A stretch of 64,000 nucleotides of DNA from Eledone cirrhosa (Eukaryota): positions 30,070,001 to 30,134,000 of the forward strand of contig OZ024763.1 of assembly GCA_964016885.1 (NCBI GenBank), written 5' to 3'. The notes below the pieces were generated by a model, which was given only the letters and a program-made list of their open reading frames with translations, was not told where the DNA came from and ran no database searches. This document shows positions 1 to 64,000 of this stretch, one piece after another. The translations under genes and the position numbers were made by a program. Position 1 is the first letter of the stretch; the number at the start of each line of letters is the position of its first letter.

Positions 1-239
1 CGACTTAGATTTTCCATGCATTATGGCGTGAAACGACAGAGTACAAGACTCCACCCTGGACAGGGCGCCAGTCCATCGCAGGGTTAAACCCCCCTCTATT
101 GTTGGTACTCATTTTCAGCTGAGTTTACTGGAGCAACGTGAAATGAAGTGTTTTGCTCAAGAACACAACACAGAACCCAGGAATCGAACCCACGATGTTA
201 TGATTGTAAGTCCAAGACCCTTACCACTAGGCCACGTGC

Positions 240-241
<2 letters not shown>
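1..241 (-). mobile_element. tRNA-derived SINE (3' end runs off the window start)
   Basis: Minus strand reads GAGGCACGTGGCCTAGTGGTAAGGG (A box) ... GGGTTCGATTCC (B box), then GTGTTGTGTTCTTGAGCAAAACAC and CCCTGCGATGGACTGGCGCCCTGTCCAGGG, which are typical central SINE domains. Confidence 0.8.

Positions 242-243
<2 letters not shown>

Positions 244-310
<67 letters not shown>
244..310. repeat. (CA)n microsatellite
   Basis: Directly visible. Much shorter in the duplicate at ~47254-47276. Confidence 0.98.
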
Positions 311-314
<4 letters not shown>

Positions 315-638
315 ACCCTACTACAACTACACGCATACTGATATCCCCTCCTGTTCAAAAGCCCCCACACTATCTCCATGTTAGCCCCCCACACACACAC
401 TCGCCATGTTTGCCCCCCACCACACTCTCGCCATGTTTACCCCCCCCCCCCACCACCACCACCGCACTCTTCATGTTAGCCCCCCACATACACACACACC
501 ACACTCTTCATGTTAGCCATATTACCTCCACATTGTTGATGTTATCCCTATATTCTCTAAATTAACCCCCACGCAAAAAATTACTCCCCTACTCACACAC
601 ACACTGTTCATATAACAAATATTGTTTTAATTTTGTAG

Positions 639-824
639 TGACCCAGTCCCGTCCTGGCAACCTTACAGAAGAAGGGGACGTCATTGTTCTGGCTGACCAC
701 ACCAATACCCACCCTTTTGCCCTCTGTCAACATAAACGTAAATATTATCTCTGAGATTGGTCTGGCTGTCTACCATCTCCAGTTTAAACTGACCGGAGAT
801 GGTAAACAACACAGTATATCTATG
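639..824 (+). CDS. Candidate exon of an unidentified gene or pseudogene (duplicate 47681-47866)
   Basis: Acceptor ttttaattttgtag and strong donor ATG|gtaagt; 186 nt, GC-richer than the flanks. One frame is open after an initial TGA: PSPVLATLQKKGTSLFWLTTPIPTLLPSVNINVNIISEIGLAVYHLQFKLTGDGKQHSISM. It needs a downstream AG or is pseudogenised. Confidence 0.4.
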
Positions 825-876
825 GTAAGTATTGATGGTTTATATTAAGGCTGTGTGTGTGTTTGTGTGTATTTAA

Positions 877-1095
877 CACTTTAGCATTCACATTACTCTA
901 TATCTACTATTGTATTTTCACAGTAAAGACTTGATCTCACATAATTGTTCACATCGAATCTGAGATTTTGATGATGATATTATTTACTTTGAAAACAATA
1001 CCTTAACATCAGTATGTGTGGCTAGTTACGGTCCGTTTGAACAGAAAGAGGTGAGAGAATTCTGGCCAGATATGGCCGATTTAAATGCTAAAGGG
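877..1095. mobile_element. piggyBac-like MITE (duplicate 47935-48153)
   Basis: TTAA|CACTTTAGCATT ... AATGCTAAAGGG|TTAA: terminal inverted repeats with TTAA target duplication. Confidence 0.8.
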
Positions 1096-1213
1096 TTAAA
1101 CATGCGTATGTGTTCTCTCTCTCTCTCTCTGATGAGATGGGCTCCACCAGGTTTATAAATGCCCAAGGCACACTCTACATCTCTATGGCGTCCCGACTCC
1201 TCCAAGAGTTGGG

Positions 1214-1261
<48 letters not shown>

Positions 1262-1483
1262 GCAAGTAGAAGGGAGAGAGAACGTGAGATGGGAGACACA
1301 CATACATGTATGTGTCTCTCCCATCTCAGGTTCTCTCTCTCTTCTACTTACACAGACACGCACGCACACACACACACACACAGTCTACAGTCAACACACA
1401 CACAATCTACATTCTCCCTCCCTTCCTTCCCTCAGCCACAATAACCTTCCACCACCACCACCACACAAATTCAGCCACAAATA

Positions 1484-1562
1484 CAGGGTGACCCCCCAAA
1501 ATGCATACACATATTTATAAGAATATTGTTGAAGCGTGTATACATTTTGGGGGGACACCCTG
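1484..1562. mobile_element. Tc1/mariner-type mini-MITE (duplicate 48510-48589)
   Basis: TA|CAGGGTGACCCCCCAAAATGCATACAC ... GTGTATACATTTTGGGGGGACACCCTG|TA: ~27-bp TIRs and TA target duplication. Confidence 0.85.
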
Positions 1563-1638
1563 TATATGATACATAAACTAAATAAATAAAACTCATAAAT
1601 TAACCTTCTGACTCCTGGTGGTATTTCTTTCTTAGTAG

Positions 1639-1781
1639 GAGGAAACAACTGGTCACTACCAAATAGAAATTTATGTGCCAGAGGGAAGGAGTGATGCTAT
1701 TGATCAAACACAAGCCAGGAGTATCATCTGCCCCTCTCCTGTACTGAAGGAGTCTACCAGTGTTGATGTTTATACCAACAG
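1639..1781 (+). CDS. Candidate exon of the same unidentified gene (duplicate 48666-48807 has a 1-bp deletion)
   Basis: Acceptor tttctttcttagtag and donor CAG|gtttgt. Open frame EETTGHYQIEIYVPEGRSDAIDQTQARSIICPSPVLKESTSVDVYTN. Its phase-0 start is compatible with the phase-0 end of 639-824. Confidence 0.45.
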
Positions 1782-1865
1782 GTTTGTTATATCTATATTA
1801 TCTATACATATTAGTATATTGGTCAAGTAGTATATTTGATTCTTATATATATATATATATATATA

Positions 1866-2333
1866 TCTTTTCATACGTCTGAGTTTTCCTGCTTGCAAGG
1901 GTGGGACGGGTCCTATTCAGCACAGCATCTCTCCATCGTCACTGTCCTTCGTCGTCATCTGTGAGTTTCAGCGATCTGAGGTCAGCTCTCACCACTCCCG
2001 CCCATGATTTTCGTGGTCTTCCTCTACTGCATCTTCCTTCTACTGGGATTTCTTGGCACTTCTTTACCCAGCGGTCATCCTCCATGCGCATCACATGTCC
2101 ATACCATCGCAGTCTTCTCTCCTGCACACCACAACTTATCCCACTTATACCCAGTTTCTTTTTCAACTCGTCTATACTTGGTCGTTCACACACATTGACA
2201 TTGCACATCCAACGGAGCATGCTTGATTCATTTCTCTCCAGCCGTCGCATATCCTCCGCAGTTGCTACCCATCTCACACAGGCATCATATAACTGGCTTT
2301 TCGTTCGTAGGGAGAAACCCTTTGACAACAGAA
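1866..2333 (-). mobile_element. RTE-clade LINE 3' fragment (duplicate ~48890-49357)
   Basis: ORF 1939-2328(-) GFSLRTKSQLYDACVR...LERNESSMLRWMCNV...RRLRWYGHVMRM...GRCSRGRPRKSW is the typical RTE C-terminus. It is 5'-truncated and internally deleted. Confidence 0.92.
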
Positions 2334-2334
2334 T

Positions 2335-2520
2335 GATATAGAAATGACTTCTACAGGACTAGAACTTTCATTTCAAAGAAATCGGGGCTTTCCTGGTGAT
2401 TTCCTTCGAATGAAATATTTCTAGTCCTGTAGAAGGTATTTCTATATTATATTTTGTATATACTCTACTAATGTATTGAGTACTTTACCTACTGTGGTTT
2501 CCCCTCGATTGAACCAGAGA
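2335..2520. mobile_element. Palindromic hairpin element (other copies ~23668-23803, 37985-38172, 49357-49545, 62175-62358)
   Basis: Arms ATATAGAAATGACTTCTACAGGACTAGAA / TTCTAGTCCTGTAGAAGGTATTTCTATAT form a ~115-nt hairpin with a shared flank. Dispersed in both orientations. Confidence 0.75.
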
Positions 2521-2539
2521 CTCTCACACACACACACAC

Positions 2540-2596
<57 letters not shown>

Positions 2597-2599
<3 letters not shown>

Positions 2600-2767
2600 C
2601 ACAATTTAATGTCCATTTTTCTACGCTAGCATGGGTTAGACGAGTTGTCCTATTGTGGGCAATGCCAGGTCAGGTGACCATGTCTTGCTCATACAGAACT
2701 GATCTTGGCTTCGCTTTAACAGCTGGAAGCCTTTCAAAACGCTAACCTCATTTACAGTGAGTACTGT
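2597..2767 (-). mobile_element. Decayed SINE or RTE-related tail remnant (duplicate ~49598-49767)
   Basis: TTTAATGTCCATTTTTCTACGCTAGCATGGGTTAGACG and CAGCTGGAAGCCTTTCAAAACGCTAACC resemble the reverse complement of a common cephalopod retroposon 3' part (recalled motif). Confidence 0.5.
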
Positions 2768-3100
2768 TTATTTTGTATGTCGTGACCCCTACACCTTGGT
2801 CAAAATCAGTGACTCCTACACCTTGGTCGGAGCAGTGATCTCTAGTTTTCTTTCAAACTATATTTTTTTTCTTAAATTTAATTAAAAGAAATTTTATTAG
2901 ATTTAGTTTCGGATAATTCTGTTTACATAAATAGCAAATCTTTTGATAATTTATGTAAAGTAAATATTGTATATACTTGTATATATGTCGATAAATGTGA
3001 CAAAATATTGATGGTAAAATAGGGAGGAGGACTTGTCTTCGAGGTCAATATTTTGATTTCACCAACTTAAAAATTATATGTAAATGAGGTGCTAAAATAT

Positions 3101-3935
3101 TTTCGCTTTGGAGATGAATGTTGCAGCAGTTTCACTTTGTAGGTGAATATTACACCAGTTTCACTTTGGAGGTGAATATTACACCAGTTTCACTTTGCAG
3201 GTGAATATATTACACCAGTTTCACTTTGCAGGTGAATATGTTACACCAGTTTTACTTTCGATGTGGATATATTACACCAGTTTCACTTTGCAGGTGAATA
3301 TATTACACCAGTTTCACTTTGGAGGTGAATATTACACCAGTTTCACTTTGGAATATTACACCAGTTTCACTTTGGAATATTACACCAGTTTACACTTTGG
3401 GGGTGAATATTACACTAGTTTCACTTTGGAATATTACACCAGTTTCACTTTGGAATATTACACCAGTTTCACTTTGTAGGTGAATATTGCATCAGTTTCA
3501 CTTTGGTGGTAAATATATTACACCAGTTTCACTTTGGAATATTACACCAGTTTACACTTTGGAGGTGAATATTACACCATTTTACACTTTGGAGGTGAAT
3601 ATTACACCAGATTCACTTTGGTATATTACACCAGTTTACACTTTGTAGGTGAATATTAAACCAGTTTCACTTTGTAGGTGTATATTACACCAGTTTCACT
3701 TTGGAATATTACACCAGTTTCACTTTGGAATATTACACCAGTTTCACTTTGCAGGTGAATATATTACACCAGTTTCACTTTGCAGGTGAATATATTACAC
3801 CAGTTTCACTTTGGATGTGGATATATTACACCGGTTTCACTTTGGAGGTGAATATTTCACCAGTTTACAGTTTGGAGGTGAATATTACACCAGTTTCACT
3901 TTGTAGGTGTATATTACACCAGTTTCACTTTGGAG
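3101..3935 (+). repeat. 24/29/31-bp minisatellite (other arrays 5353-5772, 8309-8877, 11168-11736, 14629-14888, 18164-18720)
   Basis: Units GAATATTACACCAGTTTCACTTTG (24 bp), plus GAGGT/CAGGT/TAGGT (29 bp), plus AT (31 bp), intermixed. Confidence 0.98.
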
Positions 3936-4004
3936 GTGAAATTTATATTTGCTATTATATTTGATGATTTTAATGAATATGGCCTTGAAATCAATCGGAA
4001 AATG
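3936..4004 (+). other. Exon-like segment A of the repeated cassette (also 5773, 8878, 11737, 14889, 18721, 52000, 54159, 58406, 59196; 69 nt each)
   Basis: tttcactttggag|GTG AAA TTT ... AAA ATG|gtacac. Open frame VKFIFAIIFDDFNEYGLEINQKM. Both splice sites are weak. Confidence 0.3.
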
Positions 4005-4114
4005 GTACACATCACTCACCGCACATTATACTCTACACACCACACTCTACACACTACACAACGCACATTACCTTCTACACACCACACACATCACCACACA
4101 TATTACCACACTAC

Positions 4115-4268
4115 ACCGTCGGACGCCATGCTTTGACGCATAGAATTACGCCCCTTTCCATTCTCAGTTCAAATCCGGCCGAGGTTAACTGTCTTTCATT
4201 CTTACGGGATCGATAAAATAAATTACCAGTGGGTAATTGCTGGACTTGTGCCAAAAGTAGAGACAATT
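4115..4268 (+). mobile_element. 5'-truncated tRNA-SINE inside every cassette spacer (10 copies)
   Basis: GTCGGACGCCATGCTTTGACGCATAG...GAGTTCAAATCC (B box)...CTTTCATTCTTACGGGGTCGATAAAATAAA...TTGTGCCAAAAGTAGAAA. Same family as the full copies at 26864, 43649 and 45424. Confidence 0.88.
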
Positions 4269-4302
4269 ATATTAGTTTCTGTATATTTTCTATCTTTTGT
4301 AG

Positions 4303-4375
4303 TTATCATGCCGAACCATTCCTATAATTGTAAAATCTAAAAGTACTGTCAAACTTTATTTGACATCACAAAAAG
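4303..4375 (+). other. Exon-like segment B of the repeated cassette (also 6121-6194, 9225-9299, 12085-12159, 15249-15322, 19070-19143, 52350-52422, 54507-54581, 58766-58839, 59563-59635)
   Basis: Acceptor attttctatcttttgtag and consensus donor AAG|gtaagt. Open frame LSCRTIPIIVKSKSTVKLYLTSQK. Length is 73-75 nt depending on copy, and the last copy has an in-frame TAA. Confidence 0.45.
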
Positions 4376-4380
4376 GTAAG

Positions 4381-5352
4381 TCTCCCTCCTCTCTCCTCTA
4401 TCCCTCCTCTCTCCCGCCTCTCTCCCCCGCCTCTCTCCCCCGCCTCTCTCTCCCGCCTCTCTCTCCCGCCTCTCACTCCCGCCTCTCCCTCCTCTCTCTC
4501 TCTTATTTCACTCCTCTCTCCCTCCTCTCTCCCTCCTCTCTCTCTCTTGTTTCACTCCTCTCTCACTCCTCTCTCCCTCCTCTCTCTCCTCTCTCTCCCC
4601 TCTCCGTCCTCTCTCTCTCCACTCTCTCGCCTCTCCCTCCTCTCTCCCTCCCTCCTCTCTCTCTTGTTTCACTCCTCTCTCCCTCCTCTCTCTTGTTTCA
4701 CTCCTCTCTCCCTCCTCTCTCTTGTTTCACTCCTCTCTCCCTCCTCTCTCTTGTTTCACTCCTCTCTCCCTCCTCTCTCCCTCTTCTCTCTTGATTCACT
4801 CCTCTCTCCCTCCTCTCTCCCTCTTCTCTCTTGATTCAATCTTCTCTTGTTTCACTCTTCTCTCTTGATTCACTCCTCTCTCCCTCCTCTCTCCCTCTTC
4901 TCTCTTGATTCACTCTTCTCTTGTTTCACTCTTCTCTCTTGTTTCACTTCTCTCTCCCTCCTCTCTCTCTCTCTCTTGTTTCACTCCTCTCTCCCTCCTC
5001 TCTCCCTCTTCTCTCTTGATTCACTCCTCTCTCCCTCCTCTCTCCCTCTTCTCTCTTGATTCACTCTTCTCTTGTTTCACTCTTCTCTCTTGATTCACTC
5101 CTCTCTCCCTCCTCTCTCCCTCTTCTCTCTTGATTCACTCTTCTCTTGTTTCACTCTTCTCTCTTGTTTCACTTCTCTCTCCCTCCTCTCTCCCGCCTCT
5201 CTCCCTCCTCTCTTGTTTCACTCCTCTCTCCCTCCTCCTCTCTCTTGTTTCCCTCCTCTCTCTCTCTTGTTTCACTCCTCTCTCCCTCCTCTCTCTCTCT
5301 TGTTTCACTCCTCTCTCCCTCCTCCGCTCTTGTTTCACTCCTCTCTCCCTCC
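4381..5352 (+). repeat. CT-rich polypyrimidine satellite (other arrays 6200-8308, 9305-11167, 12166-14628, 15328-18163, 19149-22583)
   Basis: Irregular CTCT/CCCT/CCT tracts punctuated by TTGTTTCACT. Extreme strand asymmetry. Confidence 0.98.
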
Positions 5353-8300
5353 TTCACTTTGGAATATTACACCAGTTTCACTTTGCAGGTGAATATATTA
5401 CACCAGTTTTACTTTGCAGATGAATATATTACACCAGTTTCACTTTGCAGATGAATATATTACACCAGTTTACACTTTGGAATATTACACCAGTTTCACT
5501 TTGGAATATTACACCAGTTTCACTTTGGAATATTACACCAGTTTCACTTTGGAATATTACACCAGTTTCCCTTTTGATGTGGATATATTACACCAGTTTC
5601 ACTTTGCAGGTGAATATATTACACCAGTTTCACTTTGCAGGTGAATATATTACACCAGTTTCACTTTGTAGGTGTATATTACACCAGTTTCCCTTTGGAA
5701 TATTACACCAGTTGCCCTTTGGAATATTACACCAGTTTCACTTTGGAATATTACACCAGTTTCACTTTGGAGGTGAAATTTATATTTGCTATTATATTTG
5801 ATGATTTTAATGAATATGGCCTTGAAATCAATCAGAAAATGGTACACATCACTCACCACACATTATACTCTACACACCACACTCTACACACTACACAACG
5901 CACATTACCTTCCACACATATTACCACACTACACCGTCGGACGCCATGCTTTGACTCATAGAATTACGCCCCTTTCCATTCTGAGTTCAAATCCGGCCGA
6001 GGTTAACTGTCTTTCATTCTTACGGGGTCGATAAAATAAATTACCATTGGGTAATTGCTGGACTTGTGCCAAAAGTAGAAAGAATTATAATAGTTTCTGT
6101 ATATTTTCTATCTTGTGTAGTTATCATGTCGAACCATTCCTATAATTGTAAAATCTAAAAGGACTGTCAAACTTTATTTGACATCACAAAAAAGGTAAGT
6201 CTCCCTCCTCTCTCCCCCTCTCTTTTGTTTCACTCCTCTCTCCCCTCTCCCTCCTCTCTCTTTTGTTTCACTCCTCCCTCTCCCTCCTCTCTCTTGTTTC
6301 ACTCCTCTCTCCCTCCTCTCTCTCTCTCGTTTCACTCCTCTCTCCCTCCACTCTCTCTCTTGTTTCACACATCTTTCCCTCCTCTCTCCTCTCTCTCTTG
6401 TTTCACACCTCTCTCCCTCCTCTCTCTCTTGTTTCACTCCTCTCTCTTGTTTCACACCTCTCTCCCTCCTCTCTCTCTTGTTTCACTCCTCTCTCTTGTT
6501 TCACTCCTCTCTCCCTCCTCTCTCTCTCTCTCTCTTGTTTCACTCCTCTCTCACTCCTCTCTTGTTTCACTTCCTCTCTCTCTCCCCTCTCTCTCCTCTC
6601 CCTCCTCTCTCCCCTCTCCCTCTCTCCCCCTCTCTCCCTCCTCTCTCCCCTCTCTCCCCTCTCCCTCCTCTCTCTCTTGTTTCACTCCTCTCTCCCTCCC
6701 CTCTCCCTGCTCTCTCTCTTTCTCTCTCCTGTCTCTCTTTCCCCTCTCTCTCCTCTCTCCCTCCCTTCTCTCTCTTGTTTCACTCCTCTCTCCCTCCTCT
6801 CACTCCTCTCTCCCCTCCTCTCTCCCTTCTCCCCTCCTCTCTCTCTCCTCTCTCCCTCCCCTCTCCCTGCTCTCTCTCTTTCTCTCTCTCCTCTCTCTCC
6901 TCTCTCTCCTCTCTCTTGTTTAACTCCTCTCTCCCTCCTCTCTCTCTCTTTCACTCTCTCTCCTCTCATCCACCCTCTCCCACCTCTCTCTCTCTTGTTT
7001 CACTCCCCTCTCCCTCCTCTCTCTCTCTCCCTCCCTTCTCTCTCCCTCCCTTCTCTCTCTTGTTTCACTCCTCTCTCTCTTTCCTCTCTCTCCTCTCCCT
7101 CCCTCTTGTTTCAGTCCTCTCTCTCTTGTTTCCCTCCTCTCTCACTCCTCTCTCCCCTCCTCTCTCTCTCTCTCTTGTTTCACTCCTCTCTCCCTCCTCT
7201 CTCTCTTGTTTCCCTCCTCTCACTCTCTCTTGTTTCTCTCCTCTCTCTCTTGTTTCCCTCCTCCCTCTCCCTCCTCTCCCTCCTCCCTCTCCCTCCTCTC
7301 TCCCCTCTCTCTCCCCTCTCTTCTCTCTCTCTTGTTTCACTCCTCTCTCCCTCCTCTCTCTCTCTCTTGTTTCACTCCTCTCTCTCCTCTCTCTCTCTAC
7401 TCTCTCTCTCTCCTCTCTCTCTTGTTTCACTCCTCTGTCCCTACTCTCTCTTTCCTCTCTCCCTCTCTCCTCTCTCCCTCCCCTCTCTCTCTTGTTTCAC
7501 TCCTCTCTCCCTCCCCTCTCTCTCTTGTTTCTCTCCCTCCCCTCTCCTGCTCTCTCTCTTTCCTCCCTCTCCTCTCTCTCTCTTGTTTCACTCCTCTCCC
7601 CCTCCTCTCTCCCCTCTCCCTCCTCTATCTCTCTCTTGTTTCACTCTTTCTCTCTTGTTTCACACCTCTCTCCCTCCTCTCACTCTCTCTTGTTTAACTC
7701 CTCTCTCCCTCTCCCTGCTCTCTTTCCTCTCTCCCTCCCCTCTTTCCTCTCTCCCTCCCCTCTCCCTGCTCTCTTTCCTCTCTCTCCCTCCTCTCTCTCC
7801 CCTCTGCCTCCTCTCTCTCTTGTTTCACTCCTCTCTCTCTCTCTCTCTCTCGTTTCACTCCTCTCTCCCTCCTCTCTCTCTCTCCCCTCTTCCTCCTCTC
7901 TCTCTCTCTTGTTTCACTCCTCTCTCTCTCGTTTCACTCCTCTCACCCTCCTCTCTCTCTCTTGTTTCACTCCTCTCTCCCTCCTCTCTCCCTCCTCTCT
8001 CTCTTGTTTCACTCCTCTCTCTCTCCCCTCTCCCTCCTCTCTCTCGCCTCTCTCCCCTCTCTCGCCTCTCTCCCCTCTCTCTCCCCCTCTCCCTCCTCTC
8101 TCTCTCTCTTGTTTCACTCCTCTCTCCCTCCTCTCTCTCTCTCTTGTTTCACTCCTCTCTTTCATGGTTCACTTCTCTCTCCCTCCTCTCTCGTTTCACT
8201 CCTCTCGCTCTCTTATTTCACTTTTCTCTCCCCCCTCTCTCCCTCCGCTCTCTCTTGTTTCACTCCTCACTCCCTCCTCCGCTCTTGTTTCACTCCTCTC

Positions 8301-11300
8301 TCCCTCCTTCACTTTGGAATATTACACCAGTTTTACTTTCGATGTGGATATATTACACCAGTTTCACTTTGGAATATTACACCAGTTTCACTTTTGATGT
8401 GGATATATTACACCAGTTTCACTTTGCAGGTGAATATGTTACACCAGTTTCATTTTGGCATATTATACCAGTTTACACTTTGGAGGTGAATATTAGACCA
8501 GTTTCACTTTAGAATATTACACCAGTTTCACTTTGGAATATTACACCAGTTTCACTTTGGTGGTGGATATATTACACCAGTTTCACGTTGGAGGTGAATA
8601 TTACACCAGTTTTACTTTCGATGTGGATATATTACACCAGTTTCACTTTGGAATATTGCACCAGTTTCACTTTGGAGGTGAATATATTACACCAGTTTCA
8701 CTTTGGATGTGGATATATTACACCAGTTTCACTTTGCAGGTGAATATATTACACCAGTTTATAGTTTGGAGGTGAATATTACACCAGTTTCACTTTGTAG
8801 GTGTATATTACACCAGTTTCCCTTTGGAATATTACACCAGTTTCACTTTGGAATATTACACCAGTTTCACTTTGGAGGTGAAATTTATATTTGCTATTAT
8901 ATTTGATGATTTTAATGAATATGGCCTTGAAATCAATCAGAAAATGGTACACATCACTCACCACACATTATACTCTACACACCACACTCTACACACTACA
9001 CAACGCACATTACCTTCCACACATATTACCACACTACACCGTCGGACGCCATGCTTTGACGCATAGAATTACGCCCCTTTCCATTCTGAGTTCAAATCCG
9101 GCCGAGGTTAACTGTCTTTCATTCTTACGGGGTCGATAAAATAAATTACCAGTGGGTAATTGCTGGACTTGTGCCAAAGTAGAAAGAATTATAATAGTTT
9201 CTGTATATTTTCTATCTTGTGTAGTTATCATGTCGAACCATTCCTATAATTGTAAAATCTAAAAGGACTGTCGAACTTTATTTTTACATCACAAAAAAGG
9301 TAAGTCTCCCTCCTCTCTCCCCCTCTCTTTTGTTTCACTCCTCTCTCCCCTCTCCCTCCTCTCTCTTTTGTTTCACTCCTCCCTCTCTCTCTCTCTCTCT
9401 TGTTTCACTCCTCTCTCACTCCTCTCTTGTTTCACTCCTCTCTCTCTCCCCCTCTCTCTCCTCTCCCTCCTCTCTCCCCTCTCCCTCTCTCCCCCTCTCT
9501 CCCTCCTCTCTCCCCTCTCTCCCCTCTCCCTCCTCTCTCTCTTGTTTCACTCCTCTCTCCCTCCCTCTCCCTGCTCTCTCTCTTTCTCTCTCCTGTCTCT
9601 CTTTCCCCTCTCTCTCCTCTCTCCCTCCCTTCTCTCTCTTGTTTCACTCCTCTCTCCCTCCTCTCACTCCTCTCTCCCCTCCTCTCTCCCTTCTCCCCTC
9701 CTCTCTCTCTCCTCTCTCCCTCCCCTCTCCCTGCTCTCTCTCTTTCTCTCTCTCCTCTCTCTCCTCTCTCTCCTCTCTCTTGTTTAACTCCTCTCTCCCT
9801 CCTCTCTCTCTCTTTCACTCCTCTCATCCTCCCCTCTCCCACCTCTCTCTCTCTTGTTTCACTCCCCTCTCCCTCCTCTCTCTCTCTCCCTCCCTTCTCT
9901 CTCCCTCCCTTCTCTCTCTTGTTTCACTCCTCTCTCTCTTTCCTCTCTCTCCTCTCCCTCCCTCTTGTTTCAGTCCTCTCTCTCTTGTTTCCCTCCTCTC
10001 TCACTCCTCTCTCCCCTCCTCTCTCTCTCTCTCTTGTTTCACTCCTCTCTCCCTCCTCTCTCTCTTGTTTCCCTCCTCTCACTCTCTCTTGTTTCTCTCC
10101 TCTCTCTCTTGTTTCCCTCCTCCCTCTCCCTCCTCTCCCTCCTCCCTCTCCCTCCTCTCTCCCCTCTCTCTCCCCTCTCTTCTCTCTCTCTTGTTTCACT
10201 CCTCTCTCCCTCCTCTCTCTCTCTCTTGTTTCACTCCTCTCTCTCCTCTCTCTCTCTACTCTCTCTCTCTCCTCTCTCTCTTGTTTCACTCCTCTGTCCC
10301 TACTCTCTCTTTCCTCTCTCCCTCTCTCCTCTCTCCCTCCCCTCTCTCTCTTGTTTCACTCCTCTCTCCCTCCCCTCTCTCTCTTGTTTCTCTCCCTCCC
10401 CTCTCCCTGCTCTCTCTCTTTCCTCCCTCTCCTCTCTCTCTCTTGTTTCACTCCTCTCCCCCTCCTCTCTCCCCTCTCCCTCCTCTATCTCTCTCTTGTT
10501 TCACTCTTTCTCTCTTGTTTCACACCTCTCTCCCTCCTCTCACTCTCTCTTGTTTAACTCCTCTCTCCCTCTCCCTGCTCTCTTTCCTCTCTCCCTCCCC
10601 TCTTTCCTCTCTCCCTCCCCTCTCCCTGCTCTCTTTCCTCTCTCTCCCTCCTCTCTCTCCCCTCTGCCTCCTCTCTCTCTTGTTTCACTCCTCTCTCTCT
10701 CTCTCTCTCTCGTTTCACTCCTCTCTCCCTCCTCTCTCTCTCTCCCCTCTTCCTCCTCTCTCTCTCTCTTGTTTCACTCCTCTCTCTCTCGTTTCACTCC
10801 TCTCACCCTCCTCTCTCTCTCTTGTTTCACTCCTCTCTCCCTCCTCTCTCCCTCCTCTCTCTCTTGTTTCACTCCTCTCTCTCTCCCCTCTCCCTCCTCT
10901 CTCTCGCCTCTCTCCCCTCTCTCGCCTCTCTCCCCTCTCTCTCCCCTCTCCCTCCTCTCTCTCTCTCTTGTTTCACTCCTCTCTCCCTCCTCTCTCTCTC
11001 TCTTGTTTCACTCCTCTCTTTCATGGTTCACTTCTCTCTCCCTCCTCTCTCGTTTCACTCCTCTCGCTCTCTTATTTCACTTTTCTCTCCCCCCTCTCTC
11101 CCTCCGCTCTCTCTTGTTTCACTCCTCACTCCCTCCTCCGCTCTTGTTTCACTCCTCTCTCCCTCCTTCACTTTGGAATATTACACCAGTTTTACTTTCG
11201 ATGTGGATATATTACACCAGTTTCACTTTGGAATATTACACCAGTTTCACTTTTGATGTGGATATATTACACCAGTTTCACTTTGCAGGTGAATATGTTA

Positions 11301-14300
11301 CACCAGTTTCATTTTGGCATATTATACCAGTTTACACTTTGGAGGTGAATATTAGACCAGTTTCACTTTAGAATATTACACCAGTTTCACTTTGGAATAT
11401 TACACCAGTTTCACTTTGGTGGTGGATATATTACACCAGTTTCACGTTGGAGGTGAATATTACACCAGTTTTACTTTCGATGTGGATATATTACACCAGT
11501 TTCACTTTGGAATATTGCACCAGTTTCACTTTGGAGGTGAATATATTACACCAGTTTCACTTTGGATGTGGATATATTACACCAGTTTCACTTTGCAGGT
11601 GAATATATTACACCAGTTTATAGTTTGGAGGTGAATATTACACCAGTTTCACTTTGTAGGTGTATATTACACCAGTTTCCCTTTGGAATATTACACCAGT
11701 TTCACTTTGGAATATTACACCAGTTTCACTTTGGAGGTGAAATTTATATTTGCTATTATATTTGATGATTTTAATGAATATGGCCTTGAAATCAATCAGA
11801 AAATGGTACACATCACTCACCACACATTATACTCTACACACCACACTCTACACACTACACAACGCACATTACCTTCCACACATATTACCACACTACACCG
11901 TCGGACGCCATGCTTTGACGCATAGAATTACGCCCCTTTCCATTCTGAGTTCAAATCCGGCCGAGGTTAACTGTCTTTCATTCTTACGGGGTCGATAAAA
12001 TAAATTACCAGTGGGTAATTGCTGGACTTGTGCCAAAAGTAGAAAGAATTATAATAGTTTCTGTATATTTTCTATCTTGTGTAGTTATCATGTCGAACCA
12101 TTCCTATAATTGTAAAATCTAAAAGGACTGTCGAACTTTATTTTTACATCACAAAAAAGGTAAGTCTCCCTCCTCTCTCCCCCTCTCTTTTGTTTCACTC
12201 CTCTCTCCCCTCTCCCTCCTCTCTCTTTTGTTTTCACTCCTCTCTCCCCTCTCCCTCCTCTCTCTTTTGTTTCACTCCTCCCTCCCCTCTCCCTCCTCTC
12301 TTGTTTCACTCCTCTCTCCCTCCTCTCTCTCTCTCGTTTCACTCCTCTCTCCCTCCACTCTCTCTCTTGTTTCACACCTCTTTCCCTCCTCTCTCTCTTG
12401 TTTCACACCTCTCTCCCTCCTCTGTTTCTTGTTTCACTCCTCTCTCTTGTTTCACACCTCTCTCCCTCCTCTCTCTCTTGTTTCACTCCTCTCTCTCTTG
12501 TTTCACTCCTCTCTCCCTCCTCTCTCTCTCTTGTTTCACTCCTCTCTCCCTCCTCTCTCTCTCTCTCTCTTGTTTCACTCCTCTCTCACTCCTCTCTCTT
12601 GTTTCACTCCTCTCTCTCTTGTTTCGCTCTTCTCTCTCTCCTCTCCTCTCCCTCCTCTCTCCCCTCTCCCTCCTCTCTCCCCTCTCTCCCTCCTCTCTCC
12701 CCTCTCTCCCTCCTCTCTCCCTCCTCTCTCCCTCCTCTCTCCCCTCTCTCTCCCCTCTCTCCCTCCTCTCTCCCCTCTCTCCCTCCTCTCTCCTCTCTCC
12801 CTCTCTTGTTTCGCTCCACTCTCCCTCCCCTCTCTTGTTTCGCTCCCCTCTCCCTCCTCTCTCTCTCTTGTTTCACTCCTCTCTCTCTTTCCCCTCTCTC
12901 TCCTCTCTCCCTCCCTTCTCTCTCTTGTTTCACTCCTCTCTCACTCCTCTCTCCCCTCCTCTCTCCCCTCCTCTCTCTCTCTCTCTTGTTTCCCTCCTCC
13001 ATCTCCCTCCTCCCTCTCCCTCCTCCCTCTCCCTCCTCTCTCTCGTTTCACTCCTCTCTCCCTGCTCTCTCTCTTTCCTCTCTCTCCTCTCTCTTGTTTA
13101 ACTCCCCTCTCCCTCCTCTCTCTCTCTTGTTTCACTCCTCTCTCTCTCCTCTCTCCCTCTCTTGTTTCGCTCCTCTCTCTCTCTTGTTTCTCTCCTCTCT
13201 CCCTGCTCTCTCTCTTTCTCTCTCTCCTCTCTCTCCTCTCTCTCCTCTCTCTTGTTTAACTCCTCTCTCCCTCCTCTCTCTCTCTTTCACTCCTCTCATC
13301 CTCCCCTCTCCCACCTCTCTCTCTCTCTTGTTTCACTCCCCTCTCTCCCTCCCTTCTCTCTCTTGTTTCACTCCTCTCTCTCCTCTCTCTCTCCTCTCCC
13401 TCCCTCTTGTTTCACTCCTCTCTCTCTTGTTTCCCTCCTCTCTCACTCCTCTCACTCCTCTCTCCCTCCTCTCACTCCTCTCTCCCCTCCTCTCTCTCTC
13501 TCTCTTGTTTCCCTCCTCTCACTCTCTCTTGTTTCCCTCCTCTCTCTCTTGTTTCCCTCCTCCCTCTCCCTCCTCTCCCTCCTCTCTCCCCTCTCTCCCC
13601 TCTCTCTTGTTTCACTCCTCTCCCTCCTCTCTCTTGTTTCACTCCTCTCTCTCCCTCCTCTCTCCCCTCTCTCTCCCCTCTCTCCCTCCTCTCTCCCCTC
13701 TCTCTACTCTCTCTCTCTTGTTTCACTCCTCTCTCCCTGCTCTCTCTCTTTCCTCTCTCTCCTCTCTCTTGTTTAACTCCTCTCTCCCTCTCTCCTCTCT
13801 CCCTCCCCTCTCTCTCTTGTTTCTCTCCCTCCCCTCTCCCTGCTCTCTCTCTTTCCTCTCTCTCCTCTCTCTTGTTTAACTCCTCTCTTCCTCTCTCCCT
13901 CCCCTCTCTCTCTTGTTTCACTCCTCTCTCCCTCCCCTCTCTCTTGTTTCACACCTCTCTCCCTCCCCTCTCTCTTGTTTCACACCTCTCTCCCTCCTCT
14001 CACTCTCTCTTGTTTAACTCCTCTCTCCCTCCCCTCTCTCTTTTTTCACTCCTCTCTCCCTCCCCTCTCCCTGCTCTCTTTCCTCTCTCTCTCTCTCTCT
14101 TGTTTCACTCCTCTCTCCCTCCTCTCTCTCCCCTCTGCCTCCTCTCTCTCTTGTTTCACTTCTCTCTCCCTCCTCTCTCTCTCTCCCCTCTTCCTCCTCT
14201 CTCTCTCTCTTGTTTCACTCCTCTCTCTCTCTCTTGTTTCACTCCTCTCTCTCTCTCGTTTCACTCCTCTCTCCCTCCCCTCCTCTCTCTCTCTCTCGTT

Positions 14301-17300
14301 TCACTCCTCTCTCCCTCCTCTCTCTCTTGTTTCACTCTTCTCACCCTCCTCTCTCTCTCTCTTGTTTCACTCCTGTTTCACTCCTCTCTCTCTCCCCTAT
14401 CCCTCTCCCTCCTGTCTCTCCCCTCTCTCCCCTCTCTCTCCCCTCTCTACCCTCTCTCTCCCCTCTCCCTCCTCTCTCTCCCCTCTCCCCTCTCCCTCCT
14501 CTCTCTCTCTCTTGTTTCACTCCTCTCTTTCATGGTTCACTTCTCTCTCCCCCCTCTCTCCCTCCGCTCTCTCTTGTTTCACTCCTCACTCCCTCCTCCG
14601 CTCTTGTTTCACTCCTCTCTCCCTCCCTCACTTTGGAATATTACACCAGTTTTACTTTCGATGTGGATATATTACACCAGTTTCACTTTGGAATATTGCA
14701 CCAGTTTCACTTTGGAGGTGAATATATTACACCAGTTTCACTTTGCAGGTGAATATATTACACCAGTTTACAGTTTGGGGGTGAATATTACACCAGTTTC
14801 ACTTTGGAATATTACACCAGTTTCACTTTGGAATATTACACCAGTTTCACTTTGGTGGTGGATATATTACACCAGTTTCACTTTGGAGATGAAATTTATA
14901 TTTGCTATTATATTTGATGATTTTAATGAATATGGCCTTGAAATCAATCAGAAAATGGTACACATCACTCACCACACATTATACTCTACACACCACACTC
15001 TACACACTACACAACGCACATTACCTTCTACACACCACACCACACATATTACCACACTACACCGTCGGACGCCATGCTTTGACGCATAGAATTACGCCCC
15101 TTTCCATTCTGAGTTCAAATCCGGCCGAGGTTAACTGTCGTTCATTCTTACGGGGTCGATAAAATAAATTACCAGTGGGTAATTGCTGGACTTGTGCCAA
15201 AAGTAGAAAGAATTATAATAGTTTCTGTATATTTTCTATCTTGTGTAGTTATCATGTCGAACCATTCCTATAATTGTAAAATCTAAAAGGACTGTCAAAC
15301 TTTATTTGACATCACAAAAAAGGTAAATCTCCCTCCTCTCTCCCTCCCTCCTCTCTCGTTTCACTCCTCTCTCCCCTCTCGTTTCACTCCTCTCTCCCTC
15401 CTCTCTCGTTTCACTTCTCTCCTCTCTCCCTCCTCTCTCTCTCACTCCTCTCTCTCGTTTCACTCCTCTCCCTTCTCTCTCTCCCCTCTCCCTCCTCTCT
15501 CTCCCTCCTCTCTCCCTCCTCTCTCTCCCTCCTCTCTCCCTCCTCTCTCCCTCCTCTCTCCCTCCTCTCTCTCCCTCCTCTCTCTCTCCCTCCTCTCTCT
15601 CCCTCCTCTCTCTCCCCTCCTCTCCCTCCTCTGTCTCCCTTCTCTCTTGTTTGACTACTCTCTCTCCCTCTTGTTTCCCTCCTCTCTCCCACCTCTCTCT
15701 CTTGTTTCCCTCCTCTCTCCCACCTCTCTCTCTTGTTTCCCTCCTCTCCCTCTTCTCTCTCGTGTTTCACTCCTCTCTCCCTCCCCTCTCTCTTGTTTCA
15801 CTCCTCTCTCCCTTCTTTCACACTTGTTTCACTCCTCTCTCCCCCTTTCATTCTTGTTTCATGCCTCTCTCCCTCCTCTCTCCCCTGTTTAGCTCCTCTC
15901 TTCCTCTCTCTCTCTCTCTCTCTTTTTTCACTCCCCTCTCTCTCTCCACTCCCCTCTCTCTCTCCTCTCTCTCTCCCCTCTCCCTCCTCTTTCACTCCTC
16001 TCTCTCTTCTTTCACTCCTCTCTCCCTCGCCTCTTATTCCTCTCTTGTTTCACTCTTATTCCTCTCTTGTTTCACTCCTCTCTCGTTTCACTCCTCTCTC
16101 CCTCCTCTCTCTCTTGTTTCACTCATCTGTCCCTCCTCTCTTGTTTCAATCCTCTCTCCCTCCTCTCTCTCTCCCTCCCTCCTCTCTCTCTTGTTTCAAT
16201 CATCTGTCCCTCCTCTCTCTCTTGTCTCCCTCACCTCTCCTTCCTCTCCCTTGTTTCACTCCTCTCTCCCTCCTCTCTCTTGTTTCACTCATCTGTCCCT
16301 CCTCTCTCTCGCCTCTTATTCCTCTCTCCCTCCCCTCTCCCTCCTCTCTCCCTACCCTCTCCCTCCTCTCTCCCTCCCCTCTCCCTCCTCTCTCTCTTGT
16401 TTCACTCCTCTCTTTCCCTCCTCTCTCTCTTGTTTCACTCCTCACTCTCTCCCCTCCTCTCTCTCTCTCTTGTTTCACTCCTCTCACTCTCTCTTGTTTC
16501 ACTCCCTCTCCCTCCTCTCTCTCCCCTCTCTCTCCCCTCTCTCTTGTTTCACTCCTCTCTCTCCTCCTCTCTCTCCCTCCTCTCTCCCCTCTCTCTTCTC
16601 TCTCTCTCTTGTTTCACTCCTCTCTCCCTGCTCTCTCTCTTTCCTCTCTCTCCTCTCTCTCTCTTCTCTCTCTCTTGTTTCACTCCTCTCTCCCTCCTCT
16701 CTCCCCTCTCCCTCCTCTCTCTCACTCTCCTCTCTCTCTCTCCTCTCTCTCACTCTCCTCTCTCTCTCTTGTTTCACTCCTCTCTCTCTCCTCTCTCCCT
16801 CTCTTGTTTCGCTCCTCTCTCTCTCCCTCCTCTCTCTCTCTTGTTTCGCTCCTCTCTCTCTCCCTCCTCTCTCTCTTGTTTCGCTCCTCTCTCTCTCCCT
16901 CCTCTCTCTCTTGTTTCACTCCTCTCTCCCTCCCCTCTCCCACCTCTCTCTCTCTCGTTTCACTCCCCTCTCCCTCCTCTCTCCCTCCCTCCCCTCTCTC
17001 TCTTGTTTCATTCCTCTCCCTTCTCTCTCTTGTTTCACTCCTCTCCCTTCTCTCTCTTGTTTCACTCCTCTCTCTCTTTCCTCTCTCTCCTCTCTCTCTC
17101 TTGTTTCACTCCTCTCTCTCTTTCCTCTCTCTCCTCTCTCTCTCCTCTCCCTCCCTCTTCTTTCACTCCTCTCTCCCTCCTCTCCCTCCTCTCCCTCCTC
17201 CCTCTCCCTCCTCTCTCCCCTCTCTCTCCTCTCTCTTCTATCTCTCTTGTTTCACTCCTCTCTCCCTCCTCTCTCTCTCCCTCCTCTCTCTCTCCCCTCT

Positions 17301-20300
17301 GCCTCCTCTCTCTTGTTTCACTCCTCTCTCTTGTTTCTCTCCTCTCTCTCTCTCTCTTGTTTCACTCCTCTCACCCTCCTCTCACCCTCTCTCTTGTTTC
17401 ACTCCTCTCTCTCTCCCCTCTCCCTCCTCTCTCTCTCTCTCTCTTGTTTCACTCCTCTCTCCCTCTCCTCTCTCTCCCCTCTCCCTCCTCTCTCTCTTGT
17501 TTCTCTCCCCTCTCCCTCCCCTCTCTCTCGCCTCTCCCTCCCCTCTCTCTCCCCTCTTCCTCCTCTCTCTCTCTCTCACCTCTCTCTCTCTTGTTTCACT
17601 CCCCTCTCCCTCCCCTCTCTCTCCCCTCTCTCTCCCCTCTCTCTCCCCCTCTCTCTCTCCTCTCTCCCTCCTCTCTCCCTCCTCTCTCTCTCCTCTCTCT
17701 CTCCTCTCTTGTTTCACACCTCTCTCCCCTCCTCTCTTTCTCTCTTGTTTCACACCTCTCTCCCTCCTCTCTCTCTCTCTTGTTTCACTCCTCCTCTCCC
17801 TCCTCTCTCCCACCTCTCTCTTGTTTCACTCCTCCTCTCCCTCCTCTCTCCCACCTCTCTCTCCTCTCTCTTGTTTCACTCCTCTCTCCCTCCTCTCTCT
17901 CTTGTTTCCCTCCTCTCTCCCTGCTCTCTCTCTCCTCTCTCTTGTTTAACTCCTCTCTCCTCTCTCCCTCTCCTCCCTCTCTCCTCTCTCCCTCCCCTCT
18001 CTCTCTTGTTTCACTCCTCTCTCCCTCCCCTCTCCCTGCTCTCTCTTTCCTCTCTCTCCCTCCTCTCGTTTCACTCCTCTCGCTCTCTTGTTTCACTTTT
18101 CTCTCCCTCCGCTCTCTTGTTTCACTCCCTCCTCCGCTCTTGTTTCACTCCTCTCTCCCTCCTTCACTTTGGAATATTACACCAGTTTTACTTTCGATGT
18201 GGATATATTACACCAGTTTTACTTTCGATGTGGATATATTACACCAGTTTCACTTTTGATGTGGATATATTACACCAGTTTCACTTTTGATGTGGATATA
18301 TTACACCAGTTTACACTTTGGAGGTGAATATTAGACCAGTTTCACTTTGGAATATTACACCAGTTTTACTTTGTAGGTGTATATTACACCAGTTTCACTT
18401 TGGAATATTACACCAGTTTTACTTTGTAGGTGTATATTACACCAGTTTCACTTTGGAATATTACACCAGTTTCACTTTGGAGGTGAATATATTACACCAG
18501 TTTCACTTTGGAGGTGAATATATTACACCAGTTTCACTTTGGATGTGGATATATTACACCAGTTTCACTTTGCAGGTGAATATATTACACCAGTTTCACT
18601 TTGGTGGTGGATATATTACACCAGTTTCACTTTGAAGGTGAATATTTCACCAGTTTACAGTTTGGAGGTGAATATTACACCAGTTTCCCTTTGGAATATT
18701 ACACCAGTTTCACTTTGGAGGTGAAATTTATATTTGCTATTATATTTGATGATTTTAATGAATATGGCCTTGAAATCAATCAGAAAATGGTACACATCAC
18801 TCACCACACATTATACTCCACACTCTACACACTACACAACGCACATTACCTTCTACACACCACACCACACACATATTACCACACTACACCGTCGGACGCC
18901 ATGCTTTGACGCATAGAATTACGCCCCTTTCCATTCTGAGTTCAAATCCGGCCGAGGTTAACTGTCTTTCATTCTTACGGGGTCGATAAAATAAATTGGG
19001 TAATTGCTGGACTTGTGCCAAAAGTAGAAACAATTATATTAGTTTCTGTATATTTTCTATCTTGTGTAGTTATCATGTCGAACCATTGCTATAATTGTAA
19101 AATCTAAAAGAACTGTCAAACTTTATTTGACATCACAAAAAAGGTAAGTCTCCCTCCTCTCTCTATTCTCTCCCTCCTCTCTCCCTCCCTCCTCTCTCGT
19201 TTCACTCCTCTCTCCCTCCCTCCTCTCTCGTTTCACTTCTCTCCTCTCTCCCTCCTCTCTCTCTCACTCCTCTCTCTCGTTTCACTCCTCTCCCTCCTCT
19301 CTCTCCCTCCTCTCCCTCCTCTCTCTCTCCCTCCTCTCCCCCTCCTCTCCCTCTTCACTCTCGTGTTTCACTCCTGTCTCCCTTCTCTCTTGTTTGACTA
19401 CTCTCTCTCCCTCTTGTTTCCCTCCTCTCTCCCACCTCTCTCTCTTGTTTCCCTCCTCTCTCCCTCCTCTCCCTCTTGTTTCATGCCTCTCTTCCTCCTC
19501 TCTCTCCCTCCTCTCTCTCTTGTTTCATGCCTCTCTTCCTCCTCTCTCTCCCTCCTCTCTCTCTCTCCTCTCCCTCCTCCTCTCTCTCTCCTCTCCCTCC
19601 TCCTCTCTCTCTCTTCTCTCTCGTGTTTCACTCCTCTCCCTTCTTTCACTCCTCTCTCCCTCCTCTCTCTCTTGTTTCATTCCTCTCTTCTTCTCTCTCT
19701 CTTTTTTCCCTCCACTCTCCCTCTCCCCCCCCCTCCTCTCTCTCCCTCTTCCCTATCCAGCCCTCCTCTCTCTCCCTCTTCCCTATCCAGCCCTCCTCTC
19801 TCTCCACTCCTCTCTCTTCTTTCACTCCTCTCCCCTGTTTCCCTCCTCTCTCTCTCCCCTCTCCCTCCTCTCTCTCTCTTGTTTCACTCCTCACTCGAGT
19901 TTCACTCCTCTCACTCCTCTCTCCCACCTCTCTCTCTTGTTTCCCTCCTCTCTCCTACCTCTCTCTTGTTTCTCTCCCTCCTCTCTCTCTTCTCTCTCGT
20001 GTTTCTCTCCTCTCCCTCCTCTCTCCCTTCTTTCACTCCTCTCTCCCTTCTTTCACACTTGTTTCATGCCTCTCTCCCTCCTCTCTCTCTTGTTTAGCTC
20101 CTCTCTCCCTCCTCTCTCCCCTGTTTAGCTCCTCTCTTTCTCTCTCTCCCTCTCTTTTTTCACTCCTCTCTCCCCTCTCTCTCCACTCCCCTCTCTCTCT
20201 CTCCACTCCTCTCTCTCCCCTCTCCCTCCTCTTTCTCTCCCCTCTCCCTCCTCTTTCTCTCCCTCCTCTCTTCTTTCACTCCTCTCTCTCTTCTTTCACT

Positions 20301-22741
20301 CCTCTCTCCCTCGCCTCTTATTCCTCTCTTGTTTCACTCCTCTCTCTCGTTTCACTCCTCTCTCCCTCCTCTCACTCTTGTTTCACTCATCTGTCCCTCC
20401 TCTCTCCCTCCTCTCCTCTCTCTCTCTCGTTTCTCTCCCTTCTTTCACTCTTGTTTCACTCGTCTCTCCCTCCTCTCTCTCTTGTTTCACTCCTCTGTCC
20501 CTCCTCTCTCTCTTGTTTCACTCCTCTTTCCCTCCTCTCTCTCTTGTTTCACTCCTCTTTCCCTCCTCTCTCTCTTGTTTCACTCCTCTTTCCCTCCTCT
20601 CTCTTGTTTCACTCCTCTTTCTCTCCTCTCTCCCTCACCTCTCCCTCACCTCTCCTTCCTCTCCCTTGTTTCACTCCTCTCTCTTGTTTCACTCCTCTCT
20701 CTCTTGTTTCACTCCTCTCTCCCTCCTCTTGTTTCACTCCTCTCTCTTGTTTCACTCCTCTGTCCCTCCTCGCTCTTGTTTCACTCCTCACTCCCTCCTC
20801 GCTCTCTTGTTTCACTCCTCTCTCCCTCCTCGCTCTCTTGTTTCACTCCTCTCTCCCTCCTCGCTCTCTTGTTTCACTCCTCTCTCCCTCCTCGCTCTCT
20901 TGTTTCACTCCTCTCTCCCTCTTCTCTTGTTTCACTCCTCTCTCCCTCCTCTCTCTTGTTTCACTCCTCTCTCCCTCCTCTCTCTTGTTTCACTCATCTG
21001 TCCCTCCTCTCACTCTTGTTTCCCTCCTCCCCTCTCCCTCCTCTCTCTCTTGTTTCACTCCTCTCTCTCCCTCCTCTCTCTTATTTCACTCCTCTCTCTC
21101 TCTTTTCACTCCTCTCTCACTCCTCTCTCCCCTCCTCTCTCTCTTGTTTCCCTCCTCTCACTCTCTCTTGTTTCACTCCTCTCTCTCTCCTCTCTCTCTC
21201 TTGTTTCCCTCCTCCCTCTCCCTCCTCTCTCCCCTCTCTCTCCCCTCTCTCTCCCCTCTCTCTTCTCTCTCTCTCGTTTCACTCCTCTCTCTCCCTCCTC
21301 TCTTCTCTCTCTCTTGTTTCACTCCTCTCTCTCCCTCCTCTCTTCTCTCTCTCTTGTTTCACTCCTCTCTCCCTCCTCTCTCCCCTCTCTCTCCTCTCTC
21401 TCTCTTTCACTCCTCTCTCCCTCCCCTCTCCCACCTCTCTCTCTCTCGTTTCACTCCCCTCTCCCTCCTCTCTCTCTCTCTCTTGTTTCATTCCTCTCCC
21501 TTCTCTCTCTTGTTTCACTCCTCTCTCTCTTTCCTCTCTCTCTCCTCTCTCTCTTTTCACTCCTCTCTCCCTCCTCTCTCTCTTGTTTCCCTCCTCTCAC
21601 TCTCTCTTGTTTCCCTCCTCCCTCTCTCTCCCCCTCTCTTCTCTCTCTCTTGTTTCACTCCTCTCTCCCTCCTCTCTCTCTTGTTTCCCTCCTCTCCCTC
21701 CTCTCCCTCTCTCTTGTTTCACTCCTCTCTCCCTTCTTTCACACTTGTTTCACTCCTCTCTCCCTCCTTTCACACTTGTTTCACTCCTCTCTCCCTCCTT
21801 TCATTCTTGTTTCATGCCTCTCTCCCTCCTCTCTCCCTCCTCTCCCCTGTTTAGCTCCTCTCTTCCTCTCTCTCTCTCTCTTTTTTCACTCCTCTCTCCC
21901 CTCTCTCTCTCCACTCTCCTCTCTCTCTCCACTCCTCTCTCTCCCTCCTCCACTCCTCTTTCACTCCTCTCTCTCCTCTCTCCCTCCTCTTTCACTCCTC
22001 TCTCTCCTCTCTCTCTTCTTTCACTCCTCTCTCCCTCGCCTCTTATTCCTCTCTTGTTTCACTCCTCTCTCTCGTTTCACTCCTCTCTCCCTCCTCTCTC
22101 TCTTGTTTCACTCATCTGACCCTCCTCTCTTGTTTCAATCCTCTCTCCCTCCTCTCTCTCTCCTCTCTTGTTTCACTCCTCTCTCTCTTGTTTCACTCAT
22201 CTCTCCCTGCTCTCTCTCTCCTCTCTCCCTCCCCTCTCTTGTTTCACTCCTCTCTCCCTCCTCTCTCTCTTGTTTCACTCCGCTCTCCCTCCTCTCTCTT
22301 TCCTCTCCCTCCTGTCTCTCTCTCTTGTTTCACGCCTCTCCCTCCTCTCTCCCTCCTCTCTTGTTTCACTCCTCTCTCTCTTGTTTCACTCATCTGTCCC
22401 TCCTCTCTCTTGTTTCACTCCTCTGTCCCTCCTCGCTCTTGTTTCACTCCTCACTCCCTCCTCGCTCTCTTGTTTCACTCCTCTCTCCCTCCTCGCTCTC
22501 TTGTTTCACTCCTCTCTCTCCTCTCTCTCTTTTCACTCCTCTCTCCCTCCTCTCTCTCTCCTCTCTCTCCTCTCTCTTCTTTCTCTATTTAAATATTAGT
22601 ACACTATTCCATATAAATGTCAAGACTTGAAAATATCAACATTAGTTCACTATACCAAGAACAAACACTTTGATTAATCTCCTCCAAAGTTGTAATTCTA
22701 ACGAGTGACGACCATTGTACTATGTATAACATAACAATGCT

Positions 22742-22900
22742 CTTTACATTTATCCCAGGTATATAGAGGGATATTCCGATGTCCACTGTTTGTAAAATAA
22801 TGCAATAAGGAAACGCCATCATCCAGTAAACTTTAGTAATACTCCAATAACGTCTCAGCCGCAATTTACGGTAGAAAATAGTAAGAAAAATAAAAGTCAC
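22742..22900 (-). CDS. Paralogous exon E1, unidentified hydrophobic W/R-rich protein segment
   Basis: Frame FIFLTIFYRKLRLRRYWSITKVYWMMAFPYCIILQTVDIGISLYIPGINVK is open. Homologous to E2-E7 with an excess of synonymous differences. Confidence 0.55.
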
Positions 22901-24592
22901 ACTCAGCAGTTAATGCAGTGAAAACAAACAATAACAATATTATTACTAAATAATTATAATTTCTTACATTCAATAATTCTTTTTCTTAAACACGTAATTT
23001 ATTTCAAATTTGTCGTATCATATATATACTGTTTGTGTGTCTCTGTTTGTCAAGTGATTGACGGGGAGAAGCCGATCGATTAAATTGAACCTATAAAAAT
23101 GACTGGTACTCTATTTTTCTGCTATAAAATTGTAAATTAATATCCACCGAGAACACAAAGGTGGTGTAGTATCATTTAAAAATTAGAAATTGAGTTACAA
23201 ATATAAATGTGTGTTCAGGGCTTAGATGTTAAGTGTGTAACAGGGTTATTGGTATTAAGTAACATAAAATGTCGTTAGGAGTTCAATATTTAGCTGGGGA
23301 TATAGAATTTCTTTAAATTATTTCTTGTACCAGTAGCGAACTGGGATCGAAACCATTATGTTATTCGGACGAAAGAAATATACAAGCTTAGCTCAATCTA
23401 GTTGGAGTTACGGGACATTACTGCAAAGCACATCACTGTAGGTTCCAATCTTACATTGATAAAAGTGACGTTTAGCAATTTATTTGTAAGTCGCACACAG
23501 GATTTAGGTATGGCAGATTTGAAATTAGTGAACATTATTGCAGACGAAGTCATTGTAGGTTCAAATCAACACTAGGGCGTTAAGAAATAAAATGAATATT
23601 TACTTCATGAAAGAGCCTGAATTGTGAAAGACAGTCGACCCTTTCTAATAACAGCAACACTAAGAAAGGTACTCAATATATATGAGTATAAATATTTCAT
23701 ATAGAAATGTCTTCTGCGGGACAAGAACTGTTTCATTCGGAAAAAAATCATCAGGAAAGCCCTTGATTTCTTTCGAATGAAACCGTTCTAGTCCTGTAGA
23801 AGCCACACACATATATGTGTGTGTTCATAAGACCAATTGTCTATGATGATAAGGTCCCCCATCTTTGTATATTTATATGTCGATGTCTATTTCCACATGT
23901 CACATCTGGTCCTCGATGTTGTCACCGCCTGCTTTACGTAGCATCTTAACTATCTAATATTTATTCAGAGAGGTTCTCCCTTCATATCACAAATATTCCT
24001 TTCTGACTCACTGAAAACTTGTCTTGCATCATCGAGTAAAAGAGATCTAAAGAATCTGTCTGATGTTGCTATATATGTATGTAGCGACCTATAACTTGTG
24101 AGGGAGTCCTAGAGGCCCCACATTGACATTCAGGGTGTCTAGGGTACTTTGTAAAAGTTGACAGATCCCATCTCCACCCCCAGATCTCTTACAGAGAGTG
24201 AGAGAAAGGAATTGAGAAAAAGATATAGAAGAATCGACCCTAGTACTACACTGGTACTTGTTTCTAACTACCTCGAATGGTACAATAGCGAAACCTAAAC
24301 TTTGATGTACCTATATAAGTCATACCTGTTCTATATGTGATGTACGTACATATATGTATGTAAGTGTACCTGGCGTTGCAAGTTCGGTTTTCGTAAGTGT
24401 CTCTGAGAATCTTTACATGAGCAAGCATGTGTTCTGATGATTAGTCAATCGTTATTATGATGGTATGTGCTTTTAATATATATGTATGTATATTTACATA
24501 GAAGTGAGTAAATATGAATGTATGGGTATATATAAATGAAAATGGTCTTTCTAATTGCTAATACTATCTATCGGTCGAAACTCCAGGTAGAA

Positions 24593-24648
<56 letters not shown>

Positions 24649-25189
24649 TCCTTGGTACAGTCAGGTATATTTAAAAAAAGGAAAAGAATGACTTCATTTG
24701 TAGTTCTAAATCAAATTGTTTAGAACTACAAGTCAAGTCATTCTTTTCCTTTTTTCAAATATATATATATATATATATGAAAATATAATGGGAAGAGGTG
24801 AGTATTATAACTTTTATAAGAAATAAAGATCTAAAGACGAGTGATATAATTGTTAATACAGTATTCCAGAAGTAAAATATAGATCTAAAGACGAAAGAAA
24901 ATTTCATCAACGAAATCGTAATGTACACCAACGAAAATATATGTCTACAGAATACAGATTAGTAAAATAAAGTTAGAGCAAATAAATGAGAGGTCACTTA
25001 ACTTTACATATTTATATCGTGAAAAATGTTGATCTTCAGATATTAAATTATGGATGTGATTCTTTGTCTTTCTTTAAACATAGTCTTCTTTTTAAAATTA
25101 ATTTTAGATTATTCGTACCTCATCTCTGTGGTCTCTTTATTGGTTTTATTTTAAAAGTGATCCATTAAAATGTTACGTAAAAGACCTAC

Positions 25190-25345
25190 CTTATGTTTAT
25201 TCCAGGTATTTAGAGAGATGTCCACTGACAACAAAATAATACAATAAGGAAATGCCATCATCCAGTAAAACTTGGTAATAATCCAGTCTCGTCACAGTCA
25301 CAGTAAACAATGGTAAGAACAAACAAAAACAAAAACAAGAGAACT
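25190..25345 (-). pseudogene. Paralogous exon E2, disrupted
   Basis: VLTIVYC..L*RDWIITKFYWMMAFPYCIILLSVDI with deletions and frameshifts. Donor-like AG|gtaggt at 25190/25189. Confidence 0.55.
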
Positions 25346-25728
25346 ATTCAGCAGTTAATGAAGTGAATACATAAAATTTAAAAAAAAACATTCCTGAATA
25401 AAATAAATATTTTACTTTCATTAAATTGTTTCTTTACTTTCTTTTATAAAACACATTTAATAATAGAAATTAAGCACAGCAATGTAGGTTCAAATCTTAC
25501 TTGCATGTATATATAGGAACCACATTTAACAATTTACGGGTACGACTAAGCTGGAATGAGGTATGACATTATTGCAGACGGAGTTGTTGTAGGTTCAAAT
25601 CAAGCCTAAGAGCAATGAGAAATAAAGTCTAGATTTACTTTACCTCACACATATTTCACGGTCATATGTCTATATATATACATATATATGTAGACATATA
25701 TACACAGATATATATACATATATATGTA

Positions 25729-25773
<45 letters not shown>

Positions 25774-26138
25774 TCTTTCCTGAGACATTCTAACCACATG
25801 TCCATAGTATCAGAGCTGTGATCTCTCAGTTGGGAGAAGTAGCAGCTCTGCCTGGAGTGACTCTCTGATCTCTGAGCTACACACTTTATCAAGTAACGTT
25901 ACTCCAAAGACCCTTTCGAGGAACCCCATTTTGGCTGCTTGTATTCGCTTTTAACTCTACTAACTCAGTACTAAGTCAGTACTAAGTTTAGTTAAATCTA
26001 CTAAATACCATAGTGCAGCACTGAAGCTCTAAAGTGCCATACTGTGGCACTCTAGTTCGGGAGTTCAATAGTGTGTTACTCTTGCTCCCTATTGCCATAT
26101 ACATGTATATATATATATATATAAACATACATGCTTAC

Positions 26139-26178
<40 letters not shown>

Positions 26179-26396
26179 CGTGTTGAAAATTCTATCAGTT
26201 GATAAAACAACAATATAGCATTGAAATATATATTCAACCTCAAAATTGATTTATTTTCTATTGCAGACTTCCAATGTTATGTTTAGAATTGTTCCTGACG
26301 ATGTCTTTCTAAAGATGTGTAACATGTAATAGCAATGAAACAAGTGTTGATCAAATAAATAATTTATAAACTGTTGAACTTGGTGACTTATTTCTT

Positions 26397-26434
<38 letters not shown>

Positions 26435-26537
26435 TTTATTTATATATATGTGTATAGATATATAAATAAATGTGTGTGTGTATATATACATATAAATATA
26501 TATGTTTGTGTGTATATATATATATATACATCCGTTT

Positions 26538-26820
26538 TGGTGACCCAGTGGTATGTATTAGAGGTGAATCCGTTCCTGGTCGTGAGTTCGATCTGAATCA
26601 GGATATAATCTCACTAAATCTTACTTTTCCCTTTTGTAAGAGAAAAAAATGTAAGACCCCCTTAATGTATGTCTTCATTGAAAACCAAACCAGGTCCTCC
26701 ACCGTCTCTAATAACCCCCACTAGGCCACCGTAACAATAACAGCTCCAGAACTAATTGAAATTTAATATATATGAAACTACTTTCTATTAGCAAGCTAAA
26801 TAGATGTGGTTACATTCATG
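26538..26820. other. Partial palindrome A with a convergent pair of tRNA-like units
   Basis: Plus unit ~26538-26603 (GACCCAGTGG...GAGTTCGATC) and minus unit ~26677-26733. Right flank is homologous to the other palindromes. Left arm is interrupted by TA tracts and insertions. Confidence 0.6.
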
Positions 26821-26863
26821 CTGGTTCCGTCTTATTAACATTACATAGAGCGGTGTCTTGGCA

Positions 26864-27052
26864 GGGGCGGTGTATTAGCAGAATCGGTAGAGGTTCGGAC
26901 GCTATGCTTTCCAGCATAGAGTTACGGCCCTTGCCATTCTGAGTTCAAATCCCGCCGAGGTTAACTTTGCCTTTCATCTTTACAGGGTCGATAAAATAAA
27001 GTACCAGTAATACACTGGGATAATTGTTGGCCTTGTGCCAAAATTAGAAACG
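26864..27052 (+). mobile_element. Full-length tRNA-derived SINE
   Basis: TAGCAGAATCGG A box, GAGTTCAAATCC B box, TTGCCTTTCATC..GGGTCGATAAAATAAAGTACCAG central domain and GGCCTTGTGCCAAAATTAGAAAC tail. Confidence 0.92.
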
Positions 27053-27279
27053 ATATAATATATAAATATTTATATATATATGTGTGTGTGTGTGTTTTAT
27101 TTGAACGTACAACATCGCTATATAAATCTGTTTTTATTTGTTAATAATTACATAAATGTAACTCTACAAACCCTGCTAAGGATTGAAACCCTGACTACAC
27201 ATTTACAGCAACAACAACGACATAATAATTTCTGGTTTAAAATAATCTTGTGTAATTCTTGGTAGAGATTGAACCTCGT

Positions 27280-27436
27280 CACTTTATCTCACTGTTTAGT
27301 CTTTCCAATTAACACCCTATATAAAAGGCAGTTTGTTCTGACTTCACACCTGATGTTCACAGTTGTCGAAGACTTACCACCACTCATGCTAAACACACTG
27401 CCAGTTAGATCTGTGCAGCGATGAAGGAAGGTCGTG
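27280..27436 (+). promoter_or_regulatory. Pol II promoter-like module P1 plus short first-exon-like segment
   Basis: TTATCT at 27284, TATATAAAA at 27318, donor-like GAAG|gtcgtg at 27430. The second GATA and the CArG box are deleted relative to P2-P4. Confidence 0.5.
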
Positions 27437-27746
27437 TTATTTCTACCTCTAATGAACAACATACATATGTTATCCATTAGAGAACAATACACAAGAGAAA
27501 GAATTAAATTGAGAATGTCAATCTTTGAAAAGGAAATTTTATTTCATTAACAAATTCAACGGCAATACATTGTACTGAAAGGAGAAATTAATTGTAAAGG
27601 AACCTTTATGGAGACGTAAGACCCCCTTAGTTTTAAGAACAAATGTACAGAAACACGAAATAAGAAATTAATTGAAATGGAACACACACAGATTTTAAGA
27701 CAAAATGATTGGGGGAAGTGTAAATATGCAGCTATCCTTGTTCATG

Positions 27747-27781
<35 letters not shown>

Positions 27782-27939
27782 GTGTATATTATATTCGTAC
27801 CTTTAAGGCAAAGGGCAGACGGTTTTTTTTTTTTTTTTTTTTACATCGTTTTTTTCGGGTAGAAAAGTACCTCTTATTCCCCACCCCACAAAAAATATAT
27901 TTCGAATATGTATGTTTTAATTGAAAGGTGGCTAACCAT

Positions 27940-28330
27940 GTTAAAGGCAAAAAGTAGCAAGTGAGACGATAGGAATAATAATTTACCTAGCTAAATGCAA
28001 ACAAATTTTAAATTATCGATGAATGATATGAGCGACACCACGTAGAGTATTCCGTAGGGACATGGACGCACGACAGAAAATATTGAAAGAATCCAGAGAA
28101 GAACAAAAAATGAAACAAAAGAATTAAGAAATCTGTCTCGAGAATAAAGATGTAAAAACTTAGTTACAACTTGGGAGGAGATAAAACAAAGGGGAGACAT
28201 GATAGAAATATTTAAGATGATGGAAGGACTTGAAATTACGGAAGAAATTGTAAATCTAAGAGGATACCATGCTCTAAAGACATCAGAAAAAATATATTTC
28301 TCAAAGAGATATTAGTGAATGGAATAGTTT
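27940..28330 (+). mobile_element. Decayed CR1/L2-type LINE RT C-terminal fragment (paralogues ~31580-32030, 35050-35460, 42680-42980, 60280-60570)
   Basis: Broken frames give VEYS..W, IERIQRRTKNETKELRNLS, TTWEE..QRGDMIEIFKMMEGLE, matching the ERxQRRATK..LxxLSYEERL..TLEERRxRGDxIExFK pattern. Confidence 0.85.
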
Positions 28331-29232
28331 AAATGGAGTAAATGATTATAAAAAGATATGACAGATGAAGAACGAATGAATAGATTGAAATATTTGTGAT
28401 GCTGAGTAAAAGTGAGCAGAAAGCATTGTAGTGAATTTGATCTTGCTATGGCAATAAGAAAAGAACTCAGTAAATCTCGCAACGCTTCAAAATGTATCGA
28501 CTAACTTAGAATGGTATCAACTGGCTTGGACATAAATACAGTTTAGTCGTCACTCCATGAATTTGTTAACGGTGAATATATTTTACATGAAAATATACAG
28601 AGATCCGTCTTCCATGATGTAGATTACGATAATGTCGGTGAAACTCATTAATTTACTTCAAATACTTTCATTATTGTATGTAGTTAAGTTCGTTAAAGAT
28701 TTCGTGTACTAAAAACTTTCGTACTGTTTGTAGTCGGCAAAATATAAACTTGAAAATTCGTTAATTATGCCTGTCTTCCAATCTCATGTTGATAAATCAG
28801 AATAATGTCATAGATTTTCGACATAATCGGAATGTCATTTCTAAAACTACGAATTACTTGAAAAATTACAAAACACAACACAAAAACAATGTTTACCTTC
28901 GAAAGTATATGTCTATAAAATATGTATTATTCGAAGTAAGTTTTAAGAAAACGAGTCGGATGTGAGAGGAGGGGCATTAAACTATATTTATGTCTAACTT
29001 CAGACATCAAATTGCGGCTGAGATTCTTTCTGCCATCGAGTGTTCCTTTGAACGTCAATTTTTAAATATTTGTCTCTCTTTAAAGATGGATTATCTTTTG
29101 AAAAACTAATGTTAGATTATTCGTGGTTGGTCTGTGTGGTTTGTTTTGAAATAGCATCTCTGTCTCATAGACAGGTCAAATTTGATCAAGTCGAACATGT
29201 CTTTAAAACGAAATATTGCGTAAAAGACACAC

Positions 29233-29417
29233 CTTATGTTTATCTCGGGTATTGCGGTAGATATCCTGATGTCTCCAGTTTGTAAAGTAATCCACAAAGC
29301 AAAAGACATCCAGTAAACCTTGGTAATCCAGTTTCGCCGTAGCCGCCATTTGCAATAGAATATAAGCAGAAACAAAAACAAAAGGCCACACTGGACAGTT
29401 AATGTATTGAAAATCAC
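29233..29417 (-). CDS. Paralogous exon E3 (within ORF 29112-29417)
   Basis: LLFLFLLIFYCKWRLRRNWITKVYWMSFALWITLQTGDIRISTAIPEINI. Differs from E4 by two 3-nt deletions. Donor-like AG|gtgtgt at 29233/29232. Confidence 0.55.
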
Positions 29418-30244
29418 AATAAAAATAAAACTACTGAATAAAAATGTCTTGCTGTCATTATTTAATTTGTTTCATTTATTTATTGCTAACACATACTTTC
29501 ACACACATAGATAAACTCTTTTTTTGTAACTGAGGCAAAAGTCAGAAATTTACGGGGAGAATTCGATCGATTAAATTGATTCCACTATGTGACTGGTACT
29601 ATACTTTATCTATCCAAAAATAAAAATGTTAAATTAATCGGCCAGATTTTCACCGAGATGAGAACACAAGGTGAAGTAATATCATTTAAAAATTGAGGTG
29701 TTATTATTTTATCATTTAGTTACAAAGTCGTGTGAGACTTGGTAGTTAAGTATTTAATGTAGTTTGTGGTGCTGTCAGGAGTTCAATATTTAGCTGCGGA
29801 TATAGAATTTCTTTTATTTTTAAGAAACGAAAAACATATACATATCGCTATTTAGTTGAAATTGTGTAAAATTACTGCAAAACATATCATTGTAGGTTCA
29901 GATCTTACACTGCTACATATATTATCTATATAGAAATCAGGTTTAACAATTTACGGGCGTATTGTACGAGGTGGGAATATTTCACACACACAAACCAGGT
30001 ATGATAGATTTAAAGTTAGTAAATATTATTGTAGACGGGGACATTGTAGGTTCAAATCAACCGTAGAGCGATAAGAAACAAAGTGAAGATTTAATTTATG
30101 AAAGACCCAGGAGGATGAAAGACAGAGTCGACCCTTTTTAGTATTTATAACATTGAGTAAGGCATGAACGCCACCACATCAATTTTGCTTGAAAATAGTA
30201 AAGTAGGTTTATAAATATTAATTTTCCATAACTTTTTGTAGCAA

Positions 30245-30315
30245 GTTTCGGTGGCCTGGTGGAGGGTATGAGAGACGGTGAAGATCCTGGTCTCGGGTTC
30301 AATCTTGGCCAGGAC
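30245..30315 (+). ncRNA. tRNA-like A/B-box unit, putative Pol III (plus copies ~26538, 33717, 36933, 40910, 41079, 41240)
   Basis: A box TGGCCTGGTGG 30252-30262 and B box GGTTCAATCT 30296-30305. TTTATAAATA lies ~35 bp upstream and a T-run downstream. Acceptor and anticodon stems do not pair, so it is not a tRNA. Confidence 0.4.
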
Positions 30316-30390
30316 TAGAGGGATCTTAATAAAAAAAATTCAAAAATTTTTTCTTTTATCTCTAGTAAAATGAAAAACGTTAGTGTTGCT

Positions 30391-30460
30391 CCTGGCCGAG
30401 ATTGAACCCTAAACCAGGATCTTCACCGGCTCTAACACATACCATTAGCCAACAGAGACT
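30391..30460 (-). ncRNA. tRNA-like A/B-box unit, convergent partner (minus copies ~26677, 33863, 37158, 41376)
   Basis: Reverse complement TTGGCTAATGG...GGGTTCAATCTCGGCCAGGA, with its own upstream TTTATAAATA and a downstream T-run. Confidence 0.4.
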
Positions 30461-30877
30461 GACACAAAAGTACTATGAAAATTTATATTTATAAAGCTAC
30501 TTTTCTATATGCAAGCAAACTTGATGTGGTGGCCTTCATGTCTTTTTCCATGTTATTCGCACTACCAACGACCGACCTTGTATTTTATTCCTCTGGAGCT
30601 TTCAGAAACCTACCTTGTATTTCCAAGCATAATAGATGTTGTGGCATTCATGTCTTTCTCAGCATTATCAATACTTCAAAAGGGTTGACATTGGATTTTT
30701 ATTCTTCTGGCAATTTCAGAAAATATATCTTCACTTACTTTCTCTAAGGTTCATTTCATCCTACAACCCGATAATCTGCAGTGGCCTTCTTCAACTGTCA
30801 TACCTCACTATTAAATTTATTGATGTCCTTCGTTAAAAATAACCTACTGTAATTCTTGATAGAGATTCAACCCTGTC

Positions 30878-31081
30878 ACTTTATCTCACTATTTATTCAG
30901 GGACCAAGATCGGAGAATGTTGATAAGGGCAGAAGATTGTATCCTTATTTGGTCCGACTTTCGAGTTAACCCGGTATAAAAATGGCACTATGTTGGGACT
31001 TAATACTAAACACGTGATGTTCACCGTTGTCAGCTAAACACACTGCCAGTTTGCTATCTGCAGCGGTGAAAGAAGGTCGTG
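30878..31081 (+). promoter_or_regulatory. Pol II promoter-like module P2
   Basis: TTATCT 30881, TGATAAG 30921, canonical CArG CCTTATTTGG 30943-30952, TATAAAAA 30975, CACGTG 31011, GAAG|gtcgtg 31075. Confidence 0.6.
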
Positions 31082-32653
31082 TTATTTCTACCTCTCACAT
31101 ACCACATACATTCTTTTATCGGTTAGATAACAATATAAAAGAGATATAATGAATATGAGAATGTCAGTCTTTTATAAGTATAGTTTATTATATTAGAGCA
31201 AAATCTTGAATTAACGATAGTTTGTGACACTAAACGTAAAATGGACGAAGCAACAATACGAACATTGTAAAGCAAATTAATTATTATAAGAAGGAGAAAT
31301 GATTGCATCTTCAAGGGCCACACAATCTATTGAAAATCGAAATGAGATATTGATTGAAATGGAACACTCACGGAGACCTCATACGGCATTTTTCGGAAGA
31401 GTTATAAATAGGGATATACTTATACATGGCGATTACAAACATATATAATTATCATATTCGTATCTTGGATGTATAAGACGCCAGCAGGTTTTAACAACGA
31501 ATTTTTATGTAAAAATGTGTCTCTTGTTTCACCCACCCCAACAAAATCGGAATATGTAACAATTTGAATTTAACGTTAACTAACCATCTCACATAAAAAA
31601 AACCCACAACACCAAGTCGGATTATAGGAATGATAAAATATTACTATACCTACCAACATACAGAAATATTGAAACTCTAAATAAATGATATGTGTGATAC
31701 TACTTAGAATATTATGTACAGGTATGGTCACCCGACTTCCGAAAGGAGAGAGAAGCTATTGAAGGAATCCAGAGAAGAAATAAGCATGAAATACCAGAAT
31801 AATTAACAAATCTGTCTTGACAAGAAAGGTGTAAAAATCTAGGAATTACAACTTTGGAGGAGATAAAACTAAGGGGAGACACGACAGAAATATTTATGAT
31901 AATGAAAGGACTTGAAAATCAGAAGAAAATGTAAGAAGAGGACACCATTATACTGTTTATAAGATACAATGCTCTAAAGACATCAGAAAATATATATTTC
32001 TCAAAGAGATATTAGTGAATAGAATAGTTTAAATGATGGTGTAGACGACACAACAGTAAATGATTATAAAAAGATATGGCAGATGAAGAACGAATGAATA
32101 GATTGAAATATGGGTGATGCTGAGTAAAAGTGAGCAGAAAGCATTGTAGTGAATTTGAACTTGCTATGCCTTCCAATCTCATATTGCAAACGTATAATAT
32201 CAATCAGGATAATGTCATAGATTTTCTACATGATCGGAATGACAATTCTAAAACTACGAATTACTAGAAAAGATGAAAATATAAACAAAACACATTATAA
32301 TGTATACCTTCGAAGGTATATCTCTATAAAATATGTATTATTGAAGGATTTGAGTAAAGGAATCGGATATGAGAGGAGGGGCATTAAACTATATTTATGT
32401 CGTGAAAAATGTCTAACTTCAGACATTAAATTGGGGCTGAGATTCTTTCTGCCATCGAGTGTTCCTTTGAACGTCAGTTTTTAAATATTTGTCTCTTTAA
32501 AGATGGATTATCTTTTGTAAAACTAATTTTAGATTATTCATGGCTGGTCTGTGTGGTTTGTTTTGAAACAGCATCTCTGTCTCGTAGACAGGTCAAATTT
32601 GATCAAGTGGAACATGAGTCTTTAAAACGAAATATTGCGTAAGAGACACACAC

Positions 32654-32817
32654 CTTATGTTTATCTCGGGTATTGCGGTAGATATCCTGATGTCTCCAGT
32701 TTGTAAAGTAATCCAAGAAGCAAAAGACAACATCCAGTAAACCTTGGTAATAATCCAGTTTCGCCGTAGTCGCCATTTGCAATAGAAAATAAGAAGAAAC
32801 AAAAACAAAAGGCACAC
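32654..32817 (-). CDS. Paralogous exon E4 (within ORF 32593-32817)
   Basis: LLFLFLLIFYCKWRLRRNWIITKVYWMLSFASWITLQTGDIRISTAIPEINI. YCKWRLRR differs from E5 at 7 nt, all synonymous. Confidence 0.6.
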
Positions 32818-33469
32818 TGGGCAGTTAATGTATTGAAAATCATAATAAAAATAAAACTACTGAATAAAAATGTCTTACTGTCATTATTTAATTTGTTTTA
32901 TTTATTTATTGGTAACACATACTTTAATATATATAATATATATGTATATATATATATATATATTTACACATACAGATACACCCTCTTTGTTTGTAACTGA
33001 GGCAAAAGGCAGAAATTTACGGGGAGAATTCGATCGATTAAATTGATCCCACTATGTGACTGGTACTATATTTTATCTATCCAAAAATAAAAATGTTAAA
33101 TTAATCAGGGTCAGATTTTCATCGAGATGAGAACACAAAAAGGTGAAGTAATATCAATTAAAAATTGAGGTGTTATTATTTTATCATTTCGTTACAAAGT
33201 CGTGCGAGACTTGGTAGTTAAGTATTTAATGTAGTTTGTGGTGCTGTCAGGAGTTCAATATTTAGCTGGGATATAGAATTTCTTTTATTTTTAAGAAACG
33301 AAAAACATATACATATCGCTATTTAGTTGAAATTGTGTAAAATTACTGCAAAACATATCATTGTAGGTTCAAATCTTACACTGCTACATATATTATCTAT
33401 ATAGAAATCAGGTTTAACAATTTACGGGCTTATTGTACGAGGTGGGACTATTTCATACACACACAAACC

Positions 33470-34277
33470 AGGTATGATAGATTTAAAGTTAGTAAATATT
33501 ATTGTAGACGGGGACATTGTAGGTTCAAATCAACCGTAGAGCGATAAGAAACAAAGTGAAGATTTAATTTATCAAAGACCCAGGAGGATGAAAGACAAAG
33601 TCGACCCTTTTTAGTATTTATAACATTGAGTAAGGCATGAACGCCACCACATCAATTTTGCTTGAAAATAGTAAAGTAGATTTATAAATATTAATTTTCC
33701 ATAACTTTTTGTAGCAAGTTTCGGTGGCCTGGTGGAGGGTATGAGAGACGGTGAAGATCCTGGTCTCGGGTTCAATCTTGGCCAGGACTAGAGGGGTCTT
33801 AATGAAAGAATTCAAATTTTTTTAATTTTATCTCTAGTAAAATGAAAAACGTTAGTGTTGCTCCTGGCCGAGATTGAACCCTAGACCAGGATCTTCACCG
33901 GCTCTAACACATACCATTAGCCAACAGAGACTGACACAAAAGTACTATGAAAATTTATATTTATAAAGCTACTTTTCTATATGCAAGCAAACTTGATGTG
34001 GTGGCCTTCATGTCTTTCTCCATGTTATTCGCACTACCAACGACCGACCTTGTATTTTATTCATCTGGAGCTTTCAGAAACCTACCTTGTATTTCCAAGC
34101 ATAATAGATGTTGTGGCATTCATGCCTTTCTCAGCATTATCAATACTTCAAAAGAGTCGACATTGGATTTTTATTCTTCTGGCAATTTCAGAAAATATAT
34201 CTTCACTTACTTTCTTTAAGGTTCATTTCATCCTACAACCCGATAATCTGCAGTGGCCTTTTTCAACTGTCATACCT
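33470..34277. repeat. Diverged palindrome C (tandem copy of B, period 3472 bp)
   Basis: Near-identical to 29997-30805. Matching ORF starts at 30475 and 33947 give the period. Confidence 0.9.
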
Positions 34278-34349
34278 TACTATTAAATTTATTGACGGCC
34301 TTCGTTAAAAATAACCTACTGTAATTCTTGATAAAGATTCAACCCTGTC

Positions 34350-34562
34350 ACTTTATCTCACTGCTTATTCAGGGACCAAGGTCCTCAATCTCGGAGAATA
34401 TTGATAAGGAGAGCAGATTGTATCCTTATTTGGTCCGTCTTTCCAGTTAACACGGTATATAAATGGTACTCTGTTGGGATTTAACACTAAACACGTGATG
34501 TTCACCGTTGTCAGCTAAACACACTGCCAGTTTGCTATCTGCAGCCGTGAAAGAAGGTCGTG
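34350..34562 (+). promoter_or_regulatory. Pol II promoter-like module P3
   Basis: TTATCT 34353, TGATAAG 34402, CCTTATTTGG 34424-34433, TATATAAA 34456, GAAG|gtcgtg 34556. Confidence 0.6.
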
Positions 34563-35809
34563 TTATTTTTACATCTCACGTACATTCTTTTATCGGTTAG
34601 ATAACAATATAGAAGATAAAGATTGAATATGAGAATATCAGTCTTTTAAAAGTATAATTTATTATATAAGAGCAAAATCTTGAATTAACGATAGTTTGTG
34701 AAGCTAAACTTAAAATGGACGAAGCAACAATTGTATGACAAATTGGTTATTGATAAGAAGAAATGATTGCATCTTCAACGGCAATACAATCTATTGAAAA
34801 TCGAACACTTACAGAGACCTCATACAGGATTTTTCGGAATACATTTTGAAGAAAATATGTTTTGAAGAGTTAAAAATAGGGATATACATATACATGGCTA
34901 GTATATACATGTATACTTTAATTATCATATTTGTATCTTGAACGTATAAGACGCCAGCAGGTTTTAACATCGAATATTGATGTAAAATTGTGTTTTTTTT
35001 GTTTCACCCACCCCCAACAAATGTGGAATATGTATCAATTTGAATTTAAAGGTAGCTAACCATCTCCCAAAGTCGGATTATAGGAATGATGAAATATTAC
35101 TTTACCTACCTAAATACAGGAATATTAAAACTCTAGATAAATGATATGGTCACCCGATTATATCAAACTATTGAAGGTCACCCGACTATATCAGAAACTA
35201 TTGAAGGAATCCAGAGAAGAAAAAAGCATGAAATACCAGAATTCTTGAGAAGAAAGATGTAAAAAGCTAGGAATTACGACTTTGGAGGAGATAAAGCTAA
35301 GGGGAGACACGACAGAAATATTTAAGATAATGAAAGGACTTTAAATTACAGAAGAAAATGTAAGAAGAGGACACCATTATACTGTTTATAAGAAACAATG
35401 CTCTAAAGACATCAGAAAATATATATTTCTCAAAGAGATATTAGTGAATGGAATAGTTTAAATGATGGTGTAGACGACACAACAGTAAATGATGATAAAA
35501 AGATATGACAGATGAAGAACGAATGAATAGATTAAAATATTTGTGATGCTGAGTAAAAGTGAGCAGAAAGCATTGTAGTGAATTTGAACTTGCTATGGCA
35601 ATAAGAAAAGAACTCAGTAAATCTCGGAACGCTTCAAAATATATCAACTAACTTAGAATTGTATCAACTGGCTTGGACATAACTATTAATCAAACGAGTG
35701 ACATGATAGAAATATTTAAAATAATGAAAGGACTTCAAAATACAGAATTGGGGAAGAAAATGTAAATATAAGAAGAGATGACCATTGTACTATGTATAAC
35801 ATAACAATG

Positions 35810-36030
35810 CTCCTTACATTTATCCCAGGTATATAGAGGGATATTCCGATGTCCACTGTTTGTAAAATAATTGTTTCTACTTTAGGCACAAGGCCAGCAA
35901 TTACCCAGTGCATTACTGGTACTTTTTGTAAAATAAAGCAATAAGGAAACAACATCATCCAGTAAACCTTAGTAATACTCCAATAACGTCTCAGCCGCCA
36001 TTTACAGTAGAAAATAGTAAGAAAATTAAG
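35810..36030 (-). CDS. Paralogous exon E5 carrying an in-frame SINE-tail insertion
   Basis: LTIFYCKWRLRRYWSITKVYWMMLFPYCFILQ[KVPVMHWVIAGLVPKVETIILQ]TVDIGISLYIPGINVR is open throughout. Confidence 0.55.
35871..35924 (-). mobile_element. 54-bp SINE 3' tail with 12-bp target-site duplication
   Basis: TTTGTAAAATAA at 35859-35870 and 35925-35936. The paralogue E1 has the empty site. Confidence 0.92.
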
Positions 36031-36685
36031 TCACACTCAGCAGTTAATGCAGTGAAAACAAACAATAAAAATATTATTACTAAATAATTATAATTTCTTA
36101 CTTTCAATAATTTTTTTTCTTTATTAAACACGTAATTTATTTTAAATTTGTCGTATTATATATATATATATATACTGTTTGTGTGTTTTTGTTTGGCAAA
36201 TGTCAAGTGATTGACGGGGTGAAGCCGATCGATTAAATTGAAACCATAAAATGACTGGTACTCTATTTTTCTTCTCTAAAGTTATAAAATTGTAAATTAA
36301 TATCGACAGGATTTTCACCTAGAACACAAAGGTGGTGTAATATCATTTAAAAAATTGGAAATTGAGTTATAAATATAAATGTGTGTTCAGGGCTTAGATG
36401 TTCAGTGTGTAATGGGGTTATTGGTATTAAGTAACATAAAATGTCGTTAGGAGTTCAATATTTAGCTGGGGATATAGAATTTCTTTAAATTATTTCTTGT
36501 ACCAGTAGCGAACTGGGATCGAAACCATTATTTTGTTCGGACGAAAGAAATATATAAGCTTAGCGCAATCTAGTTGGAGTTACGGGACATTACTGCAAAG
36601 CACATAACTGTAGGTTGCAATCTCACATTGGTAAATATATAAAAGTGACATTTAACAATTTATTTGTAAGTCGCACACAGGATTT

Positions 36686-37463
36686 AGGTATGGCAGATTT
36701 GAAATTAGTGAACATTATTGCAGACGAAGTAATTGTAGGTTCAAATCAATACTAGGGCGTTAAGAAATAAAATGAATATTTACTTCAGGAAAGACCCTGA
36801 ATTATGAAAGACAAAGTCGACCCTTTCTAATAACAGCAACACTAAGAAAGCCATGAACGCCACCACTTCAATTAATCTTCAAAAATCAAAAGTATGTTTA
36901 TAAATATTAATTTTTAATATTATTTTGAAGCTGTCTTTGTAGCCTAGTGGGAGGTATGAGAGACGGTGGAGATCCTGGTCTGGGTTTCGATCTTGGCCAG
37001 GATCTATATAAAATAAGGGGGTTTTACTATTTTTTTTCAGCTTTTTTCAATGCAAACGTAAAAAAATCTATGGTAAAATGAAAAAAAATTTTTATCTACT
37101 TTTTTACATTTTTAAAAAGCTGAAAAAAATTAGTAAAACCCCCTTATTTTATATAGATCCTGGCTAAGGTTGAACCCCAAACCTCGATCTTCACCGTCTC
37201 TAACACCTACCAATAGGCCAACGAGACGGATATAAAAAGATACTGAAAATTAATATATATAAACCTACTTTCTATTTTAGAAGCTTAATTGACGTGGTGG
37301 TGATCATGGCTTTCTCAGTCTTTTTAATACCACAAACAAGTCGCCATGGTTTTTACTTTTCTGGAGTTTTCAGAAAATATATCATGACTTTTATTCTTAT
37401 CACTAGGTTTATTTCATCCAACGACCAGCTGATATCCAGTGATGTCCTTCAGCTGTCACACCT
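36686..37463. repeat. Diverged palindrome D with a near-perfect inner stem
   Basis: Same arm family. Inner AGGATCTATATAAAATAAGGGGGTTTTACTA...CAGCTTTTT is mirrored at ~37113-37161. Confidence 0.9.
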
Positions 37464-38170
37464 TAGTGAGTAGATGGTGGCCTGGAAATATTGTTTCTAA
37501 ACAGGCAGCTCTTTAAACTTGTGTTGTGTGTGCAATAATGGTATCAGCAACCGATGATGGGATCAGATTCAAGAACTCAACGTCAAGTGTATCCTTCCAA
37601 ACGCGATACGGTAATATATGTTCTTTTTATCAGCTTCGTCTTTTATTTATAAACGTTTATGTAGGTACGTGTGTAGATACGTGTACGAATGTGTACCTGT
37701 GTAAGTTGTGTGTACATAACTATTTATAATAATGTTGTCCCCCCTCACTTTATTATTACAACTACTACTATTAATAATTGTAACACTATTATTATTATTA
37801 TTTTCTCACGTCTCTTATCCTCAACACTTGCTATAGTTTTCCTCTTACATGTGAGATACACGGTTTATTTACTAATCAACATTTACTCGAAGATGTAGAG
37901 ATGTGTGACGGGACATCGAGCGTAATCCTTAGTGTTAACTTGAGGACACCGTACACCTGTGCACCCGTATATATATATATGTTTATCCCGGGTTCAATCG
38001 GCGGTAACCACAGTAAGTAAGGTACTCATTACATAGCAGATTATAAATACTTAATAAATAATATTTAATATAGAAATGGCTTCTACAGGACTAGAACTGT
38101 TTCATTCGGAAAAAATCATCAGGAAAGCCCTTGGTATCTTCCGAATGAAACCGTTCTAGTCCTGCAGGAG

Positions 38171-38225
<55 letters not shown>

Positions 38226-39155
38226 TATATATGTATGTATGTATGTATATATGTATATTTGTGTGTGTGTGTGTGTGTATTCATAAGCCCAATTGTCTAT
38301 GATGATAAGGTCCCCCTATCTTTGTATATTTATATGTCGATGTCTATTTCCACAAGGCATTTCTGGTCCTCGATGTTGTCACCGCCTGCTTTACGTAGCA
38401 TCTTAACTATCTAATATTTATTCAGAGAGGTTCTCCCTTCATATCGCAAATATTCCTTTCTGACTCACTGAAAACTTGTCTTCCATCATCGAGTAAAAGT
38501 GATCTACATAAAGGATCTGTCTGATGTTGCTATGTATGTATGTAGGGACGTATAGCTTGCGAGAGAGTCTTGGTGACCCCACGTTGATATTCGGGGTGTC
38601 TTGGGTATTTTGTAAAAGCTGACTGATCCCATCTCTACCCTAGATCTGATCACAGGAGATATTTACCAGAGAAGGAGAGAAAGTAGGAGAAAGGAAGTAA
38701 GAAAGAGATATAGAAGAAGAATCGACCCCAGTACTACACTGGTACTTCGTTTTATCTACCTCGAATGGTGCTATAGTGGAACATTAACTTTGATGTACCT
38801 ATATAAGTCATACCTTTTCTATACGTCTGTCTATGTACAGGTGTGTGTATGTAAGTGTACGTGGCGTTGCAAGTTCGGTTTTCATAAGTATCTCTGTGAA
38901 ATTTTAACAAGAGCAAGCATGTGTCCTGATGGTTAGTCAATCGTTTTTAAGCTGGTATATGGTATGTGTTTTTAATATGTATATATATTTACATAGAAGT
39001 GAGTAAATATGAATGTATGGGTATGTATATACATATATAGACAGTCGATCGACCTTCGTCAGATCGGACCGACGAAACAATGTTTCCACTGGTCTTTCCA
39101 ATTGCTAATACTATCTATCGGTCGAAACTCCAAGTTGAAATAAATAAATTAATTA

Positions 39156-39201
<46 letters not shown>

Positions 39202-39994
39202 TAAAATATATATATAATAAAACAAGGACGAATGGGTACACCTTCATTACGTTTATTGGTTCGTGGCGCGCGTTTCGCTATTCATCAGCTTAAGGTTCGT
39301 TCTGTATCGATCTAGCCCGACTCTGTAATCAATAACTAGTATATATATGTGTGTATGTATATATGAAATCGCCCATGGGACACCCTGGTGTAATCTAAAT
39401 ACACAGAGTGTGGGGTTATCTGTTTTTAAATGATTACCCCTCCTCATATTCCCTTGTTTATATACTGTATTGTAATACATGGCAACCTTAATACTTAATA
39501 ATATCGAGATGAAAATATAAATGTTAATACAGTATTCCAGAAGTAAAATAGAGATCTAATGAGAGGAGGTGAGTATTATAACTTTTATAAGAAATAAAGA
39601 TCTAAAGACGAGTGAAAACTTTCATCAACGAAATCGTAATGTACACCAACGAAAATATGTCTACAGAATACAGATTAGTAAAATAAAGTTAGAGCAAATA
39701 AATGAGAGGTCACTTAACTTTACATATTTAGTTTTATTTATATCGTGAAAAATGTTGATCTTCAGATATTAAATTGTGGATGTGATTGTCTTTGTCTTTA
39801 CGTGTTTGTTGGAAATCCTTTTATAATGTTTGTCTTTCTTTAAACATTGTCTTTTTAAAAAATTAATTTTAGATTATTCGTACCTCATCTCTGGTCTCTT
39901 TTGATGGAGTCTACCTGTCCTGTTTATTGGTTTTATTTTAAAAGTAATCCATTGGAACATCAGATATTAAATGAAATGTTACGTAAAAGACACA

Positions 39995-40132
39995 CCATAT
40001 GTTTATTCCAGGTATTTAGAGAGATGTCCACTGACAACAAAATAATACAATAAGGAAATGCCATCATCCAGTAAACAATGGTAAGAACAAACAAAAACAA
40101 GAGAACTATTCAGCAGTTAATGAAGTGAATAC
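39995..40132 (-). pseudogene. Paralogous exon E6, internally deleted
   Basis: VLTIVY is joined directly to WMMAFPYCIILLSVDI (deletion between the two TTTACTG motifs), with a further frameshift. Confidence 0.55.
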
Positions 40133-40324
40133 ATAAAATTAAAAAAAAACATTCCTGAATAAAATAAATTTTTTACTTTCATTAAATTGTTTCTTTACTT
40201 TCTTTTATAAAACACACTTATTAATATAAATTAAGCACAGCATTGTAGGTTCAAATCTTACTTGCATGTATATATAGAAAGCACGTTTAACAATTTACGG
40301 GTACGACGAACTAAGCTGGAATGA

Positions 40325-41669
40325 GGTATGACATTATTGTAGACGGAGTTGTTGTAGGTTCAAATCAAGCCTAGAGCAATGAGAAATAAAGTCTAGATTT
40401 ACTTTATGAATTCAAGGACGTCCCGAAAAAGTCATGAATGCCACTACATCGAGTTTTCAACCGAACAAAATGTAGTTTTATAAATATTAATTTTCACAAC
40501 GAATTCGTACAGTCCCTATAATTTGCACACACGCAAAGTTTTTGCATCAATTTTTGCGTTTAAGTCAGGCAAGAGTTATGTTTCTTGGCAAAAATTTCAA
40601 GTTTGTTTACAAAAAAAATCCTTTTGTTTAAAAAAGTTCGCCTGAATTTTGACCAAAGATTTTCAATCTTTTCACTTCCGGTTTCTGTATTTTTCATAAA
40701 AAACAACAATAAATATGCTAGAAATAGCATCAAAGCAACGCATATACATGTATACACACATAAATACATATGTTTATTTATTTATTATGAGTACAAATTA
40801 AAGTTTAAGCAAAGAATCGCTGCTTTAAACTTGTTACGGGGTCGTCAGAAACAATAGTTTATTTGAATTACTTCCGAACAAAATGTAGTTTTATAAATAT
40901 TCGTACATTCTCTCTGGCCCAGTGGTATGTATTAGAAACGGTGAAATCCTGGTCTAGAGTTCAATCTCTATCTGGTTCTACACTATGGGTATTATTAAGT
41001 TTTAGTTTACCTCTTCTAAAATAAAAACCATTAAAAAGTAAGTTTATAAATATTAATTTTCACTACGATTTCATAACCGTCTCAGTGGTCTAGTGGTAGA
41101 CATTAGAGACAGTGGTGATATTGATTAGGGGTTCGATCTCTGTCAGGTGTACATGAAAACCTTGTACAGAAATTTTATTTTTATAAAAAATTGAAAAAGT
41201 AGGTTTATAAATATTAATTTTCAGTAAGATTTTATAACCGCCTCCGTAGACTAGTGGTGAGTATTAGAGGTGGTGGAGATGCTGGTCTGGGGTTCGATCT
41301 CAGTCAGATTCCTGCAACCTCTTTTTTTTCGTTCATTTTATGAAAAATATAAAAAAATTAAATTTCTCGAGAGATTCCTGACTGAGATTGAACCCCAGAC
41401 CAGCATCACCACTGTCCCAACACCTACCAATAGGCTACCAAGACAACTACAAAAATACTATCGAAATTAAAATTTATAAACCTACTTTCTATTTAAAAGA
41501 AAAATTGATGTAGTGGCCTTCATGGCTTTCCCAATGATATTAATTCAAAATGGTTCACTTTCATTTTTATTCTTCTCAAGCTTCCATAAAATATACCTTA
41601 TCATTTCTCTAGGGTTGATTTCATCCTACAACCTGATGATCTGCAGGGACATTCATCAATGGTCATACC
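40325..41669. repeat. Palindrome E with tandemly reiterated left-arm tRNA-like units
   Basis: The TTTATAAATATT block recurs at ~40478, 40890, 41043 and 41204. Three plus A/B-box units face one minus unit at 41376-41445. Confidence 0.8.
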
Positions 41670-41673
41670 CGAT

Positions 41674-41704
<31 letters not shown>

Positions 41705-41974
41705 TATATTTGATCCTGCAATGTTGTGCTCAGCAATAATGGTTTTCAATTCCGTCTTCCCTCCATCCTTGGTGTGTATATAAATCTATATATGTGATTT
41801 CAACGTACAACGACAATATATACATCATTTTTGTTTGATAATAATTAGATAAAACTAATTCTACAACCCCTCATAAACATTGAAACCACGACTATAAAAT
41901 ATAACAACAACCACGACATAACAGCTTTGGTTAAATATAATTTAATTAAATTATTGCTAGAGATTGATCCCTAA

Positions 41975-42165
41975 TATTTTATCTCACTCCTTAACCAGGG
42001 AGAAAATGTCCTCGGACTCGGACAATATTGATAAGGAGAGAGTGTATCCATACTTGGAAAGTCGTTCCAGTTAACATGGTATATAAAAGGCAGTAAGAGG
42101 TGACTTGTTACTCCTACGAACAACATTGTCAGTTAGCCTTCTATAGCGAGGGAAGAAGGCTGTGT
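41975..42165 (+). promoter_or_regulatory. Pol II promoter-like module P4 (most diverged)
   Basis: TTATCT 41979, TGATAAG 42029, CArG-like CCATACTTGG 42048-42057, TATATAAAA 42080. Motif order and spacing are kept while the intervening sequence has diverged. Confidence 0.55.
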
Positions 42166-43648
42166 GTTTTTTCTCCTATCACATAACACATACAGTTGTC
42201 ATTCATTAGATATCAATATAGAAGAGAAAGAAAAAATTGTGAGCTTCACTCTTTTAAAAGTAACATTTATTACATTAGAGCAAAATCATGAATTAACGAT
42301 AGTTTGTGACACTAAACATGGAAACACTGCGAACAATTTTGAGACAAGCTAATTACTATGAGGACAAATCTTCAACGCCAAGATATTTCTAAAGAAAACT
42401 GAAATGAGAAATTGATTAAAATGGAATAATTATTGAGACACCTTACAATATTTTTCGGGATATGTCTTACCTTATTTTGAAGAAATAAATGTTTCGGGAA
42501 AGAGTTAATAAGAAGCTATATATATATACATTGCTTATATATATATATATACTTTAATTATTATATTTGTACAACGAAGTTATAAAAAGGAAGCATGATT
42601 TGGTATCGAATGTGGAGCAAAAGACGAGCTTCTTATACCCCTCACAGAAGAATTGTGAATATGTATGAATATGAATTGAAAGATGGCTAACCTAACCATG
42701 TTGAAGCAAAAGAGGGAGACGGATAATAGAAATAATAAAACATTCTGTTCCCTAGCTAATTGCTGAAAAATCTAAAACTCTAGATGAACATGTATGATAC
42801 CACTGAGAAAATTGTCAACCGACATCCGTAAAAACGGTGAGGCTCTTGAAGCAACCAAGAGAAGAAGAAAACAGAAAACACTATAATTATTTAAGGATCT
42901 ATCTTGTGAAAGAAATGTGAACTTTTGTAAATTTAGAGGAGATAAATCTTAGGGGAGCAGGATAAAAATATAAAGACTATTTAAATATTAGTACACTATT
43001 CCATATAAATGTCAAGACTTGAAAATATCAACATTAGTTCACTATACCAAGGACAAACACTTAGAATTACAACTTTGGAGGAGATTAATCAAACGAGTGA
43101 CATGATAGAAATATTTAAAATAATGTTTTAATGAAAGCACTTCAAAATACAGAATTGGGGAAGAAAATGAAAATTAATAGATATATCAACCTACTTTCTA
43201 TTTTCGAAGCTTAATTGACGTGGTGGCGTTCATACCCTTCTCAGTCTTATTAATACCGCAAAGGTGTCGACATGTCTTTTACTATTCTGTAGTTTTCAGA
43301 AAATATATCATGATTTTATTTTTATCTCTTTTGGTTTGATTTGAAGCTATAACCACCTGATGTCCTTCAACTGTCATACCTCAGTGTATAGATGGTGGCC
43401 TGGCTTGATGGTTTCTAAACAGATAGCCCTTTAAACTTGTGTTGCGTATGCAATAATCGTATCAGCAAATGATGATGGGACCATGTTGAAGCAACGTTAT
43501 GTGCATCCTTCCAAATTCGATATGGTAAGCTATGTTCTTTTTATCAGCTTCGGCTTTTATTTATAAACGTTTATGTACGTACGAGTCTAGATAAGCGTAC
43601 GTATGTATACCTGTTTAAGCTTGTGTGTATATAAGTATTTATAATAAT

Positions 43649-43930
43649 TGTTTCTACGTTTGACACAAGGCCAGCAATTACCCAGTACATTACTTGTACT
43701 TTCTTTTATCGACCCTGTAAGGATGAAAGGCAAAGTTAACCTCGGCGGGATTTGAACTCAGAATGGCAAGGGCCGTAACTCTATACGTCAAAGCATGGCG
43801 TCCGACCCTCTACTGATACTGCCAATCCACCGCCCTCTAAACAACGCCTTTCATCCTTACGGGGTCGATAAAATAAAGTACCAGTAATGTACTGGGTAAT
43901 TGCTGGCCTTGTGGCTAAAGTAGAAACAAT
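43649..43930. mobile_element. Composite head-to-head double SINE insertion
   Basis: Full minus SINE ~43649-43835 plus truncated plus SINE ~43846-43930, inside one 19-bp duplication TATAAGTATTTATAATAAT (43630-43648, 43931-43949). Confidence 0.9.
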
Positions 43931-44902
43931 TATAAGTATTTATAATAATGTTGTCCTCCCCACTTTATTGTGACAACTACTACTATTAATAATTTTAACA
44001 ATATTTTTATTATTAATTCCACACGTCTCTTATCCTCAACACTTGCTATGGCTTTCCCTCTTACATGTGATATATACTTACTATATATTTACTAATCAAC
44101 ATTTAATGGAAGGTGTAGAGATGTGTGACGGGACATCTGGCGGAATCCTTAGTGGCGACATGAGAACTCCGTACACCTGTGCACCCGTATATATTTATAT
44201 GTATATGTGTGTGTGTGTGTTCATAAGCCCAAATGTCTATGATTATAAGGTAACCCTATGTGTGTTATGTCCATTTCCACATGGCATCTCTGGTCTTCGA
44301 TGTTGTCGCCGCCTGCTTTACGTAGCATCTGAACTATCTAATATTTATTCAGAGAGGTTCTCCCGTCATATCGCAAATATTCCTTTCTGACTCACGGAAT
44401 ACTTGTCTAGCATTATCGAGTGAAAGATATAAAAGATATCTCTGATGTTTCTATGTATGTATGTAGGGACCTATAACTTGTGAGGGAGTTGTAGAGGTCC
44501 CACATTGACATTCGGGGTGTTCGGGGTATTTTGTATAAGGGGACAGATCCGATCTCTACCCCAGATAGGTTATGTTTTCCTGAGACGGATATAGAGTGAG
44601 AGAAAGGAATTCAGAAAGATATATAGAAGAATTGACCCCAGTACTACACTGCTACTTCGTTCTAACTACCTCGAATGGTTCAATAGTGGAACAAAATCTT
44701 TGATGTACCTATATAAGTCATACCAGTTCTATTTGTGTGTTTATGTACATATGTTTCCGTCAGTGTACGTAGAGTAGCAAGTTCGGTTTTCACACGAGCA
44801 AGCAAAGCATGTGTCCTGATGGTTTGTCAATCGTTATTATGCTGGTATATATGTGTTTTTAATATATATGTATGAGTATTTGCATAGAAGTGTTTATGCA
44901 TG

Positions 44903-44949
<47 letters not shown>

Positions 44950-45423
44950 GAGAAGATATGTATCATAAGAAAAGAGGAGACAAAAAAGTGTGGTACAGTA
45001 TACTAGACGCCAATAGCCGAAGCGAGGTGTGCTCAATGCTTAAGGTGCAGAGTTAAATATTAAAGAAGGGTTATTATTTAATGAATATATATGTGTACGT
45101 ATATATGAAATCGCCCAGGTTGGGAAACCCTGGGGTAAGCTAAATAAAGATAGTTGAGAGATCAGTTTTTAAATAATTATCCCTTCCCTACTTCCCCTTG
45201 TCTGTAGACTGTATTCTAAATATTATATAACAACCTTAATACTTAATAATATAGACATGAAAATATAAATGTTAATACAGTATTCCAGAAGTAAAATATA
45301 GATCTAATGGGAAGAGGTGAGATTAAAGGTAAATGACACCTCTCATTTGCAATATTTTTATTGTATTGTTGTATCTAAGTATTATAGATGATTTAAATTT
45401 TATTTTGTATAAAAAGAAATATC

Positions 45424-45613
45424 ATTGTTTCTACTTTTGGCACAAGGCCAGCAATTATCCCAGTGCATGACTGGTACTTTATTTTATCGACGCCGTAAGG
45501 ATGAAAGGTAAAGTTAACCTCAGCGGGATTTGAACTCAGAGCGTAAAGGGCCGTGACTCTATGCTGCAAAGCATGGTGTCCGACTCTCTACGGATACTGC
45601 CAATCTACTGCCC
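45424..45613 (-). mobile_element. Full-length tRNA-derived SINE
   Basis: Reverse complement of the 26864 family. 15-bp duplication TATAAAAAGAAATAT at 45408-45422 and 45635-45649. Confidence 0.9.
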
Positions 45614-45849
45614 TTAAAATTGTATTATATTTCTTATAAAAAGAAATATAATACAATATTTACAGAACGAAAGCACAAACAAATATATAATATAATATAA
45701 TATAAAGGAAAGGGAAAGGAAAAACAAAAGAAAAAAAAACACAGAAGCTAGATGTTTCGACAGCTAGATCCGAACTAATTTGTTTGCAACGTGTTTTAAT
45801 ATGAAATCGTATGTCGAAACAAATTATATTTGGGAAGGGTCATATTGTT

Positions 45850-46555
45850 ATAGTATTGCCAAAAATATATAATAAAACAGTTTGGGTTGGGTTGGTTTTG
45901 GCTTCCGTATATTCTACATCCCTATAGTTAATTTAGCTGGCAATCAATGTTTATCATTGATTGACCAACTGTTTATATATATATATATTTATTTATAGTC
46001 TGAATTCTTTCATCACACACTTGTGACATTATCAGTGATATTATTGTTTCCTCCCGTTGTATTGTAATGTTTACTTATTCAATTGTTTATTTATTTGTCT
46101 CGATTTCCGAATGTGTTTCTATGCGCGTTTTCTGTTTGGTTTGTGTTCGTGTTTGTATTCTATCTTTGGTCACTAGTGTGTATTTGTATGGTTGTTGTTG
46201 TTCCATTCAAGTTTTCTGTTCTACTTCGGCTTTCTTGGTTCTATTTCAGTTGCTTCCCTAATTCAGGGATTTTATAGTAGATCCTGGCTTTTCTACCACT
46301 TTAATCTTTCTTATGGCCTTTGATTGGTTGTTGTACCATCATTACAATACAACAGGAAGAAACAATAGTATCACTGATCTCACAGGTGTGTGACGAAAGA
46401 ACTCTGGGAGACTATATATATATATATAAAACTGTTGGTCAATCAATAAAACATTGATTGCTAGTTAAATTAACTATAGGGATAGATATAAAATATATGG
46501 AAGTGAAATCCAACCCAAACCAAAAAGTGAGTTTTATTATTTCTGGCAATATAAT
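45850..46555 (-). mobile_element. Penelope-like retroelement remnant with inverted terminal repeats
   Basis: ~220-bp inverted arms (45850-46069 and 46339-46555). The interior 46203-46308(-) translates KIKVVEKPGSTIKSL and IREATEI..RKPK*NRKLEW, resembling the PLE linker and GIY-YIG C-terminus. The arms hold decayed CTGAT..GAAA motifs. Confidence 0.7.
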
Positions 46556-46647
46556 AATATCCCCCACCCCTATATATATTTATATATATATATATATATA
46601 GGGGTGGGGGATATTATTATATTTCCAGAAATAATAAAACTCACTTT
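46523..46647. repeat. Near-perfect inverted repeat around a (TA)n tract
   Basis: AAAAGTGAGTTTTATTATTTCTGGCAATATAATAATATCCCCCACCCC (TA)n GGGGTGGGGGATATTATTATATTTCCAGAAATAATAAAACTCACTTTT. Confidence 0.92.
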
Positions 46648-46702
<55 letters not shown>

Positions 46703-46860
46703 ATAATAGTAAATTTGAAGACTAAAATCCAAAGAGGGCTCGATAAGGATAAATATATATCAAATATATAAGAACCGTAGAGCAAATATTTATTAAAATA
46801 ACAGATCCCGTTAAGGGTGAAAGCAGCGATTCTTTGCTTAAACTTTAATCTGTTATTTTA

Positions 46861-46896
<36 letters not shown>

Positions 46897-46964
46897 GTAT
46901 GTATATGTATTCCCCATTTCTCTTTTTCTATTTATCATCTATTTATTTTTTAAATAACTGTTTA

Positions 46965-47251
46965 TAGTAATGGGCTAGAATGGTTTGACGTTGTACCTCT
47001 GTAGTTAGACGACTTAGATTTTCCATGCATTATGGCGTGAAACGACTGAGAGTACAAGATTCCACCCTGGACAGGGCGCCAGTCCATCGCAGGGTTAAAC
47101 CCCCATCTATTGTTGGTACTCATTTTCAGCTGAGTTTACTGGAGCAACGTGAAATAAAGTGTTTTGCTCAAGAACACAACACAGAACCCAGGAATCGAAC
47201 CCACGATGTTATGATTGTAAGTCCAAGACCCTTACCACTAGGCCACGTGCC
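46965..47251 (-). mobile_element. tRNA-derived SINE (complete duplicate of 1-241)
   Basis: Same A/B boxes and central domain, with the 3' tail present. Confidence 0.8.
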
Positions 47252-49558
47252 TCTACACACACACACACACACACACGTTACCCTTCTACAACTACACGCA
47301 TACTGATATCCCCTCCTGTTCAAAAGCCCCCACACTATCTCCATGTTAGCCCCCCACACACACACACTCTCGCCATGTTTGTCTGTCCCCCCCCCATCAC
47401 ACACTCGCCATGTTTGCCCCCCCCCCCCCATCACCACCACCACCACACTATCATGTTTGCCCCCCACGACACTCTCGCCATGTTTACCCCCCCCCCCACC
47501 GCACTCTTCATGTTAGCCCCCCACATACACACACCACACACCACACTCTTCATGTTAGCCATATTACCTCCACATTGTTGATGTTAACCCTATATTCTCT
47601 AAATTAACCCCCACGCAAAAAATTACCCCCCTACTCACACACACACTGTTCATATAACAAATATTGTTTTAATTTTGTAGTGACCCAGTCCCGTCCTGGC
47701 AACCTTACAGAAGAAGGGGACGTCATTGTTCTGGCTGACCACACCAATACCCACCCATTTGCCCTCTGTCAATATAAACGTAAATATTATCTCTGAGATT
47801 GGTCTGGCTGTCTACCATCTCCAGTTTAAACTGACCGGAGATGGTAAACAACACTGTATATCTATGGTAAGTATTGATGGTTTATATGAAGGCTGTGTAT
47901 ATGTATGTTTGTGTGTGTGTTTGTGTGTATTTAACACTTTAGCATTCACATTACTCTATATCTACTATTGTATTTTCACAGTAAAGACTTGATCTCACAT
48001 AATTGTTCACATCGAATCTGAGATTTTGATGATGATATTATTTACTTTGAAAACAATACCTTAACATCAGTATGTGTGGCTAGTTACGGTCGGTTTGAAC
48101 AGAAAGAGGTGAGATAATTCTGGCCAGATATGGCCGGTTTAAATGCTAAAGGGTTAAACATGCGTATGTGTTCTCTCTTTCTCTCTCTCCCGGTCTCTGT
48201 CTCTCTCTCTCTGATGAGATGGGCTCCACCAGGTTTATAAATGCCCAAGGCACACTCTACATCTCTATGGCGCCCCGACTCCTCCAAGAGTTGGGGTACA
48301 CACACACACACACACACACACATGTGCAAGTAGAAGGGAGAGAGAACGTGAGATGGGAGACACACATACATGTGTGTCTCTCCCATCTCAGGTTCTCTCT
48401 CTTCTACTTACACACAGACACGCACGCGCACACACACAGTCAACACACACACAATCTACATTCTCCCTCCCTTCCTTCCCTCAGCCACAATAACCTTCCA
48501 CCACAAATACAGGGTGACCCCCCAAAAATGCATACACATATTTATAAGAATATTGTTGAAGCGTGTATACATTTTGGGGGGACACCCTGTATATGATACA
48601 TAAACTAAATAAATAAAACTCATAAATTAACCTTCTGACCCCTGGTGGTATTTCTTTCTTAGTAGGAGGAAACAACTGGTCACTACCAAATAGAAATTTA
48701 TGTGCCAGAGGGAAGGAGTGATGCTATTGATCAAACACAAGCCAGGAGTATCATCTGCCCCTCTCCTGTACTGAAGGAGTCTACCAGTTTGATGTTTATA
48801 CCAACAGGTTTGTTATATCTATATTATCTATACATATTAGTATATTGGTCAAGTAGTATATTTGATTCTTATATATATATATATATATATCTTTTCATCC
48901 GTCTGAGTTTTCCTGCTTGCAAGGGTGGGACGGGTCCTATTCAGCACAGCATCTCTCCATCGTCACTGTCCTTCGTCGTTATCTGTGAGTTTCAGCGATC
49001 TGAGGTCAGCTCTCACCACTCCCGCCCATGATTTTCGTGGTCTTCCTCTACTGCATCTTCCTTCTACTGGGATTTCTTGGCACTTCTTTACCCAGCGGTC
49101 ATCCTCCATGCGCATCACATGTCCATACCATCGCAGTCTTCTCTCCTGCACACCACAACTTATCCCTCTTATACCCAGTTTCTTTTTCAACTCGTCTATA
49201 CTTGGTCGTTCACACACACTGACATTGCACATCCAACGGAGCATGCTTGATTCATTTCTCTCCAGCCGTCGCATATCCTCCGCAGTTGCTACCCATCTCA
49301 CACAAGCATCATATAACTGGCTTTTCGTTCGTAGGGAGAAACCCTTTGTCAACAGAATGATATAGAAATGACTTCTACAGGACTAGAACTTTCATTTCAA
49401 GGAAATCGGGGCTTTCCTGATGATTTCCTTCGAATGAAATATTTCTAGTCCTGTAGAAGCTATTTCTATATTATATTTTGTATATACTCTACTAATGTAT
49501 TGAGTACTTTACCTACTGTGGTTTCCCCCTCGATTGAACCAGAGACTCTCACACACAC

Positions 49559-49598
<40 letters not shown>

Positions 49599-52500
49599 CA
49601 CAATTTAATGTCCATTTTTCTACGCTAGCATGGGTTAGACGAGTTGTCCTATTGTGGGCAATGCCAGGTCAGGTGACCATGTCTTGCTCATACAGAACTG
49701 ATCTTGGCTTCGCTTTAACAGCTGGAAGCCTTTCAAAACGCTAACCTCATTTACAGTGAGTACTGTTTATTTTGTGTGTCGTGACCCCTACACCTTGGTC
49801 AAAATCAGTGACTCCTACACCTTGGTCGGAGCAGTGATCTCTAGTTTTCTTTCAAACTATTTTTTTTCTCTTAAATTTAATTAAAAGAAATGTTATTAGA
49901 TTTAGTTTCGGATAATTCTGTGTACATAAATAGCAAATCTTTTGATAATTTATGTAAAGTAAATATTGTATATACTTGTATATATGTCGATAAATATGAC
50001 AAAATATTGATGGTAAAATAGGGAGGAGGACTTGTCTTCGAGGTCAATATTTTGATTTCACCAACTTAAAAATTATATGTAAATGAGGTGCTAAAATATC
50101 TTCGCTTTGGAGATGAATGTTGCACCAGTTTCACTTTGGAGGTGAATATTACACCAGTTTCACTTTGGAATATTACACCAGTTTCACTTTGGAATATTAC
50201 ACCAGTTTCATTTTGGAATATTACACCAGTTTCACTTTGCAGGTGAATATATTACACCAGTTTTACTTTGCAGGTGAAAATATTACACCAGTTTCACTTT
50301 GCAGGTGAATATATTACACCAGTTTCACTTTGCAGGTGGATATATTACACCAGTTTTACTTTCGATGTGGATATATTACACCAGTTTCACTTTGCAGGTG
50401 AATATATTACACCAGTTTCACTTTGGAGGTGAATATTACACCAGTTTCACTTTGGAATATTACACCAGTTTACACTTTCGGGGTGAATATTACACTAGTT
50501 TCACTTTGGAATATTACACCAGTTTCACTTTTGAATATTACACCAGTTTCACTTTGTAGGTGAATATTGCATCAGTTTCACTTTGGTGGTGAATATATTA
50601 CACCAGTTTCACTTTGGAATATTACACCAGTTTACACTTTGGAGGTAAATATTACACCAGTTTACACTTTGGAGGTGAATATTACACCAGTTTACACTTT
50701 GGAATATTACACCAGTTTACACTTTGGAGGTGAATATTACACCAGTTTCACTTTGTAGGTGTATATTACACCAGTTTCACTTTGGAATATTACACCAGTT
50801 TACACTTTGGAATATTACACCAGTTTACACTTTGGAGGTGAATATTACACCAGTTTCACTTTGGAGGTGAATATTACACCAGTTTCACTTTGGAGGTGAA
50901 TATTACACCAGTTTCACTTTGGAGGTGAATATTACACCAGTTTCACTTTGGAGGTGAATATTACACCAGTTTACACTTTGGAGGTGAATATTACATCAAT
51001 TTCACTTTGGAATATTACACCAGTTTCACTTTGGAATATTACACCAGTTTCACTTTGGAATATTGCACCAGTTTCACTTTGGAGGTGAATATATTACACC
51101 AGTTTCATTTTGCAGGTGAATATATTACACCAGTTTCACTTTGCAGGTGAATATATTACACCAGTTTCACTTTGCAGGTGAATATATTACACCAGTTTCA
51201 CTTTGGAGGTGAATATTACACCAGTTTCACTTTGGAATATTACACCAGTTTACACTTTGGGGGTGAATATTACACTAGTTTCACTTTGGAATATTACACC
51301 AGTTTCACTTTGGAATATGACACCAGTTTCACTTTGGAGGTGAATATATTACACCAGTTTCACTTTGCAGGTGAATATATTACACCAGTTTCACTTTGCA
51401 GGTGAATATATTACACCAGGTTCACTTTGCAGGTGAATATATTACAACAGTTTCACTTTGCAGATGAATATATTACACCAGTTTTACTTTCAATGTGGAT
51501 ATATTACACCAGTTTCACTTTGCAGGTGAATATATTACACCAGTTTCACTTTGGAATATTACACCAGTTTACACTTTGTAGGTGAATATTACACTAGTTT
51601 CACTTTGGAATGTTACACCAGTTTCAGTTTGCAGGTGAATATATTACACCAGTTTCACTTTGCAGGTGAATATATTACACCAGTTTCACTTTGCAGGTGA
51701 ATATATTACACCAGTTTCACTTTGCAGGTGAATATATTACACCAGTTTCACTTTGCAGGTGAATATATTACACCAGTTTCACTTTGGAGGTGAATATATT
51801 ACACCAGTTTCATTTTGCAGGTGAATATATTACACCAGTTTCATTTTGCAGGTGAATATATTACACCAGTTTCACTTTGGATGTGGATATATTACACCAG
51901 TTTCACTTTGCAGGTGAATATATTACACCAGTTTCACTTTGGAATATTACACCAGTTTCACTTTGGAGGTGGATATATTACACCAGTTTCACTTTGGAGG
52001 TGAAATTTATATTTGCTATTATATTAGATGATTTTAATGAATATGGCCTTGAAATCAATCAGAAAATGGTACACATCACTCACCACACATTATACTCTAC
52101 ACAGCACACTCTACACACTACACATTACCTTCTACACACCACACACATATTACCACACTACGCCGTCGGACGCCATGCTTTGACGCATAGAATTACGCCC
52201 CTTTCCATTCTGAGTTCAAATCCGCCCGAGGTTAACTGTCTTTCATTCTTACGGGGTCGATAAAATAAATTACCAGTGGGTAATTGCTGGACTTGTGCCA
52301 AAAGTAGAAACAATTATAATAGTTTCTGTATATCTTCTATATTGTGTAGTTATCATGTCGAACCATTCCTATAATTGTAAAATCTAAAAGTACTGTCAAA
52401 CTTTATTTGACATCACAAAAAGGTAAGTCTCCCTCCTCTCTCTCCCTCCCTCCCTCCCCTCTCTCTCCCTCCCTCCCCCTCTCTCTCCCTCCTCTCTCTT

Positions 52501-53395
52501 GTTTCACGCCTCTCTCCCTCCTCTCTCTTGTTTCACTCCCCTCTCCCTCCTCTCTCTTGTTTCACTCCCCTCTCCCTCCTCTCTCCCTCCCTTCACTCCT
52601 CTATCCCTCCTCTCTCCCTCCCTTCACTCCTCTCTCCCTCCTCTATCCCTCCCTTCACTCCTCTCTCCCTCCTTTCCCTCCTCTTTCCCTCCTCTCTCTC
52701 TTGTTTCACTCCTCTCTCTCCCTCCCTCCTCTCTCTCTTGTTTCACTCCTCTCTCTCTCTCCCTCCTCTCTCTTGTTTCACTCCTCTCTCTCCTCTCTCT
52801 CTCTCTCTCCCTCCCTCCTCTTTCCCTCCTCTCTCTTATTTCATTCATCTCTCCCTCCCCCCCCCTCCCCTCTCCCTCCTCTCTCCCCTCTCCCTCCTCT
52901 CCCTCCTCTCTCCCCTCTCCCTCCTCTCTCTCTTGTTTCATTCCTCTCTCCCTCCTCTCCCATCTCTCTCCCTCCTCTCTCTCTTGTTTCACTCCTCTCT
53001 CCCTCTCTCTCTCCCATCTCTCTCTCTTGTTTCACTCCTCTCTCGCTCCTCTCACTCTTGTTTCACTTCTCTCCCTCCTCACTCTCTCTCCTGTTTCACT
53101 CCTCTCTCCCTCCTCTCTCTTGTTTCACTCCTCTCTCCCTCCTCTCTCTCTTCTTTCACTCCTCTCTCCCTCCTCTCGTTTCACTCCTCTCTCCCTCCTC
53201 TCGTTTCACTCCTCTCTCCCTCCTCCTCTCTCTTGTTTCACTCCTCTCTCTCTTGTTTCACTCCTCTCTCTCTTGTTTCACTCCTCTCTCTCTTGTTTCA
53301 CTCCTCTCTCTCTTGTTTCACTCCTCTCTCTTGTTTCACTCCTCTCTCCCTCCTCTCTCCCTCCTCCGCTCTTGTTTCACTCCTCTCTCCCTCCT
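47010..53395 (+). repeat. Segmental duplication, copy 2
   Basis: Collinear with 1-5352. The first minisatellite array is expanded to ~1.9 kb (50101-51999). Confidence 0.97.
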
Positions 53396-56300
53396 TCACT
53401 TTGGAATATTACACCAGTTTCACTTTGCAGGTGAATATATTACACCAGTTTTACTTTCGATGGGGATATATTACACCAGTTTCACTTTGGAATATTACAC
53501 CAGTTTACACTTTGGAGGTGAATATTACACCAGTTTCACATTGGAATATTACACCAGTTTACACTTTGGAGGTGAATATTACACCAGTTTCTCTTGGGAA
53601 TATTACACCAGTTTCACTTTGTAGGTGAATATGGCACCAGTTTCACGTTGGTGGTGAATATATTACACCAGTTTCTCTTTGGAATATTACACCAGTTTCA
53701 CTTTGGAGGTGAATATTACACCAGTTTCACTTTGTAGGTGAATATGGCACCAGTTTCACTTTGCAGGTGAATATATTACACCAGTTTCACTTTGCAGGTG
53801 AATATATTACACCAGTTTACACTTTGGAGGTGAATATTACACCAGTTTACACTTTGGAGCTGAATATTACACCAGTTTCACTTTGGAATATTGCACCAGT
53901 TTCACTTTGGAGGTGAATATATTACACCAGTTTCACTTTGGTGGTGGATATATTACACCAGTTTCACTTTGGAGGTGAATATTACACCAGTTTCACTTTG
54001 TAGGTGTATATTACACCAGTTTCCCTTTGGAATATTACACCAGTTTCACTTTGGAATATTACACCAGTTTACACTTTGGGGGTGAATATTACACTAGTTT
54101 CACTTTGGAATATTACACCAGTTTCACTTTGGAATATTACACCAGTTTCACTTTGGAGGTGAAATTTATATTTGCTATTATATTTGATGATTTTATTGAA
54201 TATGGCCTTGAAATCAATCAGAAAATGGTACACATCACTCACCACACATTATACTCTACACACCACACTCTACACACTACACAACGCACATTACCTTCCA
54301 CACATATTACCACACTACACCGTCGGACGCCATGCTTTGACGCATAGAATTACGCCCCTTTCCATTCTGAGTTCAAATCCGGCCGAGGTTAACTGTCTTT
54401 CATTCTTACGGGGTCGATAAAATAAATTACCAGTGGGTAATTGCTGGACTTGTGCCAAAAGTAGAAAGAATTATAATAGTTTCTGTATATTTTCTATCTT
54501 GTGTAGTTATCATGTCGAACCATTCCTATAATTGTAAAATCTAAAAGGACTGTCGAACTTTATTTTTACATCACAAAAAAGGTAAGTCTCCCTCCTCTCT
54601 CCCCTCTCTTTTGTTTCACTCCTCTCTCCCCTCTCCCTCCTCTCTCTTTTGTTTCACTCCTCCCTCCCCTCTCCCTCCTCTCTCTTGTTTCACTCCTCTC
54701 TCCCTCCTCTCTCTCTCTCGTTTCACTCCTCTCTCCCTCCACTCTCTCTCTTGTTTCACACCTCTTTCCCTCCTCTCTCTCTCTTGTTTCACACCTCTCT
54801 CCCTCCTCTCTCTCTTGTTTCACTCCTCTCTCTCTTGTTTCACTCCTCTCTCCCTCCTCTCTCTCTCTTGTTTCACTCCTCTTTCCCTCCTCTCTCTTCT
54901 TTCACTCCTCTCTCACTCCTCTCTCCCTCCTCTCTCTCTCTCTCTTGTTTCGCTCTTCTCTCACTCCTCTCTCTCCTCTCCTCTCCCTCCTCTCTCCCTC
55001 CTCTCTCCCTCCTCTCTCCCCTCTCTCCCTCCTCTCTCCCCTCTCCCTCCTCTCTCCTCTCTCCCTCCTCTCTCCTCTCTCCCTCCTCTCTCCTCTCTCC
55101 CTCTCTTGTTTCGCTCCTCTCTCCCTCCCCTCTCCCTCCTCTCTCCTCTCTCCCTCTCTTGTTTCGCTCCTCTCTCCCTCCCCTCTCCCTCCTCTCTCTC
55201 TCTTGTTTCACTCCTCTCTCTCTTTCCCCTCTCTCTCCTCTCTCCCTCCCTTCTCTCTCTTGTTTCACTCCTCTCACTCCTCTCTCCCCTCCTCTCTCTC
55301 TCTCTCTTGTTTCCCTCCTCCCTCTCCCTCCTCCCTCTCCCTCCTCTCTCTCCTCTCTCTCTCTTGTTTCACTCCTCTCTCCCTGCTCTCTCTCTTTCCT
55401 CTCTCTCCTCTCTCTTGTTTAACTCCTCTCTCTCTCTCTCCTCTCTCCCCTCTCCCTCCTCTCTCTCTCTCTCCCTCCTCTCTCCCCTCTCCCTCCTCTC
55501 TCCCCTCTCTCTCACTCTCCTCTCTCTCTCCCCTCTCTCTCACTCTCCTCTCTCTCTCCCTCTCTTGTTTCGCTCCTCTCTCTCTCTTGTTTCACTCCTC
55601 TCTCCCTGCTCTCTCTCTTTCTCTCTCCTCTCTCTCCTCTCTCTTGTTTAACTCCTCTCTCCCTCCTCTCTCTCTCTTGTTTAACTCCTCTCTCCCTCCT
55701 CTCTCTCTCTTTCACTCCTCTCATCCTCCCCTCTCCCACCTCTCTCTCTTGTTTCACTCCCCTCTCTCTCCTCTCTCCCTCCCTTCTCTCTCTTGTTTCA
55801 CTCCTCTCTCTCTTTCCTCTCTCTCTCCTCTCCCTCCCTCTTGTTTCACTCCTCTCTCTCTTGTTTCCCTCCTCTCTCCCTCCTCTCACTCCTCTCTCCC
55901 CTCCTCTCTCTCTCTCTCTTGTTTCACTCCTCTCTCCCTCCTCTCTCTTGTTTCCCTCCTCTCACTCTCTCTTGTTTCCCTCCTCTCTCTCTTGTTTCCC
56001 TCCTCCCTCTCCCTCCTCTCCCTCCTCTCTCCCCTCTCTTCTCTCTCTCTTGTTTCACTCCTCTCCCTCCTCTCTCTCTCTTGTTTCACTCCTCTCTCTC
56101 CCTCCTCTCTCCCCTGTCTCTCCTCTCTCTCTCTACTCTCTCTCTTGTTTCACTCCTCTCTCCCTGCTCTCTCTCTTTCCTCTCTCTCCTCTCTCTTGTT
56201 TAACTCCTCTCTCCCTCTCTCCTCTCTCCCTCCCCTCTCTCTCTTGTTTCACTCCTCTCTCCCTCCCCTCTCTCTCTTGTTTCTCTCCCTCCCCTCTCCC

Positions 56301-59300
56301 TGCTCTCTCTCTTTCCTCTCTCTTGTTTAACTCCTCTCTTCCTCCCCTCTCTCTCTTGTTTCACTCCTCTCTCCCTCCCCTCTCTCTTGTTTCACTCCTC
56401 TCTCCCTCCCCTCTCTCTTGTTTCACACCTCTCTCCCTCCTCTCACTCTCTCTTGTTTAACTCCTCTCTCCCTCCCCTCTCTCTCTTTTTTCACTCCTCT
56501 CTCCCTCCCCTCTCCCTGCTCTCTCTCCTCTCTCTCCTCTCTCTTGTTTAACTCCTCTCTCCCTCCTCTCTCTCTCTTTCACTCCTCTCATCCTCCCCTC
56601 TCCCACCTCTCTCTCTCTTGTTTCACTCCCCTCTCTCTCCTCTCTCCCTCCCTTCTCTCTCTTGTTTCACTCCTCTCTCTCCTCTCTCTCTCCTCTCCCT
56701 CCCTCTTGTTTCACTCCTCTCTCTCTTGTTTCCCTCCTCTCTCCCTCCTCTCACTCCTCTCTCCCTCCTCTCACTCCTCTCTCCCCTCCTCTCTCTCTCT
56801 CTCTTGTTTCCCTCCTCTCACTCTCTCTTGTTTCCCTCCTCTCTCTTGTTTCCCTCCTCCCTCTCCCTCCTCTCTCCCCTCTCTTCTCTCTCTCTTGTTT
56901 CACTCCTCTCCCTCCTCTCTCTCTCTCTTGTTTCACTCCTCTCTCTCCCTCCTCTCTCCCCTCTCTCTCCTCTCTCTCTACTCTCTCTCTCTTGTTTCAC
57001 TCCTCTCTCTCTGCTCTCTCTCTTTCCTCTCTCTCCTCTCTCTTGTTTAACTCCTCTCTCCTCTCTCCCTCCCCTCTCTCTCTTGTTTCACTCCTCTCTC
57101 CCTCCCCTCTCTCTTGTTTCACACCTCTCTCCCTCCTCTCACTCTCTCTTTTTTCACTCCTCTCTCCCTCCCCTCTCTCTCTTTTTTCACTCCTCTCTCC
57201 CTCCCCTCTCTCTCTTTTTTCACTCCTCTCTCCCTCCCCTCTCCCTGCTCTCTTTCCTCTCTCTCTCTCTCTCTTGTTTCACTCCTCTCTCCCTCCTCTC
57301 TCTCCCCTCTGCCTCCTCTCTCTCTTGTTTCACTTCTCTCTCCCTCCTCTCTCTCACTCCCCTCTTCCTCCTCTCTCTCTCTCTTGTTTCACTCCTCTCT
57401 CTCTCTCTCCCTCCCCTCCTCTCTCTCTCTCCCGTTTCACTCCTCTCTCCCTCCCCTCCTCTCTCTCTCTCCCGTTTCACTCCTCTCTCCCTCCTCTCTC
57501 TCTTGTTTCACTCTTCTCACCCTCCTCTCTCTCTCTCTTGTTTCACTCCTCTCTCCCTCCTCTCTCTCTTGTTTCACTCCTCTCTCTCTCCCCTCTCCCT
57601 CCTCTCTCCCCTCTCCCCTCCCCTCTCCCTCCTCTCTCTCGCCTCTCTCTCCCCTCTCTCTCCCCTCTCTCTCCCCTCTCTCTCCCCTCTCTCTCCCCTC
57701 TCTCTCCCCTCTCTCTCCCCTCTCTCTCCCCTCTCCCTCCTCTCTCTCCCCTCTCCCTCCTCTCTCTCTTTCATGGTTCACTTCTCTCTCCCCCCTCTCT
57801 CCCTCCGCTCTCTCTTGTTTCACTCCTCACTCCCTCCTCCGCTCTTGTTTCACTCCTCTCTCCCTCCCTCACTTTGGAATATTACACCAGTTTTACTTTC
57901 GATGTGGATATATTACACCAGTTTCACTTTGGAATATTACACCAGTTTCACTTTGCAGGTGAATATGTTACACCAGTTTCATTTTGGCATATTATACCAG
58001 TTTACACTTTGGAGGTGAATATTAGACCAGTTTCACTTTAGAATATTACACCAGTTTCACTTTGGTGGTGGATATATTACACCAGTTTCACGTTGGAGGT
58101 GAATATTTCACCAGTTTCACTTTGGAATATTACACCAGTTTACACTTTGGAGGTGAATATTACACCAGTTTTACTTTCGATGTGGATATATTACACCAGT
58201 TTCACTTTGGAATATTGCACCAGTTTCACTTTGGAGGTGAATATATTACACCAGTTTACAGTTTGGGGGTGAATATTACACCAGTTTCACTTTGTAGGTG
58301 TATATTACACCAGTTTCCCTTTGGAATATTACACCAGTTTCACTTTGGAATATTACACCAGTTTCACTTTGGTGGTGGATATATTACACCAGTTTCACTT
58401 TGGAGGTGAAATTTATATTTGCTATTATATTTGATGATTTTAATGAATATGGCCTTGAAATCAATCAGAAAATGGTACACATCACTCACCACACATTATA
58501 CTCTACACACCACACTCTACACACTACACAACGCACATTACCTTCTACACACCACACCACACATATTACCACACTACACCGTCGGACGCCATGCTTTGAC
58601 GCATAGAATTACGCCCCTTTCCATTCTGAGTTCAAATCCGGCCGAGGTTAACTGTCTTTCATTCTTACGGGGTCGATAAAATAAATTACCAGTGGGTAAT
58701 TGCTGGACTTGTGCCAAAAGTAGAAAGAATTATAATAGTTTCTGTATATTTTCTATCTTGTGTAGTTATCATGTCGAACCATTCCTATAATTGTAAAATC
58801 TAAAAGGACTGTCAAACTTTATTTGACATCACAAAAAAGGTAAGTCTCCCTCCTCTCTCACTCCTCTCTCTCTTGTTTCACTCCTCTCTCTCATCTCTCT
58901 TGTTTCACTCCTCTCTCTCATCTGTCTTGTTTCACTCCTCTCTCCCCTCTCTCCCTCCTCTCCTCTCTCCGCTCCTCTCTCTCCCCTCTCCCTCTCCCTC
59001 CTCTCCCCTCTCCCTCCTCTCCCCTCTCCCTCTCCCTCCTCTCTCCCTCTCCCTCCTCTCTCCCTCCCATCTCACTCCTCTCTCCCTCCTCCTCTCTTTC
59101 ACTACTCTCTCTTGTTTCACTCTTCTCTCTTGTTTCACTCCTCTCTCCCTCCTTCACTTTGGAATTGGATATATTACACCAGTTTCACTTTGGAGGTGAA
59201 ATTTATATTTGCTATTATATTTGATGATTTTAATGAATATGGCCTTGAAATCAATCAGAAAATGGTACACATCACTCACCACACATTATACTCTACACAC

Positions 59301-59967
59301 CACACTCTACACACTACACAACGCACATTACCTTCTACACACCACACACATCACCACACATATCACCACACTACACCGTCGGACGCCATGCTTTGACGCA
59401 TAGAATTACGCCCCTTTCTATTCTGAGTTCAAATCCGGCCGAGGTTAACTGTCTTTCATTCTTACGGGGTCGATAAAATAAATTACCAGTGGGTAATTGC
59501 TGGACTTGTGCCAAAAGTATAAACAATTATAATAGTTTCTGTATATTTTCAATATTGTGTAGTTATCATGTCGAACCATTCCTATAATTGTAAAATCTAA
59601 AAGTACTGTCTAACTTTATTTGACATCACAAAAAGGTAAGTCTCCCTCCTCTCTCTCCCTCCCCTCTCTCTCTCCTCTCCTCTCTCTCTCCTCTCCCTTG
59701 TTTCCCTCCCCTCTCCCTCCTCTCTTGTTTCCCTCCCCTCTCCCTCCTCTCTTGTTTCACTCCTCTCTCCCTCCTCTCTCTTGTTTCACTCTTCTCTCTT
59801 TCTTCTCTCTTCTTTCACTCCTCTCACTCTCCCTTCACTCCTCTCTCTCCCTCCTCTCTCGTGTTTCACTCCTCTCTCCCTCCTCTCTCGTGTTTCACTC
59901 CTCTCTCGTGTTTCACTCCTCTCTCGTGTTTCACTCCTCTCTCCCTCCCCTCCCCCTCTCTCCCTCC
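50101..59967 (+). repeat. Higher-order composite satellite, block 2: four units
   Basis: Spacers start at 52000, 54159, 58406 and 59196. Minisatellites 50101-51999, 53396-54158, 57869-58405, 59153-59195. CT arrays 52428-53395, 54587-57868, 58845-59152, 59641-59967. Confidence 0.97.
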
Positions 59968-59984
59968 TATGTATAAAATAGTTT

Positions 59985-62900
59985 AAAAAATTAAGTCACT
60001 CAGCAGTGAAAACAAACAATAAAAATATTACTAAATAATTATAATTCCTTACTTTCAATAATTTTACCTTATTTTGAAGAAATGTTTCGAGAAAGAGTTA
60101 ATAAGCAGCTATATATATATATAGATATATACATGGCTTGTGTATATATATATATATATCTACTTTAATAATTATATTTGTACAACGAAGGTATAAAAAG
60201 GAACCATGATTTGGTATCGAATGTTGAGCAAACAACGAGCTTCTTATACCCCTCACAGAAGAATTGTGAATATGAATTGAAAGATGGCTAACCATGTGGA
60301 AGCAAAACAGCGAGACGGATAATATAAATAAAACATTCTGTTCCCTAGCTAAATGCTGAAAAATCTAAAACTCTAGATGAATATGGGTGATATCCCTGAG
60401 AATAATGTTTTGAGGCCATTTTCAACCGACATCCGAAAAAACGGTGAGGCTCTTGAAGCAACCCAGAGAAGAAGAAAACAGAAGACACTAGAATTATTTA
60501 GGGAAGATGAGAAACTTTTGTAAATTTAGAGGAGATAAATCTTAGGGGAGACAAGACAAAAATATAAAGACTATTTAAATATTAGTACACTATTCCATAT
60601 AAATACCAAGGACAAACACACAGAATTACAACTTTGGAGGAGATTAATCAAACGAGTGACATGATAGAAATATTTAAAACAATGAAAGGACTTCAGAATT
60701 GGGGAAGAAAATGTAAATAGAAGAGATGACGATTGTTCTGAGGATGAAAAAAATACAAAAAAAAAGTTTCTTACATTTATTCCAGGTATTTAGAAAGTTA
60801 TCCAGTTTGTAAAATAATACAATAAGGAAACGCCACCATCCAGTAAACCTCAGTAATAATCCAATATCGTGGCAGCCGCCATTTACAGTAGAAAATAGTA
60901 AGAAAAATAAGTCATTCAGCAGTAATTGCAGTGTAAACAAACAATAAAAATTTCTTACTTTCAATAATTCTTTTCTTAATTAAACACGTAATTTATTTCA
61001 AATTTGTCGTATACTGTTTGGCAAATGTCAAGTGATTGATGGGGAGAAGCCGATCGATTAAATGGAACATATAAAATGACAGGTACTCTATTTTTCTGCT
61101 ATAAAATTGTAAATTAATATCCACCGAGAACACAAAGGTGGTGTAATATCATTTAAAAATTAGAAATTGAGTTATAAATGTATGTTCAGTGTGTAACGGG
61201 GTTCAATATTTAGCTGGGGATATATTATTTCTTGTACCAGTAGCGATCTGGGATCGAAACCATTATGTTATTCGGACGAAATAAATATACAAGCTTAGCG
61301 CAATCTAGTTGGAGTTACGGGACATTACTGCAAAGCACATCACTGTAGGTTCCAATCTTACATTGGTAAATATATAAAAGTGACATTTAACAATTTATTT
61401 GTAAGTAGCACACAGGATTTAGGTATGACAGATTTGAAATTAGTGAACATTATTGTAGACGAAGTCATTGTAGGTTCAAATCAATACTAGGGCGTTAAGA
61501 AATAAAATGAATATTTACTTCATGAAAGAGTCTGAATTATGAAAGACAAAGTCGACTCTTTCTAATAACAGCAACACTAAGAAAAGCATGAACGCTACCA
61601 CTTCAATTAATCTTCCAAAATCAAAAGTAAGTTTATAAATATTAATTTGAAGCTGTCTCTGTAGCACCGACTAGCCGACATCCAGTGATGTCCTTCAACT
61701 GTCATACCTTAGTGAGTAGATGGCTGCCTGAAAATATTGTTTCTAAACAGGCAGCTTGTGTTGTGTGTGCAATAATGGGATCAGATTCAAGAACTCGACG
61801 TCAAGTGTATCGTTGCAAACGCGATACGGTAATATATGTTCTTTTTATCAGCTTCGTTTTTTATTTATAAACGTTTATGTAGGTCCGTGTACGAATGTGT
61901 ACCTGTGTAAGCTTGTGTGTACATAAGTATTTATAATAAAGTCATCCCCCTCACTTTATTATTACAATTACTACTATTAATAATTTTAACACTATTATTA
62001 TTATTATGTTCACGTCTCTTATCATCAACACTTGCTATGGATTTCCCTCTTACATGTGAGATACACGGTTTGTTTATTAATCAACATTTACTCGAAGATG
62101 TGTGTCGGGACATCGGGCGTAATACTTAGTCTTAACTTGAGGACACCGTACACCCCTATATATATATGTTTATCCCGGGTTCAATCGGCGGTAACCACAG
62201 TAAGTAAGGTACTCATTACATAGCAGATTATAAATACTTAATAAATAATATTTAATATAGAAATGGCTTCTACAGGACTAGAACTGTTTCATTCGGAAAA
62301 AATCATCAGGAAAGCCCTTGGTATCTTCCGAATGAAACCGTTCTAGTCCTGCAGGAGCCACACACACACACACGTATATATATGTATGTATATAAATATA
62401 TATTTGTGTGTGTGTGTATTCATAAGCCCAAGTGTCTATGATGATAAGGTCCCCCTATCTTTGTATATTTATATGTCGATGTCTATTTCCACATGGCATC
62501 TCTGGTCCTCGATGTTGTCACCGCCTGCTTTACGTAGCATCTTAACTATCTAATATTTATTCAGAGAGGTTCTCCCTTCATATCGCAAATATTCCTTTCT
62601 GACTCACTGAAAACTTGTCTTCCATCATCGAGTAAAAGTGATCTACATAAAGGATCTGTCTGATGTTGCTATGTATGTATGTAGGGACGTATAGCTTGCG
62701 AGGGAGTCTTGGTGACCCCACGTTGATATTCGGGGAGTCTTGGTGACCCCACGTTGATATTCGGGGTGTCTTGGGTATTTTGTAAAAGCTGACTGATCCA
62801 TCTCTACCCTAGATCTGATTACAGGAGATAAAGTAGGAGAAAGCAAGTAAGAAAGAGATATAGAAGAAGAATCGACCCCAGTACTACACTGGTACTTCGT

Positions 62901-64000
62901 TTTATCTACCTCGAATGGTGCTATAGTGGAACATTAACTTTGATGTACCTATATAAGTCATACCTTTTCTATACGTCTGTGTCTGTGTATGTAAGTATAC
63001 GTGGCGTTGCAAGTTCGGTTTTCATAAGTATCTCTGTGAAATTTTAACAAGAGCAAGCATGTGTCCTGATGGTTAGTCAATCGTTTTGAAGCTGGTATAT
63101 GGTATGTGTTTTTAATATGTATATATATTTACATAGAAGTGAGTAAATATGAATGTATGGGTATGTATATACATATATAGACAGTCGATTGACCATCGTC
63201 AGATCGGACCGACGAAACAATGTTTCCACTGGTTTTTCCAATTGCCAATACTATCTATCGGTCGAAACTCCAGGTGGAAATAAATAAATTAATTAATATG
63301 TGTATATATATATATATATTTATTAAAATATATATATAATAAAACAAGGACGAATGGGTACACCTTCATTACGTTTATTGGTTCGTGGCACGCGTTTCGC
63401 TATTCATCAGCTTAAGGTTCGTTCTGTATCGATCTAGCCCGCCCCTGTAATCAATAACTTGTATATATATGTGTGTGTATGTATATATGAAATCGCCCAC
63501 GGGACACCCTGGGGTAATCTAAATACACAGAGTGTGGGGTTAGCTGGTTTTAAATGATTACCCCCTCCTCATATTCCCTTGTTTATATACAGTATTGTAA
63601 TACATGGCAACCTTAATACTTAATAATATCGAGATGAAAATATAAATGTTAATACAGTATTCCAGAAGTAAAATAGAGATCTAATGAGAGGAGGTGAGTA
63701 TTATAACTTTAATAAGAAATAAAGATCTAAAGACGAGTGAAAACTTTCATCAACGAAATCGTAATGTACACCAACGAAAATATATGTCTACAGAATACAG
63801 ATTAGTAAAATAAAGTTAGAGCAAATAAATGAGAGGTCACTTAACTTTACATATTTAGTTTTATTTATATCGTGAAAAATGTTGATCTTCAGATATTAAA
63901 TTGTGGATGTGATTGTCTTTGTCTTTACGTGTTTGTTCGAAATCCTTTTTTAATCTTTGTCCTTCTTTAAACATAGTCTTTTTTTTTAAATTAATTTTAG
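59985..64000 (+). repeat. Mosaic paralogue of the central unit family
   Basis: Successively matches ~36025-36110, ~42466-43160, ~35750-36940 and ~37430-39871. The last segment is also paralogous to ~23800-25110 and ~43360-45320. Confidence 0.9.
60768..60915 (-). pseudogene. Paralogous exon E7, 3' frameshift
   Basis: FLTIFYCKWRLPRYWIITEVYWMVAFPYCIILQTG followed by a deletion and stop. Confidence 0.55.

Follow-up and report, generated by a model that had tools for sequence, protein, structure and literature searches.

Results

Twelve tRNA-like units in five inverted pairs

The window, i.e. the whole stretch of DNA analysed here, comprises 64,000 nt of Eledone cirrhosa (assembly GCA_964016885.1, contig OZ024763.1, 30,070,001 to 30,134,000). 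Using nhmmer and a covariance model, exactly 12 homologous tRNA-like units were found in this 64-kb window; a preliminary description had counted about 12. The units score 62.5–91.8 bits, values that are high by construction since the same 12 units built the model, and the next match in the window scores 13.6 (background ≤14). The cores of the ten non-duplicate units are pairwise 53–81% identical (median 69%), and each copy differs from the consensus at 9–21 of 73 positions. The units are arranged as five inverted, tail-to-tail pairs.

Nine of the 12 units show classic Pol III geometry, with TATA, purine, box A, box B and T-run in place. The purine lies 30 nt past the TATA, box A at +12/13 and box B at +55–57, and after a short variable trailer a run of at least five T follows at +87 to +108; the TATA is situated 86–88 nt 5' of the box-B TTC. 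This is the geometry of a type 2 Pol III gene with an upstream TATA, for which PMC7279448 gives box A at +12 to +22, box B at about +54 to +64 and a TATA near −30. In palindrome B, unit B+ (plus strand, core 30238–30321) has its TATA at 30210, a T-run from 30347 and a predicted transcript at 30240–30352; B− (minus strand, core 30383–30466) has its TATA at 30493, its T-run from 30377 and its predicted transcript at 30373–30463. Core, TATA and predicted transcript are located at 33711–33794, 33683 and 33713–33822 for C+; 33855–33938, 33965 and 33845–33935 for C−; 36926–37009, 36899 and 36929–37037 for D+; 37151–37234, 37261 and 37123–37231 for D−; 41072–41155, 41045 and 41075–41182 for E2+; 41233–41316, 41206 and 41236–41329 for E3+; and 41369–41451, 41478 and 41351–41448 for E−. 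Unit E2+ is part of a local ~160-bp tandem repeat of TATA, unit and trailer.

The other three units are promoter-broken. A+ (26527–26610, plus strand) is promoter-broken, with (TA)n instead of the TATA, three mismatches in box B and no run of at least five T. In A− (minus strand, core 26659–26742 in the homology model, 26649–26850 with its degenerate upstream block) a TATA variant is moved by 5 nt to 92 nt 5' of the box-B TTC, box B has five mismatches, an internal T4 is present and the 3' hairpin is lost. E1+ (40901–40983, plus strand) is promoter-broken by a 19-nt deletion between TATA and unit, has its TATA 68 nt 5' of the box-B TTC and keeps 12 of 23 pairs.

Box A has 0–2 mismatches in all 12 units, and the gap from box A to box B is 32–33 nt, which is the spacing of tRNA genes. 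Box B has one or two mismatches in 10 of 12 units; one consensus C is always missing, and the core TTC-A is invariant (12/12). Matches to the two boxes at two mismatches each are common by chance (2–17 per shuffled 24 kb) and hence the case stands on homology and geometry. In 10 of 12 units a T-run of at least five begins 29–49 nt past box B, as compared to 7–9% at random positions. The two units lacking it are promoter-broken, and the T-runs are kept though the trailers otherwise differ.

A conserved block at about −78 to −47 precedes seven of the 12 units (B+/−, C+/−, D+/− and E−). It is degenerate in A− and missing from E2+ and E3+, both of which still have the TATA. The block lies at 30163–30194 (plus strand) in B+, where it is a candidate element in PSE-like position, at 36851–36882 in D+, at 37278–37309 in D− and at 41496–41527 in E−. 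A literature search for mollusc U6/PSE sequences showed none among the entries listed. The two boxes and, for intact arms, the T-run downstream and the TATA and conserved block upstream had all been noted in the preliminary description and were recovered here.

Palindromes in a tandemly duplicated block

A block of ~3.5 kb is tandemly duplicated, and the palindromes, delimited with an arm profile, occupy the same position in one copy after another. Palindrome A (26527–26850) spans only about 324 bp; B (30028–30783), C (33501–34255) and D (36717–37441) measure 725–756 bp, and E (40871–41648) contains three plus-strand units. The length of ~800 bp given earlier is roughly right for B to E and wrong for A. 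The right arm of B carries a duplicated upstream block lacking a unit (30606–30783), C is a recent tandem copy of B, and the centre of D is almost perfectly symmetric (28/29 nt). B and C are carried by two tandem monomers of ~3.4 kb (28772–35597, plus strand), each with a decayed LINE-like fragment; they are 88% alike across 3.4 kb, and D and C are 77% alike across about 700 aligned nt upstream. The arms of the palindromes are 72–79% alike in the unit and 61–67% distally. Pairwise flank identities are inflated by permissive gaps (a non-homologous control gave 66%) and therefore a consensus-deviation test was used in their place.

Copies have also been lost. An upstream arm with no unit behind it is found at 40336–40509 (plus strand), an upstream arm of D− type that has lost its unit at 43160–43365 (minus strand), and orphan distal arms at 23537–23670 (plus strand, from a further monomer) and 25571–25642. 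In a copy of the D monomer at 61453–61665 (plus strand) about 490 bp of palindrome core with both units is missing. With the arm profile seven orphan arms and three broken units were detected in the window. Trees of the unit cores are star-like, with 7/8 inner branches unsupported, and so do not give the order of the duplication events.

It had been argued earlier that shared upstream flanks speak against independent SINE insertions. This argument does not hold as stated, because such flanks follow from tandem and inverted DNA duplication; with the palindromes inside a tandemly duplicated block, shared flanks alone prove nothing. Function is supported only by conservation beyond that of neighbouring duplicated DNA, seen in the TATA block and, less strongly, in upstream block and unit. 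In a comparison in which the cells are not independent, and segments and structure were picked after the alignment was seen, A/T cells of the TATA block are off consensus in 9/192 cases versus 78/484 for the distal part of the duplicated arm (p = 2e-5, Fisher test), and G/C cells in 20/111 cases in the upstream block (p = 0.009) and 67/336 in the unit (p = 0.0025) versus 70/222 distally; for A/T cells, upstream block and unit show no conservation beyond that of the distal arm (p = 0.9 and 0.75, respectively). Comparison of D with C gave a single indel event over 294 nt of arm and 13 events over 786 nt of flank (p = 0.07). At the differences to another sample within the structured cores of C+ and C−, that sample has the consensus letter (3/3, among 40 of 399 rows), and hence the B/C copies of the window bear recent damage.

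Predicted fold of the units

The predicted fold consists of two hairpins instead of a cloverleaf. Hairpin 1 joins the 5' end to the former anticodon region; hairpin 2 is a new stem stacked on the T-arm. For the consensus the folding energy is −43 kcal/mol (z = −6.9; 0/500 shuffles as good), and 78% of the cells are paired in the two-hairpin fold versus 60% in the cloverleaf. The seven promoter-intact non-duplicate copies keep 139/161 pairs versus 126 simulated (p = 0.0015; leave-one-out 1/1000), an excess that weakens to p = 0.05–0.08 under a high-transition or C>T-biased neutral model and is confined to the 5' helix and the T-arm, the new 3' stem and the D-stem showing none. In the three promoter-broken copies 42/69 pairs are kept versus 47 simulated. 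Pair-keeping and pair-breaking transitions number 22 and 9 in intact copies and 12 and 11 in broken ones; counted by column, the asymmetry is 13 versus 8 (p = 0.19). Covariation across the unit alignment is not above column shuffle (104/500), and RNAalifold recovers just 11 pairs.

Seven predicted transcripts were folded. D+ (z = −3.95), D− (−3.27) and, marginally, E3+ (−2.0) beat their own shuffles; the remaining ones lie between −0.9 and −1.6. The best-preserved copy is D+ with 23/23 consensus pairs; D− and E− have 21/23 each, and the 5' helix of E3+ contains a compensatory pair change.

Comparison with tRNA, vault RNA and repeat models

That the units form no cloverleaf, as stated before, is supported by ARAGORN (0 genes) and Rfam (0 matches in the window at gathering score). 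The units were rejected as tRNA genes since an anticodon arm is lacking: the anticodon-arm register examined is 22.6% paired, the acceptor 63.6%. The call that ARAGORN makes for the consensus at relaxed settings is uninformative, a similar threshold yielding 18 calls in the window. At E ≤ 10 Rfam returned only chance and microsatellite/hairpin-driven miRNA matches, and its tRNA model scored none of the units; descent from a tRNA therefore leans on the box spacing and the stems resembling D- and T-arms. Vault RNA was rejected as well (no RF00006 match at E ≤ 10, no motif after box A in the alignment, and no panhandle in the predicted folds of consensus and best copies, each of which gives two separate hairpins). 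A tRNA-derived SINE was rejected for body, tail and target-site duplication: homology stops about 20 nt past box B, and the trailers differ and end in T-runs, in agreement with the earlier statement that a SINE body or tail is absent. The consensus has a 14-nt box-A stretch in common with a SINE-like head at 47.2 kb (3/500 shuffles).

Summed contig depth at 80% likeness in one sample was 393–7,040 for unit bins, 193–5,073 for other bins and 3.7–4.3 million for a dispersed-repeat fragment in the same stretch; summed depth is not copy number, and the figures give an order-of-magnitude contrast only (about 1000-fold) that would be blind to old families of more than 20% divergence. At this likeness, a MITE or SINE of high copy number is unlikely. 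Scans of metagenome and viral contigs with the unit-body pattern gave 0 matches, and no unit homolog outside Eledone cirrhosa was found in them; five metagenome matches to a loose upstream-block pattern were dismissed as chance, none fitting the arm profile or the covariance model. A literature search for a described cephalopod counterpart showed none among the entries listed, its scope including neither repeat databases nor the octopus SINE paper of 1994.

Discussion

Origin and possible function of the units

On balance, and with some reserve, we favour the explanation that the units are a family of small RNA polymerase III genes which arose from a tRNA, or from the head of a tRNA-type SINE, and spread by duplication. 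At this locus an inverted duplication would have been followed by tandem duplication of the ~3.5-kb block. The order of promoter elements, trailer and T-run is read from the sequence as described above. TFIIIC would attach to the internal boxes, and the −78/−47 block would help the canonical TATA to position TFIIIB; TATA and upstream block may thereby offset the C that is constantly missing from box B. The RNAs are predicted to be 87–108 nt long and to form two hairpins: the first would enclose the retained D-arm between the 5' end and the former anticodon region, and in the second a new strand would pair with the old 3' acceptor strand above the T-arm. Lacking an anticodon and an acceptor end, such a fold would not serve decoding. 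By analogy to lineage-specific Pol III RNAs, and this is the weakest step, the product would most likely be a protein-binding or decoy RNA. Copies were gained by duplication and lost via promoter damage or deletion of the palindrome core, as seen in the window. Small Pol III RNA genes had been proposed before; geometry, terminators, focused conservation and consensus fold support this, and the shared-flank argument made for them was wrong as stated.

A bolder reading, which we put forward tentatively, is an expressed and selected invertebrate RNA family derived from a tRNA that was rewired without a change in length. Its promoter boxes and its D- and T-loops would have stayed, and new pairing of the acceptor and anticodon strands would have given two hairpins, under a hybrid promoter of PSE/TATA and A/B boxes, with tail-to-tail palindromes that convert and delete.

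Rather doubtful, in our view, is a family that is already dead, in which duplications propagated either a structured Pol III gene of the ancestor or a SINE head that had come to lie behind a TATA-like sequence, and all copies now decay without function. The distance of the copies from the consensus, the frequent loss (seven orphan arms and three broken units), the covariation that is not significant, the recent damage in the B/C copies relative to the other sample and the box-A stretch in common with the SINE-like head would all fit such decay. It accounts less well for conservation centred on the TATA block and on the G/C sites of unit and upstream block, for T-runs that persist in divergent trailers, and for pair retention that differs between promoter-intact and promoter-broken copies.

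We regard it as improbable that the units act as DNA, i.e. as TFIIIC-bound boundaries or chromatin organisers with any RNA a by-product. The A/B-box pairs are clustered and inverted and TTC-A is invariant, but box B is short of a consensus C in every unit, and a TATA at fixed distance, T-runs and a strong consensus fold would be unneeded for TFIIIC binding alone.

Very improbable is a function of the whole palindrome, with a long read-through transcript forming imperfect dsRNA that feeds ADAR or Dicer. The folding itself is physically possible, as had been suggested: D, with its symmetric centre, folds as one long hairpin (−286 kcal/mol, z = −19.6). However, such folding is expected of any inverted duplication, the likeness of the arms is modest, and E2+ and E3+ have no partner, being tandem copies in direct orientation. 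Moreover, in each intact unit a terminator-like T-run stands before the body of the partner and therefore read-through by Pol III is not expected.

Equally poor are the prospects of an old foldback DNA transposon (MITE) with tRNA-like arms by chance: several elements of ~750 bp with long inverted arms exist, but all copies in the window have homologous outer flanks, which indicates a single site instead of independent insertions, B–E have no target-site duplication in common (none in B and C, different 5–6-mers in D and E), conservation within the arms is close to its lowest at the outer ends (pairwise mismatch 0.32–0.51 versus 0.13–0.15 at the TATA), unit-bin depth in the one sample at 80% likeness resembles that of other bins, far below the dispersed repeat, and the GG..CC termini and TTAA-like flanks described earlier were not confirmed.

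Relation to known Pol III RNAs

Returning to the favoured Pol III gene family, its best reading is by analogy: a lineage-specific, tRNA-derived family under birth and death, comparable to rodent 4.5S RNAs and primate snaR. Compared with tRNA genes and pseudogenes (RF00005), the units have the box spacing of 32–33 nt, a core of about 72 nt, a D-arm-like stem around a GG loop and a T-arm-like stem around TTCRA; they differ in lacking an anticodon arm, in the different partners of the acceptor strands and in not being called by ARAGORN or Rfam. Vault RNAs (RF00006) are described in PMC8824774 and PMC7904556 as RNAs of 80–150 nt with box A, box B and a T-run, encoded by clustered genes. Boxes, T-run and clustering recur here, whereas the units have no 5'-3' panhandle, no Rfam match and no TTACTTCG after box A, the lophotrochozoan vault motif used in PMC8824774.

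Rodent BC1 is, according to PMC13034634, a tRNA-derived Pol III RNA with A/B boxes and upstream control elements, features that the units appear to have in common with it. BC1 differs in being single-copy, 152 nt long, endowed with a central A-rich stretch and the master gene of the ID SINEs; none of this is seen in the units, and there is no sign of a derived high-copy SINE (depth at 80% likeness, one sample).

The 4.5SH and 4.5SI RNAs are, according to PMC7279448, about 94–98 nt long and lineage-restricted, with a type 2 A/B-box promoter and a TATA-like box upstream. The 4.5SH genes occur once per 4–5-kb tandem repeat, 4.5SI is a relative of the tRNA-derived B2 SINE with restructured sequence, and animal type 2 genes are, in the same paper, generally without a canonical TATA. 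Predicted RNA size, type 2 boxes, TATA and tandem repeats would link the units to these RNAs. The units differ in having no homology in Rfam, a canonical TATA and tail-to-tail pairs, and in being 53–81% alike instead of homogeneous.

Primate snaR genes, as presented in PMC3045588 and PMC2094060, number about 30 and encode structured Pol III RNAs of about 117 nt; they have box B, end in oligo(T) and were distributed over inverted tandem arrays by segmental duplication. Units of Pol III type with a predicted structure, duplicated inverted arrays, box B and the oligo(T) end are found here as well. In contrast, snaR is, in those papers, Alu/7SL-derived and contains an oligo(A) tract, and its transcription does without upstream sequence; the units look tRNA-derived and have a conserved upstream TATA block and no consistent oligo(A).

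If nothing is expressed, the locus is an ordinary decaying duplication. Since intact, broken and deleted copies lie side by side, the requirements for promoter and structure are directly testable, and if the upstream block is the PSE of the species it would aid the definition of a Pol III promoter suited to expressing guide RNAs. If the tentative reading of an expressed and selected family is true, the units would show a switch of the tRNA fold with the promoter boxes kept, and possibly a mimic of the tRNA elbow that regulates translation or sequesters dsRNA-binding proteins. BC1, 4.5S and snaR, all of them mammalian, would then have in the units an independent counterpart from an invertebrate, and this route to new RNA genes would be a general one.

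Twelve related units in a tandem array

When the 64 kb were searched with nhmmer, using three single units in turn as query, and with a covariance model, every search gave one identical set of 12 units and nothing else, so that the about 12 related tRNA-like units noticed in the preliminary description are now exactly 12. They are grouped as inverted pairs in the palindromes A–E, with E consisting of three plus units and one minus unit. An arm profile puts the homology between the plus and minus arms (the halves of the palindromes) at about 290 nt, beginning ~215 nt before the predicted start and ending ~20 nt beyond box B. In the window it also picks up seven arms that have no unit (orphan arms at 23537, 25571, 30606, 34078, 40336, 43160, and 61453). 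The array is set in AT-rich eukaryotic DNA (region GC 32–34%), the window also holds microsatellites and decayed LINE-like and SINE-like pieces, and over the array no long reading frame was found except low-complexity or chance frames. The unit array is a real, non-random feature.

A point that had been overlooked is that the palindromes are carried along within a tandem array. In a self-BLAST of the window, 28772–32168 recurs at 32167–35597 (88%), the block around palindrome D recurs at 60806–64000, and A-type flanks occur a second time around E. One LINE-like fragment recurs at 28.1, 31.8, 35.2, 35.7, 43.1, and 60.5 kb, and in the sequence preceding the arm D and C are ~77% identical across 700 aligned nt. 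Shared upstream flanks had been taken to argue for a promoter; since they are expected from tandem duplication, they are no evidence of one. Another tandem array flanks it on either side (window 3000–22600 and 50000–60000); in the ~2–3.8-kb units of this second array, low-complexity DNA rich in CT is combined with a 31-bp minisatellite and a SINE-like fragment.

Promoter geometry and conservation

In 9 of the 12 units, counting exactly 30 nt on from the first TATA T leads to a purine, which follows a pyrimidine in 8 of those 9; the background after the TATA motif, units counted in, is 32/54 for a purine and 15/54 for pyrimidine–purine. Relative to the predicted start, the first position of box A is +12/13 and that of box B +55–57, in agreement with the type 2 Pol III positions in PMC7279448. 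One consensus C is always missing from box B. In all nine promoter-intact units a run of at least five T begins at +87 to +108, and in E2+, D+, and D- a T4 is located 5–9 nt before it. The chance of a T5 in a shuffled trailer is 0.06–0.50 per unit, so the T-runs are partly explained by local composition. Upstream damage is seen in three units: the TATA is gone from A+; that of A- is a variant displaced by 5 nt, and A- also contains an internal T4; E1+ is missing 19 nt through a deletion. E2+ and E3+ are products of ~160-bp local duplications whose start lies a short way before the TATA block, and they are without the upstream block (about -78 to -47); either this block is dispensable or E2+ and E3+ are weak copies.

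Conservation was assessed on ten divergent arms, the B copies being omitted as near-duplicates of C and columns with fewer than 4 rows being removed. A/T cells deviated from the column consensus in 9/192 cases in the TATA block versus 78/484 in the distal arm (p = 2e-5), and G/C cells in 20/111 cases in the upstream block (p = 0.009) and 67/336 in the unit (p = 0.0025) versus 70/222 distally; these p-values are optimistic, since the test ignores that cells are related and the segments were chosen with the alignment already in view. A/T cells of the upstream block and unit show no better conservation in this alignment than those of the distal arm; of all parts of the arm, the stretch separating TATA and start varies most. 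Judged from these sequences, conservation in the arms is focused, mainly on the TATA block.

The motif TTGTAGG.T.AAAT, some 190 nt before the predicted start, is found in both arm orientations (plus strand 30040–30060, 33513–33533, and 36735–36755; matching minus-arm places near 37420 and 41630), with a pairwise mismatch of 0.19 versus 0.3–0.5 for its neighbours. The plus arms have a second copy ~150 nt further upstream. The motif is a candidate distal promoter element.

Fold of the units

ARAGORN, Rfam, and the pairing of the anticodon-arm register confirmed that the units are not cloverleaves. Built by majority from ten non-duplicate units, the consensus forms two hairpins when folded, at -43 kcal/mol (z = -6.9). 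The first is predicted to pair the 5' end with the former anticodon region in a 7-bp helix, with a D-arm-like stem inside; in the second a 7-bp stem runs into a 5-bp T-arm-like stem around TTCRA. Paired cells amount to 78% for this fold, 38–49% for slid controls, and 60% for the cloverleaf; covariation in the unit alignment was not above column shuffle. Simulating neutral decay from the consensus gives an expectation of 126 pairs for the seven non-duplicate copies whose promoter is intact; they retain 139/161 (p = 0.0015; 0.012 under a CpG, 0.051 under a high-transition, and 0.081 under a C>T-biased model), and the three promoter-broken copies 42/69 with 47 expected. The 5' helix and the T-arm carry this signal; the 3' stem and D-stem show none in this simulation. 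The ancestral unit, then, clearly had a fold other than the cloverleaf, and selection probably still acts on that fold. Of all copies, D+ and D- make the strongest candidates for active genes.

From these sequence features we lean towards a small family of tRNA-derived, refolded Pol III RNA genes under birth-and-death evolution. Its main rival, a family that is by now dead, we regard as rather unlikely.

Palindromes and mobile-element alternatives

It had been proposed that read-through would yield long dsRNA. Palindrome D is indeed predicted to fold into one long hairpin, but in the intact units the own T-run precedes the partner's body, so that Pol III transcripts would not overlap. The D arms are identical at 28/29 positions directly past the units and 75% identical inside them, which suggests recent conversion near the hairpin tip (window 37003–37157). 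The centre of palindrome A has a trailer in common with that of D. At the 61.6-kb copy some 490 bp of the palindrome core are missing, and one contig of the public-run sample omits 37011–37204. We read the palindromes as an old, unstable inverted gene duplication and not as a functional unit.

The evidence speaks against a MITE or SINE that is both young and of high copy number. Three public runs from one sample supplied contigs (about 40–44% of words shared), which were placed at 80% likeness on 33000–37950. Summed depth, which is no copy number, was 393–7,040 in the five unit bins and 193–5,073 in the others versus 3.7–4.3 million on the repeat fragment 35822–35987, a 1000-fold contrast that bears on young families, an old one more than 20% diverged being beyond its reach. 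Depth in the D-unit bins is a few times higher than in their flanks, as expected from paralogous arms. Moreover, the outer palindrome ends are poorly conserved, they have no target-site duplication in common, and every copy in the window has homologous outer flanks; on these same grounds the earlier alternative of a foldback transposon is very improbable.

Among the differences listed (40 of 399), the sample carries the consensus letter at 33737, 33901, and 33923 in the C cores, so the B and C copies of the window look recently damaged. Low-depth contigs (3–15 versus several hundred), about 85–88% alike, span palindrome D (window 36362–37317) and could come from rare paralogs or from a related organism.

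Other repeats

A SINE-like repeat of very high copy lies at 26865–27054, 43681–43934, 45424–45613, and 35822–35987 (summed depth about 4 million on the fragment); the first three resemble octopus repeats, and for this reason the organism is presumably an octopus. Its A/B-box head is predicted to fold as one long hairpin (-37 kcal/mol), and two pieces at 43.6–43.9 kb form an inverted pair. A distinct tRNA-type SINE-like head (47170–47256, minus strand) has a 14-nt box-A stretch in common with the unit consensus (3/500 shuffles). The 139-codon open frame at 48963–49382 (minus strand; 6 relatives, 60–70% identity) we take to be the end of a LINE reverse transcriptase. Self-comparison revealed four copies of a palindromic repeat of about 100 bp (38077–38173, 23708–23805, 49360–49460, and 62264–62360) and a 250-bp inverted pair (45822–46069 with 46340–46581), possibly MITEs.

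Comparison with known RNAs

The units fail the test for tRNA genes, not being cloverleaves, and those for vault RNAs by the criteria in the consulted parts of PMC8824774 and PMC7904556. The parts consulted of PMC10886601, PMC4758252, and PMC6962438 describe nothing like them. The last reports about 17,000 tRNA-derived loci in a squid genome; tRNA-derived sequence is common in cephalopods. No cephalopod counterpart turned up in searches of the openly accessible literature; the units may already have been annotated elsewhere. In their presumed working we liken the units to 4.5SH/4.5SI (PMC7279448), snaR (PMC3045588, PMC2094060), and BC1 (PMC13034634), lineage-specific Pol III RNAs of mammals, without claiming homology.
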